A DNA stretch of 62,392 nt, counting the filler. It is 7 parts of 7 records of this genome, joined end to end, with 100 filler letters (N's around TTAATTAATTAA, not from the genome) between each part and the next. Parts side by side here need not be neighbours in the genome. Positions count along the whole stretch, not along the records: positions 1 to 17,894 come from SRR31147125_11927; 6 more parts are not named here. One strand, written 5' to 3'. Position 1 is the stretch's first letter; each line of letters opens with the position of its first letter. Shown here piece after piece: positions 1 to 62,392 of the stretch. The translations under genes and the position numbers were made by a program. Below the pieces are notes generated by a model, which had not been told where the DNA came from, made no database searches, and saw only the letters and a program-made list of their open reading frames with translations.

Positions 1-41
1 CCCCTGGGTCTCCACCTGCTATTAATCCAAATATTAAACGT

Positions 42-1268
42 TTGCCTCCTGTTCTCACAAAGCCTGATATGATTCAATGGTATAGAAGCCTTAGTGATGG
101 GGCTAAGAAAATCTATGATCTGTATGGTTATAAAGAGACTACAATAGGTGAAAGAGATAAGGTGCAGATTAATGGTGAATTTAGTCCAAAGGGGATTGCT
201 GACCTTTGGGAAAAAGGTGAGCGAGGAGAGGCCGCGGCTGAAGTGAGAGACATTATTGGCAACTCTTTCTTTGTATTTAGTTATGTTGTGGATATGAAAA
301 AAATGGGTCAGAATGTTCGAAAGTCTTTTGTTGAGTTTTTTTGTGAAGAGAGGGCCTCTACCAAATTAAAGGAAAAATATAGGCTCGCAAAAAATTATGT
401 AAGCGGGATAGAAAATCATCCTGAATTATTTAAGGCTTTGACTGAGAAACATGTAGAGTTTAAAGACAACTTTAATGTCCTAAAGGAGGGGGTTTCTTTA
501 TATGAAGAAACTTTTATGTCAAAATCATCTTTTTCTGATAAGTCAGGCAAAGATATAAAATATTTGCATGCAGGTTTTAATCCTATTCCAGGGATTAAAC
601 AGGGGGCTTTATTGATTAAGGGGGCGTTGTTTGGGAATAGAGCCTCTAATGGCAAGGAGACCTCCGCAAAAAATGGAAATGCTGAAATTCCAATTTGGGG
701 AAGTGATACTGATGCTTTTAAAATTGCGAAAAAAGCTCGGCGTTATTTCTATAAAATATACGAGTATGACCTCAAATTTAGAGATTTGGAAAATGCGCCT
801 GATGCTGACTTGAAAATGTTAAATAGAGAAATAAATGAAATCAAATCTGAGGGTCGAGAAAAACTTTCACCAGATTCTATTAGTCTTCTGAATAAATATA
901 TTCCACCAATGTATCTGCTAAATGAGGATGGAGCGTTGATCTATTCGCCTATACGGTCCTATTTGCTACCGTATAGATACTATCCAAGCAATCAATATGT
1001 AAAGCTGTTGTATGATATGAAAAAGGTATTAGGGGATGACTTAGCAAAAGATGTAGAGGCTAAGTGTCATAAGCTTATAGTGTTAGGCCTTCGAAGAGAA
1101 CATGGTATTCGAGAAACAGATAGAATAGATATCAATGTTATTCTTTTGGAGGTAAATTCCAAAATTAAAAGCAAGGGATATGCTCTTGTCGAAGTGGCAG
1201 GCGGCCGATTCAAATTTTATTCATTAGAAGCTCTAAGAGGTGAGCCCTTTGATATTGAAAGTTTCTAA
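42..1268 (+). CDS. Hypothetical protein (start uncertain, near contig edge)
   Basis: 408-aa ORF with no recognisable motif. Confidence 0.6.
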   Translation: MPPVLTKPDMIQWYRSLSDGAKKIYDLYGYKETTIGERDKVQINGEFSPKGIADLWEKGERGEAAAEVRDIIGNSFFVFSYVVDMKKMGQNVRKSFVEFFCEERASTKLKEKYRLAKNYVSGIENHPELFKALTEKHVEFKDNFNVLKEGVSLYEETFMSKSSFSDKSGKDIKYLHAGFNPIPGIKQGALLIKGALFGNRASNGKETSAKNGNAEIPIWGSDTDAFKIAKKARRYFYKIYEYDLKFRDLENAPDADLKMLNREINEIKSEGREKLSPDSISLLNKYIPPMYLLNEDGALIYSPIRSYLLPYRYYPSNQYVKLLYDMKKVLGDDLAKDVEAKCHKLIVLGLRREHGIRETDRIDINVILLEVNSKIKSKGYALVEVAGGRFKFYSLEALRGEPFDIESF

Positions 1269-1331
1269 TTGAATGAACAGTCGATTGTTATTCAAATAAA
1301 AGTTTTTCAACCATCATTAAAATCAGGACTG

Positions 1332-1355
1332 TCTGTATTCATATCCGAATACAGA
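1332..1355. promoter_or_regulatory. Palindromic operator copy 1 (tctGTATTC-atatcc-GAATACaga)
   Basis: Core at 1335-1352 with 9-bp perfect arms; same core recurs in five other intergenic regions. Confidence 0.8.
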
Positions 1356-1370
1356 TAAATCTGGAAAGCA

Positions 1371-1398
1371 CAACTTAGTGCTTTAGGATGCCGATAAT
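1371..1398 (+). promoter_or_regulatory. Sigma28-like promoter CAAC-N17-CGATAAT
   Basis: GCCGATAA at 1390-1397 is the sigma28 -10 consensus; RBS GGAGG at 1411, ATG at 1420. Confidence 0.65.
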
Positions 1399-1419
1399 AA
1401 TTAAGAACAGGGAGGTTCT

Positions 1420-2514
1420 ATGAAGAAAAAAAATATATCTAATTTGTTCTCTATTCTTGTGCTTGCGACACTCCTTATTAGCGTTGTAGCCTGTGGTGAC
1501 GCTGCAAGGGTCGCAGAAGAGCTTACGCCCGAAGGTTATCCGGTGGTTAATGGGACATATAGTGTCGTTTCTACGACATGTTCCTTTGCTGAATTGGGAG
1601 CCGGTTTCAGTATTTCACAGGATGAAGCTTCCTTGAGTATTTCAGCAAGTGTTGGCTCAGGGGTAATGGGTGCACCAGATACCGAGGGCTATGCGTCTTC
1701 ATCGGCTGTAGCAGGTGAAGAAATAGTAGAAGAGTTTGAAGTCGCTGAACAGTTCGATGAAACTAAAAGTGCAGAGAAGTCTTCTGATATCGAGATGGAG
1801 ATCTATGTTGATGGATATGCAGATTATTATCCCGCAGATTCCATGTATGGAGAAGCTGCTGGTGGTAATTCATCTTTAGCCGGTGAAAATGTTTCATTTT
1901 CTACAGCAGAGATTTCCAAAGAAGGCGAAGTGACCTTAACTGTTTCTAGTGGAACAGTCAGTTATGATTGTGAAGGCTTATACTATGGGGGAGCTGTTTC
2001 TTTAAGTTGTGGAAAAGAAGATGATATCACTAGTCAGGATTGCACCTTGATAGTTAATAAGATAAGTGATGAAACCCCAGCGATACCATATTCAGCAGAG
2101 ACCGAGGAACCCGTTTCTCCACCTTCAGGCAATAATCCTCCATCCACACCTTTGTCTGAGGAGTTTCAGTCTGTAAATGAAATTAATCATGCTAAACTTC
2201 AGGAAAACGTAGTGGGTTCATGGTGTAATAATTCAAAATTGTCGGATATTAAGGCAATTACTATAAATTCCGCACTAGATATTAATCTCATTATTAAAGA
2301 TAAAAATGATTTAATAGCTAAAGAGGCAGTGATGTTTGAATATGATGCCCAATCGATAGAGTTGAAATATCCACCTTATTTAGATGATGTAAAAATTGAA
2401 TTTAACGATCAGTATGATGAATTCTTGCTAACAATTAAAAAAGTCGATGGTAGTATTGTAAAATATCTATTTATATTTAATGGCGAAGAATCCAATTCTT
2501 GTCTGGTTGATTAG
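1420..2514 (+). CDS. Acidic lipoprotein of unknown function
   Basis: Signal peptide with lipobox VVAC; strong RBS. Confidence 0.75.
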   Translation: MKKKNISNLFSILVLATLLISVVACGDAARVAEELTPEGYPVVNGTYSVVSTTCSFAELGAGFSISQDEASLSISASVGSGVMGAPDTEGYASSSAVAGEEIVEEFEVAEQFDETKSAEKSSDIEMEIYVDGYADYYPADSMYGEAAGGNSSLAGENVSFSTAEISKEGEVTLTVSSGTVSYDCEGLYYGGAVSLSCGKEDDITSQDCTLIVNKISDETPAIPYSAETEEPVSPPSGNNPPSTPLSEEFQSVNEINHAKLQENVVGSWCNNSKLSDIKAITINSALDINLIIKDKNDLIAKEAVMFEYDAQSIELKYPPYLDDVKIEFNDQYDEFLLTIKKVDGSIVKYLFIFNGEESNSCLVD

Positions 2515-2796
2515 TTAATTGTTTATGAATATGGAACTCTTCTTTCTTAGATTCGAGATTTAGAGAAAAGGGCAACGTTCCTCACTTTTTATAAGGGAGT
2601 AACTTCCTATATGATAGACTTTGTCAGAAAGGTCCAAGAGTATTTTTAGATCATATATAATAGCGTTCGAGTGAGGCTTGGCAATCCAGAACTTGAAGAG
2701 GGTCCTCTGGGCGCAAAATAATTGTTGGCTCTGCCGAAAAACATCAATGAGATCCAAAGTTGAGGCTTCTAAATAAAATTAGTTGATTGAAAGAGT

Positions 2797-2829
2797 AGCG
2801 TCTACTTTAAATATATCAAAGTAGACGCT
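2797..2829. terminator. Intrinsic terminator hairpin between convergent genes
   Basis: AGCGTCTACTTT / AAAGTAGACGCT 12-bp stem. Confidence 0.7.
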
Positions 2830-2849
2830 GTCTCTTTGTTTGGGGGAGT

Positions 2850-4196
2850 TTATTGTAGAATTAGAGAACAACCACCTGATGCTGGGGGAGCTGTTGTGGT
2901 TGTGCTATCGTCTTCTGTGTCGCTTTCTTCAGATTCACTCTCATCTTCTTCGCTATCATCCTCAGTTTCACTATCTTCTTCTGAAGGGGAGTCTTCTGTT
3001 TCTTCAAGGCATGAGCTGTCACATCCATCTCCATCATCGAGGTTGCCATCATCGCATTCCTCACTAATATCCGTCTGAACAACTCCATCGCTGCAATATG
3101 CTTCAATAGCACCAAGGTCACAGGTTGAGACTCTATCTTGACCAATCTGATCTGTAGGAACATTTGCAGTGCAATAGGAGGCTTCTCCACCATCGATGGC
3201 GGGACTTCCGCTTTGTAATATATATCTTCCAAGACCAAAGTCTGTAGATCCGGAGAGTGCTGAAAGAAGAGGGTCCACTGCTGTTGCATCATCTTCCGTT
3301 GCAGTACATCCCACAAAGTCTTCAAGGATGTTATATCCATTTGATTCATTAACTGCGCCAATACAGTCATTGCCAGTAGTCGTGGCTGTATTCCCAGCTA
3401 TGATTGTATTTGTAATATTGAGTTCGCCCGTTGTATATATGCCTCCACCCTCATCGGCATTATTATCAGTGATAGTCGCGTTGACAAGATTGATTGTCGA
3501 GGCCTCGTTTCCAAATATTGCTCCCCCTAACTTTAAGTCTGATGAGTTGCCAGCTATTGTGGTGCTTTTAGCAGAAAAGGTTCCTGAGGTGTAGATGCTG
3601 CCTCCTGAAAGATTTCCTATGTTATTATAGATAAAGCTATTTACTACTCTAGCTGAGGAAGAGTTGTGAATTGCGCCTCCTAGACTGGCTTCACAATCCC
3701 TTATTGTAACTCCTGATACTGTTAGTGTGCCGCTGTTAGCGATTGCTCCACCGAAATTGGCGCCTGATATAAGTCCATTTGCTAGTGTGCAGTCTTCTAG
3801 GATTAGGAGTGACGAGGTGTTATACAATAATCTGAATTCATCTATTCCTTCACTATCATCTCTAGTTAGCGTTGAGTTATTACATTTTATTTGGAGGGCA
3901 TCGCTAATTATGGGTAGGGCTGATTTACTTTCATAGATTTCAGTAAAAGTATAGGTCTCATCATCTTGAAGTTCAATTACGTCTGCTTCAATATCAGAAC
4001 CTGCTGTACATGCGTCAACGGCTAGATTGGTATTTGCCGCTTCGATTGCCTCTGCTAAAGTGCAATTGCCATTGTCTTCAAGAGGACTCTCTTGCGTTGT
4101 TGAATCGACAGTGATTGTGGCTGCAAAGCTAAAAGTGTAAAAAGTTGTGATAGCTAAAACTAAAGTGATGTTGATTAGATTTTTAAATGTTCTCAT
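2850..4196 (-). CDS. Secreted CSLREA / choice-of-anchor Q beta-helix protein with a Myxococcus-type Cys-rich repeat and C-terminal GGCSL motif
   Basis: Signal peptide; GNCTLAEAIEAAN; GGAI repeats; GSPAIDGG...CDLGAIE; CSDGVV...EECDDGN..DGDGCDSSC; acidic linker. Confidence 0.85.
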   Translation of the reverse strand: MRTFKNLINITLVLAITTFYTFSFAATITVDSTTQESPLEDNGNCTLAEAIEAANTNLAVDACTAGSDIEADVIELQDDETYTFTEIYESKSALPIISDALQIKCNNSTLTRDDSEGIDEFRLLYNTSSLLILEDCTLANGLISGANFGGAIANSGTLTVSGVTIRDCEASLGGAIHNSSSARVVNSFIYNNIGNLSGGSIYTSGTFSAKSTTIAGNSSDLKLGGAIFGNEASTINLVNATITDNNADEGGGIYTTGELNITNTIIAGNTATTTGNDCIGAVNESNGYNILEDFVGCTATEDDATAVDPLLSALSGSTDFGLGRYILQSGSPAIDGGEASYCTANVPTDQIGQDRVSTCDLGAIEAYCSDGVVQTDISEECDDGNLDDGDGCDSSCLEETEDSPSEEDSETEDDSEEDESESEESDTEDDSTTTTAPPASGGCSLILQ

Positions 4197-4230
4197 GGAT
4201 ATCTCCTCTTCAATATATAAATTATATATA

Positions 4231-4258
4231 ATTATCGACGTCTGTGGTAGCAGTGTTG
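4231..4258 (-). promoter_or_regulatory. Sigma28-like promoter CAAC-N17-CGATAAT
   Basis: Reverse complement reads CAAC actgctaccacagacgt CGATAAT upstream of the ATG at 4196. Confidence 0.65.
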
Positions 4259-4278
4259 CGGTTTAAAGGCGATTATCT

Positions 4279-4296
4279 GTATTCGTTTATGAATAC
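4279..4296. promoter_or_regulatory. Palindromic operator copy 2
   Basis: GTATTC gtttat GAATAC. Confidence 0.8.
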
Positions 4297-4359
4297 GGAA
4301 AACTTCAGTACTGATATGATTTTGTTGCATCTGCTATAAGTAGAATTTATGTATACTAA

Positions 4360-5502
4360 ATGACTTTTTGCAACGATGTGAGAGACGATTCTAAAGCATA
4401 TAGACTTTGCGAGTTCATTCGCAAAAAATATAATTATAAAAAGAATGACTTTGATAAGTGCCTTTTACGAACAGTTCATAAGGATAAAGAACGAGCCGTT
4501 AATGTCTGTACCGATCCTGGAGCTGAAATTACGCCTGAGCAGGTTAGGGAAACAGCTTTTTCATTGATCGAAAAAGAACTGTTTGATCAAAAAGATAAAT
4601 TGCGGAGAGGAAGAGAGTTTTGTTCACCTCTTTTGAGGTTCTTTGAAGATGTGGAAGATTTAAAAGTTCCTTGGATTACCAAAGATAAATATCTTTTTCT
4701 GCATTCTGAGTTGGCTTGTGAAAAAGCTAAGGAAATCATATCTGATGGCGGTGTATTGAATGGTTCTTCTGGATATAAAAAAATGTTAGCTCGTAAGGCT
4801 TGGGAGTATATCAGTAAACCAAAAGAAGATGGTGGTTTGGGGCTAGAGTTTGATCCTTTTCATAATTCACCACAGAAGAATTATGATGAGGTTGTTGAAA
4901 AAGGATTTGGGACGTGTCATGAGATAACCCTTATGGTTATGCTTTTTAGGCAGTGGGGCTTGGATGCACATCCTGTAGATATTTATACGAACAATTCTGG
5001 ACAATATATTGATCATATGGGGATTGGTGTCAAAATAACTAGAGACCAGGTTATGATTGTTGATCCTCAATTGGGTATTGAAATTGTTAGTCAGAGTAAG
5101 ACGAGTTTAAAAAAATGGACCTTTGTCTCTATGTCAGATTTTATGGCTGATCACTTAAATAATAGAGCCAATCTGAATGCTAAGTATTGGCCTGATGACG
5201 AAAAATATTCATTTATGAGAAAGAATTACGGTCAGGCATTGCTCTATGGTGCAAGTAACTATCTTGTATTGTATTGTGCCGCAAATTTTGAAGATGAGTA
5301 TAATAACAATCTAGAAGTTGCTGTAAGGCACGCGTTGTCGTCTATGAGGGCCAATCCTTATTATCCAAACACCTATTTACTATTGATTGATCTTTACGAA
5401 AAACTCGGTGTTTATAATTCGACAACGTCCTATTGCGATCGGTATAAGGCTTTAACTGGAAATCAACACTGTTCAACAGAGGTATTGTACTCCACTTACT
5501 GA
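4360..5502 (+). CDS. Transglutaminase-like (Cys-His-Asp) domain protein with C-terminal TPR-like helices
   Basis: GTCHE, DHMG and IVDP motifs; ANPYYPNTYLLLIDLYEKLG is TPR-like. Confidence 0.6.
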   Translation: MTFCNDVRDDSKAYRLCEFIRKKYNYKKNDFDKCLLRTVHKDKERAVNVCTDPGAEITPEQVRETAFSLIEKELFDQKDKLRRGREFCSPLLRFFEDVEDLKVPWITKDKYLFLHSELACEKAKEIISDGGVLNGSSGYKKMLARKAWEYISKPKEDGGLGLEFDPFHNSPQKNYDEVVEKGFGTCHEITLMVMLFRQWGLDAHPVDIYTNNSGQYIDHMGIGVKITRDQVMIVDPQLGIEIVSQSKTSLKKWTFVSMSDFMADHLNNRANLNAKYWPDDEKYSFMRKNYGQALLYGASNYLVLYCAANFEDEYNNNLEVAVRHALSSMRANPYYPNTYLLLIDLYEKLGVYNSTTSYCDRYKALTGNQHCSTEVLYSTY

Positions 5503-5504
5503 AC

Positions 5505-6788
5505 CTACATAGCTATTGCAACAACCTCTATCGAAGTGTCTTCTTGTTTTTGAAGTTCCTTCTCAATTCTAGCTATGGTTTTTGGAGGGTAGGCCAAGTA
5601 GTAAGTCTTTTTTGATGTTTTGTATTTAACTAGCGACCATCCTTTTTGTCCTCGATCAACCCAGCTTTCTATATATTCAAGACCACTGTTTTCGTCCTTA
5701 AAGGTTGATACGGGCTTGTACTGAAAATCCCCCAATTTTAGTGTGATATTCTGTTTAATTGCACTGGCCCTGGTTGGTTTTCTTCGTCTAGTCTTGCGTG
5801 AGCTTCTTGTGATTGCAGTAGAGTAGATGGTTTCTCTTCCAGAAGGTAAAACTGGTTTCAGTTCTGGCGATTTTAACGCAGTGTCTAGTGTAAATAATGG
5901 TGAGATAGGTTTCGGATTCTCCATGGAAGCTGATATCTCTCTAAATGAAGGGACTCTTGGTCTGTCCTTCATTTTATTCTTTGGTTGTATAACTGTTTTG
6001 GCCAACTCAGCCCTACCTCTGTCGTCTAGAGTGAGGGATGGGGTGCCAATAGTAAAAGTTGGGAGGTCTCCCGTCATGGCAGCGAGATGTTTTCTAACAG
6101 TCTCTGTAGCTTCTGGATCATTTTTTAGAAATATAGGTTTTGGATTCTTTGAAACTGCTGCCATCCAGGCCTCTTCTTGTCTTGCTTCAATGTCTTTTAC
6201 GTGATTTGTAACTCTAGCTCTTTTTCTGGGTTTTAAGGTGGCCACTTCGGATGTTTTTGCCACATCTGTAGGGCTAGATGGCTCGGCGTGTAAAGGTATT
6301 TTGATGTTTGGTGTTTCTTTTGTCAATTCTAAGTCTTTAGCTGGAGTATCGATAGGTTTGGTTCTAGAGGGATCACTGTTTGCAGATGTTGGGAGGTCTC
6401 CCGTCATCGCAGCGACATGTTTCCTTATAGTTTCTGCCGCTTCTGTATCATTTTTTAGAAAGTTAGGTTTTGCTGAAGCTCTTTCCAACCACTGCTCTTT
6501 AATGTTTTCTACATGATTTGTAACTTTAGCTCTCTTTCTAGCTTTCAAGGTTACTACTTCGGATGCTTTTGCTATGTCTGAAGAGCTTAATAGCCCAGGG
6601 GCCTCTGAAGGCCTTTTTTTGATGGGCATTTTCCCTAAGAAAGAAAGGTCTCTGGCTGGATCGTCGATAAATTTGCTTTTATATGTAATCTCTTTTCCAT
6701 CAATACCCTTAGATGTTTTCTTTGCAGGTGGGGTAGGCAGAGTTCTCTCTTCGATTACCCTTATAGTCTTTTTTGTCACTTTCTTCAT
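5505..6788 (-). CDS. Basic hypothetical protein with an internal ~65-70 aa duplication
   Basis: Likely start MKKVTKK at 6788 (RBS GGAGG at 6793-6797); two copies of SEV.TLK.RKRA.VTNHV...FLKND.EA.ET.RKH.AAMTGDLPT. Confidence 0.7.
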   Translation of the reverse strand: MKKVTKKTIRVIEERTLPTPPAKKTSKGIDGKEITYKSKFIDDPARDLSFLGKMPIKKRPSEAPGLLSSSDIAKASEVVTLKARKRAKVTNHVENIKEQWLERASAKPNFLKNDTEAAETIRKHVAAMTGDLPTSANSDPSRTKPIDTPAKDLELTKETPNIKIPLHAEPSSPTDVAKTSEVATLKPRKRARVTNHVKDIEARQEEAWMAAVSKNPKPIFLKNDPEATETVRKHLAAMTGDLPTFTIGTPSLTLDDRGRAELAKTVIQPKNKMKDRPRVPSFREISASMENPKPISPLFTLDTALKSPELKPVLPSGRETIYSTAITRSSRKTRRRKPTRASAIKQNITLKLGDFQYKPVSTFKDENSGLEYIESWVDRGQKGWSLVKYKTSKKTYYLAYPPKTIARIEKELQKQEDTSIEVVAIAM

Positions 6789-6828
6789 ACAACCTCCAAT
6801 TGTTTCCCTTCGTAAACTCTTCAATATA

Positions 6829-6856
6829 ATTATCGGTTCACTTCTTAGAATTGTTG
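6829..6856 (-). promoter_or_regulatory. Sigma28-like promoter CAAC-N17-CGATAAT
   Basis: Reverse complement reads CAAC aattctaagaagtgaac CGATAAT. Confidence 0.65.
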
Positions 6857-6885
6857 TTTTGTTTGTTGGCTGACAAAGAAAATGT

Positions 6886-6903
6886 GTATTCATTTGCGAA
6901 TAC
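6886..6903. promoter_or_regulatory. Palindromic operator copy 3, shared by divergent promoters
   Basis: GTATTC atttgc GAATAC, 29 bp from the CAAC box on each side. Confidence 0.8.
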
Positions 6904-6932
6904 GGATAATGGGTGTTTGCCGATTATTCTGA

Positions 6933-6958
6933 CAACACTTCTTTTCTCTTTGCGATAT
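6933..6958 (+). promoter_or_regulatory. Sigma28-like promoter CAAC-N16-CGATAT
   Basis: Upstream of RBS AGGAGG (6975) and ATG at 6986. Confidence 0.55.
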
Positions 6959-6985
6959 ATCTTGTGAAGGGAAAAGGAGGTATCT

Positions 6986-8772
6986 ATGTCAGTGTTAGGA
7001 AAAAGTATAATTGGTCTTAACTTAAATCAAATTATGTTCAGGGCTCCCAAATCGAAAGACAAACCTGTAAAAGCTAAGGGCGAGAATGATATGTTCTCTA
7101 GTGTTGGTAGTGAGATTACTAAGGCTCTTAATAAGGTGGTTCAGAATAGTGGTTCGAAAGTAGGCAGCGATGATAAAGATCGAAGTGTTGCTGTGTCGAG
7201 ATTTATCAGAGAAATTCTATCCATGAATCATAAGGGACAGCTTCATATTAAGAGAGAACTCGGTTTTTCTGATAATCATAAGTTGACTGCAAAAGAAATT
7301 TACCATTGGGTGATTGAAAAGGGCGGATCAGGTTTTATTAAAGGTGTTATGGAAACTGGTCGAGGAAGGCTTCGTGCTTGCCAACTAAGGTTCAGGAATA
7401 ACTATTCTGCGCATAGAGAAGAGGGTAGACGCTTGATAGCAGACTCTTTAATGTCAGAACGAGTTGAAAAGTATTCGGGCTTGAAACAAAAATATTCTGA
7501 AAGTAAATCTTTGGACGTTTTAGTGGAGTATGCAAATTCGAAGAAAGAACTCCAGGACATCTTCTATACAAAAATTCTTCCTTATCCAACCTATGAGAAG
7601 GCGGCCAGTGCCGGTATTTTTAGTTCCTATATTACAACTCATAACATAATTCTTACAGGCCTTTATGATGTTGAGCTTGCTGGCGTTCAATTTGTAAAAC
7701 CGTTTAAGGGCGCTCAGAGGGCATTGGTGAATAATTCTGCTGCTGGAACAGGTAGGAGTGGGTTGACATGGAAAATAGATGGAGAATACCTAAAGGTTAC
7801 AGCTGGAAAGAGGGAATATTCATACAAAATAAATCGTGATAACTCCTTAACCTATACCACTGATAGGGGAAAGAAGATTATTTATACACCGCAGGGTAAG
7901 CGGATCAATGGAAAAGGTACGAGTAAGTATATTCCAAAGCTTGGTCTTAACTGGAAGTATAAACCAGTTCCTTCAGAAAAACGTGTTGCCATGGTCAAGC
8001 TGTCTGATGTCGAAAGGCAATCTGTAAAGAGAGTTGTTTCTAATCGTCTTGATAGAGATGTTGTTGTTGGAAAATATGATAATGCGACAGTTTGGGTGAC
8101 GCCAAAGTATGGAGTTAGTAGATATCTGATTGGTAAAGTAACTAAAGGCGAGAGGGGAAGATATTTTATTACACTTGGTAAAAAACTAGATGGGAAAAAA
8201 TATCCTTTGATTCAAGGGCTTCAGGTGGCGAAGGGCTATCTTGGAGAATATGAACGTTCAAGAAAAGCTGTAGTCGATGCTAAGAATAGAAAGAAAGAAG
8301 TTGCTAAGAGTCGATATGAAAAAATGACAGATCTCTTGAACCAATATAACAGCTTGTTGTCTTCCATAAAGTCTGACCATCAATTGCTTGTTAATGGAAG
8401 CGAAACTGATTCTACAAAGCGTTTTCCCTCGATGGGATTACTGCATTCAATTCAAAAAAGGAATTAGGCGACGAGAGTGTCTTTAATGCAAGTAGTAGAG
8501 GGTTGTTAGAGCAATATAAAACCAGGCTAGATAACTTGATAGGTCAACTTGATGGAGATCAGGGATTAATTGAATATATGAGTTCTGATAGTGGCCTAGA
8601 GGTTGTGTCCAGTCTCTATTATAATCTAACCTATTCCGAGACGTCTGATCAGGTGAGAAAAAAGAGAGATGAAAAAGTCTCAAAACTAAAGACAACCCTT
8701 AGAACTGCAAACAGTCTAAGAAGAGAAATGGCGTCACTACTAAACTCAAGCATAGCATCTCAGAAGGAATGA
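6986..8772 (+). CDS. Large basic hypothetical protein, probably one gene split by a 1-nt loss in an A6 run (8454-8459)
   Basis: Adding one A joins ORF 6986-8467 to 8503-8772 with no intervening stop (IQKKELGDESVFNASSRGLLEQY...). Confidence 0.6.
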
Positions 8773-9656
8773 AAAAGGAAGGCGTAAAAATGTCGATAGG
8801 AATACTGAACTCATTAACATCAAAATTTAATAAGATTATTAAATCACCTTGGATGCCTAATAGAGATAGTGTTAAAGAAGGTGAAATAGTGAGGCGTATT
8901 AACTTTGGTATATTTGGGGAAAAGCATCATGCGAAATTACTTTATTTGGGCTTAGGCTCAGAGAATAATTTTAGTAGAGGTATTAGTGGGTTGACTTTAG
9001 CTCTGCTTCGTAATCACTCTGATAGAAATTTGAATGGTCTAAGTGTTAGCGGAATAATGAATAGTTCTGAGGGAGCTATGAAGGGCGTTCAAATATCTAT
9101 TATGCATAATGAAGCTTGTCTGGGAAGTATGAGTGGTCTCCAGTTGGGAGGAAATAATATCTCTTATAGGAGTATGAGGGGAGTTCAAATAGCATTATCG
9201 GGTAATGCAACTGGCAGAAATATGAGCGGTGTTCAGTTGGGAGGTTTATGTAATAGAGCTTTTTTAGGTGAAATGAGCGGTGTTCAAGGTTCATTACTAA
9301 ATTATTCCTATTTTGATATGACTGGTGTGCAATCGGCATTTATAAATTTATCCGAAAGAGGCGACATAAAAGGTTTCCAGGTAGGCAATGTAAATGCAGC
9401 ATTGGACGGTGATCTCGACGGTTTTCAGGTTGGTGTAATCAACTATGCAGGGAGAGATATGAAGAGGGTTAAGCTGGGGCTTTTAAATATTTGGCACGGT
9501 GGAAAATGCTTTTGCCCTGGTGCAAATATTGTCTGTATCCCAACAGACTGGTCGTCAAACGAATCTGCAATGAAGAGCGCTGTTGAGCATGTGGCTATCA
9601 GTAGAAACAGAACATCGCCGATGAAATCGATTGCGTACTTAGGCTCATCGCTTTAA
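8769..9656 (+). CDS. G(V/L/F)Q-repeat beta-solenoid protein (LA_2272-like repeats)
   Basis: Tandem ~16-17 aa repeats MxGVQxxxxNxA; start may be 8790. Confidence 0.7.
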   Translation: MKKEGVKMSIGILNSLTSKFNKIIKSPWMPNRDSVKEGEIVRRINFGIFGEKHHAKLLYLGLGSENNFSRGISGLTLALLRNHSDRNLNGLSVSGIMNSSEGAMKGVQISIMHNEACLGSMSGLQLGGNNISYRSMRGVQIALSGNATGRNMSGVQLGGLCNRAFLGEMSGVQGSLLNYSYFDMTGVQSAFINLSERGDIKGFQVGNVNAALDGDLDGFQVGVINYAGRDMKRVKLGLLNIWHGGKCFCPGANIVCIPTDWSSNESAMKSAVEHVAISRNRTSPMKSIAYLGSSL

Positions 9657-9705
9657 AAACTCACAGATTAAAAATGTACTTTGTTTAGTACGTTGAGAGG
9701 GCAAG

Positions 9706-10413
9706 ATGAAGATTACATCATTAAATGTTTCGAAAAAGGAAGATAAATGTGTTGCAATTGGTGAGGCTAAAACATTCAACAGTGAAGAGGTTTTAAAGAT
9801 AGCAAGAAATAATGGTGCTCCAGATGTTTTAGAAGATTGCGACCTCTATGAAATGAAAGTGGCTGATAAAAGAGGAAGTGTAGGAGAGATTGCCATGAAG
9901 TCATCTGAAATTAAATCTCTATTTTATAAGAATTGTAAGCCCTTGCAAGGTGATGTTTTGACAAAGAGATTAGAGTTCTTTAGAAAATATCCAACGATGA
10001 TGGATTTAATAACGCTAGCTACCCAGAATGAGGGCAACCCAATTAGGTTTCTTGAGGAATATTTCTCTTTTTTGACTGAAATTCATGAGGAATATAGTGT
10101 TCCCTTTGTGATGACTGAATTTAATATGTTTGCAAATATAGTAGAGGAATATGTATCTCAGGGCGCTGAGATATTGCTATGGTCATGTTCGACTGATAAT
10201 TTCCCTGATGTTTTTATGAAGAGTTTGTTTTTGGGCATGATGGATAAATATCTACTCTCTTCTAGCAGTAAGGATAAAGAGCGTACAGCATCACTAATAG
10301 GTTCTTGCCTAAGCCGGGCTTCAAACTCACGTATGAAGATGTTTAGAAAGTTTATTACTCAGCCCAAATACGTTCCAGTGTTAATGAGATTGTTCAAAGA
10401 TATTCATAGATAG
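9706..10413 (+). CDS. Hypothetical protein
   Basis: 235-aa ORF with GAGAGG RBS. Confidence 0.6.
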   Translation: MKITSLNVSKKEDKCVAIGEAKTFNSEEVLKIARNNGAPDVLEDCDLYEMKVADKRGSVGEIAMKSSEIKSLFYKNCKPLQGDVLTKRLEFFRKYPTMMDLITLATQNEGNPIRFLEEYFSFLTEIHEEYSVPFVMTEFNMFANIVEEYVSQGAEILLWSCSTDNFPDVFMKSLFLGMMDKYLLSSSSKDKERTASLIGSCLSRASNSRMKMFRKFITQPKYVPVLMRLFKDIHR

Positions 10414-10518
10414 AAGGGCTTCATCCCAAAACAGAACAAGTAAACTACTGGTGAGCTAGCGTGTTGACACTTTTGAGTCTTTTGTATGATATCATAATTT
10501 CATTAAATGGGATTGTCT

Positions 10519-10648
10519 TTTTAACCTTGAGTTTTGGGATTGAAGCTTAGCTCTTAATTGTTGCAATAACTGGATGAGCTGGTTAGGTTAAGGAAAACAA
10601 GGGGTAAATATGAATTTATCGAAACTAATTTTCTTCTCCAATAATTAA
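10519..10648 (+). repeat. Degenerate copy of the leader and first codons of the TraB/GumN gene (15996-16093)
   Basis: aattgttgcaataa..ggatg.gctggttag.tt.aggaaa.caa...aaatATGAATTTATCGA is shared; this copy ends in a 12-aa ORF. Confidence 0.7.
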
Positions 10649-10653
10649 AGGTT

Positions 10654-11127
10654 TTACAGAATCAGATCAAGTGTTAGGGGATTCTGTGTTGACCCTTCAA
10701 AACTCATATCCATTCTTAAAAGAGAGGCTTCAAGCAGCATGGCTTCAGAGGGTGTGACCTGAGCCTCAGCAAAACCATAAAGAGCGCCGATCACAACGTT
10801 AGCTTTGTGCGGGTCAATAGTCTTAGTGAAAGAAGCATCTGTGCCTATTATATGCGTTCCTATGTGGCAAGGTTTATACGTGATCGAACCCTCTGTAATG
10901 TATATTTTAGGGTTTTGATGTTTTACAAATCTAACTTTTCCTGTATTATCCAAAAAGTGTGTGAGAGTTATTGCACAATCCTTACTAGTCGAATATGTAT
11001 CAATGCCTATTTGGCCATCACACGTTGATCCAATAAAGAATTCTCGCCCGACATGCCTTTCTTCTATTATGTCTTTGCCCACAAAACTGTTTATCGCATT
11101 CTTAATTTTCTTTGTTATCTGTATCAT
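10654..11127 (-). CDS. Hypothetical protein
   Basis: 157-aa ORF with AAGGAAG RBS. Confidence 0.55.
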   Translation of the reverse strand: MIQITKKIKNAINSFVGKDIIEERHVGREFFIGSTCDGQIGIDTYSTSKDCAITLTHFLDNTGKVRFVKHQNPKIYITEGSITYKPCHIGTHIIGTDASFTKTIDPHKANVVIGALYGFAEAQVTPSEAMLLEASLLRMDMSFEGSTQNPLTLDLIL

Positions 11128-11152
11128 TTAGACTTCCTTTGATTTGTTAATG

Positions 11153-11671
11153 TTATTGCTTTGCTTCGTTGCTTTTCATGTAGCTACGGATCTCTCGAGT
11201 TATTGATTTAGGGAGCGACTGAAAAATGTATTTTTCTTCAAAGTTGGATAACTGTTTTTCAATGAAAAGAATATTACCAGCCTTATCTGTGCTGCTAATG
11301 GTATATCTAAGGGTTTTGAGCTGAGTGCCCTCATTAATTTCAATAGAAAAAATTATTTCTCCCTCCATGCTTGGTTTTAAGGTTCTTAGCAAGCTCATAA
11401 CATGACTTTTTGTAATAGGATATTTGTTAAGCAGAGTGTCTGTTCCGTTGTCTATTCTAATCGAGCTTTGCATAGGGTTGTGAGATAAAAATAATTTGTT
11501 TCGAACATCAATAATGCATGAAAGTTGCTTCTGGGGGATTTGTTTGTTAGTTCCTCTAATAAAAAGTTCTCCCTTATCAACGGATCCGTTGTTGTTACTG
11601 TCTCTCCAAGCTAGCTTGTCTAGGTTTACTTTGGTTTTGTTGCAGACTATTACTGGACTTTTATTTATCAC
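11153..11671 (-). CDS. Hypothetical protein with an EF-hand-like loop
   Basis: GTG start with AGGAGG RBS; DSNNNGSVDKGE. Confidence 0.6.
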   Translation of the reverse strand: MINKSPVIVCNKTKVNLDKLAWRDSNNNGSVDKGELFIRGTNKQIPQKQLSCIIDVRNKLFLSHNPMQSSIRIDNGTDTLLNKYPITKSHVMSLLRTLKPSMEGEIIFSIEINEGTQLKTLRYTISSTDKAGNILFIEKQLSNFEEKYIFQSLPKSITREIRSYMKSNEAKQ

Positions 11672-11741
11672 GGTATTCCTCCTTAAAAAAGGTGCTTAGA
11701 TTTTTCGGCGACACAGAGTGATCGTCGTTTATTATATTTAT

Positions 11742-11768
11742 TTTCTCGACGACCTTAAGGATTAGTTG
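11742..11768 (-). promoter_or_regulatory. Sigma28-like promoter variant CAAC-N16-CGAGAA
   Basis: Reverse complement reads CAAC taatccttaaggtcgt CGAGAAA. Confidence 0.5.
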
Positions 11769-11797
11769 CTCTAAAACTTAAAAGATAAAGATTATTC

Positions 11798-11815
11798 GTA
11801 TTCGTTCTAGAATAC
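11798..11815. promoter_or_regulatory. Palindromic operator copy 4
   Basis: GTATTC gttcta GAATAC. Confidence 0.8.
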
Positions 11816-11884
11816 AGTTGTTCATCGCTTATGATGTTTTATGCTATAAAGATTAAATAGTAGTTGTTTTGCTAAATTGATGCA

Positions 11885-12337
11885 CTACTTGCGACAGCAA
11901 TCAGGGGTTCCAGCACATTCAGGAATTTCGGGTTGTTCGCTTTCGCTGTTTTCATTATCAATATCTGCTTCAGATATTGGAGAGTTTTTACTTTTGCAGT
12001 AGCTCTCGAAATTTAGACAGTCATTATATAGCGAATTGATAGTTTCAGAGAGATTAATGGATGAGCCATCAGGCAGTCCGTCACCCTCATCAATTACTTC
12101 GTCCAAAGATACTTCTACATTTTTCAGAGCTGCATAACATTCATTCTGACATCTGCACGATATGCGATCGAAGCCGATTAATCCCTCAAAATATTTCACC
12201 CATTCACCATAGCAAAACATCTGAGTGGCTTTTGTGACATCATAAGCTACTCTGGACTCTCTAGCACCAAGGTTCTTTGTGAGGAGAGCAGTTCCAAGAG
12301 CTATAACGACAAACAAAATAACAGTTAACTTCTTCAT
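11885..12337 (-). CDS. Small secreted Cys-rich protein
   Basis: Signal peptide, multiple Cys residues, GGAGG RBS. Confidence 0.7.
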   Translation of the reverse strand: MKKLTVILFVVIALGTALLTKNLGARESRVAYDVTKATQMFCYGEWVKYFEGLIGFDRISCRCQNECYAALKNVEVSLDEVIDEGDGLPDGSSINLSETINSLYNDCLNFESYCKSKNSPISEADIDNENSESEQPEIPECAGTPDCCRK

Positions 12338-12366
12338 GTTTCACCTCCGTTAATATTTATATTGCT

Positions 12367-12394
12367 ATTATCGTCCTCATGTAAGTTGAAGTTG
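12367..12394 (-). promoter_or_regulatory. Sigma28-like promoter CAAC-N17-CGATAAT
   Basis: Reverse complement reads CAAC ttcaacttacatgagga CGATAAT. Confidence 0.65.
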
Positions 12395-12413
12395 TCCAAT
12401 AGGTTGATAAACT

Positions 12414-12431
12414 GTATTCGAGTTAGAATAC
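12414..12431. promoter_or_regulatory. Palindromic operator copy 5
   Basis: GTATTC gagtta GAATAC. Confidence 0.8.
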
Positions 12432-12665
12432 ACGCAATCTAGAATGTCTGATTTGTTTCTATTTGATTTCTATGAAATTCAGATAGAGAGTCGGAAAGGC
12501 TAAGTCTCATTGTGTGCTAGTGTCCTCAATTTTGGGAATTCTCTAATGATTACGTCTGTATTCAGAAAGCTAGCTATATTATGCGGTAAGGCCCTTTCTT
12601 TATCCGTCTATATATTTCTTAACATCTTGTATTTATTATGCTATTATATATTCAAGTGAATAGGG

Positions 12666-12687
12666 GTGTATTCAAACTTGAATACAC
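12666..12687. promoter_or_regulatory. Palindromic operator copy 6, upstream of the TIGR02147 gene
   Basis: gtGTATTC aaactt GAATACac. Confidence 0.8.
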
Positions 12688-12704
12688 TTAGTCTGTTTCG
12701 GGCA

Positions 12705-12732
12705 CAACTTTGAATACACTTCAGCCGATAAT
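12705..12732 (+). promoter_or_regulatory. Sigma28-like promoter with a GAATAC half-site inside its spacer
   Basis: CAAC tttGAATACacttcagc CGATAAT; contains GCCGATAA. Confidence 0.7.
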
Positions 12733-12768
12733 TATGGCAAGAGTGTATAAATGTAAGCGAGGTTGATT

Positions 12769-13608
12769 ATGATATTAAAAGAGATAAATCTTTTCGAATT
12801 TACGTCCTACAGAGAGTTTCTAAGTGAATACTACAGAGTTAAGAAAGAGCTTTCTCCATATTTTTCACATCGTGTCTTTGTAAGGATGTGTGGTTTTAGT
12901 TCTCCAAATTTCCTAAAGCTTGTTATGGAAGGGCAGAGAAATTTAGGAAAGAAGGCTTTGGAAAAATTGATGACATCTTTGAAGTTCAATAAGATGGAAC
13001 GGGAATATTTCACAGCTCTTGTTAGTTTTGAGCATTCTGATTCAATGGATGAGAAGGGTGTTCATATGACAACCATTGCAAGGCTACGTCATAGGACAGG
13101 GGTCAAGACTATTGAAACTGATAGATATGAATATCTTTCCCATTGGCTCAATGTTGCTGTTAGAGAACTGATCTCTTTAGATGACTTTGAAGAAGATGTC
13201 TCTTGGGTGAATGGGAAACTTGATATCTCTTTAACAGAGAAAAAATTTACAGATATTATTGATAAACTCATTAAATTAAAACTTGTTAGACGTGGAAAGA
13301 ACGGAAAGCTACATCAAAAAGCGTCTACGTTAGTATGTTCTCCGGAGATATATTCTGTAGCCGTAAATAGCTATCATAATGAAATGATTGCGAAGGCTCA
13401 GGAGGCGATAGAGAAAAGCAGTAAAAATAGAGATTTATCGGCTCTCACCTTCAGCACGGATTCCGAGACATATGAGAGAATTCGTGGTATAATAAAAAAA
13501 TGTCGTGAGGAAATTCATCATGTTGCTGATGAATCGAAGAACAAGGAAGCTGTTTACCAGGTGAATTTCCAGTTCTTTAATCTTTCGGAGGTTAGTTGTG
13601 AAAATTAA
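12769..13608 (+). CDS. TIGR02147 family protein (N-terminal HTH plus DUF4423)
   Basis: YREFL..YY..KK...PYFSHR.F....GFSSPNFLKLVMEGQRNL; W...AVREL; RDLSALT; VYQVNFQFF; ~280 aa. Confidence 0.88.
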   Translation: MILKEINLFEFTSYREFLSEYYRVKKELSPYFSHRVFVRMCGFSSPNFLKLVMEGQRNLGKKALEKLMTSLKFNKMEREYFTALVSFEHSDSMDEKGVHMTTIARLRHRTGVKTIETDRYEYLSHWLNVAVRELISLDDFEEDVSWVNGKLDISLTEKKFTDIIDKLIKLKLVRRGKNGKLHQKASTLVCSPEIYSVAVNSYHNEMIAKAQEAIEKSSKNRDLSALTFSTDSETYERIRGIIKKCREEIHHVADESKNKEAVYQVNFQFFNLSEVSCEN

Positions 13609-14176
13609 AAAATCTCTTCTTTTTGTTGTAATGGCCATCGTGTTTCTTGGCTTCGGATGCTCAGGTAGCGGAACAGAGGTTCTAAATCCTTCTGATGTTA
13701 ATGATACGGAACAGCTAACAGAATTTGAAAGCGAGCCTTATAAATTTTCGTTTTCATTATCTGGTTCATGGGATGAGACAGAGTATTCTGAAACAAATCC
13801 AGTTCCAGGGGATATATATAATGATCCGGTTGGAACTGCAAACCCTATTGCCGATTTGTCACAGGGAGATTCTGAAATCTTTGTATATGAAGACAATCTT
13901 TCAGAGGGTGAGAGTTTGACAGCTTACGTTGCTGCAAGAATTGGTGCAGAGGATATTACAGATACAACTACTAGAGATAATCTTGAAATAACAGTAGTGG
14001 ATTATGATGTTCCACCCGCCGGTTCAATTTTTGCTATGAGCATTTTTACTACAAATGGTGATAAGGTTATAACAACGCGCTTGGAATCAAATGAGGATAC
14101 CTTGATTGCAAGGATGACTGTGGTTGGTCAGTTTATTGAAATTGTTGATACGATTTCTATTCCTGATGAAGAGTGA
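13598..14176 (+). CDS. Lipoprotein overlapping the end of the TIGR02147 gene
   Basis: GTG start with GGAGG RBS; lipobox GFGC followed by SGSGTEVLNP. Confidence 0.8.
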   Translation: MKIKKSLLFVVMAIVFLGFGCSGSGTEVLNPSDVNDTEQLTEFESEPYKFSFSLSGSWDETEYSETNPVPGDIYNDPVGTANPIADLSQGDSEIFVYEDNLSEGESLTAYVAARIGAEDITDTTTRDNLEITVVDYDVPPAGSIFAMSIFTTNGDKVITTRLESNEDTLIARMTVVGQFIEIVDTISIPDEE

Positions 14177-14276
14177 TTGTTAGGGCAATGTGAGGCTTCT
14201 CTAAAGTTGGACGTGAATCCGAAGTAATGTTGTCCAAATTGTTGTTTTTCCCCCTAAAATATGTTTTAATCCCTCC

Positions 14277-15239
14277 ATGCTTTCAACAATATATCTTGTC
14301 GGTGGGTTGGCCCTCGCTATCTGGGGAGCCAATATTCTTGTCAATGCCGCTTCAACTATGGCCAAGCGGTTCAATGTTTCCGATTTGGTAATTGGTGCGA
14401 CAATTGTTGCATTTGGCACATCCTGTCCTGAATTAGCTGTTAATGTCTTCTCAGCTATTCATGGTCATACAGATTTGGCAATGGGTAATATTCTTGGAAG
14501 TAACATTTTTAACATCCTTTTTATCTTAGGTGTCGTTGGAATCGTTCATGCTCTTCCTGTCAGACGCTGGACGTTTAACAAAGATATTCCTATGTGTGTC
14601 TTGGCAGCGATTGTTCTTTTTGTTTGTAGTAATGAGATTCTCTTTGACGGTCTTAGCTTTTCAAAATTAATTCCGAGTGATGGTATTGTCTTTTTCGCAT
14701 TCTTTGCAATCTTTCTTTCATATACTTTGAGTGGGGGAGATAAAAATGATATTGATGCTCCACCAATAGAGGAGACTGAAGTAAAAGATTATTCAACTGG
14801 GCTTGCTGTTTTTTTAACTCTTGTTGGTTTGGCCATGCTTCTAGTGGGTGGAGAATTTATTGTTAATGGTGCAAAGAATATTGCGGGACTCCTTGGAATA
14901 TCTGATCGTGCTGTTGGTATCTTAATTGTTGGGCCAGGGACATCAGTTCCTGAATTGTTAGCTTCGCTAGTTGCAGCACTTAAGAGGAAAACTGGGATGG
15001 CGGTTGGAAATATCGTTGGCTCAAATATATTTAATGTCTTTTTTACATTAGGTCTTACATCAATAATAAGACCAATCCCGATGACACTAGATATGAATCT
15101 AACAGCGATCGTTCATATAGCCGCAAGCATTTTACTTTTTCTGTTTGCAATGGGCCACCGTCGAATGCTTGGGAAGGTGAAAGGGCTGATCTTTATAGCT
15201 GCGTATGGTACATATATTACATACGTAATAATGACATGA
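14277..15239 (+). CDS. yrbG: Calcium/sodium antiporter (YrbG family)
   Basis: Two alpha repeats GTSCPE / GTSVPE and GNI(L/V)GSNIFN. Confidence 0.93.
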   Translation: MLSTIYLVGGLALAIWGANILVNAASTMAKRFNVSDLVIGATIVAFGTSCPELAVNVFSAIHGHTDLAMGNILGSNIFNILFILGVVGIVHALPVRRWTFNKDIPMCVLAAIVLFVCSNEILFDGLSFSKLIPSDGIVFFAFFAIFLSYTLSGGDKNDIDAPPIEETEVKDYSTGLAVFLTLVGLAMLLVGGEFIVNGAKNIAGLLGISDRAVGILIVGPGTSVPELLASLVAALKRKTGMAVGNIVGSNIFNVFFTLGLTSIIRPIPMTLDMNLTAIVHIAASILLFLFAMGHRRMLGKVKGLIFIAAYGTYITYVIMT

Positions 15240-15886
15240 TAGGAGAGGTTATGAGTAGACCAATGACTGATTCTGCCGGCTTAGGCTGGCAGTCCTATAG
15301 ACTTCAACAGCTCACTGATGGTGTGTTTGCTATTGCTATGACACTTTTGGTGCTTAGCATAACATTAGAAAAGCCTGCAGCTGGGTCTGTGAAGACTATG
15401 CTGCCTATTAAGCTGATGGATTTGTGGCCAGATCTGCTTCACTACTTTCAAAGTTTTATTATTTTGGCTGCTTTTTGGACTAAGCATCATCAGCAGTATC
15501 ACCTAATCAAGGAAATAGATAGACCAATAACTTGGCTAAACATTTTGTCACTTGTCTTCATTTGTTTGATTCCTTTTTCAACAACTCTTGTTGGTGACTA
15601 TGGCGATCAGCTTGTTGCTGTCATTGTCTTTGAAGTTAATATGCTGATGGCAGGCCTGATTTTCTACTGGCAGTGGGCTTATGCCACAAGAAAGCATCAC
15701 CTTGTGGACAAGGATCTTGATAAGCACGTGATTAAGGCCTACAAATTTGACAATCTTGTTATTCCTATAATTTCTGTAGTTGCAATACTGATTTCTCTTT
15801 ATAATCCAAGAGTGGGGACTCTACCATACCTGATCAGCCCATGCTTTTTTCTGGTTAGTAAGAAATGGGAGCGGAAGAATAGATAA
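15236..15886 (+). CDS. TMEM175-family potassium channel (DUF1211)
   Basis: RL..LTDGVFAIAMTLLVL; FW..HH; LIPFST. Confidence 0.9.
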   Translation: MIGEVMSRPMTDSAGLGWQSYRLQQLTDGVFAIAMTLLVLSITLEKPAAGSVKTMLPIKLMDLWPDLLHYFQSFIILAAFWTKHHQQYHLIKEIDRPITWLNILSLVFICLIPFSTTLVGDYGDQLVAVIVFEVNMLMAGLIFYWQWAYATRKHHLVDKDLDKHVIKAYKFDNLVIPIISVVAILISLYNPRVGTLPYLISPCFFLVSKKWERKNR

Positions 15887-16080
15887 TAGATTCGTCGTTG
15901 ATTGTGGTCCATAGCGCTCAGTGTCCCTAATAAAGTTATCTTCATCTTTTCTTTTGCGAGATTAGTGAGATGAGCTATTAATTCCTATATTTGTTTTTTA
16001 ACTGTGAGTTTAAAGCTTCACTTTAAATTGTTGCAATAATGGGATGGGCTGGTTAGCTTGAGGAAAGCAAAGGAACAAAT

Positions 16081-16992
16081 ATGAATTTATCGATACAAAA
16101 TAAAAATATAAAGAGAAGAGTTGCTATAGTGCTAGTGTTTATAACTGTTTTGATGTTGTTAATGTCTAGTAGTGGTGTTTGTTTTGCTGGCTCTAATTCC
16201 CTGTGGGAGATAAAGTCGAAAAACAGTTCGGTATTTCTCCTCGGATCTATTCATCTTTTAAACAAAGATTCTTATCCTCTTGATCAGTCGATTGAAAATG
16301 CATATCAGAAGAGTCAGGTTGTTATGTTTGAGACAGATCTTGCTAAAATGAGCAGCCCTCGTGTTAAAAAACGTATTGTTGATGAGGGTTTTCTGCCATC
16401 TAACCAAACTCTAAGTAGTGTACTTTCAAAAAACACTTATCGATCGCTAACAAAGTTGGTATTGCAGTCGGGCTTGTCGATGGCCTCTTTTTCGCGACTC
16501 AAACCATGGCTGTGTGCTATGACATTAACCCTAATGGAAGAGGAGAAGTTGGGGTTCTTACCCCAATATGGTATTGATAACTATTTTTATGAAAAAGCCA
16601 GAGTGGATAGGAAAAGAATCCTAGCTTTAGAGTCTGTTGATGATCAGCTCAGTCTTTTTTCCGGCTTAGATAGTGTAGAGCAAGAAAGAATGTTAAATCA
16701 AACTATATTGGAAATGCAGGTCATTAAAAAAAATGTCTCCAAAATGATTTCTTATTGGAAGACTGGAAAGAGTCAGAGGTTTGCGGCTTTAATTCAAGAG
16801 GGTTTTAAGGGCCAGCCTGAAATGTATAATAAATTCATTATAGATAGAAATAATGAATGGTTACCAATTATTGTTGCTTTAGTTGAAAAAAATGAAAGTG
16901 CCCTAGTTGTTGTTGGTAATGCTCACTTGGTAGGTGACGGTAGTGTTATTGATCTCTTAAAGAAGAGAGGGTATGACGTTATTCAGAAGTAG
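16081..16992 (+). CDS. TraB/GumN family secreted protein
   Basis: LWEI...FLLGSIH; LKPW; GID; LES..DQ; DRN..W; VVVGNAHLVG. Confidence 0.92.
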   Translation: MNLSIQNKNIKRRVAIVLVFITVLMLLMSSSGVCFAGSNSLWEIKSKNSSVFLLGSIHLLNKDSYPLDQSIENAYQKSQVVMFETDLAKMSSPRVKKRIVDEGFLPSNQTLSSVLSKNTYRSLTKLVLQSGLSMASFSRLKPWLCAMTLTLMEEEKLGFLPQYGIDNYFYEKARVDRKRILALESVDDQLSLFSGLDSVEQERMLNQTILEMQVIKKNVSKMISYWKTGKSQRFAALIQEGFKGQPEMYNKFIIDRNNEWLPIIVALVEKNESALVVVGNAHLVGDGSVIDLLKKRGYDVIQK

Positions 16993-17022
16993 TGTATCTG
17001 TAGTTGTCGAGTAGAGGGCAGG

Positions 17023-17063
17023 GTTAAGTACGTGTGCGAATTCTGGAGACACCAAACTTAATT
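17023..17063. repeat. REP-like inverted element (left of def)
   Basis: GTTAAGTACGTGT is the exact reverse complement of 17802-17814; followed by GAATTC and GGAGACACCAAACTTAATT. Confidence 0.55.
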
Positions 17064-17201
17064 CAAGTATAATAACTAAAGATTCCCCCGAACTTCCCCG
17101 AACTTCGTCTAATCTCGAATATGTAATCAATGGGAATTCTGTTAACTAATATCCAAAAAAAATGGCTTGATAAGTTGCTTTTAGAATTATATCCAGAATT
17201 T

Positions 17202-17771
17202 ATGAAGAATATATTAGAAATTGGGAATCCCGTTCTAAGGATGCAGTCTAAGGAAGTTCCAGTTAGTGATATTAAGAAGATAGAAACAACATCCTTCGTG
17301 AGCAATTTGGTGGAGACTATGAGAGCTGCAAGCGGTGCCGGCCTTGCAGCGTCGCAAATAGGAACCTTATTAAGAATCTTTGCAATGGAAATTGATCATA
17401 ATAAACGCTATCCATATAAACCCAACATTCCGCTGACTGTTTGTATTAATCCGACGCTAGAATTCCTAAGTGACAAGACATACGAAAGTTACGAAGGTTG
17501 TCTCTCTGTGCCAAATTTAAGAGGTGTTGTAAAAAGATATCTAGAAATACGACTTTCAGGATATGATGTTAATGGAGATTGCGTATCGAATGTGTATAAG
17601 GGAATTACAGCTGGGACGGTTCAACATGAATATGATCATTTAAATGGAATCTTGTTTATAGACAAAGTTGATGATCCCAAAACCTTGTGTACTTGGAGCG
17701 AGTTTCATAAATATTACGAAGAATCTTTTATTAAGGAAGTTCATAGGATTAAACAAAAATATGGTAGTTAA
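17202..17771 (+). CDS. def: Peptide deformylase
   Basis: GAGLAASQ, EGCLS and QHEYDHLNG motifs; likely start MKNILEIGNPVL. Confidence 0.95.
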   Translation: MKNILEIGNPVLRMQSKEVPVSDIKKIETTSFVSNLVETMRAASGAGLAASQIGTLLRIFAMEIDHNKRYPYKPNIPLTVCINPTLEFLSDKTYESYEGCLSVPNLRGVVKRYLEIRLSGYDVNGDCVSNVYKGITAGTVQHEYDHLNGILFIDKVDDPKTLCTWSEFHKYYEESFIKEVHRIKQKYGS

Positions 17772-17791
17772 CTGATTTTTTCTTTCCGCTC

Positions 17792-17862
17792 GAGTCGGGG
17801 GACACGTACTTAACTTCACTATATAATTAGGTATGTGTCCCCCGACTCCAAGACTTGACCCG
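17792..17862. repeat. REP-like hairpin (right of def)
   Basis: GAGTCGGGGGACAC / GTGTCCCCCGACTC 14-bp perfect stem extended by imperfect pairing; followed by CAAGACTTGACCC. Confidence 0.7.
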
Positions 17863-17894
17863 TTAGAAAGGTTTAATGTAAATGATTTTGAAGT

Positions 17895-17994
17895 NNNNNN
17901 NNNNNNNNNNNNNNNNNNNNNNNNNNNNNNNNNNNNNNTTAATTAATTAANNNNNNNNNNNNNNNNNNNNNNNNNNNNNNNNNNNNNNNNNNNN
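17895..17994. other. Artificial contig spacer
   Basis: N44-TTAATTAATTAA-N44. Confidence 0.98.
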
Positions 17995-17996
17995 AC

Positions 17997-19070
17997 AAAT
18001 ATTTAAGTAAAAGAGCAAAAGAATTAGTCCCCTATGTACCTGGTGAACAGCCCATAGGGGATAATTTGATAAAAATTAACACCAATGAAAATCCATATCC
18101 TCCAAGCCCTAAGGCGATGGATGCTATGATTGATGCAGTCAATAGGAATTTAACCAAATACCCTAAGCCAGAATGCGAAGATTTGCGCAAAGCAATAGCT
18201 AGGGTTGAAAATTTACCTGATATAAGTTATGTATATGCTGGTAATGGTTCGGATGAAATACTGGCTTTTTGCTTTCAAGCATTTTTTGATACTGACAAAG
18301 ATGTACTATTCCCTGATATAACATATTCATTTTATCCTGTTTATTGTGGACTATATGGATTAAAGTATAGAGAAATACCACTGGATGTAAGTTTAAAAAT
18401 AGATTTTGATGATTATAAAGCAGATTCAACTGGGATAATTTTTCCTAATCCTAATGCACCAACAGGTGAGTACATAGAACTTGAGAAAATTGAAAAATTT
18501 GTTTCTGACAACCTAGATAAAGTTGTAATAGTGGATGAAGCATATATTGAATTCGGCGGTAAGTCAGCAGCGTGTTTAATAGAAAAGCACCCTAACTTGC
18601 TTGTTATACGTACATTATCCAAATCCCATTCTCTAGCAGGTCTAAGGTGTGGCTATGCTATGGGTCAGCCGCATTTAATAAACGGCATAATAAGGGTTAA
18701 AAACTCATTTAACTCATACACTTGTGATACTATAGCACAGGCTGGTGCTACCCAGAGTATTGTGGACGTTGATTACAAAGATGAGATGTGCGGTAAAATT
18801 GTGGAGACTAGGGAGAAAACAAAAGAGGAATTAAAAAAACTAGGATTTGAAATGACTGATTCAAAAAGCAATTTTTTATTTATTACTCATCCTCAAATTG
18901 ATGGAACAGAGATATTCAATAAGCTAAGAGAAAGAAACATTTTGGTTAGACATTTTAAAAAGCCTGAAAGAATTAATCAATATTTAAGAGTAAGTATTGG
19001 TACAGATGAGCAGATGGCTGTGGTAATAGAGAAATTAAAAGAGATAGTAGCATCAAGAGATAAGGCTTAA
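17997..19070 (+). CDS. hisC: Histidinol-phosphate aminotransferase (5' partial)
   Basis: PYVPGEQP, NTNENPYPP, GNGSDE, NPNAPTG, DEAY, RTLSKS.SLAGLR. Confidence 0.95.
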   Translation, partial: KYLSKRAKELVPYVPGEQPIGDNLIKINTNENPYPPSPKAMDAMIDAVNRNLTKYPKPECEDLRKAIARVENLPDISYVYAGNGSDEILAFCFQAFFDTDKDVLFPDITYSFYPVYCGLYGLKYREIPLDVSLKIDFDDYKADSTGIIFPNPNAPTGEYIELEKIEKFVSDNLDKVVIVDEAYIEFGGKSAACLIEKHPNLLVIRTLSKSHSLAGLRCGYAMGQPHLINGIIRVKNSFNSYTCDTIAQAGATQSIVDVDYKDEMCGKIVETREKTKEELKKLGFEMTDSKSNFLFITHPQIDGTEIFNKLRERNILVRHFKKPERINQYLRVSIGTDEQMAVVIEKLKEIVASRDKA

Positions 19071-19213
19071 ATGATTTTTGAATTTATTTGGTGTTTGGCA
19101 CATATGGATTTTGTACATTCCTTTATTATACGAGGTTAGAGATAAGTCTTACCCTAAGGAAAATACTTTCGCAATATGTCGCCATAAGCTGCACTAGACG
19201 AATAAATAACAGC

Positions 19214-19235
19214 AGAGGTTGTCAAGATAACCTCT
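19214..19235 (+). promoter_or_regulatory. Leader hairpin just before the DUF5058 RBS
   Basis: AGAGGTT gtcaagat AACCTCT. Confidence 0.35.
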
Positions 19236-19249
19236 CGGGGGAGGGTTTA

Positions 19250-20023
19250 ATGAATTATCAGGACATGATTAATTCCACGTTTTTGTATGTACTCGGCGGG
19301 ATAGTAGCTGCATTTGTATTATTGCAATCAGCAATATTTTTAGTAAGAGCATATAAACAAGGCATAAAAATGGGGATTAATAAAAAGAAGCTGTGGGGAG
19401 CGATAAGAAGCTCAGCACTATTTTCTATAGTACCGTCAATACCGATAGTAATTGGTGTATTTACGCTGATGAAGGCAATAGGAGTGCCTATTGCGTGGAT
19501 AAGGCTTTCTGTTATAGGGGCAGTTACTTATGAACTGCCTGCCGCTGAACAAGCAGCCACAGCTATGGGGATGTCTGGACTTTCTGATGCTAATTTTACT
19601 ATGGATGTATTTTCAGGAATAGTTTTGACTATGAGCATAGGAATAATAATAGGTTTAGTACTTTGTTTGTTTAATGGGGTTAAAATTGTACAGAAAAGAA
19701 TGGATAAAATGCAGAACGTAGATAGAAAATGGGGAGAGATGTTTGTTGCTGCGTTATTTATGGGTCTTGTTGCGGCGTTCTTTGGATACATTGTTTCACC
19801 GCCAATAGTAGGCATGATAAAGGGCACAGTTGCTGTGCATGATGGAATAACATCGATACTAGTACTTGTAACATCGGCAATATTTATGCTTGTACTCACG
19901 GGAATATCAAAAGCATCTGAAAAACTAAAGTGGGTAGAACAGTTTGCCTTGCCAGTATCCATGGTTATATCCATGGTGCTTGCTATAGTTTACTATTCAG
20001 CGTTAGGAGGCAGCATACAATGA
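19250..20023 (+). CDS. DUF5058 family membrane protein
   Basis: Likely start MNYQDMINS with GGAGGG RBS; G.P.AWIRLSVIGA..YE motif. Confidence 0.8.
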   Translation: MNYQDMINSTFLYVLGGIVAAFVLLQSAIFLVRAYKQGIKMGINKKKLWGAIRSSALFSIVPSIPIVIGVFTLMKAIGVPIAWIRLSVIGAVTYELPAAEQAATAMGMSGLSDANFTMDVFSGIVLTMSIGIIIGLVLCLFNGVKIVQKRMDKMQNVDRKWGEMFVAALFMGLVAAFFGYIVSPPIVGMIKGTVAVHDGITSILVLVTSAIFMLVLTGISKASEKLKWVEQFALPVSMVISMVLAIVYYSALGGSIQ

Positions 20024-20685
20024 GTGTGAAAACAGTAGATGGCTCATATGAGAAATCAGTACACAGATTAGGAAGAATATTTGCAGGGATTGCTTTAATT
20101 ATTATTTTAGGTATACCAGTTGCAATAATGCTGTATTACAATGTTATGCCTCCGTGGAAAGGTTTTCTTTTGGGATTATGGGGCGTAGCGGCGATTTATG
20201 TTCCAGTGGGTGTAATTGAATTTTTTACTTATGTACCAATGCTTGGAACGGGCAGTTCGTATTTGATGTTTGTAACAGGTAACCTAACTAACTTAAAAGT
20301 ACCTTGCGCATTAAATGCACTGGAAGTAGCTGAGGTTAAGCCTGCCACAAAAGAAGCGGATATAATAGCAACTATTTCTGTTGCTACATCGGCAATCGTA
20401 ACGGATTTAATAATTATAATTGGTGTTGCTGCAGCTAGTGCATTGCAGCCTGTGTTGGAATCGGCAGCCGCCGCACCAGCGTTTGATAACGTAATACCCG
20501 CACTATTTGGCGCGCTTGGCGTAGTATGGCTAAGAAAACACTGGAAGATAGCAGTAATACCATGTATTTGCATGCTGATTGCATTTATTTTCTTACCAAC
20601 AAGATTGCTTGGGATAATGATACCTGTAGCTGCTGTGATAGCGATTGCGTGCGCAAGATTTATATATAAAAAGGGATTAAAATAG
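20020..20685 (+). CDS. Multi-pass membrane protein, DUF5058 partner
   Basis: ATGA overlap; IEFFTYVPMLG...SYLMFVTGNLTNLKVPCA; PALFGAL. Confidence 0.8.
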   Translation: MSVKTVDGSYEKSVHRLGRIFAGIALIIILGIPVAIMLYYNVMPPWKGFLLGLWGVAAIYVPVGVIEFFTYVPMLGTGSSYLMFVTGNLTNLKVPCALNALEVAEVKPATKEADIIATISVATSAIVTDLIIIIGVAAASALQPVLESAAAAPAFDNVIPALFGALGVVWLRKHWKIAVIPCICMLIAFIFLPTRLLGIMIPVAAVIAIACARFIYKKGLK

Positions 20686-20695
20686 GAGGAATATT

Positions 20696-22159
20696 ATGTG
20701 GTTAATTATAGTGGCTGCATTAGTTGCATTGTTATTAATTATTATGTTAATACGCACATTAATGTTTAAGCCGAATGATAGTGAAAAAGCAGAAAAAGCA
20801 GATATAAAATTACAAAGCAAGGATGTCGCAAAACATTTGTCAGGAGCAATAAAGCTAAAAACAGTTTCAAACCCTGATCCTGACAAGGTGGATTGGAAAG
20901 AGTTTGACAAATTCAGAGACTATTTAATTAAAACTTATCCTAAAATTCATGAAGTAATGGAAAGGGAAGTAATATCTGATTATTCATTGCTATACAAATG
21001 GAAAGGCAAGGATACAGGCAAAAAACCATTAGCACTACTTTCCCACATGGATGTTGTACCAGTTATGCCAGGTACAGAAGATGATTGGGGACAAGAAGCG
21101 TTTTCTGGCCATATAGATGACAAATTTGTATGGGGTCGCGGTACTTTAGATATGAAAGGCTACTTAATATCGGTTTGCGAAGCTGTTGAGCAGCTGCTGA
21201 ATAATGGTTATGAACCAGAATGCGACATATATTTGTGTTTTGGACACAATGAAGAGGTTGTTGGAGCAGAAGGCGGCGGTGCAAAAGCTATAGCTGACAC
21301 TTTGGAGGAAAGAGGCATCGAGCTTGGTATGGTAATAGATGAAGGCGGTGCAGTAATCCCGGGTACAATGTTTAATGTGCCAACTGGAGACATTGCAGTT
21401 ATTGGGATTGCAGAAAAAGGTTATGCAGATATAAAGGTTACCTGCAAAAAGGCAGGCGGTCACTCATCTCAGCCGCCAAAAGACAATGGACTGGTTGACC
21501 TAGCAAAAGTATTAGTACGACTTGACAAAAAGCAAATGAAACAACGCTTTACTTACCCTGTTAAACATCTTTTTGATAATACTGGCAGATATATGAGCTT
21601 TGGTATGAGATTTATGCTTAGCAATTTGTGGATAACTAAGCCGTTAGTTTTGAAAGCTTTGTCAAATTCGCCTACTTCTAATGCATTAACTAGAACAACA
21701 ATCACACCCACTATGGCAGAGGGTTCGCCAGCAGGAAATGTTTTGCCTCAAACTGCTTATGTAAATATTAACTCACGCGTTTTACACGGGCAAAAAATAG
21801 AAGATGTTAAAGACCACATTAAAAAGTGTGCAAAGGACATTGAAATAGAGATGGAACTTCAGCGAGGAAGAGAACCTTCATCCGTGTCTATAGTAGAATG
21901 TGAAGAGTATGAGATAGTTAAAAAGACAGTGAAGCAAATTCATGGTGAAATAGCTGTTGCACCATATTTGATGGTAGGGGGTACGGACTCATGCTTTTAT
22001 GATAATGTCTGTGACAAGATATTCCGGGTGGGACCATTTAAGATGACAAAGGAATCTCTAGGCTCTATACACTCAACTAATGAAAAGATAGAGATTGACA
22101 AATTAGAGGACGGTGTAAGATTTTATATTAAGCTAATTAACAATTATTGTGACAAATAA
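20696..22159 (+). CDS. M20 family peptidase (carboxypeptidase S / PM20D1-like) with N-terminal anchor
   Basis: SHMDVV, WGRGTLDMK, HNEE, DEGG, GGHSS, GGTDS, IHSTNE. Confidence 0.92.
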   Translation: MWLIIVAALVALLLIIMLIRTLMFKPNDSEKAEKADIKLQSKDVAKHLSGAIKLKTVSNPDPDKVDWKEFDKFRDYLIKTYPKIHEVMEREVISDYSLLYKWKGKDTGKKPLALLSHMDVVPVMPGTEDDWGQEAFSGHIDDKFVWGRGTLDMKGYLISVCEAVEQLLNNGYEPECDIYLCFGHNEEVVGAEGGGAKAIADTLEERGIELGMVIDEGGAVIPGTMFNVPTGDIAVIGIAEKGYADIKVTCKKAGGHSSQPPKDNGLVDLAKVLVRLDKKQMKQRFTYPVKHLFDNTGRYMSFGMRFMLSNLWITKPLVLKALSNSPTSNALTRTTITPTMAEGSPAGNVLPQTAYVNINSRVLHGQKIEDVKDHIKKCAKDIEIEMELQRGREPSSVSIVECEEYEIVKKTVKQIHGEIAVAPYLMVGGTDSCFYDNVCDKIFRVGPFKMTKESLGSIHSTNEKIEIDKLEDGVRFYIKLINNYCDK

Positions 22160-22260
22160 CACTTTTACTTGAAAGAATATAACCTAGATATTATAATGGT
22201 ACTGACTAACTAAAGATAAAGTCAGTGCCATTATGCTTTCATGTGGTTTTGGAGAGACAA

Positions 22261-22998
22261 ATGAATAAATATAAGGTAATAGCTTGCAAGGTTTTATCAA
22301 AAGAATTATATACGATTGCATCAAAAAGTAAAAATGCAATAGATATCCTATGGCTTCAGCAAGCTTTACACAATACGCCAGACAAACTAAGAAAGCAAAT
22401 AGATGAAGCAATACTGCGTGTTGAAAACGAAGATGAAAAATACGATGCTATATTACTAAGCTATGGGCTTTGCAGCAAAGGTATTTTGGGAGTTAAGGCA
22501 TATAACACTCCAGTAGTTGTGCCTAGAGGTCATGACTGCATTACGATGCTTTTAGGATCGAAAGAAAAATACAGAGAATTATTTGACAGCTATGAAGGGG
22601 GCATATACTGGTATAGCTGCGGATGGATAGACAATGCATTGCAGCCAGGCAAAGAAAGGTATGAAAGAACATATAAAGACTACCTTGATAAGTTTGGTGA
22701 GGATAATGCCAAGTATTTGATGGAAATGGAGCAGAACTGGATGCAGGAATATAATTGCGCTATGTACATAAGGTGGGAAGAGTTTGAAGACGGCAGAAAC
22801 AAAGAATATATAGAATACACAAAAGAATGTGCACAGTATCTAGACTGGAAATATGAAGAGGTATGGGGTTCATCATCCTTGCTTACAGATTTGTTAGAGG
22901 GCAATTGGGATGATGAAAGGTTTTTATTTGTTGCACCAAAGCAGAAAATAGTAGCCACAAATAATAAGGATATAGTGGGAGTAAAAGATGATGAGTGA
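22261..22998 (+). CDS. DUF1638 domain protein
   Basis: IACKVL; LHNTPDKLR; YGLCSKG; HDCITMLLGS. Confidence 0.85.
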   Translation: MNKYKVIACKVLSKELYTIASKSKNAIDILWLQQALHNTPDKLRKQIDEAILRVENEDEKYDAILLSYGLCSKGILGVKAYNTPVVVPRGHDCITMLLGSKEKYRELFDSYEGGIYWYSCGWIDNALQPGKERYERTYKDYLDKFGEDNAKYLMEMEQNWMQEYNCAMYIRWEEFEDGRNKEYIEYTKECAQYLDWKYEEVWGSSSLLTDLLEGNWDDERFLFVAPKQKIVATNNKDIVGVKDDE

Positions 22999-24079
22999 GA
23001 TAAAAAAGCCATCAATATTTAAAATAATATTTAAGCTGCCGTATTTGCTGTTTTTTCCTGCAGCATTGATTTTGGTGGATTTTGCAAAGAGTAATCCTAA
23101 CACAGTTGAGAACCTATATAGTACAAAAATCTACCCTGTGGTTGGGAAAATAATATCCTTTATATTTGGATTTGTGAATTTTTCAGTAGCTGAAATACTG
23201 TTATATGCATTGATTATTTTAGTGCCGTTAGGATTGGTTTTTAGCATAGCAAAGAAGAAAAACGGCGGATATCATGCTGTAAATTATGTCGTTACTGTAT
23301 TGTGTGCGGTTTCTGTTGGGTATTTTCTATTTATTGCAATATGGGGACTTAATTACTACAGATTGCCCCTTTCTGATATTTTGGAATATGAAGTAATGGA
23401 ATCGTCAACTGAAGAGTTAGCGGATTTATGCGGAGATTTAATAAATGATGCTAATGAATTGAGGGCGCAGCTAGAAGAAGATGAAAACGGTGTATTAGCT
23501 TTACCGTATACAAAGGAAGAATTATTCCAAAATATAACCGATGCGTATGAAGAATATGGAAAAACTAATAAAATTTTTTCTGGGAGGTACAGCAATCCAA
23601 AGTCTGTATTATTAAGCAAAAGAATGTGCTATACTGAAATAACTGGAATATATATTCCCTTTACTGGCGAAGCGAACGTTAACGTTGCCATAATGCCGAT
23701 GTCACTTGCCATCACTGCTACTCATGAAGCGGCGCACCAAAGAGGAATAGCAAGGGAAGATGAAGCGAACTTTATGTCTTACTTAATATGCAGAGACTAT
23801 GGCGACACTTATATGCAGTATTCTGGAACTATGCTTGCATTAATATATTCAATGAACGCACTGTCGTCTAGTGACAGAGATATGTTTTACGAATTAGCTG
23901 CTGAATATGGTGATGGAATAAAACGTGACTTAAAAGCAAATAATGAATTTTGGAAGCAGTACGAAGGAAAAACAGCGGAAGTTGCTCATGAGGTAAATAA
24001 TGCGTATTTAGTAAGCAACAATCAAGAAGACGGCGTAAAAAGCTATGGTCGTATGGTTGATTTGCTGTTGGCTGAAAAA
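22988..24079 (+). CDS. DUF3810 domain protein (3' partial)
   Basis: WGLNYYR; PFTGEANVN; HEAAHQRGIAREDEANF. Confidence 0.88.
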
Positions 24080-24179
24080 NNNNNNNNNNNNNNNNNNNNN
24101 NNNNNNNNNNNNNNNNNNNNNNNTTAATTAATTAANNNNNNNNNNNNNNNNNNNNNNNNNNNNNNNNNNNNNNNNNNNN
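24080..24179. other. Artificial contig spacer
   Basis: N44-TTAATTAATTAA-N44. Confidence 0.98.
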
Positions 24180-24180
24180 A

Positions 24181-24267
24181 TTTATTATAAATTCTGCATA
24201 TAATGAGTTCGAATATGTGCAAAAAGCTTTCTTACTTGATGTTGATGCTTATATTTCAAAGCCTTAA
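24181..24267 (+). pseudogene. Remnant C-terminal part of a receiver domain
   Basis: Translates as FIINSAYNEFEYVQKAFLLDVDAYISKP followed by a stop; resembles YesN-type receivers. Confidence 0.5.
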
Positions 24268-24454
24268 AAAGAGAATTAATTGGTATCAATATTTAATTTT
24301 CAGTTCGCAAATTTATTTAAATTAATAAAGAATTATAGTATAATAATAGGGATAATTTGCTTTAAGGAAATAAAAATGGAAATAGGCAAAAAAATAAAAA
24401 TCTAGTATAATTTAAAAAGAAGCTTTCCAATATCCACTTTTATATCACCTAAAT

Positions 24455-25084
24455 TTACTTACTATCTTCCCCCCACTGATTGACATGTAGTTTTTCCTCT
24501 AAATCCACTTCTTTTTGCAGTATTTTTCTTGCATTATTTGCTTTATATCCAAATGGTATTATAGCAGCAACTTCTAAATCTTCTGGAATGCCTAATATGT
24601 TCTTAACAGCTTTCGTATTCTTTGGAATAAATGTCACCCCAAAAACATTGCTATCCGCCAAACTTAATAATATATTCTCTATACAACACCATACTGATGC
24701 TAATCCGTTCAAATCATATACAATCTTACTCTCTCGAACCGCTGTCTTTGGCTTATATACTACTACTAATAATTCTGGTGCTTCTAGTATCATTCTCTTT
24801 TGCTTTGGGATAGCATCCAAATACATTTCTTTTGATATATTTTCATAATCTTTAAATGAATCTTCGATTTCATCCGTTATACTTTCAGCCATATTCTCGG
24901 TTTGAGTTAATGCATATCTTATAGTCTGTTCTTTTACAAGTACATAGTCCCATTCCCTTGAATGATTATAGCTAGGTGCCTTCAATCCAGCCATCAATGA
25001 CTGTACTATAATATGATCTGGCACATGCTTTTTGTCAAAATCTCTTACCGTTCTTCTCGTATTAATAACATCAATAAATTCCAC
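24455..25084 (-). CDS. Nitroreductase family protein
   Basis: INTRRTVRDF; KAPS.N..REW; ENILLS; IPFGY. Confidence 0.9.
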   Translation of the reverse strand: MEFIDVINTRRTVRDFDKKHVPDHIIVQSLMAGLKAPSYNHSREWDYVLVKEQTIRYALTQTENMAESITDEIEDSFKDYENISKEMYLDAIPKQKRMILEAPELLVVVYKPKTAVRESKIVYDLNGLASVWCCIENILLSLADSNVFGVTFIPKNTKAVKNILGIPEDLEVAAIIPFGYKANNARKILQKEVDLEEKLHVNQWGEDSK

Positions 25085-25418
25085 AATGTATCTCCTTAAT
25101 ATTCAAATCATAAAGATTCAAGTAAAGCGTTTACATGCCATATATCCTGCTCAAAGTATGCTTTCTTAACTCTTTTACAACGTTTGGTTTAATCATAACC
25201 ATCTCATAAATGTACGATTGGTCATTCTCACTCGATAAAGTTACATGCAAGCCGAACTATTTGGCATGCTTTATGTATTTTTTCATAGTATTTTTTTGCT
25301 TATTTATATGTTGTATTTATGGTTAATATGGTTTTTAGTATCAAAATAGTATCATAAGATTTAAAACATCTTCTATAAGACTAAGCGGATTATCAACTCC
25401 TATATTGCATTCACACCA

Positions 25419-26779
25419 CTAAACAATCGGAATCTTTATTGTAAAAGTCGTCCCCATCTCCAAACTACTTTTAACTGATATTTCCCCTTTATGCGCATCT
25501 GCAATTTGCTTGCATATCGGCAGTCCTAGCCCAACACCTTCATAGTCATTATGTTTTGACTTTTCACCTTGATAATAATACTCAAATATATACGGTAAGT
25601 CTTTGATACTTATTCCTTCACCATCATCAGATACTGAAATTACCAGCAAATCGTCTTGTCGAAAGGCAGATAACGCAATAGCTTCACCGTTTTTTGTATG
25701 TTTAACAGCATTGTTATATAGATTATTGATAACCTGACCAATCCGCAATTTATCCAAACTAACCAAGCATTTAGGCACTCGATTTTCAAAAGTCGTCCCT
25801 GATCTATTGGTTCTTCTTATATCATTGAAAATTTCAGCTATCAATTCATCTGCATAGCATTCTTCAAAATTGTATTTAAATATATTCGAATCCACCTGCG
25901 AGCATTTGAAAAAGTCATCCACCTGCGTAGCCAACTCACTTGTTCTTTTGCTTAATGTTTCAATATATTTACGTTCTTCGTCTTTGTTTTTTGCAATCCC
26001 TTTTAGCAACGCCTCCGAATAGGCTGAAATCGCAGAAATCGGCGTTTTAATCTCATGGGATATCATGGTGATGAACTTCTTTCTTTCAGCATCTAAACTA
26101 AGCTTTGTTTGGTTCCTGTGTGCTGATTCCTCTACAAGTCTGTTGTATGCAACAAAAAGTTCTTTGAACTCAATTTCCTTAGAAATTGTTGCTTTTTCAA
26201 CACCCCATTTACCATATCGTCCAACCCATTTTTAATTGCCGACACTTTGTAACTTTTATTTGAAAATATATTAAATGCAAGCCAAATGATTGATATTATC
26301 ACGAACAGAATTATAGAAATTAAAATCCAATCTAAAATCATTTGATACTTCACTTCGAGGATATAAATCTTTTCAAATATAATAAATCCAACTATTTCTC
26401 CATTCTGATAAAGCGGCATACTCAGTTTATAGCCATTCGGATTGGTTTTTTTATAGTATTCATCTTGGTATAATGCACTCTTTATGATGCTTTTGTCATC
26501 TAAATATGAATCTTCCTGATTAGTATAAACAATTTCATCTTTGAGATTGACGATGGTTATACCCATTTCATCTGATTCATTTAGATCGTCTTCATCGATA
26601 TTAAGTCCACCGTCTTTTAAACTAGCATATAATGAATTTGCATCAATGCGCAGTCTATTAATATAATTTTCTTTCTTATTCGCTTTTGGATATAAACAAG
26701 TATAGCTGACGCCTAATGAAATAAGCAATATGAGCAAAGCAACAAAAAGCACTTTTTTAGTATTCAAACTTATACCCAA
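25419..26779 (-). CDS. Sensor histidine kinase, split by a 1-nt homopolymer loss near 26193-26206
   Basis: TM sensor half plus SHEIKTP, NNAVKH, DDGEGI, GVGLGL; adding one base restores a HAMP-like linker. Confidence 0.85.
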
Positions 26780-27437
26780 CTCCCCATATCGTTTTAATCA
26801 AAGAATGATTCGGATTGACCGCTTCGAGCTTGTTTCTAATTTTGCAAATATGAACAGAGACTGTGCTGATTTCTCCAAATTCATCTTGTCCCCAAATCGC
26901 ATCATATATCTGTTCTTTTGTAAAAACTTCACCTTGTTTGCTTGCAAGAAACAGCAACAAGTCAAATTCCTTGCCAACCAGTTCGACAGATTGCTCATAG
27001 AAATTCACAGTTCTCGTCTTTTCATCAACATCAAAATGCTCAAAGCCAATATAATTGTTGCTTTTACTCTGCTTCCTATATCGCCGAAGAATCGCCTTAC
27101 TTTCTGCAACAACAACAGTCGGGCTATAGGGTTTTATCATATATTTATCCGCACCAAGTCCTAAAGAAAGAATTTTAGATACATCCTCATCTTTAGCACT
27201 TAACATGATGATTGGTATATCACTCTCACTTCTGATATTTCTGCAAATCTCAATACCATCATCATCGGGCAGCATGATATCCAATATCACCAGAGAAGGT
27301 TTAAACGCGTGAAATTTCTCATAAGCTTCTTTTCCTGTTTCAGCCGTTTCAGCTTTGAATCCATCGCTTACAAAAAAATCTCTGAGTATTTTTAATAGAT
27401 CTCTATCATCGTCTACAATTAAAACTTTGTTTTCCAT
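26757..27437 (-). CDS. OmpR/PhoB-family response regulator
   Basis: VLIVDDD, LDIMLP, KPY, TVSVHI, IKTIWGVGYKF. Confidence 0.95.
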   Translation of the reverse strand: MENKVLIVDDDRDLLKILRDFFVSDGFKAETAETGKEAYEKFHAFKPSLVILDIMLPDDDGIEICRNIRSESDIPIIMLSAKDEDVSKILSLGLGADKYMIKPYSPTVVVAESKAILRRYRKQSKSNNYIGFEHFDVDEKTRTVNFYEQSVELVGKEFDLLLFLASKQGEVFTKEQIYDAIWGQDEFGEISTVSVHICKIRNKLEAVNPNHSLIKTIWGVGYKFEY

Positions 27438-27538
27438 ACACTTGACGATTCCTTTCATTAAACAAAATTACATATTTATATGAAATATTAATTCCACCAC
27501 GTTATATCCACAATGGCTAAGTTCCAAACTTCTCTCTT

Positions 27539-29890
27539 TTATTCTGATATCAACTGCCTTGGTGAAACTGCACTTATTCTCTTTGTCGGGATCAATGTGC
27601 TCAACACAGATATAAGAGCAAATACGAATACCACACCAATACTTCCAATTACATTGTGAATAAGCGGTAAGCTTATAATGCTGTATGACATCGATATAGA
27701 CATCTGCATCAACATATCAGCGAATATAAAGCTTAGCATAAGTGCCAAAGCTCCTCCTATCAATGCCGTTATTATAGTTTTTATAATTAAAATAACGACA
27801 ATATTGACTTTGGTAAAACCAATGGCTTTCATAATCCCAAATTTTTTATGTGAACTGTTTATGTCAATTATAGTAAAGTTAAGAACGATTAGCAAATTAA
27901 TAATGATAAACACTAGCAGCATGGCGCTGATTACAAGCGGCAAAAATGCTATAGAATCGATAATTTTTTGAACATAGATATCAAAACGAGATGTAATCGC
28001 AGATTCCCCCAAAACTACTTTCACAAATGCGTCCAGCTTACTCAGTGTTAAATCAGCGTCCTCCGTATATATCCAGTACGATACTTGGCTTTGAACAAAA
28101 TCTTCAGGGATGGTATTTTCATACCGAACATAACTATACCCATTTGACTCCATTGAGTCGTATATACCACAAATCAAATATGTCTCACTTGCTTCGTTAT
28201 TATAAATTGTTATATAATCGCCAATACTTTTGCTTGAATCCTCTGCAACAAGCGAGGTAATAATAATTTCATTGTCAGCTTCAATCTGTCTGCCCTGTTT
28301 CAACAAGACTAAATCAAAGTCAGTATCACCATAAAACACCTTTTCCATAGCCGTCTGTTTACTGCCATCGCTTCTGGTAAAAGACAAAGTATTAAAAGCA
28401 TCCTCATAACTCATCACCAACAATTTATCAACACCATCGATATCTTTAATTTTGGTATATGCATCCCTAGCGCTGTCTTCCTCAGCATTTGTAACCGCAT
28501 AATCACCCACTTTAAGCCCCATCAGATTATTCGCAAAATGATTTTGGTTTGATATGGTATAGCTCATATTAAAAAACACCAGAGTCGGAAAAACAAGCAG
28601 TGTAATGAGCAATATATTACCTATCGTTTTCTTTCTGTTTTTTAAAAAATCTTTTATTGCGATCAGAAAAAGTATGGAAGATTTTCTTTTACTGATATCA
28701 AATACATCTGGTTTAAAATTCATCTCGGGGATGCCATATTTAATCGCTTGTACTGGTTTTATCTCCCTTAACTTTTTTATCTTTGTGTATGAAAACAAAA
28801 TCAAGAGCCCTACGATCAACAAAATTGTTATCGGTATTAAGATGCCGATCGGCGCAGTTGTATGAACCTTTATATCAGCATTAAGCACTTGGCTTATTCT
28901 TCGCTGTGCAATTATACCAATTCCAGACCCAATAGTTGATGACAAAGCGCCTATAAATACATATTTGAAAATTATACTCATCATAATCTGTTTTTCAGAA
29001 TATCCTACCGCCTTTTGAATACCAATTTGCTTAAACTTTTTGTATATGGTATCTGAAATTATCGTTCTAATTACGAATATGACGATAAATAAAATCAGCA
29101 AGGATACTGCAATGAACACACCTGATATTATACTTTGCACCATTGAATGAGCCATTAGAAAATCTTTGTGATGCCAAGTTATTGGTATGGCATCTGCATC
29201 CAATTCACGATATAAGTCATTAAAAAAGTCCGTTTCATTAACATTTTCAGGGTCTTTGTACTTAACGAATATACTCACAAGCTCATAATCAATATTTTCC
29301 TCATCAAAGAAATTCAAAGATACAAACACCCTATCCGGTGAAATAAAACTATTACTATACTGGGCATCAACAACTATGCCTGCAACCTTCAAAAAAAGCA
29401 TCGTCTCTCCGGCTGTTATCTTTACCGTATCACCAATGTCGAGACCCATTTGTCTAGCAAATACATAGTTGATCAATATCTCGCCACTCGCAGGCGGTTC
29501 TACTATCTTATTTTCATCAATATACAAGATGTCCACGTCATCTCTTTGATTAAACTCTGTCAACAAAATTGACGTGTTCTTTGTTTCACCATCAATTTCA
29601 GTGTCTAATCCGCATAAAGTCGTTTGATACTCTGCTATCGTTTCAACTTGTTCATTTTCATTTAACAAATCAATTATTTCGCTCACAATTGGCTGATATC
29701 TAGGCATAATGATATGACTGTGTGCTGCATTTGCCCGTTTGTACATGGCTTTATATGCCTTCGGCTGGGTGATCAGCGACAGACCTGTAAAGAAAATTGC
29801 AGAAACTAAGACGAGTACGATTCCAACAAGTATGGTTTGCATTTTTTGTTTTTTTATCGATGTCAGCGCAGACTTTAAAACAACAAACAT
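27539..29890 (-). CDS. FtsX-like ABC exporter permease
   Basis: Starts MFVVLK; two FtsX modules (IGIQKAVGY, FGIMKAIGF). Confidence 0.85.
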   Translation of the reverse strand: MFVVLKSALTSIKKQKMQTILVGIVLVLVSAIFFTGLSLITQPKAYKAMYKRANAAHSHIIMPRYQPIVSEIIDLLNENEQVETIAEYQTTLCGLDTEIDGETKNTSILLTEFNQRDDVDILYIDENKIVEPPASGEILINYVFARQMGLDIGDTVKITAGETMLFLKVAGIVVDAQYSNSFISPDRVFVSLNFFDEENIDYELVSIFVKYKDPENVNETDFFNDLYRELDADAIPITWHHKDFLMAHSMVQSIISGVFIAVSLLILFIVIFVIRTIISDTIYKKFKQIGIQKAVGYSEKQIMMSIIFKYVFIGALSSTIGSGIGIIAQRRISQVLNADIKVHTTAPIGILIPITILLIVGLLILFSYTKIKKLREIKPVQAIKYGIPEMNFKPDVFDISKRKSSILFLIAIKDFLKNRKKTIGNILLITLLVFPTLVFFNMSYTISNQNHFANNLMGLKVGDYAVTNAEEDSARDAYTKIKDIDGVDKLLVMSYEDAFNTLSFTRSDGSKQTAMEKVFYGDTDFDLVLLKQGRQIEADNEIIITSLVAEDSSKSIGDYITIYNNEASETYLICGIYDSMESNGYSYVRYENTIPEDFVQSQVSYWIYTEDADLTLSKLDAFVKVVLGESAITSRFDIYVQKIIDSIAFLPLVISAMLLVFIIINLLIVLNFTIIDINSSHKKFGIMKAIGFTKVNIVVILIIKTIITALIGGALALMLSFIFADMLMQMSISMSYSIISLPLIHNVIGSIGVVFVFALISVLSTLIPTKRISAVSPRQLISE

Positions 29891-29891
29891 G

Positions 29892-30649
29892 CTACCACCC
29901 CTTGAGCTTATAAACTCAAAGACCTGCAGCTCTCGTTCCTTTAAGCTTCCTACTTGGAATTTCTCCATATCAAGTATCCCGTCAATTTTCCCATCATGAA
30001 TATACAACAACCTATTTGCTCTGGCAGCTGCTTTAATATCATGGGTCACCATCAAAATGGATTGTCCGTCTTTATTAATCTGCGATAACATATCCAGCAC
30101 TAACTCACTTTGCTTCGCGTTCAAAGCGCCTGTTGGTTCATCAGCGAAAATTAAACTTGGATTGTTAATCAAGCTTCTGGCTATAGCTGTTCTTTGCTTT
30201 TGTCCGCCAGATAACTCAGACGGATATTTTTTTCTATGTTCAAGCATATCCATATCTTCCAACAATTCTTCAACCCGCTCGTTTACCACAGTTCTGTCTT
30301 TCGAAATCAAATAGCCAGACATCGCTATATTTTCAAAAACATCAAAATCATCGATTAAGTTGGATTCTTGAAAGATGAACCCAATATCTTTTCTTCTGAT
30401 ATCCGCCATATCTTTCTCTTTCAAAGTATCTACTCTTTTATCACCAAGCATTATTTGCCCAGTTGTAACTTGATCTATTCCACTTATACAGTAAAGCAAC
30501 GTTGACTTCCCAGAACCGGAAGCCCCCATAATCACTGTAAAATCGCCCTTTTTTATTTCAACATCCAAATTTCTCAAAACATTTGTTGTGTTACTGCCAT
30601 TTATAAAGGTTTTACAAATACCTTTTCCGCTAAGCATTATGTTTTTCAT
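29892..30649 (-). CDS. ABC transporter ATP-binding protein (LolD/MacB type); the fusion to the permease is probably an artefact
   Basis: GASGSGKST, LSGGQ, ADEPTG, VTHD; one extra G in the G4 run gives ...SSRGW followed by TAG at 29892-29894. Confidence 0.85.
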
Positions 30650-30700
30650 ATTAAAAACGCCCTCCTAATACAGAAATTATATTCTAAAACATGCATCGAA

Positions 30701-30720
30701 ATCTTTAACTAATTCTTAAA
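30701..30720 (-). promoter_or_regulatory. Candidate OmpR-type direct-repeat box upstream of the ABC operon
   Basis: Reverse complement reads TTAAG aattag TTAAAG. Confidence 0.35.
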
Positions 30721-30732
30721 CGTTTATTAAAT

Positions 30733-30773
30733 AAAAAAAGACCACTAGATAATTTAATCTTATATAATGGTCT
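30733..30773 (-). terminator. Intrinsic terminator
   Basis: Minus strand AGACCATT...AGTGGTCT followed by a T-run. Confidence 0.55.
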
Positions 30774-30900
30774 ATATTTCAACAATCATACTGATACTAG
30801 AATATTTAAAGAATTTCAGTGAATACATATATATATCGCAAAATACAAAATATTCCGTACCATGAGAAATCATCAGAAATACTGTGTATCACTTTTTCCT

Positions 30901-30918
30901 TTACTCCCACTCGATAAT
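30901..30918 (-). mobile_element. Putative att site: duplicated 3' end of guaA
   Basis: Minus strand ATTATCGAGTGGGAGTAA = IIEWE-stop, the GMP synthase C-terminus, with no guaA body upstream. Confidence 0.7.
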
Positions 30919-31105
30919 TTCATATGTAATCTGTGTGGTTTCAAGTGATTTAGCTTGCTTATTTTGATTAATTTTGCTTAGTTTGATTATATTATCCTGT
31001 ATTTTAAAAGTTTTTAATATCAAATTAATATCATCGTGTTAATAAATTTTCACCAATAATCACCTAAGCAACCTAGCCATAACAACAAATCTTTTGTTCT
31101 TTTTT

Positions 31106-31205
31106 NNNNNNNNNNNNNNNNNNNNNNNNNNNNNNNNNNNNNNNNNNNNTTAATTAATTAANNNNNNNNNNNNNNNNNNNNNNNNNNNNNNNNNNNNNNN
31201 NNNNN
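31106..31205. other. Artificial contig spacer
   Basis: N44-TTAATTAATTAA-N44. Confidence 0.98.
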
Positions 31206-32199
31206 AAAAAAATACCCAATCTATTTAAAACCATATAGTTTATTAAAAAGAGCATTAACGGTAAAAAAGCTAAAAAAGAAATTAAAAATAGACTATACAA
31301 TAAGCTTTATGGAAGACTGCAATTTTACTAATATATTATCTAGGTATAAAGATAAGGTTTTTGTATCAGTTAGGAATTATAACGTAAAGCATAGTAATAA
31401 GCTTACGGATTTTTTAATTAGAAAACTATATAATAAATCGGACAAAGTTGTTGTTGTTTCTAGAGCGCTAAAAAAAATTTTCATAGATAATTATGGTATT
31501 AAGAATGATAAAATAAAAGTAATTTACAATTCATATGATATAGAAAAAATAAATTCGCTTAGCAAACAACAAGTAGATAATGAATATAAAAGAGTATATC
31601 AATCCAAAGTTATAACAAACATGGGCAGGCTTCATTATCAAAAAGGACAAGTTCATCTTATAAGAGCATTTTCTAAATTGAAAAAGGAGTTTGATGATGT
31701 TAACCTTGTTATTATTGGCGATGGAAGTATAAAAGATAAGTTGGTTCAAACGGCAAAGCACCATGGTGTTTTTGACAGTGTGTATTTCTTAGGATTTTTA
31801 GATAATCCTTTAAAGTATATAGCAAACTCTGACTTGTTTGTATTTCCATCAAAGTATGAAGGTTTTCCTAATGCATTATGCGAGGCTATGGCGTGCTCAG
31901 TTCCTGTTATTTCTTGCGATTGTAAAACAGGACCAAATGAAATATTGTGTAATGATGTGAATACGACAAAGAAAACTAAGGATATTGTTTTTGCAGATTA
32001 CGGTGTTTTGATCCCTGAAATTAATGATGAATTTGAAGAGAATAATTTGAACAAGCAAGAGGAAATGCTTTATATTGCTATGAGTAAAATGATAAATGAT
32101 ATGGATATAAGTAACAACTATGCTTTAATGGGAAGACAGAGAGTGAAAGAGTTTTCTATTAATACCATAGTAAAAGAATGGATAGATTTGCTCGCTTAG
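31206..32199 (+). CDS. GT4 glycosyltransferase (5' partial)
   Basis: GRL..QKG; FVFPSKYEGFPNALCEAMAC. Confidence 0.9.
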
Positions 32200-32217
32200 G
32201 GAAAAAGGTGCATAGGT

Positions 32218-33101
32218 ATGAAAAAGATAGTGAAGAAAATCATTATGGTTTTTATTAAAAAATTTAATAAACTGATACCAGATAAACTATATTTAAAGCT
32301 TTTTTTTAGGGCAAGAATGGACCAAAGACTTAATCTGAAAAATCCTAAAACTTTTAGTGAAAAATTGCAATGGTTAAAGCTTTATAATAAAGACCCGCAA
32401 CACACCAACTATGTAGATAAATATGAAGTTAGAGAGCTTATAAAAGAATGTATAGGAGAAGAGTACTTAATTCCTATGTTGGGTATTTATAATAATATAG
32501 AAGAAATTGACTTTGATTTATTGCCTAATCAGTTTGTATTAAAATGCACGCATGATTCTGGTGGGGTTGTGATTTGTAGAGATAAAAATAACTTTGATAC
32601 CAAAGACGCAAAAGATAAGCTAAGTGCTCATTTGAAAAAAACTTCTTTTATCATGGAAGAGAATTTTGCTATAAAAATGTTCCGCCTAGAATTATTTGTG
32701 AACAATACATGATGGATGGTGAAAATGAATACTTAAAAGACTATAAGTTTATGTGCTTTAATGGAAAAGTAAAGTGTTCGTTTGTATGTCTAAATAGAAA
32801 CTCAGATAAGGGTTTAAATGTTGATTTTTATGACTTAGATTGGAAGATTATGCCCTTTGAAAGAAAGTATCCAAATAGTGGAGAAACAATACCTAAGCCA
32901 AAGAATTATAAAAAAATGATTGAAATGGCGGAGGAAATTTCTAAAAATATGATTTTTGCTAGAATAGATTTTTATGAAATTGGTGGAAAAGTATATTTCG
33001 GTGAAATTACTCTGTATCCAGGTAATGGGGCTGAGCAATTTATGCCTGTAGAATATGATTATATTTTAGGAAGCTGGTTAGAATTGCCTATTGATATATG
33101 A
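32218..33101 (+). CDS. TupA-like ATP-grasp amidoligase, split at an A7 run (32635-32641)
   Basis: NPKTFSEKLQWLKL, KCTHDSG, DYKFMCFNG, RIDFY, FGEITLYP; one extra A restores GRE..YKNVPPRIICEQY. Confidence 0.88.
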
Positions 33102-33329
33102 GATTTTTGAACAAATAAAACTAGATATATCACAAGAATTTTTGGGATTTTAATACTAAAGATCAAAAGCGATTGAAAAAAAGCGTAGTAGTGATCTAAA
33201 GGAATATCGTTTGGTAAATTTAACAAGTGCAATTTGTATAAATAAAATGAATAATATATGATTATAGTGAATTTTGAATGTGTTTAAAAAAACGAATTAT
33301 TAAATTGCAGCAATAAATAGGAGATTCAA

Positions 33330-34799
33330 TTGGCTAGCATCAAAAAGAACTTTGTATACAATATATTATATGAAATATTGGCGATAATTCTGCCCTTATT
33401 AACTTCTCCATATATAGCAAGAGTTTTAGGAGCGGATTTTGTTGGTATTTTTTCTTATACAAGATCAATAACTCAGTATTTTTTAATATTTTCCATGTTG
33501 GGAATAATGGTATATGGGAATAGAGAAATAGCAAAGGTTAGCGACGATAAAGATAAAAGATCTAATGTATTTTGGAGCATATATGCTCTGCAAATATGTA
33601 CTCACATTATAGTCATGATTATTTATGCTTATTATGCTTTCAATCTAGCTGAATATAGGATTGTTTCGATAATTCATTTAATCACACTTGCGACTAGTGC
33701 GCTAAATATATCATGGTTTTTCTTTGGTATGAGAGAATTTAAAGTAACTGTTACTAGAAACATGTTTTTTAAACTGTTATATGTTAGCTGCATTTTTATC
33801 TTTGTGAAGAATGAAAGTCACCTTAATAGATATATACTCATAATTTGTAGTGGAAACCTTATTGCTCAATTGATGCTTTGGATACCAATATTTAAGCGTG
33901 TTAATTTGCTTCAGTTCAAAGAATTGAATGTAGCAAAACACATTAAACCCAGCTTGATCTTGTTTGTGCCAGCTTTGTCGGTCAGCATATTTCATTCAAT
34001 GGATCGAATTATGATTGGTGCAATAAGTGCGATTTCGCAAGTTGCTATGTATGCATATGCCAGAACAATTGTAGATATACCAAAGAGTTTTGTAAGAGCA
34101 TTTAGCAATGTAATGATGCCTCATATCACAAATAAAATAGCTAATGAAGGAAAAGAGAAAAGTTTTAAGTATATTGAGTCAACAATGTTTGGTATGATAT
34201 TTTTAATATCGGCATTAAGTTTTGGATTTGCTGCAATAAGCAAAACATTTCCTACAGTATTTTGGGGTGCTGAATTTTCTGGAGCTCATAAGCCGTTATT
34301 AATTTTATCCATTGCTTTGATATTTAGTATTGTAGGAGATGTTGTGAAAACTCAATATATAATACCTAATGGTAAGGATAAAGAATACACTATTTCTTTA
34401 TTTATTGCAGCTATAATTAATTTTGGTTTAAACTTAATATTTATAAAGGCGCTTGGTGCTTTTGGGGCAGCAATTGCGACTTTAATTACTGAAATATTTA
34501 TTACATCATTTCAGACATATATAACATCAAAAAAAGTACCGGTTGTTGGGTATATATTGAATGCTGGTATTTTTATTCTAATTGGTCTTATTATGTTTAT
34601 GGTAGTATATTACATGGGTATGGTGCTTGATGCAACAGTTGCAACACTTCTTATTCAGATTGCTTGTGGCGGAATTATTTATATCTCTCTTAGCTTTGCA
34701 TATTTAAAGATATCTAATAATGCAGAGGCTAATAAGTTATTTAACACGCTGATTGTAATGCTTAGCAAACTTAAGCGGAAGAAATCACGAATTAAATAA
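33330..34799 (+). CDS. wzx: Polysaccharide flippase (Wzx)
   Basis: SIKKNFVYN...PLLTSPYIARVLG; many TM segments; EPS context. Confidence 0.9.
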   Translation: MASIKKNFVYNILYEILAIILPLLTSPYIARVLGADFVGIFSYTRSITQYFLIFSMLGIMVYGNREIAKVSDDKDKRSNVFWSIYALQICTHIIVMIIYAYYAFNLAEYRIVSIIHLITLATSALNISWFFFGMREFKVTVTRNMFFKLLYVSCIFIFVKNESHLNRYILIICSGNLIAQLMLWIPIFKRVNLLQFKELNVAKHIKPSLILFVPALSVSIFHSMDRIMIGAISAISQVAMYAYARTIVDIPKSFVRAFSNVMMPHITNKIANEGKEKSFKYIESTMFGMIFLISALSFGFAAISKTFPTVFWGAEFSGAHKPLLILSIALIFSIVGDVVKTQYIIPNGKDKEYTISLFIAAIINFGLNLIFIKALGAFGAAIATLITEIFITSFQTYITSKKVPVVGYILNAGIFILIGLIMFMVVYYMGMVLDATVATLLIQIACGGIIYISLSFAYLKISNNAEANKLFNTLIVMLSKLKRKKSRIK

Positions 34800-34810
34800 T
34801 ATATAATTAA

Positions 34811-34840
34811 TAAGCCTTGATAACATATCATCAAGGCTTA
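34811..34840. terminator. Bidirectional terminator hairpin
   Basis: TAAGCCTTGAT / ATCAAGGCTTA between convergent genes. Confidence 0.75.
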
Positions 34841-34849
34841 CTTTCTTAA

Positions 34850-35245
34850 CTAAACTCCAAACAAAGTATAAATCGCCGAAGGAAAAATTAGATGGACAAT
34901 CATTGTAAGCACTGTAAAGTATGCCAATACCTTATGTGTAACAAATGTCCACTTCTTTTTTACACTTATGTGTATAATAGCGAAAACAGCAGTTAGTATA
35001 AATAAAATTCCAACCAAAGAGCCGGTATGAAGACGAAACGAACCAAGCGCCATAAAACCGTGAAGTGCTATAAATATAAATAGCAATAATCCTAGGGACT
35101 TATGTAGTTTTCTTAGCCATTTTAATGATTTTACATACATGGTATCGCTTTTAAAAAAACTATAGGAATGTATTTTTTGCATTACAATAGGTAAAATGAT
35201 CATAACGATTACAGCAACATTTAGCCACCCTAAAAATTTATACAT
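34850..35245 (-). CDS. Small 4-TM His-rich membrane protein (possible cytochrome b)
   Basis: Membrane-associated His residues (LHK, ALHG, THK, IVH); downstream of the cytochrome b5 gene. Confidence 0.6.
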   Translation of the reverse strand: MYKFLGWLNVAVIVMIILPIVMQKIHSYSFFKSDTMYVKSLKWLRKLHKSLGLLLFIFIALHGFMALGSFRLHTGSLVGILFILTAVFAIIHISVKKKWTFVTHKVLAYFTVLTMIVHLIFPSAIYTLFGV

Positions 35246-35253
35246 AATATCAC

Positions 35254-35631
35254 CTACTCTGCTAGCTTGCCAACAACAGGTAACCCCTCCAATTTTGAAA
35301 CTCCATGCGGAGCTTTTAGGATTTTATCTGATATATCTGTACCAGCCTTGTTTCCGTTGTGTTCACCACTGGACCATTTTGAAATATTTGATACATCATA
35401 AACTACGCCATCAACTGCTACATATGCTGGGTTCCCGTCTTTACCATCATACTTAGCCAGTTCATCCAATGTCATAGTTGTTTCAGTTTGCGTTTCAGCT
35501 TGTGTAGTTGTATCTTCAACTGCTATATTTTCTGCTTTTTGTTGGTCTTCCTTAGCACATCCAATTAAGAAAGCTCCTATTAATAAAACCATTGATATGA
35601 TGAATGCCCTTTTTAGCTTAAAACTTGTCAT
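35254..35631 (-). CDS. Cytochrome b5-like heme/steroid-binding lipoprotein
   Basis: LIGC lipobox; TLDELAKYDGKDGNPAYVAVDGVVYDV..W..GEH...PHG. Confidence 0.9.
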   Translation of the reverse strand: MTSFKLKRAFIISMVLLIGAFLIGCAKEDQQKAENIAVEDTTTQAETQTETTMTLDELAKYDGKDGNPAYVAVDGVVYDVSNISKWSSGEHNGNKAGTDISDKILKAPHGVSKLEGLPVVGKLAE

Positions 35632-36058
35632 AATAAACCTCCTAAAATATAGTATATACAAAAAATTATATGCTTATTATTCTTATATGTCAAAGTGTAT
35701 CTATTGCAAAACTATATAATAAAATCTATAGGTTTAACTTATACAAAATTGATATGGGTATGGTTTTAACTAGCTAAGATCATAGGTATTAGAGGATACA
35801 ATATGTGGTCAGTTTTGCGTAGAGAAATTAGTATTTAAATAGCGTTTATAGACTTCATTGAAAAAAATTTAATCGTCATCACCAAAATTTTTCAGAATAT
35901 CCTTATATAACAAATAAATTATGCATCATCAAGTATGTTTAGCTTATAAGATGTTTTATAGTGTGAATTATTATTGTGTTTTATAGATGCTGTGGTATTA
36001 TAAACATATCAATAGAAAAATGGGTTAATATAACTAAACGATATAAAGGAGTAATTAT

Positions 36059-36358
36059 ATGTACGACGAATCAATGAGTGAACAAGAACTTAGAGAGATA
36101 GCTAAAAAAAGGATAGAAGCAAAGCAAGGTTTTAAAATTCATTTAGCAGTGTATGTTTTGGTTAATTTAGGTTTGTGGGCAATATACTTTTTTATAACCA
36201 AACAGTATGACGGATATGCATGGCCGATATATCCACTTTTAGGCTGGGGGATTGGCGTTGCTGCACATTTTTTTGCTATGATGAATGAGCTAAAACAGAC
36301 TAATAGCAATATAATAGATAAAGAGATTGAAAAGATTAAAAGCGGAAAGATGTTTTAG
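36059..36358 (+). CDS. 2TM domain protein
   Basis: AKKR..AK.GF.IHL..YV.VN; WPIYP.LGWGIG...H. Confidence 0.85.
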   Translation: MYDESMSEQELREIAKKRIEAKQGFKIHLAVYVLVNLGLWAIYFFITKQYDGYAWPIYPLLGWGIGVAAHFFAMMNELKQTNSNIIDKEIEKIKSGKMF

Positions 36359-36389
36359 GGTTTTATTAAATAGCGTAGGGGAAAGATAT

Positions 36390-36935
36390 ATGAAAATAAC
36401 GGTGGTTTCTGATATAGATAACGCTGAATTTGAAAGTAATTTAAGCGAAGCAATTAGTAACTTAGGTGAAAAGAAGCACAGCATTGATTTTTATGACCTA
36501 AATAAACTTGATATAAAATATTGCATTGGGTGCTTTGGTTGTTGGGTAAAAAACCCAGGCAAATGCGTTTTTGATGACGATATGACAAACATACTTAAAA
36601 GCCAGGTTGGCTCTGATTGGGTTATATATTTAAGCTCAATGGCAGCAGGTACACTTGGATATAAGACTAAAAATGCTATAGACAGAAGCATACCTTTAGT
36701 TTTGCCGTATATTGGTGTTTTTGAAGGTGAGTTCCATCACAAAAAAAGGTATGAAAAATATCCTAACAGAGCATTTATGGTTTTGGATGATGAAAGTGCA
36801 AATGATGAAAGCATGAAAATATTGAAAGAAATAGCGGAGAAAAATGCGAAAAATATGCATTGTGATAAACATATTGCTAAGGTTTTTAATGTGCAGAGTA
36901 TTGAGGAGAGTCTAGATGAAGTTATTGGTTGTTAA
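36390..36935 (+). CDS. Iron-sulfur flavoprotein / flavodoxin family protein
   Basis: CIGCFGCWVKNPGKC..DDD. Confidence 0.85.
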   Translation: MKITVVSDIDNAEFESNLSEAISNLGEKKHSIDFYDLNKLDIKYCIGCFGCWVKNPGKCVFDDDMTNILKSQVGSDWVIYLSSMAAGTLGYKTKNAIDRSIPLVLPYIGVFEGEFHHKKRYEKYPNRAFMVLDDESANDESMKILKEIAEKNAKNMHCDKHIAKVFNVQSIEESLDEVIGC

Positions 36936-37551
36936 TGGATCGCCCAGGGCAAGCAAAGGTAACTCTTTGGTTATTACTAAGTGGATGTTTGAAAAAACTA
37001 CTTTGGATTATGATTCGATAAATACCGTTGATATAGTAAAGGGGAAAGAGGATATGAGTTCTCTTTATGGTTATGATGCATACTTTATTGTTTTTCCGCT
37101 TTATGTTGATAGCGTGCCAGCGGTAACAAAAAATGTTTTTGAGCAGATGGAAAAACAAAAAGCTAACTTTGAAAATAAAGATGTGTATTTTTGTGTGCAT
37201 TCTGGTTTTCCAGAAGCTGTCCATAGCAGGGGCGCTGAAAAATACTTGCAATACTTTGCAAAACTTATGAGTATGAATTATAAAGGTACTGCTGTGATTG
37301 GCGGCAGTGAAGCTATTAAAGTTGTGCCACGAGAGTATTTTAAAAAAAGGATTGATCTTTTGAATAAATTAGGTGAGGATGTTTTAAACTTAACACCTTT
37401 TAGTCAAGAGGTTTTAGCAAAGATAAATAAATTTGAGAAACTACCATGGTTATGGACTTTTCTTGGGAAATTGAACCCTCCATTTTATTGGAACAGCCAG
37501 TTAAAAAAGAATAATGTTTTTGATAGAAGGCTTGATAGACCATACGAATAA
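36916..37551 (+). CDS. NADPH-dependent FMN reductase-like protein
   Basis: NGSPR...NS; FPLYVDSVP; SGFPE. Confidence 0.85.
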   Translation: MKLLVVNGSPRASKGNSLVITKWMFEKTTLDYDSINTVDIVKGKEDMSSLYGYDAYFIVFPLYVDSVPAVTKNVFEQMEKQKANFENKDVYFCVHSGFPEAVHSRGAEKYLQYFAKLMSMNYKGTAVIGGSEAIKVVPREYFKKRIDLLNKLGEDVLNLTPFSQEVLAKINKFEKLPWLWTFLGKLNPPFYWNSQLKKNNVFDRRLDRPYE

Positions 37552-37570
37552 ACCAAAAATAAACACCTAT

Positions 37571-37599
37571 ATAGCTAGCGTAGATGCTGGCTATTTTTT
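37571..37599 (+). terminator. Intrinsic terminator
   Basis: ATAGCTAGC / GCTGGCTAT stem followed by a T-run. Confidence 0.7.
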
Positions 37600-37660
37600 A
37601 TTCAACAGCAATAATGGTATTGAGCATTTTTATATTGTATAATATAGATATTATATTAAG

Positions 37661-38575
37661 GTGGCATATATGAAGAGTGCTAGATTATTTGAGATATTAT
37701 ATATTTTGATTAACAACAAAAAAACTACAGCCAAGGAGCTTGCTGCAAGGTTTGAGGTTTCTACTCGCACTATCTATCGTGATATTGACGCACTTTCCAG
37801 CAGTAATATACCTATTTACACAACTAAAGGCAAAGGCGGCGGTGTTTTTTTGCTGGATAATTTTAAGTTAAAAAGCACTTTATTAAGCAGCAATGAGCAA
37901 AGGCGAGTTTTAAATGCTGTTAGTGCGTATATGATGGTTGATAAGGGTGATAATGAGGGTTTGATAGACAAGCTGAATGCTGTTTTTGAACAGAAACAAA
38001 AAGAATGGATATCAATTGATTATTCCCCATGGGGTGGCGGTGATGAATTTAATATTAAGTTTGAAAAAATTAAAACGAGTATACTGGATAGTCATATACT
38101 TCAAATTGAATATGTTGATAGTAAAACAGTTAAATCTAAAAGACGTATTATGCCGCTTAGGATAATAAATAAAAATGCACAATGGTATGTATATGCTTTT
38201 TGCAAAAAGGCTGATGACTTTAGGTTTTTTAAGCTAAGAAGAATCATAAGTATTGATGTTTTGAATGAACGCTTTGAAGAAATTGAATATAATCTTGACT
38301 TAAACAGCTTTGATTACAAAACAAACAATGATAAGACGGTTGAGTTTATAGTAGATAAAAAGCATGAGTACAATATTGTGGGTGATTTTGGTATCGAATC
38401 TCTTGAAAAATATGATGATGATAGATGCAAGGTTAGTGTGGTTTACAGTAATGATGATGATATACTAAGCTACTTGTTGATGTTTGGACATGACGTTGAG
38501 GTTATAGCTCCGCGTGAAATAAGAGAAAAGATGAGAAAGAAGATTGAGAATATATACAAAGTATATCAAAACTAG
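37661..38575 (+). CDS. YafY-family HTH-WYL-WCX transcriptional regulator
   Basis: RLFEILY.L; ELA.RFEVS.RTIYRD; WYVYAFC...FR.FKL.RI. Confidence 0.93.
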   Translation: MAYMKSARLFEILYILINNKKTTAKELAARFEVSTRTIYRDIDALSSSNIPIYTTKGKGGGVFLLDNFKLKSTLLSSNEQRRVLNAVSAYMMVDKGDNEGLIDKLNAVFEQKQKEWISIDYSPWGGGDEFNIKFEKIKTSILDSHILQIEYVDSKTVKSKRRIMPLRIINKNAQWYVYAFCKKADDFRFFKLRRIISIDVLNERFEEIEYNLDLNSFDYKTNNDKTVEFIVDKKHEYNIVGDFGIESLEKYDDDRCKVSVVYSNDDDILSYLLMFGHDVEVIAPREIREKMRKKIENIYKVYQN

Positions 38576-38606
38576 ACGATAGATGTCATATTATATATGC
38601 TATTAT
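38573..38606 (+). promoter_or_regulatory. Candidate WYL-regulator site plus extended -10
   Basis: taGACgatagaTGTCAta followed by TGCTATTAT upstream of the GyrI gene. Confidence 0.5.
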
Positions 38607-38638
38607 ACGCATATAAAGATTAAATGAGGTGACTGTTT

Positions 38639-39256
38639 ATGGAAAAGGTAGACTTTAAGAAAAAATACAAAGAGATATATAAACCAAAAGATGCATCGAT
38701 AATTGATGTTCCAAGCCTTAAGTATATTTCACTTAGTGGCAAAGGAAACCCAAACGGCGATGAATTCCAAGTTGCAATCGAAGCACTTTATGCAACAGCT
38801 TATGCAATTAGTATGAGCTATAAATCTGGATGGGATATAGCGGGGTTTCATCAGTTTGTTGTACCACCACTTGAGGGTGTTTGGGACACTGCTGACGGTA
38901 GTGAATATGATGGTAACAAGGACAATTTAAAATGGGATATAATGATTTTGATGCCTGAGTTTGTTACAGGTGAAGTGGTTGATTTAGCCAAAAGTAAGGC
39001 GTTTGATAAAAAAAGCAATTTAAGAATAAATGATATTAGCCTTACTAATTATCCTAAAACAAAAGCATGTGTTTATATGCATATTGGGGCATACGATGAT
39101 GAGCCAGCCAGCTTTGAATATATGAAAAATTCTTTGGAAAATTCAGATTACAAAAGGAAAAAGCATATTCATCGTGAGATATATTTAAGCGATTTTAGAA
39201 AGACTCCTAAAGAGAAGCTAAAAACAGTTTTATACTTTGAAGTATGTGGAAAGTAA
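38639..39256 (+). CDS. GyrI-like small-molecule-binding protein
   Basis: G.GNPN; VPPLEGVW; HIGAYDDE; HREIYLSD.RKT. Confidence 0.9.
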   Translation: MEKVDFKKKYKEIYKPKDASIIDVPSLKYISLSGKGNPNGDEFQVAIEALYATAYAISMSYKSGWDIAGFHQFVVPPLEGVWDTADGSEYDGNKDNLKWDIMILMPEFVTGEVVDLAKSKAFDKKSNLRINDISLTNYPKTKACVYMHIGAYDDEPASFEYMKNSLENSDYKRKKHIHREIYLSDFRKTPKEKLKTVLYFEVCGK

Positions 39257-39271
39257 GTTGGAAAGGACAAT

Positions 39272-40000
39272 ATGGATTATAAAAATATCACTTTAAAAAA
39301 TATAGATCATGAGCATGTTTGTTGCGCTATTAGCGATAAAAAACACCAAGAGGGTGTTGGTAAGAAAAAAGAATGGTTAAAAAAGCAAATTGAGGATGGA
39401 CATGTTTTTAGAAAGCTTGATGATAGGGGCAAGGTGTTTATAGAGTATGCTCCGCTTGAAAATGCATTTGTGCCAATTGATGGTGAAAACTTTTTGTATA
39501 TCTATTGTTTGTGGAGCAGCGGAAAGTTCAAAGGGCATGGACACGGTAGAGACCTTTTAAACTATGCTATTGAAGATGCTAAAAAACACGGTAAAAACGG
39601 GTTGTGCGCTATATCATCCAAGAAAAAAGCACCATTTTTATCCGATGCTAAGTTTTTGAAGAAGTTTGGTTTTGAAACAGTAGACGCAATTGGAAAATAT
39701 GATTTAATGAGTTTGGAATTTACTGATTGCGAAAGTCCAAAGTTTATCACAGAAAATGATTTTGGTGATAAGGGTGTTCATATTTTTTATAATAACCAAT
39801 GCCCCTATACGCACCATTGTATAGAGGAAATTAAACCGCTTTGTGACGATTTGCATCTTCATGAGATAACAACTCTTGAACAAGCAAAAAAGTCCCCCGT
39901 GCTTTTAAACAACTTTGCTGTTATTAAAGATGGAAAATACGTAACGCATGAGTTGTTGAATGCAAATAGGTTTAAAAAATTTGTGGAAGCTACTAAATAA
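39272..40000 (+). CDS. YoaP-domain GNAT acetyltransferase
   Basis: EHVCCAISDKK; RGKVFIEY.P; CLW.SGK.KG.G.G; QCPY. Confidence 0.88.
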   Translation: MDYKNITLKNIDHEHVCCAISDKKHQEGVGKKKEWLKKQIEDGHVFRKLDDRGKVFIEYAPLENAFVPIDGENFLYIYCLWSSGKFKGHGHGRDLLNYAIEDAKKHGKNGLCAISSKKKAPFLSDAKFLKKFGFETVDAIGKYDLMSLEFTDCESPKFITENDFGDKGVHIFYNNQCPYTHHCIEEIKPLCDDLHLHEITTLEQAKKSPVLLNNFAVIKDGKYVTHELLNANRFKKFVEATK

Positions 40001-40117
40001 TAGTTTGAATATTAATAATTTAACAAACTAAACAAAATTGAATAAGCGAATGCCCTATGTTATGATGAAAATATAATGAAGCAACATATTTTTATGAATT
40101 GAAAGGATAGTGTTTTT

Positions 40118-40594
40118 ATGGTAGGAATTATATATTTTTCTGGAGTTGGAAGCACCAAGAATTTAGCAGAAGTATTGGGCGAAAAGATTGAAAGCAAGCT
40201 TATAAGGTTAGAAGAAGTAAAAAAACGCGGATTTATCAGCAACGGTTTTAGAGCAGCTTCAAAAAAAGCTTCTATATTAGTTGGTAATCCTGCAAGCGAG
40301 ATTGATGGCATGGATGAGCTTTATTTACTTACACCAATATGGGCAGGAAACGGAACACCAGCAATGAATGCTTTTTTGGATGAAGCCAATTTGGAAGGAA
40401 AAGAAGTTACGATTATGACGGTTATGGCGGCAAATGATTTAAGTGGTGTTGGTTCTTGTCATGAATATTTATCTAATAAAGCAAGTGGAAAAGGTGCTGA
40501 AGTAAAAAACTGCTTTGCATTCCATGGAGCATCTATAAAGCAGATTGCACCAAAGGAGTATATGGCTACTCAACTTGAAAAACATAGTCTATAA
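40118..40594 (+). CDS. Flavodoxin family protein
   Basis: IYFSGVGST; TPIWAG. Confidence 0.85.
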   Translation: MVGIIYFSGVGSTKNLAEVLGEKIESKLIRLEEVKKRGFISNGFRAASKKASILVGNPASEIDGMDELYLLTPIWAGNGTPAMNAFLDEANLEGKEVTIMTVMAANDLSGVGSCHEYLSNKASGKGAEVKNCFAFHGASIKQIAPKEYMATQLEKHSL

Positions 40595-40627
40595 TTTTTA
40601 TTTTATAATATAATTTGTAATCTATTT

Positions 40628-40655
40628 GCTCTATATTGCTTAGGAAATATAGAGC
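40628..40655. terminator. Bidirectional terminator hairpin
   Basis: GCTCTATATT / AATATAGAGC. Confidence 0.7.
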
Positions 40656-40682
40656 TTATTTTATTGTTGGGTATAAAAGTTA

Positions 40683-42000
40683 TTATAAATTATTTGGTTT
40701 GAAAAAATCATCAGAAAACTTAAGTGCTTTATCTAAGGATGCTGGTTTAGAAAACAAATATCCTTGAGCATATTTTGCCCCTGTGTATTTAACTATATCA
40801 AGCTGCTCATTCGTTTCAACACCTTCTACGCAAACTCTGCTGTTTATTGTATTTATTATATCCACTAAGAAGCAAAAACCCAGATGTTTTGATTCATCTT
40901 TTTTGCTTTCTGGTAGCATGGACATATCAGTCTTAATAGCATAGAATTTATAATTCATAATATCAGAAAGATTAGAGGAACCTGTTCCAAAATCATCAAT
41001 AACAATTTTATATCCTCTATCTAATATACTGTTTATAGTTTCGTGCGATACCTTTGATAGATTAATTTCTTCAGAGATTTCGAAAATAATTTTATCCTTA
41101 TCTATTGTTCTATTTTCAACGAACAAATCGAACTCGCGAATGTTAGAGTTGAAAAGATCTATAGTAGTAGGTGAAATATTAAATGAGAAAAAGTAATGAT
41201 CAATATCGTGACCTTGGTTTTTAAAAATCAAGAAATCGTTTTGAGCTTTATCAAACATCAGTTTATCGATTTTTTTCATATAATTTATTTTTTTTGCAGC
41301 AGTCATAAACGCTAAGGCAGGTAAAACTTTTTCTTGATACTCCCACCTTGCAAGTATTTCAAAGCCAGCAACAGTGTTTTTGAAATTATCTATTATTGGA
41401 TGATAATACGGGAAGAGACTTCCGTTGTCTATATCTTCAATAAGACGGTTTTCTTTTGCTTTTTGGCTGTTGTAATCGTCCATTAGCTTTTTATCCACTA
41501 CAGTATATACCTCACCTGCTTCTTTAGCTTTATACATTGCATAGTCAATATAAACAAGCAAATCTTCTAAAGCTATGCTGTCGTCTATGTTTTCTATAAT
41601 GCCGAGCGATACAGATACATCTATTGTAAGGTTGTTTTTTGCATTGTAAACTGGCTTTGATAATAAAGGCATAATTGATTTAAAAACTTGTTCTGTCATT
41701 GGGCGTTTAGAAGCAATAAAGAACTCATCTCCACTGTTTCTATAAACATCAAATCTATCATTGCAACCAAGCCTTTTTGTTATCTGTATAAGATACCAAT
41801 CACCAAAACTGTGACCAAAATTATCATTTATTCTTTTAAACTTATTTACGTCTATATATGCTATTAATTTTCCGTTTAATTTTTTTTCATTAAAATCGGA
41901 TGCGAATTTATTTCTGCTATAGGCACCAGTAAGGTAGTCCGTTTTTATAAATTTATCTAGTGCGAACATTCTTTTACGCAATAAAAAATACACTAAAAAA
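40683..42000 (-). CDS. GGDEF-EAL protein (5' partial)
   Basis: DYLTG, FKRINDNFGH, SGDEF; EILARW, DDFGTG, EGVET, QGYLFSKP. Confidence 0.92.
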
Positions 42001-42100
42001 NNNNNNNNNNNNNNNNNNNNNNNNNNNNNNNNNNNNNNNNNNNNTTAATTAATTAANNNNNNNNNNNNNNNNNNNNNNNNNNNNNNNNNNNNNNNNNNNN
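42001..42100. other. Artificial contig spacer
   Basis: N44-TTAATTAATTAA-N44. Confidence 0.98.
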
Positions 42101-42339
42101 AAAAATAATTGGGGGTTTTCTGAGTGTTCAATTAAAAATTTTTGTAATTCATAAACATTTTGATCAATATCATTTAATAAATACTCATTTGCATTAATAT
42201 TTAAGAAAACAGAACCTCCTCCCGTAAATGGTTCAATATATCTCTTAATTTGTATTGGGAAATATGGCTTAATATTGGAGATGAGTTTATATTTGTCTCC
42301 AACATAAAATAGTGGTGATCTTATATTTTTATTTTTCAT
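42101..42339 (-). CDS. Dam-family adenine methyltransferase (3' partial)
   Basis: RSPLFYVGDKYKL; EPFTGGGSV; LNDID. Confidence 0.88.
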
Positions 42340-43660
42340 TTACTTTAGTTATAAATAATAATTCTTTATGGTTATTAAACTCGGTTTTACCAGTGTTGAA
42401 ATATCTGTGAGAGCTCTCATAAATTTTTGTTTTACCTCTATTCTCCAATATGTTTTTTATTGAAGTTAAATCAATTTTATTCTTTGAAGAAGAGCTTTTG
42501 GAATTATAAGTATTATTATAAGAAACAGCTAGATACTTAACTTTCAAATTTTCAATTAAGTCCTGAAAAGCAGTTTCAGCTTTTACTGTACAATAGGAAC
42601 TCATATTTTCTGGTTGGGGCTTCTGAGCAACTCCAAACAATTCTGGTTTTTCCCATTTAATTAGATTTTCATAAACATGGTAAAATCTGCTGTACTGTCT
42701 TGAATTATATGGTGGATCTATATAAGCAATATCAGCTGAGATTCTTCGTGCTATAGTATTTGCGTCTTCTTTATATATCCTAACATTATTTATTTCATGA
42801 GGATTTATTAAACGTAAATTAAATTTATCTTTTTTAATATCCTTTTTTATGTATGCATCATAATGGCCGACTGTATTAGCTATTTTATCAATACTGTAAA
42901 TAAGAGAGGCTAATAGTACAGAGAATTCTTTATCATTAAAATCATTTTTGCGAAGCTCAAGATCATCTCTGATATAGCCGATAGTTTTTGCTGTATCTTT
43001 ATGGAAATATCTATCTCCATAATATTTTGAAAAGTAATTATTCTTCAAAACTTTAGGTGATAAATTATTGTAAAACTTGATAATCTCTTCAATTTTCTTT
43101 TTATTCCAAGGTTTCTTTCTAAAATATGCCTTATATATTATATGATTTGAATACAAAAAATCATTTATGATAACTTCAGGAAAGTAGTTTGATGCAGCTT
43201 TAGCAACAGAGGCAGTTCCCGCAAAAACATCAAAAAAGGATTGTACTTCACTAGTTTCTTTCAAAATTATATCAATAATCCAATCAGTTAGTTTTGCCTT
43301 ACTTCCAATATATCTCCTGCTTTCAAGGTTGATATTATTTTCATTTTTAATAATTGGTAACAACGACACAGCTTCCCCATATTTTACTTTTTCTTCAGCA
43401 ACTTTTAGTGCTTCTAAACAAAATTCCTCATTTTGAATTTCACTAATCAATTTATCGCTTAACCAATGAATAATTACTTTTTGTTTGTCACATTTGTAAA
43501 TTTTTACTAATTGCAGTAACTGTTGCTTTGTTGGTAATCTTTTACCATTCTCAATCCTACTCAAAACCGATAAATCAATTTTAGTAATCTCATGAACATC
43601 TTGTAAATTCATTACAAGATTTTCACGCATTTCTTTTAAGTATATACCAATTGAGTTCAT
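42329..43660 (-). CDS. XRE-HTH fused to a D12-class N6-adenine methyltransferase
   Basis: N-terminal LSRIENGKRLP HTH; RRYIGSKAKL, DVFAGTASV, YIDPPYN. Confidence 0.9.
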   Translation of the reverse strand: MNSIGIYLKEMRENLVMNLQDVHEITKIDLSVLSRIENGKRLPTKQQLLQLVKIYKCDKQKVIIHWLSDKLISEIQNEEFCLEALKVAEEKVKYGEAVSLLPIIKNENNINLESRRYIGSKAKLTDWIIDIILKETSEVQSFFDVFAGTASVAKAASNYFPEVIINDFLYSNHIIYKAYFRKKPWNKKKIEEIIKFYNNLSPKVLKNNYFSKYYGDRYFHKDTAKTIGYIRDDLELRKNDFNDKEFSVLLASLIYSIDKIANTVGHYDAYIKKDIKKDKFNLRLINPHEINNVRIYKEDANTIARRISADIAYIDPPYNSRQYSRFYHVYENLIKWEKPELFGVAQKPQPENMSSYCTVKAETAFQDLIENLKVKYLAVSYNNTYNSKSSSSKNKIDLTSIKNILENRGKTKIYESSHRYFNTGKTEFNNHKELLFITKVNEK

Positions 43661-43670
43661 TTAAATACTT

Positions 43671-43689
43671 TTTGTCAAGTTTTGACAAA
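43671..43689. promoter_or_regulatory. Palindromic operator candidate for the HTH-MTase
   Basis: TTTGTCAA gtt TTGACAAA, 10 nt upstream of the ATG. Confidence 0.6.
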
Positions 43690-43920
43690 TTTAAAAGTAA
43701 TATCAGAGATTTACAATTAAGATTTTAATTAATTTACTGAAATTGATAAATATATACACATTATCTTGTGAAATATCTTCAGAATCTATGATTTTTCTTG
43801 TCGTAATCTCGTGAAATATTATTAAAAAATGAGGTAATATAAAACTCTTCCCTCCTCTCTAGTCAAGTAGTGTTGACGGAATGTTAAAATCCAGTATAAT
43901 TGAAAAAATGATATTAATTG

Positions 43921-44952
43921 TTATGTGCCTTCATTATCTTTTTCAATAGCCACATCAAGATACTCTTCAGACAGTAACGTTTCATATTTAAGATAAATTG
44001 AATTTTGGGGTGATTTACTTGGATCTTTTAGCTTTTTATGTTCTATTTCCTTAGCAGGGCTATTAAAAATAACAATATATTTACCAGTGTCTTTATATGG
44101 TTTAATTTCTTTAACTTTTGCAACGTGTGTTACAGCACTAATTGGTGCAACCTGATAAGCCGCTATGAATTTAATTTTTTCCTTCATGGCGGCACCGATT
44201 CTTATAGCATACCATTGGTTATTCTTTATAAATTCCTCGTCAAATCCGTCTTCCCGAGCGGGTACAACTATAGTGTCACTATTTGCCCTACGTACTAATC
44301 GTTTTTGTCTTTCTTCAGTTGAAATAGCAGGAATCCCCGCTTTTTTTAATGGAAGGATTTCTTCGTTTTCTTCATATAATGTATCAAATTCATATGCATA
44401 ATTGTTTTCAGCGGACTTATAAGTTTTTAATTCTAAAACAGAAATATTTGCATTTATTCTTTCAAGGACCTTGTAAAGCTCACTTCTTGCTTCATCTATT
44501 ATTACTAGACCAAGAAACTCAGAAAACACGGCTTTTTCTAAATAACAATCTATATTTCGATCACCAGACTCTTTGCACTTACTTTCCAATAATTCTAAAT
44601 ATTTTTTATTTAAAGTAATTTCTGTAATGAGAAAACTTTTTATTTTTTGCCTTTCTTCATCAAATGCTGTCGCAAATTTTAGCATTTGAATACCAATATG
44701 CCTAAATGCATCATGACTAACTATTTCATTTTCGACAACATATAATTTTGGTTCACAAGCAATCGTCATATCAATCAGGTAACCGTCAGGGATTGCACCA
44801 ATCTTATTTCCTTTAATTTTTTTCTTAATATTTAAGTATATTGTATTAGGACCAAAAATTTGATTCGCTAATTTTACTACATTATTTTCAAAATCAGATT
44901 CAATTGAAAATGAGATTTTCTCAAAAAACTGTTCATTCATATATATCGGCAT
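43921..44952 (-). CDS. PD-(D/E)XK-like nuclease with a C-terminal putative PUA/EVE-like domain
   Basis: E.DFE..V, IPDGYLID, LYVVENE...H, Q..KF; C-terminal DTIVVPAREDGF..WYAIRI..IAAYQVAPISAVTH. Confidence 0.6.
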   Translation of the reverse strand: MPIYMNEQFFEKISFSIESDFENNVVKLANQIFGPNTIYLNIKKKIKGNKIGAIPDGYLIDMTIACEPKLYVVENEIVSHDAFRHIGIQMLKFATAFDEERQKIKSFLITEITLNKKYLELLESKCKESGDRNIDCYLEKAVFSEFLGLVIIDEARSELYKVLERINANISVLELKTYKSAENNYAYEFDTLYEENEEILPLKKAGIPAISTEERQKRLVRRANSDTIVVPAREDGFDEEFIKNNQWYAIRIGAAMKEKIKFIAAYQVAPISAVTHVAKVKEIKPYKDTGKYIVIFNSPAKEIEHKKLKDPSKSPQNSIYLKYETLLSEEYLDVAIEKDNEGT

Positions 44953-45261
44953 CTACTTATCTCCTCGGCAATATTAATATTAACTATCACCTATTTTGTT
45001 AAATCACAATTTGAAACATAATATTCATATTATCAAGCTGTATTTGCAACTTCAAGTAGCATGTTACTTAATCCGATTTTGAATTTGAATGCCTGTTGAA
45101 GACGAAAATTATTATAGGTTTGTCGGAAACCATGTAATATAAGATGATTAATTGTAAGTGTGAGGTGTGAATTTTAATTTGTCATGAGTATCACAAGTTT
45201 TACTTATTTCTTATAATATTAAAATCATGTATATTTTTCAGTATTAAATTGAAGGATTATT

Positions 45262-46188
45262 ATGGAGAAGCAATCAACAATTGATGTCATTTCAAAGTTT
45301 CATCAACCTAGTAATACATGGCCAGTAAAATCACATGAAGAATTCATGCAGAAATTCTTTCGTAAAGGTAGATTTCATAAAGGCGTTCCCAAATCTATTA
45401 TAAAAGATTATGAATTAGTGGAGAGAATGATTTGCTATAGTTATTACTACTATCCTCTATATGATGAAGCCTATGCAAAATTAACTCAAATCTTCGAAGC
45501 AGCTGTAGATTTAAGACTTAAAGAATTAAATATTCCGAAGAATACTAGAAAAAAATTTGAAAGTCTTGAGGAAAGAATTGACAAGCTAATACCTCATACA
45601 ACTCAAAACACAATTGACAAGTGGCAAAGGACAAGAGAAATTAGAAATATGTTTGCACATCGTAAAACTGGAATGTTTATGGGAGTAACTCTTAATCAAG
45701 CATTCTATTCGATGATAAATATTATCAATCTTATTTTCCTTGACAAAAGCATACTATCAAAAAATGAAATAGAGCTAGTTAACCTTAAGGACAAATGTAT
45801 TATAACTCTTCAAGGACCAATCACATTTTTATCAAATAACAAAGACTATATCTTTAGCTCTATTGAACCAGTGGAAGTTTCTCTAAACAGCAATTTAAAT
45901 ACTTCCTTATGGGCTGTAAAGAGTGCTCATACATACAGTGGCTTTAAGGAAACATATCAGGAACCAATCTGTATTGAACTAAAAAATGTCAGATTTCTAA
46001 ATGATTCAATTATTGGAACTGTTAATACAACAAATGAAGAAATTCATATTAAAAATATTAATCAAGAATCATTTAGTAAAATTAATAATAAAGATTTAAG
46101 TGAGATGGAATCCTTCTACTTTACATCAAGTGAATTTTATACGATAAATTCTGTCAGAACTAAGTATCTTTACAATAATTGGGGATAA
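45262..46188 (+). CDS. Hypothetical protein with a HEPN-like RxxxxH motif
   Basis: Helical N-terminal region with FEAAV and REIRNMFAH. Confidence 0.55.
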   Translation: MEKQSTIDVISKFHQPSNTWPVKSHEEFMQKFFRKGRFHKGVPKSIIKDYELVERMICYSYYYYPLYDEAYAKLTQIFEAAVDLRLKELNIPKNTRKKFESLEERIDKLIPHTTQNTIDKWQRTREIRNMFAHRKTGMFMGVTLNQAFYSMINIINLIFLDKSILSKNEIELVNLKDKCIITLQGPITFLSNNKDYIFSSIEPVEVSLNSNLNTSLWAVKSAHTYSGFKETYQEPICIELKNVRFLNDSIIGTVNTTNEEIHIKNINQESFSKINNKDLSEMESFYFTSSEFYTINSVRTKYLYNNWG

Positions 46189-48669
46189 TTACAGTTTAAT
46201 ATATTTTATTTTAATTGGTTCTGTTTTCCCTTGTTCAAGCAATGTCAAAATATACATCCCTGCCGGCAAATGCTGAATATCAATATTTTTCTGCGTGCCC
46301 CTGGCATTAGAATGATATATTCTCTTCCCTGCCAAATTATAGATCGCGATTTCCATATTCGCGTTCAGATCATTTTGATACTGAAGTGTCAGCATATTCC
46401 TCCCTGGATTGGGGAATATAAAGGGGGTCTGGGGTCGGGAGTCGGTAATTGCTGTTTCTGTGGAAATGACGATGCGATAATCATTACCATTGTTGTTGTC
46501 CCAGGTGTTGTCGGCGTAGTTGATGACGAAGTTGATCTCTGTGACTTCCTGAGCCGGATCATTGAAAGGACCGAGGGTGACGGTGAGGGTGTTGTTTTCC
46601 GGACCATTGAAGGCGGTCCTGCAAGCAACATTATCATTCCACATGCTGCTGCCGGTGGGACGATAGGCGGCGATGGGCTGGGTCCAGTCGTTGACGGCCC
46701 AATGAAGCGTGGCGCCCTGACCAATGCCGTCAATAATGAGGGTGATGCTGTCCTCGGGTGTGGGATTCACGGGATCCCAACTGAGTCCCTGAGATCCTCC
46801 CCCGCTGCTGTAGCTTTCGCCGATCCAGACCTGCTGGATGGGTGACTTTGCTATATTGCCCTGCAGATCTTCGGCTTCCACATAATAATCGATGAGCACG
46901 TTGTCCAGTCCGCTGAGCATGGCGCTGTATTCTTTGGCTTGGGTGTGCGGTTGAGGCGTGGTTTGTGAGGTGATCGTGGTATCTTGCATGGACACATGGG
47001 TCCATGGTCGCGATCCGGCGCCATCAGAATAAATCTCGTTGTCTATGGTATTAGGATCATTGAATCCATCCTCATCAATTCTATACATCAATTCTACGCG
47101 AGCGAGACCGCTGCGGTCGTAAACATAGGTCCAGACTTTCATATCGGAGTTCTGCTGGACGGTGAATTCGGTGCCGCCGGGATTATAGGGATCGCGCTGG
47201 GGCAGAAAGATGCCGGGAGCGGTAAGGTCCATACCGGCGGAAAGAATATTTTCTACGGCATCCACAGCCATGTTGGCGGCGCGCGTGGGATGGCTGTCCC
47301 AAAGTCCGCCCTCGCTGCCGTCCCAATACCAGTAGCAGGATGTTTGTCCCATGGCCAGCCAGTTCCAGGCTGTGCCCACGGCTGCATTACTTGCATCCAT
47401 TTGCTCGGCGGTTTGGACCAGATTATCCGCGGCAGTGATCACGCTCCAGGAGTTGCGGTCCGGCGAATAACCGTTGCTGCCGGGTTCGCCCAGCCATTTT
47501 CGGAACTGCGGGTCGCCATTATCCGCTCCGGCCCAGGAGCCGTTCTCGACGTGAATGATATCGTCCGTTGCGGGCGGGAATCTATCCAAATAATCCTGCA
47601 CGCTGGTGAATTCAAAGCGGGTTGGATTGCTCTGAAGCCAGGAAACAAATTGATTGAAATTGGATCCGTAATAGGAATCCGTGCCGCCGCCGTAGTTGTC
47701 CCCGTCGTGATGTAGGACCACCAGAATGGGATGATCGGCATCGGTGTTGGCGCTTTGCAGTTGAGACATGACCTCATCGTATAATAATGCGCCGAAGCCG
47801 CCGCGACCGTCCTCGTTACCAAGGTAGCGGGAGGTGGGCACCACGATGATCTTATCAATATTCCTCGTTTCGGGATCCACGTATTGGGCATAGTGCGGCC
47901 GATGGCCCCAGGCTGCGGAGATCTGCGTGGGTGCCCAGAGGTTGGTCAGCTGTTTCCAGTCCGCCGGATCGGCATTCACCACATCCGCGCGATTGGGTTC
48001 GTAAAGGTTGCCGCTGGTGCTGTAGGGATAATTCTCGCAGGTGCGGTCAAAGTGAATATTGTCCACCATCACCCATTCGATGCCTTCGTCCACCAGCGCC
48101 GGGATCATGTGCTCGGCAAAGGCATTTTCCGGCGGGAACATGCCCTTGGAATAGCTTCCGCTGAAATTCCCCGCAAAGGTGGCCTTGTGCATGCGGATCT
48201 GTCGCCGGATGGCTTCATGGGAGATCAGCGGCATCAGCGGATGGTATTCGCCGAAAGCCACCATGTCCATGCGCGGATTCCCGGAGCTCGTGTTTTGTGT
48301 TTTTATGGTATTCCAATTCGATTTCCAATTCGTAAAATTATTGTTGCTGTTTGCTTCGAGCCGATTCAGGTTCTGAACCAGCGAACCCGAAAAACTCACT
48401 TGAGCTCCAGCATGTCCCAGAGAGGCATTGATCGCGCTGCTGACCGCATTCTTGGGCCAGGATGTATAGGGACCGTAACGGGAATTGAAGACATCGTAGA
48501 GATTGTAGGAATAATGGCTGGCATTGTGCGTTTGCACCACATCCTCACCCGGATAATAGATGGGCTGATGCATGTGCCAGAGAAATGCGATGTAGATCTT
48601 GGGGGAAGCGGATAAGATGCTGGCTAAAAGCAGGGATATCACAAATATTTTGCGTAATAGGTTTTTCAT
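46189..48669 (-). CDS. Secreted GH57-like alpha-amylase with a starch-binding module and T9SS-type C-terminal domain
   Basis: WHMHQP, HPLMPL, FPPENAF, HDGDN; WDNNNGNDY; IFPNP..IYNLAGK..LPAGMYIL. Confidence 0.85.
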   Translation of the reverse strand: MKNLLRKIFVISLLLASILSASPKIYIAFLWHMHQPIYYPGEDVVQTHNASHYSYNLYDVFNSRYGPYTSWPKNAVSSAINASLGHAGAQVSFSGSLVQNLNRLEANSNNNFTNWKSNWNTIKTQNTSSGNPRMDMVAFGEYHPLMPLISHEAIRRQIRMHKATFAGNFSGSYSKGMFPPENAFAEHMIPALVDEGIEWVMVDNIHFDRTCENYPYSTSGNLYEPNRADVVNADPADWKQLTNLWAPTQISAAWGHRPHYAQYVDPETRNIDKIIVVPTSRYLGNEDGRGGFGALLYDEVMSQLQSANTDADHPILVVLHHDGDNYGGGTDSYYGSNFNQFVSWLQSNPTRFEFTSVQDYLDRFPPATDDIIHVENGSWAGADNGDPQFRKWLGEPGSNGYSPDRNSWSVITAADNLVQTAEQMDASNAAVGTAWNWLAMGQTSCYWYWDGSEGGLWDSHPTRAANMAVDAVENILSAGMDLTAPGIFLPQRDPYNPGGTEFTVQQNSDMKVWTYVYDRSGLARVELMYRIDEDGFNDPNTIDNEIYSDGAGSRPWTHVSMQDTTITSQTTPQPHTQAKEYSAMLSGLDNVLIDYYVEAEDLQGNIAKSPIQQVWIGESYSSGGGSQGLSWDPVNPTPEDSITLIIDGIGQGATLHWAVNDWTQPIAAYRPTGSSMWNDNVACRTAFNGPENNTLTVTLGPFNDPAQEVTEINFVINYADNTWDNNNGNDYRIVISTETAITDSRPQTPFIFPNPGRNMLTLQYQNDLNANMEIAIYNLAGKRIYHSNARGTQKNIDIQHLPAGMYILTLLEQGKTEPIKIKYIKL

Positions 48670-48733
48670 GGTCTCACTCGTTGATTATTAGATGGAAAAT
48701 AAAAGAAATTGATTAATAATACAATTGAAAAAC

Positions 48734-48923
48734 CTCATGCCAAGACACAATACCTCTCACAGAGTCGCCAAGTATACAAAGCCACTAAGATTTTTAGGGC
48801 TTTAAATCCGAAAGCATTATTTCATCATATCAGGAAATAATCCCTGAAATGAATAATCGTTCCGCTATAAAGAAAAGCAATAAAAGGCTTGTGCCTTTGT
48901 GCTCTTTGTGCCTTTGCGAGAGG
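48734..48923. repeat. Degenerate inverted array of ~9-nt units (CACAAAG.. / CTTTGTG..)
   Basis: ccaagacacaa..cacagag..ccaag..acaaagccactaag versus cttgtgcctttgtgctctttgtgcctttgcgagag. Confidence 0.5.
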
Positions 48924-48931
48924 CTCTTTTT

Positions 48932-49031
48932 NNNNNNNNNNNNNNNNNNNNNNNNNNNNNNNNNNNNNNNNNNNNTTAATTAATTAANNNNNNNNNNNNN
49001 NNNNNNNNNNNNNNNNNNNNNNNNNNNNNNN
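48932..49031. other. Artificial contig spacer
   Basis: N44-TTAATTAATTAA-N44. Confidence 0.98.
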
Positions 49032-49056
49032 TGTGTCAGGTGGCCTGACATGACCG

Positions 49057-49860
49057 TTATTGCGCATGCTGCGGTGCCCCTTTTCCTGTAACCCGTACAA
49101 TGGAAAGTCGATCCCGGACGATGAGCCAATTATAATCAAATCCGTGTTCCAGAAAAATATTTTTCAACTGAAGAAACCCATCAAATGAGTCCGGAAATAC
49201 CGCAAAGGAGAGATACTCATTATCCGGATCGATCCGGGTCAACGCCGCCTTCAGAAGACCTCGATGCTCGCCTCCGGGTTCAACGCGCTCCCCCTTTCCG
49301 GGAACGGGATCAATCAGGGTTCGATGTTCCTCTTCCCATCGTTGAACATGGGAAAGGTCATATCCACGGCTTCGGCCGGCAATAAACGGCGAGGTCAGTG
49401 AGCTGATAGGATAGAGCCTATTGTCCTTGAGGGCAATGAACACCGGCGCTTTATCGATGGCGTGTAAACGGGGATAACGAAGGTGACGTTGGGTGGGCGT
49501 TTGAAGCCTCTCCACCTCTTTTTGCAAGTCATGCACTTCTTTTTCAAGAGCCGTTATGCGACCATTTCTCTCAACAATCTCAAGTTGATTTGACATGATT
49601 TCTTTCTGAAAACGTTCTTTTTCATCACTCTTTGAATCCTTGTTTTCCTGCTTTACGATCCTCCCCTCTTCATCCTGTTCAAGTTTGTCCCGTCCAAGAC
49701 CGGAGGATGTAAAATCCACATTTTCAGCATGTTTGACATCAATCGCTTGCGAGAGAATGGTCAGCATCAACGCAATGAAAACCATTCCCCCAAAGGCATT
49801 GCACATAATATCCAATATCATGTCAAAGCTTGTAAACTCATTGCCTTCCGAATGTCTCAT
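49057..49860 (-). CDS. ExbD/TolR-like single-TM coiled-coil protein
   Basis: Likely start MRHSEG; SFDMILDIMCNAFGGMVFIAL TM with Asp; coiled coil; FAVFPDSF. Confidence 0.65.
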   Translation of the reverse strand: MRHSEGNEFTSFDMILDIMCNAFGGMVFIALMLTILSQAIDVKHAENVDFTSSGLGRDKLEQDEEGRIVKQENKDSKSDEKERFQKEIMSNQLEIVERNGRITALEKEVHDLQKEVERLQTPTQRHLRYPRLHAIDKAPVFIALKDNRLYPISSLTSPFIAGRSRGYDLSHVQRWEEEHRTLIDPVPGKGERVEPGGEHRGLLKAALTRIDPDNEYLSFAVFPDSFDGFLQLKNIFLEHGFDYNWLIVRDRLSIVRVTGKGAPQHAQ

Positions 49861-49885
49861 CTCTATTCCCAACGTTATCGGATCA

Positions 49886-50686
49886 TTACTGCATCGTGTT
49901 TCCAAATGATATGGATTGATCTTCGCGCATGGCATCAAACCCGACATCCACCCCCATTTGTTGGATTTGACGAACCAATGCCATCGCATAATTGGCTGCG
50001 GATGGTTTGATCATCAATAAAATGTACTCATGGGATTTGTTCATGCTTTCCAGAGACCGGATAAACAGCCGAAGTCCCACTTCATCGGCTGGATATCGCT
50101 TATAAACACCGCCGGTGTTACTCTTTTTTTCATCCGAAAACACGTTATCGTCTCTTTTCTCTTTTTGTCGCTCACTTCTCCTGTTTTCCTCTTTGCGATT
50201 ACTGTAATCATTCCGATTCATATTCTTGTTAAACGGGCTCTCCATATCCATCCGGAGGATTTCATCTTTGGAACACTGAATTAAAATCGGCATCTGATCG
50301 CTCCCTTTTTCCGGGATCAGAGAAATGACCTGTTTTAATGAAAGGGCGTCCCGCTCTTTTTCCAAATTTGACAACCGGTTTCGAAGTTCAGCTTCCTTTA
50401 CTTTGAGTCGTTCCATATTCTCAGCCGTTTTTAAAAGCGCTTTTATCAAATCGGAGTTGCCGGCTTGTTGCTTGAGACCTGATTGTTCCGGGGAAGTGTG
50501 ATGGAATTTGGAAGGGACCGTGGAGGGATCAGACAGCAGGCCATCCGACATTTGACGGATCACCAGGTCCAAAGAGATCAAGAGTACCAATAAAATCATG
50601 ATCCCGGAAAGCGACGTAATGATATCTTGAAATGAAAACAATGAGATGGAAACTGCAGATCGATTGCGCCCTTTCCCCCTTGCCAT
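49886..50686 (-). CDS. ExbD/TolR-like single-TM coiled-coil protein
   Basis: ISLFSFQDIITSLSGIMILLVL; LLMIKPSA; VGFD. Confidence 0.7.
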   Translation of the reverse strand: MARGKGRNRSAVSISLFSFQDIITSLSGIMILLVLLISLDLVIRQMSDGLLSDPSTVPSKFHHTSPEQSGLKQQAGNSDLIKALLKTAENMERLKVKEAELRNRLSNLEKERDALSLKQVISLIPEKGSDQMPILIQCSKDEILRMDMESPFNKNMNRNDYSNRKEENRRSERQKEKRDDNVFSDEKKSNTGGVYKRYPADEVGLRLFIRSLESMNKSHEYILLMIKPSAANYAMALVRQIQQMGVDVGFDAMREDQSISFGNTMQ

Positions 50687-50723
50687 AGATTATTGCCGCT
50701 CCATATGCCCGTTTTTCATCCGT

Positions 50724-51655
50724 CTATTCACTCTCTTTGTTGTCAAAAAGTCGTAGTCTGCTGATGATATTGGCGTGGCAGTAATCGTTGCAGGCGTCTA
50801 GAAAACTCTCTTCCTTCTTTTTGAGCCCCACCATGATCAGCTGGACGCAAAGTGCGGCAATCAGGGCAATCAGTGTGGTGTCAAAGGCAACGGAAAGCCC
50901 TGAGGTGATTTCCTGAAGCGAGAGTTTAAGCTGCCCTAATCCTTCCCCTTCCGTCTGCACCAACACCGATCCAAAGCTTCCGATGGCCCTGGAGAGTCCC
51001 AGCACGGTGCCGATAAATCCCAATACCGGAATGGCCCAGACAAATCCCCGAACCAATCCATAGCTGGACTCCATTCGGTCTTCATCATTTTGCGCCTGGG
51101 TCGTCAGTACGGTGGAGAGATCGGCCACCATCCCCATGTTTTGAAGGTTGGATAGTGCCCGCTCGATGCGGTTGAGCAGAACGAAATATTTGGGATCATC
51201 CACCAATCCGTACATACGGGAGAGGATGTCTTTGGCGCTTTCCGGTGTCAGTTCGAAGGAAAGGCTTTGTGGAACCACCATCAGGGTCAAGACCCGTTTT
51301 TGAAACAACAGTTTCCGCCATTTGACAAAGAGAATCGATAACGACCAGAAGGTAAAAAATAAAATGACGTAGGGCGTCACTCCCCGGTTAAGAAATATGG
51401 CATTGAATGAATTGTCGGCGTCGGAAGAATCGGACAATGCTTGAAAAAAACCACTGTGGGAAAAGGGAAACCATGACGCATCCGACACCATGCCCGTCAA
51501 CAACAAAATTCCGTAAAACAGACACGTGAGGCAAAGTCCGAAAAAAGGGTTAACGTGACATTCACATCGGTATATCTCCCTCCGGTGACGCCGAGCCGCT
51601 CTTCAAAATCAGCCTTTTCCCATTGAAGAAGTTTGACAAACCCCTCTTTTTCCAT
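50724..51655 (-). CDS. MotA/TolQ/ExbB proton-channel protein, frameshifted at the homopolymer 51541-51546
   Basis: WAIPVLGFIGTVLGL and GLSVAFDTTL; upstream ATG at 51655 with GAGG RBS joins the ORF if one base is added. Confidence 0.85.
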
Positions 51656-51751
51656 TTACGCCCTCACGTATCTTTGCTGTGCTTTTTTTGATTCTCTCAC
51701 AAAACGTCCGGATCAGATATGGGAGTATCAGCAATCGATTTGCCGGAATGA

Positions 51752-54700
51752 TTATTCCACCGACCGCACATTAACGGGCCATACCAAAGGCCAGTCATCA
51801 TTGGTTTCTCCATTTACTGATGAAAATGTGCGCTCCACTCTTTCCTTTCCTTTTATATTCCCCATGATGGAGTCGAGGACTTCCCGTGTTGTATTGGCGT
51901 CATATGGGGCGAACAAGGGCTCGCCCGGAAGATATTCTCCATGCGCCCTGAAGGTCACGGTCTGTCCAAATCGTTTCTCCTGACTCACAAATATTTGAGG
52001 CGTTGACGCCGATCCGTTACCGGCTCTGACGACCCACACCTCTGCCGGGGTCGTACCGGTGTTGAATCGAAGCGCCCGGCTCCCTTCTCCCCCTTCAGGG
52101 TCGACAAATCCCACCCACCGGGGCAGCCTTCTCATGGCGATCTCACGGAGTTTCAATCGCGCCTGGAACATTCCGACCGTGTCCTTCAATTTAAAATGGA
52201 TCTTGAGAATCTCCTGGGCTTTTCTACTCTCCATTTTGTATTTTCTATGGGCCGTGCAAAGCCAATTCACTTCGGATCTTTCAATGAAGTCCTGAAATTC
52301 ATGGTGCATCGTTGCAAATGCCGGGATATTTTGCCGCCCGGCCAGGGTCTGAAGAGATTTGAGTAGAAAGTTGATTAAATGAAGCTTTAAAATCGGTGGG
52401 ACCTTTTTATTGTCCTGACGGGAGATTGCGTTCATTTCCGTAAGCACGGTCTGCACCCCTGGTTCATACAACAGTCGATCCAGCATTCGCTGCACCGGAT
52501 CGCAATGGGGCATTTTCCGTAAGCCTTGCGCATGAACGGTAATCACGCTGTTTGCCTCGAACGCCGGCTCGATCTCATCCGGAGATACGGGATAGGCAAT
52601 CCCGCTGTAAGACAGGATACCGTCAATGAATTCCCGGGTCGGCTCCCCTTGGAAATACCATTTTTGGGGGAATTGATTGGGTTTTTTTACCGTGCAGACC
52701 CACAAATCCGTAAACCGGGGGGTTCGTTCCATTTTCCGCAATTCATCCTTGAGCTCATCCATATGCAAATTGACGTTATGATTCATGGCAGATATTTGAG
52801 TGGACAACACCTCCCAAAACGGATTTCCGATGGTGTCGTTTCGGGCTGGATCAACGATAAGTGCTTGATAAACGGATGAGAACGTCAAAACAGGTGCCGC
52901 AGCATGAGATACCGGGTCATCGGGGAAATTTTTTGTGAATTGTTCCAGAGTCGTTAAATAACGATTCAATGAACCGGCTGAGCCGGCATCCTGAAGCGCC
53001 TGAATGCCCTGTTTGCGTTTGTTTCGGGCCTCTTTCATGCGATCCAGTCTCTCTACGAAAGACGTCAGCGTCGCTCTCATATCTTCTCGAACCAAGGATA
53101 AGTGTAACGGCTCAGTCTGTTTCAGTAATGCTTCAATGGAAGCAAATGGTGCGGCTCCCCCTCATTTGCTGCGACCCTCTTGTTGGTTCCGGTATTTGCT
53201 GCAGAACCATCAGTACCCTCCTCACCTTTTTCCCGGGTTTCAAGATCTGCCTCCCGTCCTTTTTCGAGTCCATTTTTTGATACGGTTTTAAATTCCTTCT
53301 CAAGCCCATCGAGAATGGCGGCCAGCACTTTTTCATCTTCCGCCTTCATGATCACTTTTTTCTCATTCCATTGATTCAGAACCTTTTGAAGACGCTGTTT
53401 ATCGTCCGGCCCTACCGCATTTTCCTTTTCCTTTGCATCGTTAAACAGCGCATCAACAGCTTCAAGTGAAAGCCCTGGAAATTCCAGCACAGCCATCTCT
53501 TCCAACCGGATCATCGTACTTTGAAATGAGCGCTTTTTCTCATTTAGAAGCGTTTCCAACGCAGTCACATGCTTCTCTGAGCGTTGAATCTCACGATCAT
53601 TGAAAAGAAAACCGTATCCATCGGCCATTTCCCCTGCGATTGATTTCAATCGCGGCAAATTTTCTGCTTGAACCGCATCATTCATGGATGCGATCAGATC
53701 CGATTTCACGGATCTGTAATGAAGAAAAACAACAAAGAGAACAATTGAAAGAGCTATCCCGGAAAGGATCAATAGATTTCGACGCCGCTTTCTTGTTTTA
53801 AGGGCCTCTCGTGCTTTTCCGGCATCATCCATGACAGCTTGAATTTTATTTTCCACCCCCTCGGGAATCGGTTGATCGAATCTTCGCAACTCTTGAAACA
53901 GCTCCCCAAGTCCCTGATCCGTATGATGGGCGATCTTCTCATCGATTTGAGAAAGAATGTCGGCTCTGGCTTTTTGATCATTAAACGCCCGAACCCGCTC
54001 GCGATACCACTTCATGGCTCGCTCGTAGCGCTCATACTCCTGAACTTTGGTCTCATCTTTCTTAAAATATCGACTCTTTTCCAGATGCTGCAATTGCGTT
54101 ACCGCCCGGCCCAAAGCCTCTGCATCTTCCACAATATAGGCATCACCGATTTTCTGAAGGACCTTGGCCGTCTCTTTTTGAATATCCAAGATCAGCTGGG
54201 TTTCCAGATAATTTTCGGTTTCCGATATCAGTCCCGGCTCTACGGGAATCTGCCATTTCTGCTTCAACTCGACAATACATCTTGCAATCCCCTCGAGATC
54301 GTTTTCTTTTTTCAGGCGAGCCAGCTCCCCTGGAATCTGCCGGTATCGATAGGTCTCAAACTCCATGAGCTGAGTTTTCCAACCGGGATGATCCGGATCG
54401 ATCTTGGCAATCTTCCGGAGCAGGGCCGTACATTGAGCGGCATTGCCGAGGTTGTTGGCGCGCCGAAGTGGATCCAGATACGGTGCCAACTTCTTTTCGA
54501 TGATCATTCGTCCCTTGATCTGTTCCCAGGCCTCCCGAAGTAACAAATCCGGCACCTGCCATCCCTTCTCACGACATAAATCCGCCCATCCTGCGGCTTC
54601 GATGTCTGCCATTTCCTCACACAACGGGAGCAACGGGGGAGATTGCCGAGCCGAAGAAAGCGCCTGGGAAGTCAAGCCTTTTTGAATAAAATCGCTGCAC

Positions 54701-54834
54701 ACTCTCAGTCGGTCGTTGAGGGTCTGACACTGCCCGGCATAGATATTTGCCATCATGGCGGGGTCATGGGTGTCGCTGGTGCCTCCGGCGTCAATGATCT
54801 TTCTGACAATTTTAAAGATATCGGTCATTTTCAT
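51752..54834 (-). CDS. Large (~1030 aa) helical single-TM protein, split at the homopolymer 53157-53161
   Basis: One extra base joins the two ORFs (...NEGGAAPFASIEALLKQTEPLHLSLVREDM...); RKRRR followed by a TM helix. Confidence 0.7.
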
Positions 54835-54901
54835 GGCAGTGTCACTATATTTACTATTTGAAGTTCCAGTTGGATTTCGATCATCGCTATTGAAGGAAAG
54901 C

Positions 54902-56685
54902 TCACTGAACGATAATTAATGGAATCTCTTTTCCCTGGTGGGGAGAGGTGATGGCGATGCGGTCAAATGAATATAAATAATGATGATCTTCACCCTGATC
55001 AACACCATCCTCATCCCCTGGCTTTGCGTGTTCCGGGACATGCAACACTTCAAGATCAAAGATATATTGATCTTGACTCTCGATGCTATCCTCTTGTTTC
55101 TCATGATTAGTGATTATCCCTGACAACGGCAGTCCATCCGGAATATTCCATTGATCTCCATGACGGTACTCGATGGTTCCCGTCACCGCTTTATTTTTCC
55201 AAAGAGATAAAAACAGCGGAAACAGTGTCGAATGCTCCGGGCCTATGATGATCTGAAAACGATTTGCCCAAACAAAGGACTGCTGAAGTTCGACGTCTGA
55301 TGCCTCACTGGATACCGGATTGTCTACCGGCAGCCTCTCTTTTTTCCAAACCAGTGCCGAACGATCCAATCGAACGGGAGCACTCCAGATGATGCGTCCT
55401 TTACTATTGTAAGGATCATCAAAATACAGCGCGGAATAATTATCCGGCCGGTAGAGAGAGAGTTTGAGTATTGTTTTTCGGTGGACATTATGAGAAGAGA
55501 GATACCCTACCCTTTGAAATTTTCCCATGGCTGTTTCATAGACCATATCCCAATTACGGGTATCCATGGTGACCGGCTCTTCAATACGCACCGGGAACTC
55601 ATCTCCAAGAGTCGTCATGACCAGACATTCAAGTGCTCCAAAATCAGTCTTTTCTCCACGGTTTAGTTTTATTGTTATACGATCATCGTTTCCATAAAAA
55701 TAAAGATCGATTTCATGCTTTTCAGTGCTCTTTCCATTTTCCGTCTCTTTTCTCTTTGTTAAAGGCGTTTCTTCTTTATCAACCCGTTCTACGGCATTGG
55801 AACCTGCATTGATTGGCTGGTTGATTTCCATCTTTTCCATCTTATCAATAGATGACGCCACGCTCTCATTGCCGGCCTTCGTCAACTCTTTCCGAACTGG
55901 AGTACTGTTTTTAAATTCTTTTTTTTCTAAATTTTCATGATGTTGAATTTTATTCATCATCATGAAAATAAAACCAATTAAAAGCATCGAAAGAGCAATT
56001 CCAGCCCAAAACAATGAAGATTTTTTCCCTACCGTACGCTTTAGACTCTCGGCATCCGTCTGAACCTTAAATTCAACAGACTCATCAGCATCATTTTGAG
56101 TGTCAATCTTAGCTGACTCTTCAATTTTTATGTTTGAGACATCTCTTTTTTCTCTTTCCGACCCAGTTAATTCTTTCCGATCATCTTTTTGCCAAAGATC
56201 AATTAAATTGTCTTGAAATGCGTTAATCGATACATTTCCAGAGACGGTTTGATTCTCAAGATCCACCACAAGGGCGTCGGGATAATTGGCTATTGCGGCA
56301 TCCCCCTTTGAGTCAATGGCACAACATCGCCATAGACAATCGGAATCCATGGGCTTTGTTGTAAAATAGGTAGAAAACGTGATGTTCCATCTTTTTTCCG
56401 GAGGAATGTAAGACTGGGCCTCGGAAATGAGCGTCAAACAGATTTGGGAGCTGATGGACTCCGCGTGTAAAGCGTCACGATCTGTTTCATGGTCTTTTGG
56501 AAATGGAAAAGATGACGAAAAACTTGTCTGGGGAATTGACTCCGGGGGGGGGAAATAGCGACCGGGTTGGGTTAAAACGAATAAATGATGGAATATGGGG
56601 ACGTTCCAGGGCTCGTTGGGCAAAATGGCGGGCGACCTGAGCGCTTACCTCACCCTCCAGCCCCCTCTCCATGAATGGAGAGGGG
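54902..56685 (-). CDS. GAP1-M-like domain, TM helix and periplasmic domain (5' partial, frameshift at G9 56544-56552)
   Basis: LISEAQSYIPPEKRWNITFSTYFT......CLWRC resembles the GTPase-associated protein 1 middle domain. Confidence 0.6.
56648..56685. repeat. REP-like palindromic element
   Basis: CCTCACCCTCCAGC then CCCCTCTCCAT gaa TGGAGAGGGG hairpin at the contig end. Confidence 0.65.
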
Positions 56686-56785
56686 NNNNNNNNNNNNNNN
56701 NNNNNNNNNNNNNNNNNNNNNNNNNNNNNTTAATTAATTAANNNNNNNNNNNNNNNNNNNNNNNNNNNNNNNNNNNNNNNNNNNN
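56686..56785. other. Artificial contig spacer
   Basis: N44-TTAATTAATTAA-N44. Confidence 0.98.
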
Positions 56786-57388
56786 AAAAGATTTCTCAAC
56801 TCTGAGCATCCGAAAGTTGAGGAGCATTTCGGCATTATCAATGAAGAGATTCAGCGATCGCAAAAAATAATTACCAATTTGCTGGATTTTTCCCGTAAAT
56901 CGGCTGTCGATCGGGCGGAAATCAATATTATTGCCATTCTTGAACAAACCTTCGCTCTTGTTCAAAAAGAATTGTCCAACAGGCAAATTGTAATAAAAAC
57001 AGAATTTTCTAACGTTAAAACTTGTTATGTTAATCCAGATGACATGAAACAGATATATTTGAATCTCATTCTCAATGCAAAAGATGCTATGCCCGAAGGT
57101 GGTACGCTTTTAGTAAGGACCCGAATGGAGGATGAGGATATTGTTATTGTCGAATTTATTGATACAGGGTCAGGGGTTCCTGAAGAAATTCAAAGCAAAA
57201 TCTTTGATCCATTTTTTACAGCCAATAAAGAGGGTAAAGGTGTTGGTATTGGCCTTTCTATTGTTCATTCGGCAATACAAAGAAATAAAGGATTTATTAC
57301 ATTTAAATCTATAGATGGAGAGGGTTCTACCTTTATTCTTGGATTACCAGTGTATAAAGTTAAGAAACTGGCTATCGATATTTTATAA
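56786..57388 (+). CDS. NtrB-type sensor histidine kinase (5' partial)
   Basis: LLDFSR; QIYLNLILNAKDAM; DTGSG; FDPFFT; GVGIGL. Confidence 0.92.
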   Translation, partial: KRFLNSEHPKVEEHFGIINEEIQRSQKIITNLLDFSRKSAVDRAEINIIAILEQTFALVQKELSNRQIVIKTEFSNVKTCYVNPDDMKQIYLNLILNAKDAMPEGGTLLVRTRMEDEDIVIVEFIDTGSGVPEEIQSKIFDPFFTANKEGKGVGIGLSIVHSAIQRNKGFITFKSIDGEGSTFILGLPVYKVKKLAIDIL

Positions 57389-57463
57389 AACATGTTTTCC
57401 CAAACATTCCATCTATTTCAGGAAATTTATAAGTTTCTAATCAATTACATAAGGAACATTTCC

Positions 57464-58828
57464 ATGGCAGAAATAACACCTAAAATACTGTTGGTCGATG
57501 ATGAGGAGAATTGTTTACGCGCGATTAAAGATGTATTGGATCTCGAAGGTATAGGTTGTATAACTGCGAACAGTGGATCAAAGGGCCTTGATTATTTTGA
57601 ACGATATGAAGTCAATATCGTTATTACAGATGTTAAAATGCCAGGCATGACAGGACTTGAATTATTAAAACAAATAAAAAGAAGGCGCCCGAATACATAC
57701 GTATTAATGTTAACAGGCTATGGTTCTATCAATGAAGCTGTTACGTCTATGAAAATGGGGGCCCATCAGTACATAATGAAGCCCGTTATAATGGAAGATT
57801 TACTCGCCCAAATAAAAGACATTTTGAGCAAACTGGAAACTTTTGACGCGCATTCTCCCCTGGAAAAACTGGCAGATTTTCTACCACAGGGAAAAACTCT
57901 ACTGGGAAAATCCATCCGAATTAAAAATGTTGGAAAATTGATTAGTAAAATCGCTAATACGGATCTCCCGGTTCTCATTTTAGGAGAAAGTGGAACCGGA
58001 AAAGAATTGGCTGCCACCGCTATTCATTATGCCAGTGATAGAAGTAATAAAAGATTCATTGCTATAAATTGTGCTGCTTTTCCAGATACTCTTTTAGAGA
58101 GCGAGTTGTTTGGCTACAAAAAAGGAGCCTTTACAGATGCAAAAACATCAAAGCGAGGCAAGATTGAAGAAGCGGATGGAGGAACTCTTTTCCTGGATGA
58201 AATAGGTGATATGAAACCATCTATGCAGGCAAAATTGTTACGAGTTTTAGAGGAACATGAATTTGAAAGATTGGGCTCAAATGATACCCAAAAAGTGGAT
58301 ATACGTGTTATTTCAGCTACCAACCAGGATTTGAGACAGGCATTGAGCGAGGGATTGTTCCGAGCTGATCTCTATTATCGCTTAAACGCTGTTAATCTGG
58401 TGATGCCATCACTGCAAGAAATTCCGGAAGATATTCCTATTCTTGCCAATCATTATGCCAAAGAGTTCGCTAAAAAATTTGATCGACAAGTACCACAGAT
58501 TTCCGATGAGGTTATTAATGCACTTATGAATTATCACTGGCCTGGAAATGTCAGGGAGCTGGCAAATTCCATCCGACGGGCCGTTGCTTTGTGTGATGGA
58601 AAAATTATTCAGGTTTTTGATTTACCGTCGCATATATCCTCTGCTGAAGTCAGAACAACGACTGAAAAACGAGTTAAGGAAAAATCCCTTCTTATCGCTG
58701 ATGTAGAAAGAGAGCATATCCTGCATGTATTGGGATTAACAGATGGGAATAAAAGTATGGCTGCAACGACCCTGGGCATTCACAGAGATACACTCTTGCG
58801 TAAATTAAAAAAGTATGGGATTAATTAG
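57464..58828 (+). CDS. Sigma54-dependent response regulator (NtrC/AtoC family)
   Basis: Receiver domain, GESGTGKE, ESELFG.KKGAFTDA, LFLDEIG, WPGNVREL, Fis-type HTH. Confidence 0.95.
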   Translation: MAEITPKILLVDDEENCLRAIKDVLDLEGIGCITANSGSKGLDYFERYEVNIVITDVKMPGMTGLELLKQIKRRRPNTYVLMLTGYGSINEAVTSMKMGAHQYIMKPVIMEDLLAQIKDILSKLETFDAHSPLEKLADFLPQGKTLLGKSIRIKNVGKLISKIANTDLPVLILGESGTGKELAATAIHYASDRSNKRFIAINCAAFPDTLLESELFGYKKGAFTDAKTSKRGKIEEADGGTLFLDEIGDMKPSMQAKLLRVLEEHEFERLGSNDTQKVDIRVISATNQDLRQALSEGLFRADLYYRLNAVNLVMPSLQEIPEDIPILANHYAKEFAKKFDRQVPQISDEVINALMNYHWPGNVRELANSIRRAVALCDGKIIQVFDLPSHISSAEVRTTTEKRVKEKSLLIADVEREHILHVLGLTDGNKSMAATTLGIHRDTLLRKLKKYGIN

Positions 58829-58832
58829 ATGG

Positions 58833-58946
58833 TGTCGTAAAATTCTGCATTAATGTAAAATACGACATAAATATAACACTTTCATAAGTTCATGTAAAAT
58901 AATGTCATATGCAGTATTGATGTGTAAGGTGTAGTAAAATACTGCA
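58833..58946. promoter_or_regulatory. Candidate enhancer (UAS) sites
   Basis: 17-bp imperfect palindromes TGTCGTAAAATTCTGCA (58833), TAATGTAAAATACGACA (58851) and TGTAGTAAAATACTGCA (58930). Confidence 0.55.
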
Positions 58947-59042
58947 TATTGGCATACATGCTCGTATTTGCAAAAATAAAAAAAGTTTATATAACTATAG
59001 TAATAATAAATTCTTGGGGACGTCGTTTCTTTTCTGGTGATT

Positions 59043-59059
59043 TTGGTACGTTAATTGCT
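59043..59059 (+). promoter_or_regulatory. Sigma54 -24/-12 promoter
   Basis: TTGGTACGTTAATTGCT with correct GG-N10-GC spacing. Confidence 0.7.
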
Positions 59060-59298
59060 CATACATATCCGAATATGACAAGCCTTACGGATGATAAGCT
59101 CTTATATGGGCTGATATTTTGGGGTAACTGGTAAACGAAATCTCTATTTTAATGGATTGAATTGTCAAAGCCCCTTTATTTTTGATTTTTCTCAAAACAT
59201 GAGCTGATGTTATCCGGTTATTTACATCCATAGCACATTAAAAGTTTTGATCCTTTTCATTGAGAAGGATTCATCTTAATTTCCATACACCTGACACA

Positions 59299-59581
59299 GG
59301 ATTAGGGAAGGCACCTCGAAATAAGTATTTGTTTGATTCTTATTTCGAGTATATGAAGAAAACTCATCCCAAATTCTTCAAAAAAATATAGCCTTTCCTA
59401 ATCCACTTCTATTCGACTGAATTCCCCGGCGTTGTTCTTAAAATTTTTCAAGTTATGTGGCTCCTTTTAAAGGGGTGATAGTTCTGCGAGGCAACTCTTG
59501 TAAAGCCATGTGTCCTGGCATCTTGGTTACTCTTAATCAAATGGTAGAGCATCTGTCTTTTCCAACTATCACCCTTTTTTT
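59299..59581. ncRNA. Candidate structured non-coding RNA (strand uncertain)
   Basis: Two multibranch stems (59299-59404 and 59473-59574) in an ORF-less region. Confidence 0.35.
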
Positions 59582-59748
59582 ATGATATTTTCGAAAAAAT
59601 AAAAATATCATAAAAATAACTTGCAATTTTTCTTAATTACAGTTACTTTTTTATGGGTGTAAATTTAATTGGAAGGCTGGTAATAAATTGTTGGGACCGG
59701 CTTTATCTTGTTGTGTGGGGTGGTTTGTGGAGGATATTTGTGGTGGAT

Positions 59749-60348
59749 ATGAGCAACTTTAGACAGGCATTTGGATCGAAGAATAGTTCTGGATTTTTAT
59801 TTTTATCGTTACATCTTTTTTTACTCACCTATACAGTATTTGCCCTGGAACCGGGGATGTCAGCAAATATGACTCAATCAGATATGAAATCAAATAAAGT
59901 CCGTATTCAGAAAAAAGCGGCTCAATCGGATATTACTTGGCAGGAAAAAAAGACGGACTTGGCTGATATAACATATGGTGATAAAATGCCATCCTGGCTT
60001 GCCGCCCTGGGAAAAAATAAAAAAACGGATTCCGGCAGTACTGTAATCCAGGCTAATAAAAGAGAATCAACCTATATTTCTGAAATATTGAAATCTCATA
60101 ATGAGGAAATCCAGAGCTGTTATGCACAACAATTAAAGATCAATCCTGAAATTAAAGGCAAAATTGACGTACGCATTTTTATCAAACAGGATGGTTACGT
60201 TAAGGATGTCAAAGTTGTAGAGACCACGATTACATCTCAGGATTTCGAACAGCTCGTCATTGATAAAATGAAACGCTGGAATAATTTCGGAACATGTTCT
60301 GATAAAAAAATTAAAGTTTATCGACAAGAATATGTTTTTGAAAATTAG
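59749..60348 (+). CDS. AgmX/PglI-type (TonB C-terminal-like) domain protein
   Basis: IQSCYAQQLKINPEIKGKI.VRI.I..DG.V..V; N-terminal hydrophobic segment; start uncertain (59653-59749). Confidence 0.7.
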   Translation: MSNFRQAFGSKNSSGFLFLSLHLFLLTYTVFALEPGMSANMTQSDMKSNKVRIQKKAAQSDITWQEKKTDLADITYGDKMPSWLAALGKNKKTDSGSTVIQANKRESTYISEILKSHNEEIQSCYAQQLKINPEIKGKIDVRIFIKQDGYVKDVKVVETTITSQDFEQLVIDKMKRWNNFGTCSDKKIKVYRQEYVFEN

Positions 60349-60535
60349 TGTTTGTTAAGGCTTGTCCCCAAAGGCATTTCCTGAATTTTAGGATAATAAA
60401 AATGTTTCCAGCCATTTTTGCTCTTGATTTAAAATAAAAACATATTATATTCACATAGATACATATCACCTCGGCGACACCTTCCATATATATTCTAAAG
60501 TGATTTTCCGTCAAGCATGAAAATAAAAGGCCAAT

Positions 60536-61171
60536 ATGAGTCAGGAATTTACCAGAAAAATTATTGATTTGCTAAATCAAAAGACGCCGGATCCTCGCGT
60601 TGAGCTGGAATTCTCGAATGCTTTCGAGTTGCTAATTGCGACTATTCTGGCGGCTCAGTGTACGGATGCTCGAGTCAATATGGTGACCAGGACGTTTTTT
60701 AAAGAATATCCAAAGCCTGAAAAACTTGCTAACGCGAATTCTGACGTTATTGCCGAGAAAATTAAATCAACTGGTTTTTATCGGAATAAAGCCAAAGCTC
60801 TCATCGCTTGTTGTCAACAACTGATTAAAGTGTATGATGGGCACGTACCAGAAACCCTGGAAGAACTTGCCAGTTTACCTGGTGTTGGGCGAAAAACTGG
60901 CAATGTGATCGTTGGCATCGCTTTTAACAAACCTGCTATAATAGTGGATACCCATGTCAAGCGTGTCACCGGAAGACTGGGCTTGACAACGTCTGCCAAG
61001 CCTGATAAAATTGAACAAGACCTGATGAAAGTTGTTGATAAAGATTCCTGGACATTGTTTAGCCAGCTTGTTGTATTACATGGACGCTATGTCTGTAAAG
61101 CTCGTAATCCAAAGTGCGTTGAATGTGTCCTGTATGATATTTGCCCCTGGAATGAAAAAGCTCAAAAGTAG
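60536..61171 (+). CDS. nth: Endonuclease III
   Basis: LLIATILAAQCTD; LPGVGRKT; VDTHV; C-X6-C-X2-C-X5-C. Confidence 0.97.
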   Translation: MSQEFTRKIIDLLNQKTPDPRVELEFSNAFELLIATILAAQCTDARVNMVTRTFFKEYPKPEKLANANSDVIAEKIKSTGFYRNKAKALIACCQQLIKVYDGHVPETLEELASLPGVGRKTGNVIVGIAFNKPAIIVDTHVKRVTGRLGLTTSAKPDKIEQDLMKVVDKDSWTLFSQLVVLHGRYVCKARNPKCVECVLYDICPWNEKAQK

Positions 61172-61206
61172 GTGCTTTTACAATAACAAATAATTAAAGG
61201 CAAAAT

Positions 61207-61674
61207 ATGGCAAATATACTCATTGTAGATGACGAGCAAGACATTTTAGAGACTTTGCCGGAAGTGGTTTCTAAATGGGGCCATAAGACGTTTACGGCAA
61301 AAAACGGAGTGCAGGCCCTGGAGGTCTTTAATGAAAATCCGGTCGATTTTATTATCACCGATATTAAAATGCCGGAAATGAACGGCCTGGAACTTTTGCA
61401 AAAGCTTCAGGATATCGATAAAAAGGCCATGATTATCTTTTTAACCGGGTACCCTTCACTCGACACAGCCATTTCTGCTATGCGATCAGGAGCTTACGAT
61501 TATCTTGTCAAACCGGTTAATCTGGATGAATTAAAACTGCGCATTGAACGGGGACTAGAGCGTAAAGAACACATCAAATCCATACCCTTATTGCGGGGAT
61601 TGAACTGGGCCTTGCTGGTTTCTATCCCATTATGGCTTGTCCTCGGTATTATCCTGGCAAAATTGTTGCGATGA
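61207..61674 (+). CDS. Receiver-domain protein with a C-terminal TM helix
   Basis: VDDE, TDIKMP, LTG, KP; C-terminal WALLVSIPLWLVLGIILAK. Confidence 0.85.
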   Translation: MANILIVDDEQDILETLPEVVSKWGHKTFTAKNGVQALEVFNENPVDFIITDIKMPEMNGLELLQKLQDIDKKAMIIFLTGYPSLDTAISAMRSGAYDYLVKPVNLDELKLRIERGLERKEHIKSIPLLRGLNWALLVSIPLWLVLGIILAKLLR

Positions 61675-61911
61675 TTTACATTTTAAAAGTGCTTATTATA
61701 AAGTCGAGATTAAAGTTGTCTTGACGGGATTATGCTAGCCCCTTTCGAATCCGTAATAATATCTTTATTTTTTAATGCTTTCTCCTATTTTCCCTCCATT
61801 ACTATTAAAAGTTCTCGATTCACACGAATTTATTCCGTATTTTACTGTTTAATAATGTGGGGAAATTTTAGTAATATTTCTAATAAATGGAATTAATCAA
61901 AGGTATTTAAT

Positions 61912-62392
61912 ATGAAAAAAAACGATATGATTAGTCTTGATACACGATTTCTAAAAGGATATTTATCTCTCGATGAAATTCATAAAATAGAACCAAAAGT
62001 TAATAAAGCCAGAGAAGCGCTGTTAACAAAAACGTGCGCCGGACATGATTTTCTCGGCTGGGTGGATCTGCCTTTTCAAAATAATAAAAACGAGATAGAC
62101 CTTATTAATCAATACGCTGCTGAGATTAAAGAAAATGCCGATTATTTGGTTGTCATTGGTATCGGTGGAAGTTATTTGGGTGCCCGGGCAACAATTGAAT
62201 TCCTGTCTCCCGCTTTTGGCTCAAATAAACCTCAGATCATTTATTTTGGCCATCAACTAAGTATGGATTATGCCTGGGAGCTGCTGGAGTTTCTCAAAGA
62301 TAAAAGTTTTTATGTCAATGTCATCTCAAAATCCGGCACAACGACCGAGCCCGGTATTGCATTTCGTATTATTAAAGATTTTATGCAAAAAA
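61912..62392 (+). CDS. pgi: Glucose-6-phosphate isomerase (3' partial; not in the ORF track)
   Basis: G.DFLGWVDLP; VVIGIGGSYLGARA; VISKSGTTTEP. Confidence 0.95.
   Translation, partial: MKKNDMISLDTRFLKGYLSLDEIHKIEPKVNKAREALLTKTCAGHDFLGWVDLPFQNNKNEIDLINQYAAEIKENADYLVVIGIGGSYLGARATIEFLSPAFGSNKPQIIYFGHQLSMDYAWELLEFLKDKSFYVNVISKSGTTTEPGIAFRIIKDFMQK

Follow-up and report, generated by a model that had tools for sequence, protein, structure and literature searches.

Six palindromes in an island of orphan genes as probable operators of a self-regulating TIGR02147/DUF4423 protein

Results

Palindromes and promoter boxes

The window (the whole stretch of 62,392 nt that was analysed) consists of seven contigs joined by N44-TTAATTAATTAA-N44 linkers. 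A pattern scan found exactly six perfect copies of GTATTC-N6-GAATAC, the same six cores as in a preliminary description of this DNA. All are confined to a 12-kb gene island on contig 1 (1-17894), in a stretch known from one DNA run. The expectation by chance had been put at far below one copy and, in agreement, no perfect copy was found in 100 dinucleotide-preserving shuffles. When up to two mismatches were allowed, 10 sites were found in the window against a shuffle mean of 2.96. The perfect sites, here called operators, and a distal half-site are as follows.

1335..1352, no strand: operator 1, GTATTCATATCCGAATAC, 18 bp upstream of a CAAC box
4279..4296, no strand: operator 2, 20 bp from a minus-strand CAAC box
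6886..6903, no strand: operator 3, promoter boxes on either side, both at 29 bp
11798..11815, no strand: operator 4, 29 bp from a CAAC box
12414..12431, no strand: operator 5, 19 bp from a CAAC box
12668..12685, no strand: operator 6, autoregulatory site kept in relatives, 19 bp to a CAAC box
12558..12563, plus strand: distal lone GTATTC half-site, 110 bp before operator 6, AT-rich DNA between

All six palindromes are intergenic, as previously claimed, provided that the minus-strand gene left of 6886 begins at the ATG at 6788, which is preceded by a GGAGG box; the longest possible ORF there (5505-6893) would run into the palindrome. Three half or degenerate sites had also been proposed. Two are exact hexamers (GTATTC at 12558 and GAATAC at 12712), whilst the one at 2515-2532 is weak, having four mismatches and a GAATAT arm only. 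Likeness among the palindrome sites is limited to about 27-36 nt, with unrelated flanks on either side, which speaks against their being part of a longer mobile repeat.

The accompanying promoter boxes were located by pattern scan.

1371..1397, plus strand: CAAC-N17-CGATAA
4232..4258, minus strand: CAAC-N17-CGATAA
6830..6856, minus strand: CAAC-N17-CGATAA
6933..6957, plus strand: CAAC-N16-CGATA
11744..11768, minus strand: CAAC-N16-CGAGA
12368..12394, minus strand: CAAC-N17-CGATAA
12705..12731, plus strand: CAAC-N17-CGATAA, the spacer holding an additional GAATAC half-site (12712-12717)

Palindrome-to-CAAC gaps are 18 (1335, plus), 20 (4279, minus), 29 (6886, minus), 29 (6886, plus), 29 (11798, minus), 19 (12414, minus) and 19 bp (12668, plus), identical on recount to the values first given, and the CAAC-to-CGA spacers in the same order are 17, 17, 17, 16, 16, 17 and 17. 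The two spacing classes recognised previously (18-20 and 29 bp) lie 10 bp, or about one helical turn, apart, the arrangement expected of face-specific polymerase contact. A CAAC/CGATA box was also looked for on the plus side of the palindrome at 4279, where none was found. The operators at 12414 and 12668, 254 bp apart, are candidates for looping.

Five copies of CAAC-N16/17-CGATAA are present in the window, where 0.20 would be expected. Relaxing the pattern to CAAC-N16/17-CGA[TG]A gives eight copies, seven beside palindromes and one at 28418 in another contig. Relatives carry 35-106 copies of CAAC-N16/17-CGATAA per genome, compared with 2-11 for a control, and there it stands in front of numerous uncharacterised, non-flagellar genes. 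As a promoter class, CAAC...CGATAA spans the lineage, and the palindromes do lie upstream of the -35 of a non-housekeeping promoter type, as had been suggested. An A-tract precedes CAAC in 14 of 29 general promoters of relatives against 1 of 10 operator-linked ones, a scarcity that fits, weakly, with dependence on an activator.

Genes of the island

The genes associated with the operators are listed below.

1420..2514, plus strand: target gene, orphan, probable lipoprotein; GGAGG before the ATG, no family matched
2850..4196, minus strand: target gene, secreted orphan; choice-of-anchor Q domain and cysteine-rich acidic repeat
4360..5502, plus strand: possible target, membership uncertain; operator 2 in common, without promoter box or clear ribosome-binding site
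5505..6788, minus strand: target gene, orphan; two repeats within the gene, each about 300 nt, start taken at ATG 6788
6986..10413, plus strand: probable operon of orphan genes (6986-8467, 8769-9656, 9706-10413); same strand, close spacing
10654..11671, minus strand: two orphan genes (11153-11671, 10654-11127), probably one operon; no family matched
11885..12337, minus strand: target gene, small secreted cysteine-rich orphan; no family matched
12769..13608, plus strand: TIGR02147/DUF4423 protein, candidate binder; directly behind operator 6
13598..14176, plus strand: lipoprotein gene overlapping the regulator gene, its conserved partner; Cys then GTEVxNP

The targets had been described as orphan secreted, lipoprotein and signal-less genes. 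Some do carry signal peptides or lipoboxes, and four family databases were almost empty for the 11 orphan island proteins. Pfam, PHROGs and PADLOC gave nothing above cut-off for these proteins. NCBIfam returned two repeat/anchor domains in the 2850..4196 product (NF041518 at 34.8 bits and TIGR02232 at 31.9 bits), an LA_2272-type surface repeat in the 8769-9656 product and nothing more. Phage or defence families were absent from all 14 island proteins. Read by eye, the 1420..2514 product has an N-terminal hydrophobic stretch ending in Cys. A homolog search with the 4360..5502 product found none; an Atlas lead points to TPR/transglutaminase-core2. The close spacing of genes on one strand suggests that 6986..10413 is an operon, within which a small ORF (8503-8772) is doubtful.

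A candidate regulator behind operator 6

The gene behind the sixth palindrome was overlooked in the preliminary description. Its product is a full-length member of the uncharacterised family TIGR02147 ('Fsuc_second')/Pfam DUF4423 (PF14394), scoring 127.7 bits for DUF4423 (cut-off 30) and 212 bits for TIGR02147 (cut-off 50). In a literature search, neither a function nor a DNA site or regulon turned up for the family; its one mention was a passing table entry (Bd3700). A search on the palindrome found no paper, in keeping with the claim that the motif is undescribed.

In the predicted architecture (AF2 model, pLDDT 81.9) an XRE-like helix-turn-helix (HTH) forms the N-terminal part, followed by a winged helix in the middle and a dimer interface towards the C terminus. 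Residues 12-97 of the model resemble an XRE/HigA-type HTH (3pxp, Z 7.4, rmsd 3.3 over 81 residues) and residues 115-197 resemble winged helices. These structural matches are middling (Z at most 8.3): no Foldseek match reaches E 0.001, and those to the controller proteins C.BclI, C.AhdI and C.Esp1396I have a probability of 0.82-0.96 with E of at least 0.49.

A homodimer is predicted with an ipSAE of 0.58 against 0.00 for the best control; of proteins with solved structures, 21 of 30 pairs but 0 of 23 single chains came up to the mark. Three runs share at least 94% of contacts, with a partner pLDDT of at least 79 and an interface formed mainly by residues 199-276. Both the palindromic operator and this predicted homodimer of the adjacent HTH protein agree with the dimeric binder proposed earlier.

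Conservation in relatives and in the family

In 4 of 5 relatives the perfect palindrome is found exactly once per 2-3 Mb genome, whilst a control pattern is never found. Each such site lies upstream of the ortholog's operon, three at 93-99 bp from the ortholog and the fourth 894 bp upstream with one lipoprotein gene between. The fifth genome has GTATTC-N5-GAATAC at the equivalent place. The 19-bp gap to CAAC-N17-(C/T)GATAA is repeated in L003, L004, L009 and G004, and the overlapping lipoprotein gene follows the regulator in relatives also. The distal GTATTC recurs in four relatives, offset by 87-96 bp, and a spacer half-site like that at 12712 is present in L004. GAATAC followed by the gap and promoter box gave five matches in five relative genomes, all upstream of TIGR02147 genes (control, 1).

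Among 61 relatives there is at most one perfect site each. Sites with one mismatch numbered 4, 7, 4, 2 and 4 in five relatives and were no commoner than a control pattern (4, 3, 3, 2 and 1); the multi-gene regulon is therefore seen in this contig only.

In the 300-nt upstream regions of 80 family genes, drawn from several phyla, GTATTC occurs at 3.53 per kb compared with 0.173 elsewhere in those loci. It is the top hexamer among those counted (83 occurrences against a median of 4 for its 120 same-composition permutations), with at least one copy in 47 loci and none in 33. Variant palindromes occupy the same place at paralogs (GTATTC with N4, N5 or N7 spacers, GTGTTC-N5, GTATAC-N5). Upstream of genes whose proteins carry a Pro-Asn-Phe recognition helix (n = 77) there are 134 GTATTC and 8 GTGTTC hexamers, against 2 and 15 for Ser-Asn-Phe/Tyr proteins (n = 12); exceptions are the Pro-type loci L017, L020 and L028, where GTGTTC outnumbers GTATTC. 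This residue-to-base covariation comprises only two phylogenetically independent changes, both in the expected direction (sign test, p = 0.5).

Comparison with sigma-28 promoters

Among known promoter types, this one is more like sigma-28 promoters than typical ECF promoters. A sigma of about 290-315 aa is found in 4 of 5 relatives. Three of the relatives' sigmas were scanned and matched FliA/WhiG models best, all below cut-off; flagellin was searched for and not found in any of the five. For the attack-phase promoters of Bdellovibrio bacteriovorus FliA (sigma-28), the consensus is given as TTAAG-N16-CCGATA (Karunker et al. 2013, PMC3627812). Compared with that published motif, the -10 core CGATA(A) is alike and the spacing nearly so, but the -35 is CAAC rather than TTAAG or TAAA, and the upstream palindromic operator is absent from the motif as given there (PMC3627812). 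CAAC is also unlike known sigma-28 boxes, and the relatives' sigma falls under every FliA/WhiG cut-off, in genomes where no flagellin was found.

Discussion

Each element of the first interpretation is supported by these results. The best explanation, which we consider probable, is that the TIGR02147/DUF4423 protein uses the six palindromes as its operators; it would be a dimeric self-activator with class I-like geometry acting at sigma-28-like promoters. Binding, dimerisation, the transcription starts, which sigma is involved and a positive effect (activation) are our inferences. The protein would dimerise through its C-terminal part, each N-terminal XRE-like HTH reading one GTATTC half-site, with half-site centres 12 bp apart. 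Bound 18-20 or 29 bp ahead of the -35-like CAAC in the sigma-28-like promoter CAAC-N16/17-CGATAA, the dimer would, in class I activator geometry, assist initiation by an RNA polymerase that contains a divergent FliA/WhiG-like sigma. Its targets would be its own two-gene operon (regulator and lipoprotein) and six neighbouring units, whose orphan genes are specific to the lineage and in several cases code for secreted proteins or lipoproteins. Against this count the 33 family loci lacking GTATTC, the covariation of only two independent changes with its three exceptional loci, the restriction of the regulon to one contig, the middling structural matches and the unusual -35. In addition, 4360-5502 has operator 2 in common but no promoter box, and the half-site in the spacer at 12712, which has a counterpart in L004, might point to repression once occupancy is high.

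In class I activation, of which CRP is an example, the activator site is centred near -61.5 or -71.5; controller (C) proteins of the XRE type belong to restriction-modification systems. The present arrangement shares with these a (predicted) dimeric HTH protein, a palindrome upstream of the -35 and spacing classes one turn apart; site centres near -61.5 and -71.5 depend here on a transcription start assumed about 7 nt past CGATAA. As in C proteins, positive autoregulation is probable, and the N-terminal domain is like C.BclI, C.AhdI and C.Esp1396I in fold. Unlike CRP, the regulator has no cAMP-binding domain. Unlike C proteins, it is about 280 aa long, adding a winged helix and a DUF4423 dimer domain, and profile searches found no restriction-modification genes in the island.

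Alternatively, the TIGR02147 protein may bind the palindromes mainly as a repressor or dual regulator, through looping or the spacer half-site. Many XRE-type HTH proteins are repressors, and the GAATAC between -35 and -10 at 12712 and in L004 would suit such a role, as would the distal GTATTC that the window and four relatives have 87-110 bp before the autoregulatory site. However, all seven full sites are upstream of a -35-like box and none is over it, and the spacer half-site occurs in only 2 of 5 autoregulatory promoters. The face-specific spacing and the scarcity of A-tracts also argue for activation, and we regard predominant repression or dual regulation as unlikely.

That a different, unlinked factor binds GTATTC-N6-GAATAC, the TIGR02147 gene being merely one target, appears quite improbable. 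The covariation test, being underpowered, leaves room for such a factor, but it would need to be present alongside every paralog and to vary in step with each. TIGR02147 genes of several phyla, at GC contents of 36-73%, are accompanied by GTATTC-type boxes, paralogs in one genome bear different box variants, and in the relatives only family genes have the perfect site or the half-site with promoter. Although the palindromes could form 6-bp stems and 12664-12689 scored as a weak hairpin in a terminator scan, it is very improbable that they are mobile-repeat ends or relics, recombination sites, transcribed hairpins or terminators, given their unrelated flanks, their fixed distance to the promoter box, terminator-like matches no more frequent than in shuffles (11 against 11.7), an Rfam search giving no family at E up to 0.1, and the lack of phage or defence families among the island proteins.

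Taken together, these data point to a TIGR02147/DUF4423 protein that probably activates its own gene together with about a dozen orphan genes, several of which code for exported products. In comparison with family members in the 61 relatives, the operator here also fronts six or seven further transcription units, and the multi-target regulon seems to be confined to this island.

Palindromes and promoter boxes on contig 1

The seven contigs of the window are joined by six N44-TTAATTAATTAA-N44 linkers (17895-17994, 24080-24179, 31106-31205, 42001-42100, 48932-49031 and 56686-56785), and the finding is confined to contig 1 (1-17894, ~37% GC). The pieces range in GC content between roughly 0.30 and 0.50, and more than one organism may be represented among them. 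Exactly six perfect copies of GTATTC-N6-GAATAC were counted, at the coordinates claimed in the preliminary description, with none in 100 shuffles. When up to two mismatches were allowed, 10 sites were found (the additional four being weak), compared with a shuffle mean of 2.96. The features are as follows, where the gap is the distance from the palindrome to the CAAC of the adjacent promoter box:

1335, putative operator 1, gap 18 bp
4279, putative operator 2, gap 20 bp, promoter box on the minus side only
6886, putative operator 3, gaps 29 and 29 bp, promoter box on either side
11798, putative operator 4, gap 29 bp
12414, putative operator 5, gap 19 bp
12668, putative operator 6, gap 19 bp
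12769-13608 (+), TIGR02147/DUF4423 helix-turn-helix (HTH) protein, candidate regulator
13598-14176, lipoprotein gene overlapping the end of the regulator gene

The gaps, the promoter spacers of 16 or 17 bp and the paired promoters at 6886 all agree with the preliminary description. The promoter box, CAAC-N16/17-CGATAA, was counted 5 times in the window, where 0.20 were expected. Its looser form, CAAC-N16/17-CGA[TG]A, occurs 8 times, seven beside palindromes and one in another contig. Sigma-70-like promoters are not enriched on contig 1 (53 vs 53.2 in shuffles). A GGAGG-type ribosome-binding site, read from the control regions, precedes each downstream gene.

On their promoter side, the palindromes share an AT-rich flank that reads approximately A-G-(A/T)-T-(A/T)-A-T. 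Apart from the motifs and this flank, the seven control regions have no sequence kinship, and the palindromes are therefore not pieces of a longer repeat. Membership of a longer mobile repeat, which the preliminary description had named as grounds for abandoning its claim, is thus not borne out at the contig-1 sites, whose flanks are unrelated. Moreover, Rfam returned no match at E up to 0.1 and terminator-like patterns were at shuffle level. Mobile repeats, RNA elements and terminators were rejected on these scans.

The candidate regulator and its partner lipoprotein

The protein encoded at 12769-13608 (279 aa) is a full-length match to TIGR02147.1 (212 bits against a cut-off of 50, with 2-271 of 272 profile positions aligned) and also matches PF14394 (127.7 bits, cut-off 30). 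It contains the HTH segment FSxRxF...G..SPNFLKLV..G.RNL, whose residues are invariant in a 15-sequence alignment (A1) and whose predicted helices span 34-40 and 46-53 in the confident AF2 model (pLDDT 81.9). Foldseek gave no strong whole-chain match to this model. Residues 12-97 resemble an XRE/HigA-type HTH and 115-197 a winged helix; the best overall structural match was 4g6q, an unstudied protein, at Z 8.3. At Z values such as these, perhaps only the general arrangement is common. A homodimer was predicted with a score of 0.58 against 0.00 for the best control. Among proteins of solved structure, 21 of 30 pairs and 0 of 23 single chains reached the mark. At least 94% of contacts are common to the dimer runs, and the partner pLDDT is at least 79. 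The predicted interface comprises mainly residues 199-276 and no residue of the N-terminal HTH. Such a predicted dimer fits a palindromic site.

Homologs of the overlapping lipoprotein lie directly behind the regulator gene at five loci of other genomes (L009, L002, L001, L005 and L012), and lipoprotein genes are likewise found behind it in L003 and L004. The translationally coupled lipoprotein is a trait of the loci compared here, rather than part of a published family definition. These overlapping lipoproteins also carry a conserved N-terminal tag, G-T-E-V-x-N-P, within a few residues of the lipobox Cys (window 13598-14176; L002 10819-11397; L009 10816-11355; L003 6693-8132; L004 10819-12279).

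The palindrome is found before TIGR02147/DUF4423 genes of other genomes

The closest homologs of the regulator (49-58% identity) came from uncultured MAGs labelled 'Deltaproteobacteria'. Scanning species-representative genomes with a pattern yielded 204 confirmed relatives, in records labelled Myxococcota, Bdellovibrionota, Fibrobacterota and others, and the best 80 of the 204 loci were analysed. The peptide pattern used includes the putative recognition helix, which biases the proteins sampled but not their upstream DNA. In L003, L004, L009 and L050, the family gene is preceded by a perfect N6 palindrome. That of L002 is ~0.9 kb away from the family gene, upstream of an additional lipoprotein gene, whilst L001 has GTATTC-N5-GAATAC at the equivalent place. 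The 19-bp gap and a CAAC-N17-(C/T)GATAA box are kept in L003, L004, L009 and the L002 genome.

Among the five closest relative genomes (G001-G005), the perfect palindrome occurs exactly once in four, each time before the operon of the ortholog, compared with 0 hits for a control pattern. A half-site plus promoter pattern matched five times in these five genomes, always before a TIGR02147 gene. Palindromes with one mismatch were no more frequent in relatives than the control. In 61 relatives of G003, none had more than one perfect site and 8 had one (those in G010, G035, G036, G047 and G049 counted irrespective of context), against 5 relatives hit by the control pattern. Lastly, metagenomes searched for the complete module (palindrome plus gap plus promoter) returned 7 loci, of which only L139, which closely copies the L004 region and has a TIGR02147 gene behind it, is truly related. 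The other six were rejected as unrelated or coding contexts, and the scan revealed no further multi-site locus.

The half-site itself is more widespread. GTATTC is enriched ~20-fold in the 300 nt upstream of the 80 loci (3.53 vs 0.173 per kb) and present in 47 of them; the 80 span several phyla and 36-73% GC. GTATTC is the commonest hexamer in these regions, followed by overlapping words and its reverse complement. When 17 paralogs and the window were added to the 80 loci, 26 of the 98 family genes had a perfect inverted repeat of two hexamers of the GT(A/G)T(T/A)C type, separated by 4-7 nt and located 43-121 nt ahead of the start. Paralogs within one genome carry differing operator variants. 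Other family genes have a pair of direct TGTATTCT boxes that flank very AT-rich DNA at a distance of ~75 nt from each other. In one such subgroup (L006, L007, L008, L010, L011, L013, L039 and L043) the boxes lie at about -155 and -80 from the start codon, 73-85 nt apart, and the enclosed DNA is extremely AT-rich even in genomes of 58-62% GC.

The variant of the half-site appears to track the start of the putative recognition helix. Upstream of proteins with Pro-Asn-Phe at this position (n = 77) there were 134 GTATTC and 8 GTGTTC hexamers, compared with 2 and 15, respectively, for proteins with Ser-Asn-Phe/Tyr (n = 12). Tree-based independent contrasts of residue and base gave 2 changes, both in the expected direction (p = 0.5). 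Since two independent changes on the tree cannot reach significance, we regard this covariation as suggestive only.

A lineage-wide promoter class and its putative sigma factor

CAAC-N16/17-CGATAA occurs 106, 99, 35, 90 and 67 times in the five relatives (2-3 Mb); its reversed control occurs 5, 11, 2, 4 and 2 times. Downstream of each of the 29 distinct boxes inspected, an ORF of 50 aa or more, in most cases orphan-like, starts within 250 nt. The box is therefore a lineage-wide promoter class, not private to the 12-kb gene island on contig 1, and a candidate global promoter. In G001-G005 the longer form (a/c)gCAACtttt...gcCGATAAt, preceded by an A-tract, is often seen. Such a tract stood immediately before CAAC in 14 of 29 general promoters but in only 1 of 10 operator-linked ones, which weakly supports activator dependence of the latter.

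The -10 element is of the GCCGATAA type associated with sigma-28, being CGATAA in five of the seven island boxes, CGATAT in one and CGAGAA in one. However, the sigma-28 -35 element (TAAA or TTAAG) is replaced by CAAC in 7/7, and the island targets are orphans instead of flagellar or chemotaxis genes. Promoters of ECF sigma factors have AAC at -35 and CGT at -10; the former is present here, but the -10 core is CGAT or CGAG in all seven boxes.

No protein exceeded the TIGR02479 cut-off in any of the five relatives. Four of them encode a sigma factor of about 290-315 aa scoring 132-142 bits, and the best NCBIfam matches of the three relatives' sigma factors scanned were FliA/WhiG models, all below cut-off. 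We infer that a FliA/WhiG-like sigma factor reads the CAAC...CGATAA box. No flagellin (PF00669) was found in the five relatives, whose genomes may be incomplete. In three relatives a TGGCATG-N4/5-CTGCA box lies before the gene for this sigma factor (L127, about 650-700; L129, about 1300-1350; L130, about 1270-1320). By eye this box is sigma-54-like, and it hints at a cascade that leads from sigma-54 to a sigma-28-like factor in these flagellin-negative genomes. For Bdellovibrio, the FliA consensus is reported as TTAAG-N16-CCGATA, found at 92 of 140 attack-phase promoters (PMC3627812). The island box is like this consensus in its -10 core and spacing but differs in its -35 box.

Orphan genes of the island

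The 11 orphan proteins encoded from 1420 to 12337 match no family above cut-off in Pfam, PHROGs or PADLOC, and NCBIfam gave only two repeat/anchor domains (2850-4196) and one surface repeat (8769-9656). A prophage or defence island was rejected, with 0 of 14 island proteins matching PHROGs or PADLOC. BLASTP gave no match between island proteins with E below 0.2. With the queries used, 6986-8467 and 4360-5502 had no homolog in the five relatives; the latter also had no match among 1897 candidates of a large protein collection. In the Atlas, there was no usable match for 6986-8467 and only a TPR/transglutaminase-core2 lead for 4360-5502. Several island proteins have a signal peptide or lipobox, as judged by eye.

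Two kinds of repeat were also observed. The orphan gene left of operator 3 (5505-6788) has two tandem internal repeats of ~310-330 nt at 79-87% identity (6058-6142 / 6388-6472; 6185-6282 / 6497-6594). In the intergenic region that follows 10413, a ~95-nt repeat (10535-10628 vs 16005-16099, 80-83% identity) copies the leader and first codons of a TraB/GumN-family gene (16081).

Proposed mode of action

If transcription starts ~7 nt after CGATAA, as taken by analogy, operator centres would lie near -61.5 (gaps 18-20) and -71.5 (gap 29), the classical positions of class I, CRP-like activators. The two gap classes are one helical turn apart, whilst the absolute positions depend on the assumed start. 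These positions favour a self-activating regulator dimer that would recruit polymerase. The main rival is that the same TIGR02147 protein acts as a repressor or dual regulator, to which two further half-sites point: one at 12712 inside the spacer of the regulator's own promoter, and a distal one at 12558, 110 bp upstream of operator 6, matching the 87-96 bp arrangement in relatives. A likeness to the C proteins of restriction-modification systems, which are small XRE HTH proteins encoded next to the genes of such systems, is confined to a weak resemblance in the fold of the N-terminal domain. The regulator has 279 aa with extra domains, and no PADLOC family was present in the 14 island proteins.

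Novelty and significance

In the relatives, the regulator seems from site placement to control only its own small operon. On contig 1, six additional transcription units within 11 kb, made up entirely of orphan genes, also have the operator-plus-promoter module ahead of them. The system is of an ordinary kind, with an HTH dimer, a palindromic operator and an adjacent promoter, in a family that is uncharacterised. In the openly accessible literature we found no published function for TIGR02147/DUF4423, only a listing of Bd3700 in a proteomics table, and likewise no paper on the operator motif.

A tentative reading, rather less likely than not, is that TIGR02147/DUF4423 proteins are phylum-spanning self-activating regulators. 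Each paralog would have a private operator code set by half-site variant and spacer length, and a ~90-bp operator-plus-promoter module would wire new secreted and lipoprotein orphans into a global sigma-28-like programme. The bacteria concerned would be uncultured ones with small genomes that yielded no flagellin gene, and the co-transcribed lipoprotein would supply or relay an envelope signal. If so, the window would contain the first paralog to have moved beyond autoregulation alone and to control a local regulon of ~12 genes.

With about 35-106 uses in each genome of an uncultured lineage that yielded no flagellin, the high-information promoter class parallels the FliA-driven attack-phase programme of Bdellovibrio. 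Moreover, the half-site variation among paralogs is a natural specificity series for experiments. The island supplies the large TIGR02147/DUF4423 family with a site that can be tested (GTATTC-N6-GAATAC), along with a set of targets and a probable way of acting.

Follow-up and report, generated by a model that had tools for sequence, protein, structure and literature searches.

A TIGR02147/DUF4423 protein as candidate palindrome-binding regulator of its own lipoprotein operon and of further envelope and secreted-protein genes

The window examined in this study is a stretch of 62,392 nucleotides that consists of seven contigs joined by runs of N, the first of which (contig A) covers positions 1..17894. 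Contig A carries a gene for a protein of the TIGR02147/DUF4423 family, the end of which is overlapped by 11 nt by a gene for a lipoprotein, and a copy of the palindrome GTATTC-N6-GAATAC is located 101 nt before the ATG start codon of the first of these two genes (Table 1). This copy is kept in orthologues. A TTG is present at 12763, just 5' of the ATG at 12769. All elements described in the initial annotation, including both genes, the palindrome at 12668, the half-sites at 12558 and 12712 and a lipoprotein with the mature end CSGSGTEVLNP, were found again at the same places. The regulator gene was also the only HTH-type gene recognised in contig A: the other ORFs had no match to a DNA-binding family when 17 contig-A ORFs were scanned against Pfam, and 13 of these against NCBIfam as well. 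Nine of the 17 ORFs were without any family match.

Table 1. Features of the regulator operon and of the other palindrome-associated units in the window.
Feature	Position	Strand	Details
Regulator gene (TIGR02147/DUF4423, 279 aa)	12769..13608	+	ATG start; GAGG 7-10 nt upstream
Coupled lipoprotein gene (192 aa)	13598..14176	+	GTG start; GGAGG upstream
Lipoprotein signal peptide			residues 1-20
Lipobox Cys21	13658-13660		
Box G25-T-E-V-L-N-P31	13670-13690		
Mature PsbP/DcrB-like domain of lipoprotein			residues ~50-190
Putative main operator of own operon, GTATTC-N6-GAATAC	12668..12685	none	extended form (T)GTATTC-N6-GAATAC(A)
Auxiliary half-site GTATTC	12558..12563	+	110 nt before main palindrome
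Half-site GAATAC	12712..12717	+	within promoter spacer
-35-like box GCACAACTT	12702..12710	+	consensus cgCAACtt; kept at fixed distance in 12 units
-10-like box CCGATAAT	12725..12732	+	-10 word and N16 spacing as in B. bacteriovorus attack-phase promoters
Putative operator of secreted Cys-rich protein gene 11885..12337	12414..12431		minus-strand promoter: -35 window from 12395, -10 12373-12368
Putative operator, 28-nt class	11798..11815		minus-strand promoter: -35 window from 11769, -10 CGAGAA
Gene predicted to be driven from operator 11798..11815	11153..11671	-	probably also 10654..11127
Putative operator common to two divergent 28-nt-class promoters	6886..6903	none	
Minus promoter at operator 6886..6903	-35 from 6857; -10 6835-6830	-	gene 5505..6788
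Plus promoter at operator 6886..6903	-35 from 6932; -10 CGATAT 6953-6958	+	gene 6986..8467
Putative operator of secreted beta-helix-type protein gene 2850..4196	4279..4296		minus-strand promoter: -35 from 4259, -10 4237-4231
Putative operator of lipoprotein gene 1420..2514	1335..1352		plus-strand promoter: -35 from 1370, -10 1391-1398

The exact palindrome occurs six times in the window (at 1335, 4279, 6886, 11798, 12414 and 12668), where 0.16 copies would be expected, and this count was reached in none of 100 shuffles. All six copies are located on contig A and none on the other six contigs. They are all intergenic, given that the ORF 5505..6893 begins at the ATG at 6788. The product of gene 2850..4196 shows matches to choice-of-anchor Q and to a cysteine-rich acidic repeat. 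No promoter match was seen from the operator at 4279..4296 toward 4360..5502. The site at 11798 is positioned downstream of gene 11885..12337. Among sequencing runs, words of this DNA were listed for one DNA run that may be its source and for no RNA run, and a further run of the same sample contained next to none of them.

The regulator scored 212 bits against the NCBIfam model TIGR02147 (Fsuc_second; cut-off 50, residues 6-274) and 127.8 bits against the Pfam model DUF4423 (PF14394; cut-off 30, residues 113-272), and is therefore a member of both families; its C-terminal part alone scored 129.5 bits for DUF4423. In the AF2 model (pLDDT of 82.3 overall, with block means of 94-96 over residues 11-90), residues 12-95 resemble a five-helix XRE-like HTH domain and residues 115-190 a winged helix, which is followed by C-terminal helices. 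Structural comparisons with VIA-align related the HTH part to 3pxp (Z 8.1, rmsd 3.1, 81 aligned residues) and HigA (Z 7.3-7.9), residues 115-190 to the winged helices of PadR, ArsR and MecI regulators (Z 7-8; 8ioi with Z 8.0, rmsd 2.3 and 66 aligned residues), and residues 115-272 to 4g6q (Z 8.5), it being noted that Z values of about 8 are middling and fall in a range that VIA-align calls common. Residues 1-110 matched none of the Pfam families at E-values of up to 10, HTH_3 and its kin included. A Foldseek search with the whole regulator returned nothing at an E-value of 0.001 or below, a PDB sequence search with profile A1 returned only noise (E 0.55 and above), and the best ESM Atlas score for residues 105-279 was 0.83, which is under the lead level of this tool. 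The superposition of residues 115-190, together with a C-terminal helical part as in PadR, makes the second half of the protein reminiscent of PadR/ArsR/MecI regulators; however, it has no Pfam PadR or ArsR match, and its winged helix lies behind a separate HTH domain. We propose that the TIGR02147 protein of the window acts as a transcription factor and that it has two modules of the DNA-binding type.

Comparison of 12 promoter units, namely seven in the window plus L002, L003, L004, L118 and L131, revealed a recurrent predicted promoter form downstream of the dyads that can be written as CAAC-N16-(C)CGATAA or as cgCAACtt-N14-cCGATAAT. The -10 word (C)CGATA(A) is found in 10 of these 12 units, the remaining two having TCGAGAAA and CTGATAAT. 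Within the window, this promoter type is essentially confined to positions after dyads. The distance from the end of the palindrome to the xxAACxx window amounts to 17-19 or 28 nt in the window units, and in the 12 units the 9-nt -35 box begins 13-15 or 23-25 nt from the second flanking base of the palindrome; from the dyad centre to the G of GATAAT, 49.5-51.5 or 59.5-60.5 nt were counted. The two spacing classes are thus about 10 nt apart, which corresponds to about one helical turn. In other lineages, a -10-like element is located ~45 nt past the operator. The relatives are Bdellovibrionota-like MAGs. A metagenome scan for the composite of dyad plus promoter, in a collection that did not contain the window's own units, gave 15 loci. 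Of these, only L132, which has the sequence of the L004 unit, and possibly L131 seem genuine; the remaining loci were rejected as they are positioned within coding sequence.

The AAC-N17-CGA arrangement of the window promoter is also reminiscent of ECF-type promoters. For the FliA (sigma-28)-type promoters of attack-phase B. bacteriovorus, PMC3627812 gives TTAAG-N16-CCGATA. They have the same -10 element, (C)CGATA(A), and the same 16-nt spacing as the window promoter, but differ in the -35 element (cgCAACtt in the window, TTAAG (TAAA) in FliA-type promoters) and in that each window unit has an upstream dyad. The canonical form TAA[AG]-N15-17-CCGATA was not found in the window.

The distances of the dyads from the promoter suggest an activator-like layout that depends on the face of the helix. 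Class I activation by CRP takes place from sites near -61.5 and -71.5, and the present dyads, with 6-nt arms and a 6-nt spacer, lie upstream of the predicted -35 element in two classes ~10 nt apart. On the other hand, TIGR02147 belongs to an unrelated family and has no cyclic-nucleotide domain, the promoter type differs from that of sigma-70, and the start in the window is a predicted one. The initial annotation had the protein activate from the upstream site. That the dyad precedes a -35/-10 pair which is itself conserved, with two spacing classes that differ by about a helical turn, speaks for this claim, while the positive sign of the regulation is something that we infer from the geometry.

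A different sign would follow if repression or autorepression were the main effect of the protein at the dyad, be it by damping, through looping, a promoter that is constitutive for a dedicated sigma factor, or as a roadblock to an upstream start. We consider this possible but clearly the less probable course. The majority of the XRE-type and PadR-type regulators characterised so far act as repressors, and in L046 only ~43 nt separate the dyad from the start codon, an arrangement more in keeping with repression than with activation. Half-sites are found on both sides of the dyad above chance (see below), which would suit looping. Given the good conservation of the -35 box, the promoter is not necessarily a weak one, and a dedicated sigma factor may fully serve it with the dyad-binding protein as a modulator. 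A sigma-70-like pair, TTAACA-17-TATTAT (12619-12647), lies just 5' of the dyad, which would then be a downstream operator; however, a sigma-70 scan found 6 such pairs where 6.7 are expected from shuffles, and thus no excess, and the AT-rich -10-like words 5' of the dyad occur at variable distances in orthologues. Moreover, it is the downstream promoter that is kept at a fixed distance, and the phasing of its two one-turn classes is typical of activators that contact RNA polymerase.

Another view is that the palindromes are not protein-binding DNA at all, but RNA hairpins with a role in termination, processing or stability, or else a mobile or REP-like repeat. As RNA, the palindromes do fold, with energies of -6.3 to -13.5 kcal/mol and z values between -2.3 and -6, and a terminator scan flagged 12664-12689, but a T-tract follows none of the six copies. 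Likewise, the placement of the 11798 copy behind a gene would suit a terminator, whereas the dyads in general are located 5' of the predicted promoters and would, therefore, not be transcribed from them. The arms are identical in 12 units from at least six genomes with spacers that vary freely and without compensatory changes, and no Rfam family was detected in the window. This view is therefore highly improbable.

We examined whether the dyad accompanies the family elsewhere. Of the 78 family genes, 37 have GT[AG]TTC-N4-7-GAA[TC]AC with at most one mismatch within 250 nt of upstream sequence (22 perfect), as compared to 29 among 3009 control windows (11 of these perfect); at the other 41 homologous loci no such site was detected in these 250 nt. 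The operators cluster at -85..-135 and belong to genomes of 37-73% GC. In an unbiased dyad count with no preset motif in 96 upstream regions, GTATTC-N5 (9), GTGTTC-N5 (6), GTATTC-N6 (4) and N4 (4) ranked highest or nearly so. The exact N6 dyad precedes the orthologous gene or operon of L002, L003, L004, L046 and G055. It is present as a single copy per assembly in G002-G005 (2.1-6.1 Mb), always upstream of the gene or operon, and likewise in G055, and the exact N5 dyad is a single copy at the family gene in G063, G065 and G066 (3.8-8.6 Mb). There are thus eight assemblies in which the sole exact dyad adjoins a family gene. The genomes with a single N6 dyad encode 1-7 paralogs, and only one paralog per genome has the N6 form. 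G064 and G067 have three additional exact sites, each of them 55-107 nt upstream of a lipoprotein gene. Dyads with one mismatch in G001-G005 had a frequency similar to that of the reversed control, and the 12 loci fetched (L085-L096) were without adjoining promoter; these dyads were therefore treated as background.

The base at position 3 of the half-site is tracked by a Pro/Ser residue of the recognition helix (Pro46 in the window protein). Ser-Pro-Asn at the head of helix 3 is accompanied by GTATTC in 32 of 32 rows, and Ser-Ser-Asn by GTGTTC at five Polyangiaceae-type loci as well as in two independent paralogs, G002_C1_208k and G004_C90. The five Polyangiaceae-type loci may represent a single evolutionary event. 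G003_C9 is a hybrid in this comparison, L017 and L038 carry hybrid sites, and no GTGTTC site was detected for the Ser-Ser-Asn proteins L005, L006, G004_C136 and G003_C171.

These observations also bear on whether the dyad is bound by a different transcription factor, the gene of which lies elsewhere, and the TIGR02147 operon is only one of its targets. The window represents part of a genome only, one of the nine contig-A ORFs without family could be an unrecognised DNA-binding protein, and a detectable site is missing at more than half of the family genes. However, the dyad accompanies the family in MAGs that carry labels of the Bdellovibrionales/Oligoflexia, Myxococcota, Fibrobacterota and Desulfobacterales types, and a foreign factor would account neither for the assemblies with their sole exact copy at a family gene, nor for the restriction of the N6 form to one of up to seven paralogs, nor for the covariation of a TIGR02147 residue with a half-site base. 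In addition, no third gene is common to 80 loci according to an all-against-all BLAST of 1806 neighbouring ORFs, in which one family of ~646 aa recurred in 15 loci only. Lastly, the motif is not conserved where the family is absent: in the family-lacking genomes among 61 relatives of G004, two matches to the palindrome were found, both without adjoining promoter and at chance level. Another factor as the binder thus appears improbable. The earlier proposal that the TIGR02147 protein itself binds the palindrome is supported by the family-wide dyad, the single copies and the covariation, and judging from these sequence comparisons the protein very probably does so and controls its own operon.

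Additional half-sites accompany the operator. In all six close own-promoters (the window, L001, L002, L003, L004 and L046), a GTATTC in the same orientation is found 66-110 nt 5' of the palindrome, and family-wide such an upstream half-site is present in 18 of the 37 own-promoters (2.8 expected). Between operator and gene, half-sites are present in 10 of these 37 (2.1 expected), their offset being variable (+44 in the window, +49 in L004). The upstream half-site of the 12558 type is thus better conserved than the one in the spacer. The suggestion that the regulator limits itself at the spacer site is in agreement with the excess of downstream half-sites, but these occupy no constant position.

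Controller (C) proteins of restriction-modification systems bind dyads just 5' of their own promoter, from where they activate first and repress at higher occupancy. This logic resembles the window's strong dyad with weaker extra half-sites, and the dyad at 12668 is indeed directly upstream of its own gene. Moreover, C.AhdI, C.BclI and C.Esp1396I, together with NHTF, gave the best Foldseek probabilities for the N-terminal ~75 residues of the regulator (0.89-0.98, at E-values of 0.36-0.97). There are differences as well: C proteins are small and single-domain, whereas the TIGR02147 protein has 279 residues with an added winged helix and further helices and no HTH match at the sequence level; its dyad does not abut the -35 element, ~62 or 72 nt separating the dyad centre from the inferred start; and its partner gene encodes a lipoprotein. 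Restriction or methylase genes were not recognised among the contig-A ORFs.

The N-terminus of the lipoprotein reads MKIKKSLLFVVMAIVFLGFG-C21-SGS-G25TEVLNP31, in which a signal peptide with a basic start, a hydrophobic core and then G-F-G-C21 was recognised by inspection. In 52 aligned partners, C21 and G25 are invariant, and T26, N30 and P31 are conserved at 90% or more. The structural model has a pLDDT of 77.5, and the region of the box is predicted to be disordered. The alpha/beta sandwich of the mature domain matches PsbP/Mog1/DcrB-fold proteins: Foldseek found CyanoP with an E-value of 4.6e-5 (TM 0.54-0.60) and DcrB with 0.021, and six PsbP/CyanoP chains gave E-values of 4.6e-5 to 9.8e-4 (TM 0.43-0.61). 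It differs from these proteins in its Pfam PsbP_2 score of 17.5 bits, which is under the cut-off of 27 bits. A word-based search for homologues of the lipoprotein gave no match, whereas an exhaustive profile search defined a small family of 97 representatives, 47 of the 50 fetched ones carrying the box.

A lipoprotein gene with the box is coupled to the regulator gene at 69 of the 79 evaluable loci (three of these being loose regex matches), as compared to a background of 29 in 1384 ORFs; the motif proposed earlier for lipoproteins next to family members was thus recovered. At 36 loci the two genes overlap by 4 nt. The partner lipoproteins fall into 22 unrelated clusters, and in L003 and L004 the regulator and the dyad are kept with a different partner. 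In five genomes the pairing with box lipoproteins looked exclusive, as judged with one strict DNA pattern, and such exclusive pairing is unaccounted for by a plain cargo model.

None of our results supports the idea that the lipoprotein or its N-terminal peptide is the sensing partner of the regulator: no export signal was found in the regulator, and the box is in the region predicted to be disordered. Most likely, the Cys-x(0-10)-G-T-E/D-x-G-N-P box is an envelope handling signal for sorting, anchoring or processing, and not a ligand of the regulator. RRNPP regulators such as PrgX respond to lipoprotein-derived peptide pheromones, and cCF10 originates from the signal peptide of CcfA. In the present case, too, an XRE-like HTH regulator goes together with a lipoprotein precursor, and PrgX chains top the Foldseek list, but these matches were not significant (E 0.18, TM 0.15). 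Furthermore, no TPR-type peptide-binding domain was recognised in the regulator by the Pfam scan, and the box resides in the mature lipoprotein rather than in its signal peptide. It seems rather unlikely that the pair forms an export-coupled feedback switch in which an unexported pre-lipoprotein, or a lipopeptide released from the conserved Cys-GTExGNP end, would bind the DUF4423 part, with export or processing of the partner in the envelope setting the activity of a positively autoregulated promoter of the alternative-sigma type. The logic would be that of FlgM/sigma-28 or of lipoprotein-derived pheromones, achieved by an unrelated protein pair, and such a switch, if true, would toggle interchangeable envelope-protein cassettes cell by cell in predatory or gliding bacteria.

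The reading that we favour, and regard as probable on the whole, is that the TIGR02147 protein is a dyad-binding activator of its own operon and of six contig-A units with an alternative-type promoter, and that the lipoprotein is cargo. The regulator would bind (T)GTATTC-N6-GAATAC(A), probably as a dimer via its N-terminal HTH, upstream of an unusual promoter with the -10 element and spacing of the sigma-28 type and a different -35 element. From there it would most likely activate transcription in the fashion of a class I activator and drive its bicistronic operon, in which the lipoprotein gene would be translationally coupled. The six further transcription units that it would drive encode mostly secreted proteins, lipoproteins or orphan proteins. 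The single weaker half-sites, located 5' of the dyad and within the promoter, would probably tune this autoregulation, and the lipoprotein, with a PsbP/DcrB-like domain on a disordered tether, would be the obligatory cargo of the cassette.

In the papers of our literature search, no function was given for TIGR02147/DUF4423, the sole mention being one entry in a proteomics table. The search did not retrieve the box peptides, and nothing relevant was found on Bd3700 or the half-sites in Bdellovibrio, or on a paralogous Fibrobacter family with lipoprotein and HTH. TIGR02147/DUF4423 is a large family: 49 out of 61 genomes belonging to one clade encode it, in as many as 18 copies, and a first testable function is proposed for it here. 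The analysis supplies the predicted operator GT[AG]TTC-N4-6-GAA[TC]AC with a candidate specificity residue, a proposed autoregulatory architecture, a candidate regulon of envelope and secreted proteins, and the obligatory lipoprotein partner with its conserved seven-residue box. If this box is a sorting or signalling tag, it would represent a new rule of lipoprotein handling in these phyla.

The three DNA elements named in the initial annotation, a GTATTC-N6-GAATAC dyad and two half-sites upstream of the regulator gene, were all located (see Table). The regulator locus lies in the first (1..17894, contig A) of the seven contigs joined by N runs that make up the window. Exact N6 dyads occur six times in the window, all in contig A and within its first 12.7 kb; 0.16 would be expected, and none of 100 shuffles reached this number. 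Behind the six dyads stand seven promoter-like units with the consensus cTGTATTC-N6-GAATACAg, a gap, cgCAACtt, N14 and cCGATAAT, followed by a ribosome-binding site and a start codon. The gap between dyad and promoter amounts to 13-15 nt in four units and to 23-25 nt in three (17-19 or 28 nt if counted between the palindrome end and the xxAACxx window). Between these classes there is a difference of about one helix turn. Promoters of this CAAC/CGATAA type are essentially confined to positions behind dyads in the window, and a generic σ70 scan of the window gave no excess of matches (6 versus 6.7 expected). It is unlikely that the palindromes represent RNA hairpins, as no T-tracts follow them and their arms are invariant, without compensatory changes.

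The AAC-N17-CGA arrangement of the window promoters resembles that of ECF-type promoters. According to one report, attack-phase promoters of Bdellovibrio bacteriovorus have the FliA-type consensus TTAAG-N16-CCGATA (PMC3627812); the window units share its -10 word and its spacing of 16 nt, whereas their -35 is different. No canonical FliA promoter was found in the window.

Coordinates of the regulator locus, its sequence elements and putative dyad-associated targets
Feature	Position	Strand	Remarks
Regulator gene	12769..13608	+	279 residues; ATG at 12769; GAGG 7-10 nt 5' of ATG
Partner lipoprotein gene	13598..14176	+	GTG start behind GGAGG; overlaps last 11 nt of regulator gene
Half-site GTATTC	12558-12563
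Dyad	12668-12685
Half-site GAATAC	12712-12717
Putative target, lipoprotein gene	1420..2514
Putative target, secreted protein gene	2850..4196	minus	choice-of-anchor Q and cysteine-rich acidic repeat; 4279 dyad
Putative target	5505..6788	minus
Putative target	6986..8467
Putative target	11153..11671
Putative target, secreted Cys-rich protein gene	11885..12337
Putative target, regulator-lipoprotein operon	12769..14176
Extra N5 operator, L156	G067:C19
Extra N5 operator, L157	G064:C181
Extra N5 operator, L158	G064:C194

Most proteins encoded by the seven putative target units lack any family match in Pfam or NCBIfam. With its listed start at 6893, the ORF 5505-6893 (minus) would begin within the 6886 dyad and ahead of the promoter predicted for it; an in-frame ATG at 6788, preceded by a GGAGG, is more likely the true start and would give 427 aa. 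The cysteine-rich acidic repeat of the 2850-4196 (minus) product is of a myxobacterial type, and the acidic Ser/Glu/Asp-rich tail of this protein ends in GGCSLILQ, which may serve as a C-terminal sorting signal. The protein encoded at 8769-9656 contains surface repeats of the LA_2272 type (NF047436, 37.4 bits, cut-off 25), and its gene may be co-transcribed with 6986..8467. The contig joins appear as paired 44-nt N runs and the GC content of the stretches ranges from 0.28 to 0.47; the contigs may come from more than one organism.

The regulator matches NCBIfam TIGR02147 (212 bits, cut-off 50) and, over residues 113-272, Pfam DUF4423 (127.8 bits). Its start position matches that of its homologues, the nearest of which share only 50-58% identity. 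In the AlphaFold model (mean pLDDT 82.3), residues 12-95 resemble XRE, HigA and C-protein HTH domains with Foldseek probabilities of up to 0.98, yet with E-values of at least 0.36. The structural alignments of the HTH region with 3pxp (Z 8.1), of residues 115-190 with PadR, ArsR and MecI winged helices (Z 7-8) and of residues 115-272 with 4g6q (Z 8.5) all fall in a range described as common by the alignment tool. Residues 1-110 matched none of the Pfam HTH families, even at an E-value of 10, and no sequence-related solved structure was found. PrgX topped the Foldseek list, but with a TM-score of 0.15 this likeness is meaningless.

We compared 80 loci with family genes from one-per-species genomes (L and G numbers denote loci and genomes). 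Exact N6 dyads followed by the same promoter are present 5' of the regulator orthologues of L003 and L004 and upstream of the operon in L002, while L001 has an N5 form; in L046 an exact N6 dyad lies directly ahead of a 35%-identical Myxococcota family gene. When dyads were counted de novo in 96 upstream regions, GTATTC-N5 (9), GTGTTC-N5 (6), GTATTC-N6 (4) and N4 (4) ranked at or near the top. Allowing at most one mismatch, GT[AG]TTC-N4-7-GAA[TC]AC was found within 250 nt upstream in 37 of 78 loci (22 perfect) and was not detected in the remaining 41; as a control, 3009 further windows of 250 nt from these loci gave 29 matches (11 perfect). The sites concentrate at -85 to -135, in DNA of 37-73% GC. 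Five genomes, namely G002, G003, G004 and G005 (2.1-6.1 Mb) and G055, contain a single exact N6 dyad each, always at a family gene or operon, and three others (G063, G065 and G066; 3.8-8.6 Mb) a single exact N5 dyad, likewise at a family gene. G001-G005 have 1 to 7 family paralogs each, with the N6 dyad at only one of them.

The family is present in 49 of 61 relatives of G004, and the exact N6 dyad in nine (reversed control: three genomes). In four of these nine it is located at orthologous genes with the promoter; in the other five, including two genomes without a family match, gene and promoter are absent nearby. By chance, about 0.14 dyads per genome would be expected, so that the motif does not appear to be maintained where the family is lacking. 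Conservation of the palindrome without the family, which the initial annotation had regarded as evidence that the gene is only a target, was thus not seen: both hits in family-less genomes are promoterless.

Ser-Pro-Asn opens the third HTH helix in each of the 32 aligned rows that have a GTATTC site, and Ser-Ser-Asn does so in the five loci with GTGTTC-N5-GAACAC. Two independent paralogs, G002_C1_208k and G004_C90, also combine Ser-Ser-Asn with perfect GTGTTC dyads, and the site of G003_C9 is a hybrid. Several points count against this picture: L017 and L038 have hybrid sites, no site was detected for four Ser-Ser-Asn proteins, the five GTGTTC loci may reflect one evolutionary event, and 41 of the 78 loci lack a site in the one-mismatch scan. 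A further paralog, L107 (G005:C165), has Ser-Thr-Asn at the start of helix 3 and a different perfect dyad, TGGATAC-N6-GTATCCA, about 30 nt upstream, just before the start, a pairing that may represent a third specificity class. Judging from these comparisons, the regulator very probably binds the dyad, presumably as a dimer via its N-terminal HTH. Dyad conservation, uniqueness and covariation all support the proposed binding and autoregulation, whereas activation is deduced from the layout.

Activation is somewhat favoured because the dyad precedes the core promoter, both in the window and in other lineages, and because the two spacing classes keep the helical phase. The main alternative is that the regulator represses, for which the layout of L046 and the half-sites flanking the dyad would speak. 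A σ70-like pair (TTAACA-17-TATTAT with a TG) at 12619-12647, just 5' of the regulator's dyad, also speaks for repression and is the sole basis for a roadblock-type layout; its distance to the dyad is not kept in orthologues. Concerning the half-sites, a GTATTC in the same orientation precedes the dyad by 66-110 nt in 6 of 6 close own-gene promoters and is mostly missing from the other window targets. Family-wide, 18 of 37 promoters have extra exact half-sites within 120 nt upstream (expectation 2.8, p ~4e-11), and 10 of 37 have them in the stretch from operator to gene (expectation 2.1, p ~3e-5). Both half-sites are therefore recurrent features, although the downstream one, thought initially to mediate self-limitation, varies in position.

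In G064 and G067, the three additional exact N5 sites are located 55-107 nt upstream of genes for boxless signal-peptide-plus-Cys proteins, with the same geometry and kind of target as in the window. This suggests that family regulons elsewhere also reach further envelope genes. A metagenome contig (L131:2001-2075) carries a 28-nt-class unit (dyad, GCAACTT, CCGATAA) 94 nt before a 230-aa ORF, with no TIGR02147 gene in the 4 kb covered; the ORF may belong to the regulon of a related organism.

The window partner has a signal peptide and a lipobox Cys21 followed by SGS-GTEVLNP, the latter part being referred to here as the box. In 69 of 79 evaluable loci, three of them loose regex matches, the product of the following gene has a signal peptide and a Cys, with [GS]-T-[EDG]-[VTI]-G-N-P 0-10 residues further on, against a background of 29 in 1384 ORFs; in 36 loci this gene overlaps the regulator gene by 4 nt. 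Conservation among 52 aligned partner N-termini is limited to Cys, G25, T26, N30 and P31, and the mature parts, of 77 to 671 residues, form 22 unrelated BLAST clusters. Homologues of the window partner are the partners in L001, L002, L005 and L006; L003 and L004 combine an orthologous regulator and the same dyad with a different partner of ~480 residues. The model of the window partner (pLDDT 77.5) shows a PsbP/Mog1/DcrB-like domain (CyanoP, Foldseek E 4.6e-5) and a disordered box region (pLDDT <50). A profile search for this domain among 1.84 billion proteins yielded 97 representatives, and 47 of the 50 fetched contain the box. No third gene common to all loci was found. The GTGTTC/Ser-Ser-Asn subgroup from Polyangiaceae-type MAGs (L039, L052, L070, L072 and L078) is among the 10 loci without a downstream box lipoprotein and may be a branch with a lost or changed partner.

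The DNA pattern for G-T-[DE]-x-x-N-P matched 34 times in G001-G005, 11 times directly after family genes and twice in tRNA-like sequences. None of the remaining 21 matches lies behind a recognisable signal peptide and lipobox, so that in these genomes the strict-pattern box was found on lipoprotein N-termini only beside family genes. Several of the 21 are GTDPxNPDSDGDG-type repeats. Such units, which resemble calcium-binding repeats, open with G-T-D-P-x-N-P in large secreted proteins (L136, L138, L140, L147 and L151; G002, G004 and G005); the G-T-D/E-x-x-N-P common to box and repeats may or may not be meaningful.

No mention of TIGR02147 or of the box peptides was found in the literature searched, and DUF4423 appeared in one paper, in a proteomics table that lists Bd3700 as increased while the cells grow in prey (PMC12546842). 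In the window organism, the regulator would control its own operon together with envelope and orphan genes nearby. In the simplest view, the box would be an envelope handling signal that travels with the cassette. Given the exclusive pairing, some feedback from partner to regulator or the reverse is conceivable; the initial annotation had proposed the lipoprotein or its N-terminal peptide as a putative sensing partner. The system would join a regulator of a familiar kind, an HTH factor that controls its own gene from a dyad operator, to an undescribed, obligatory, tagged lipoprotein partner.
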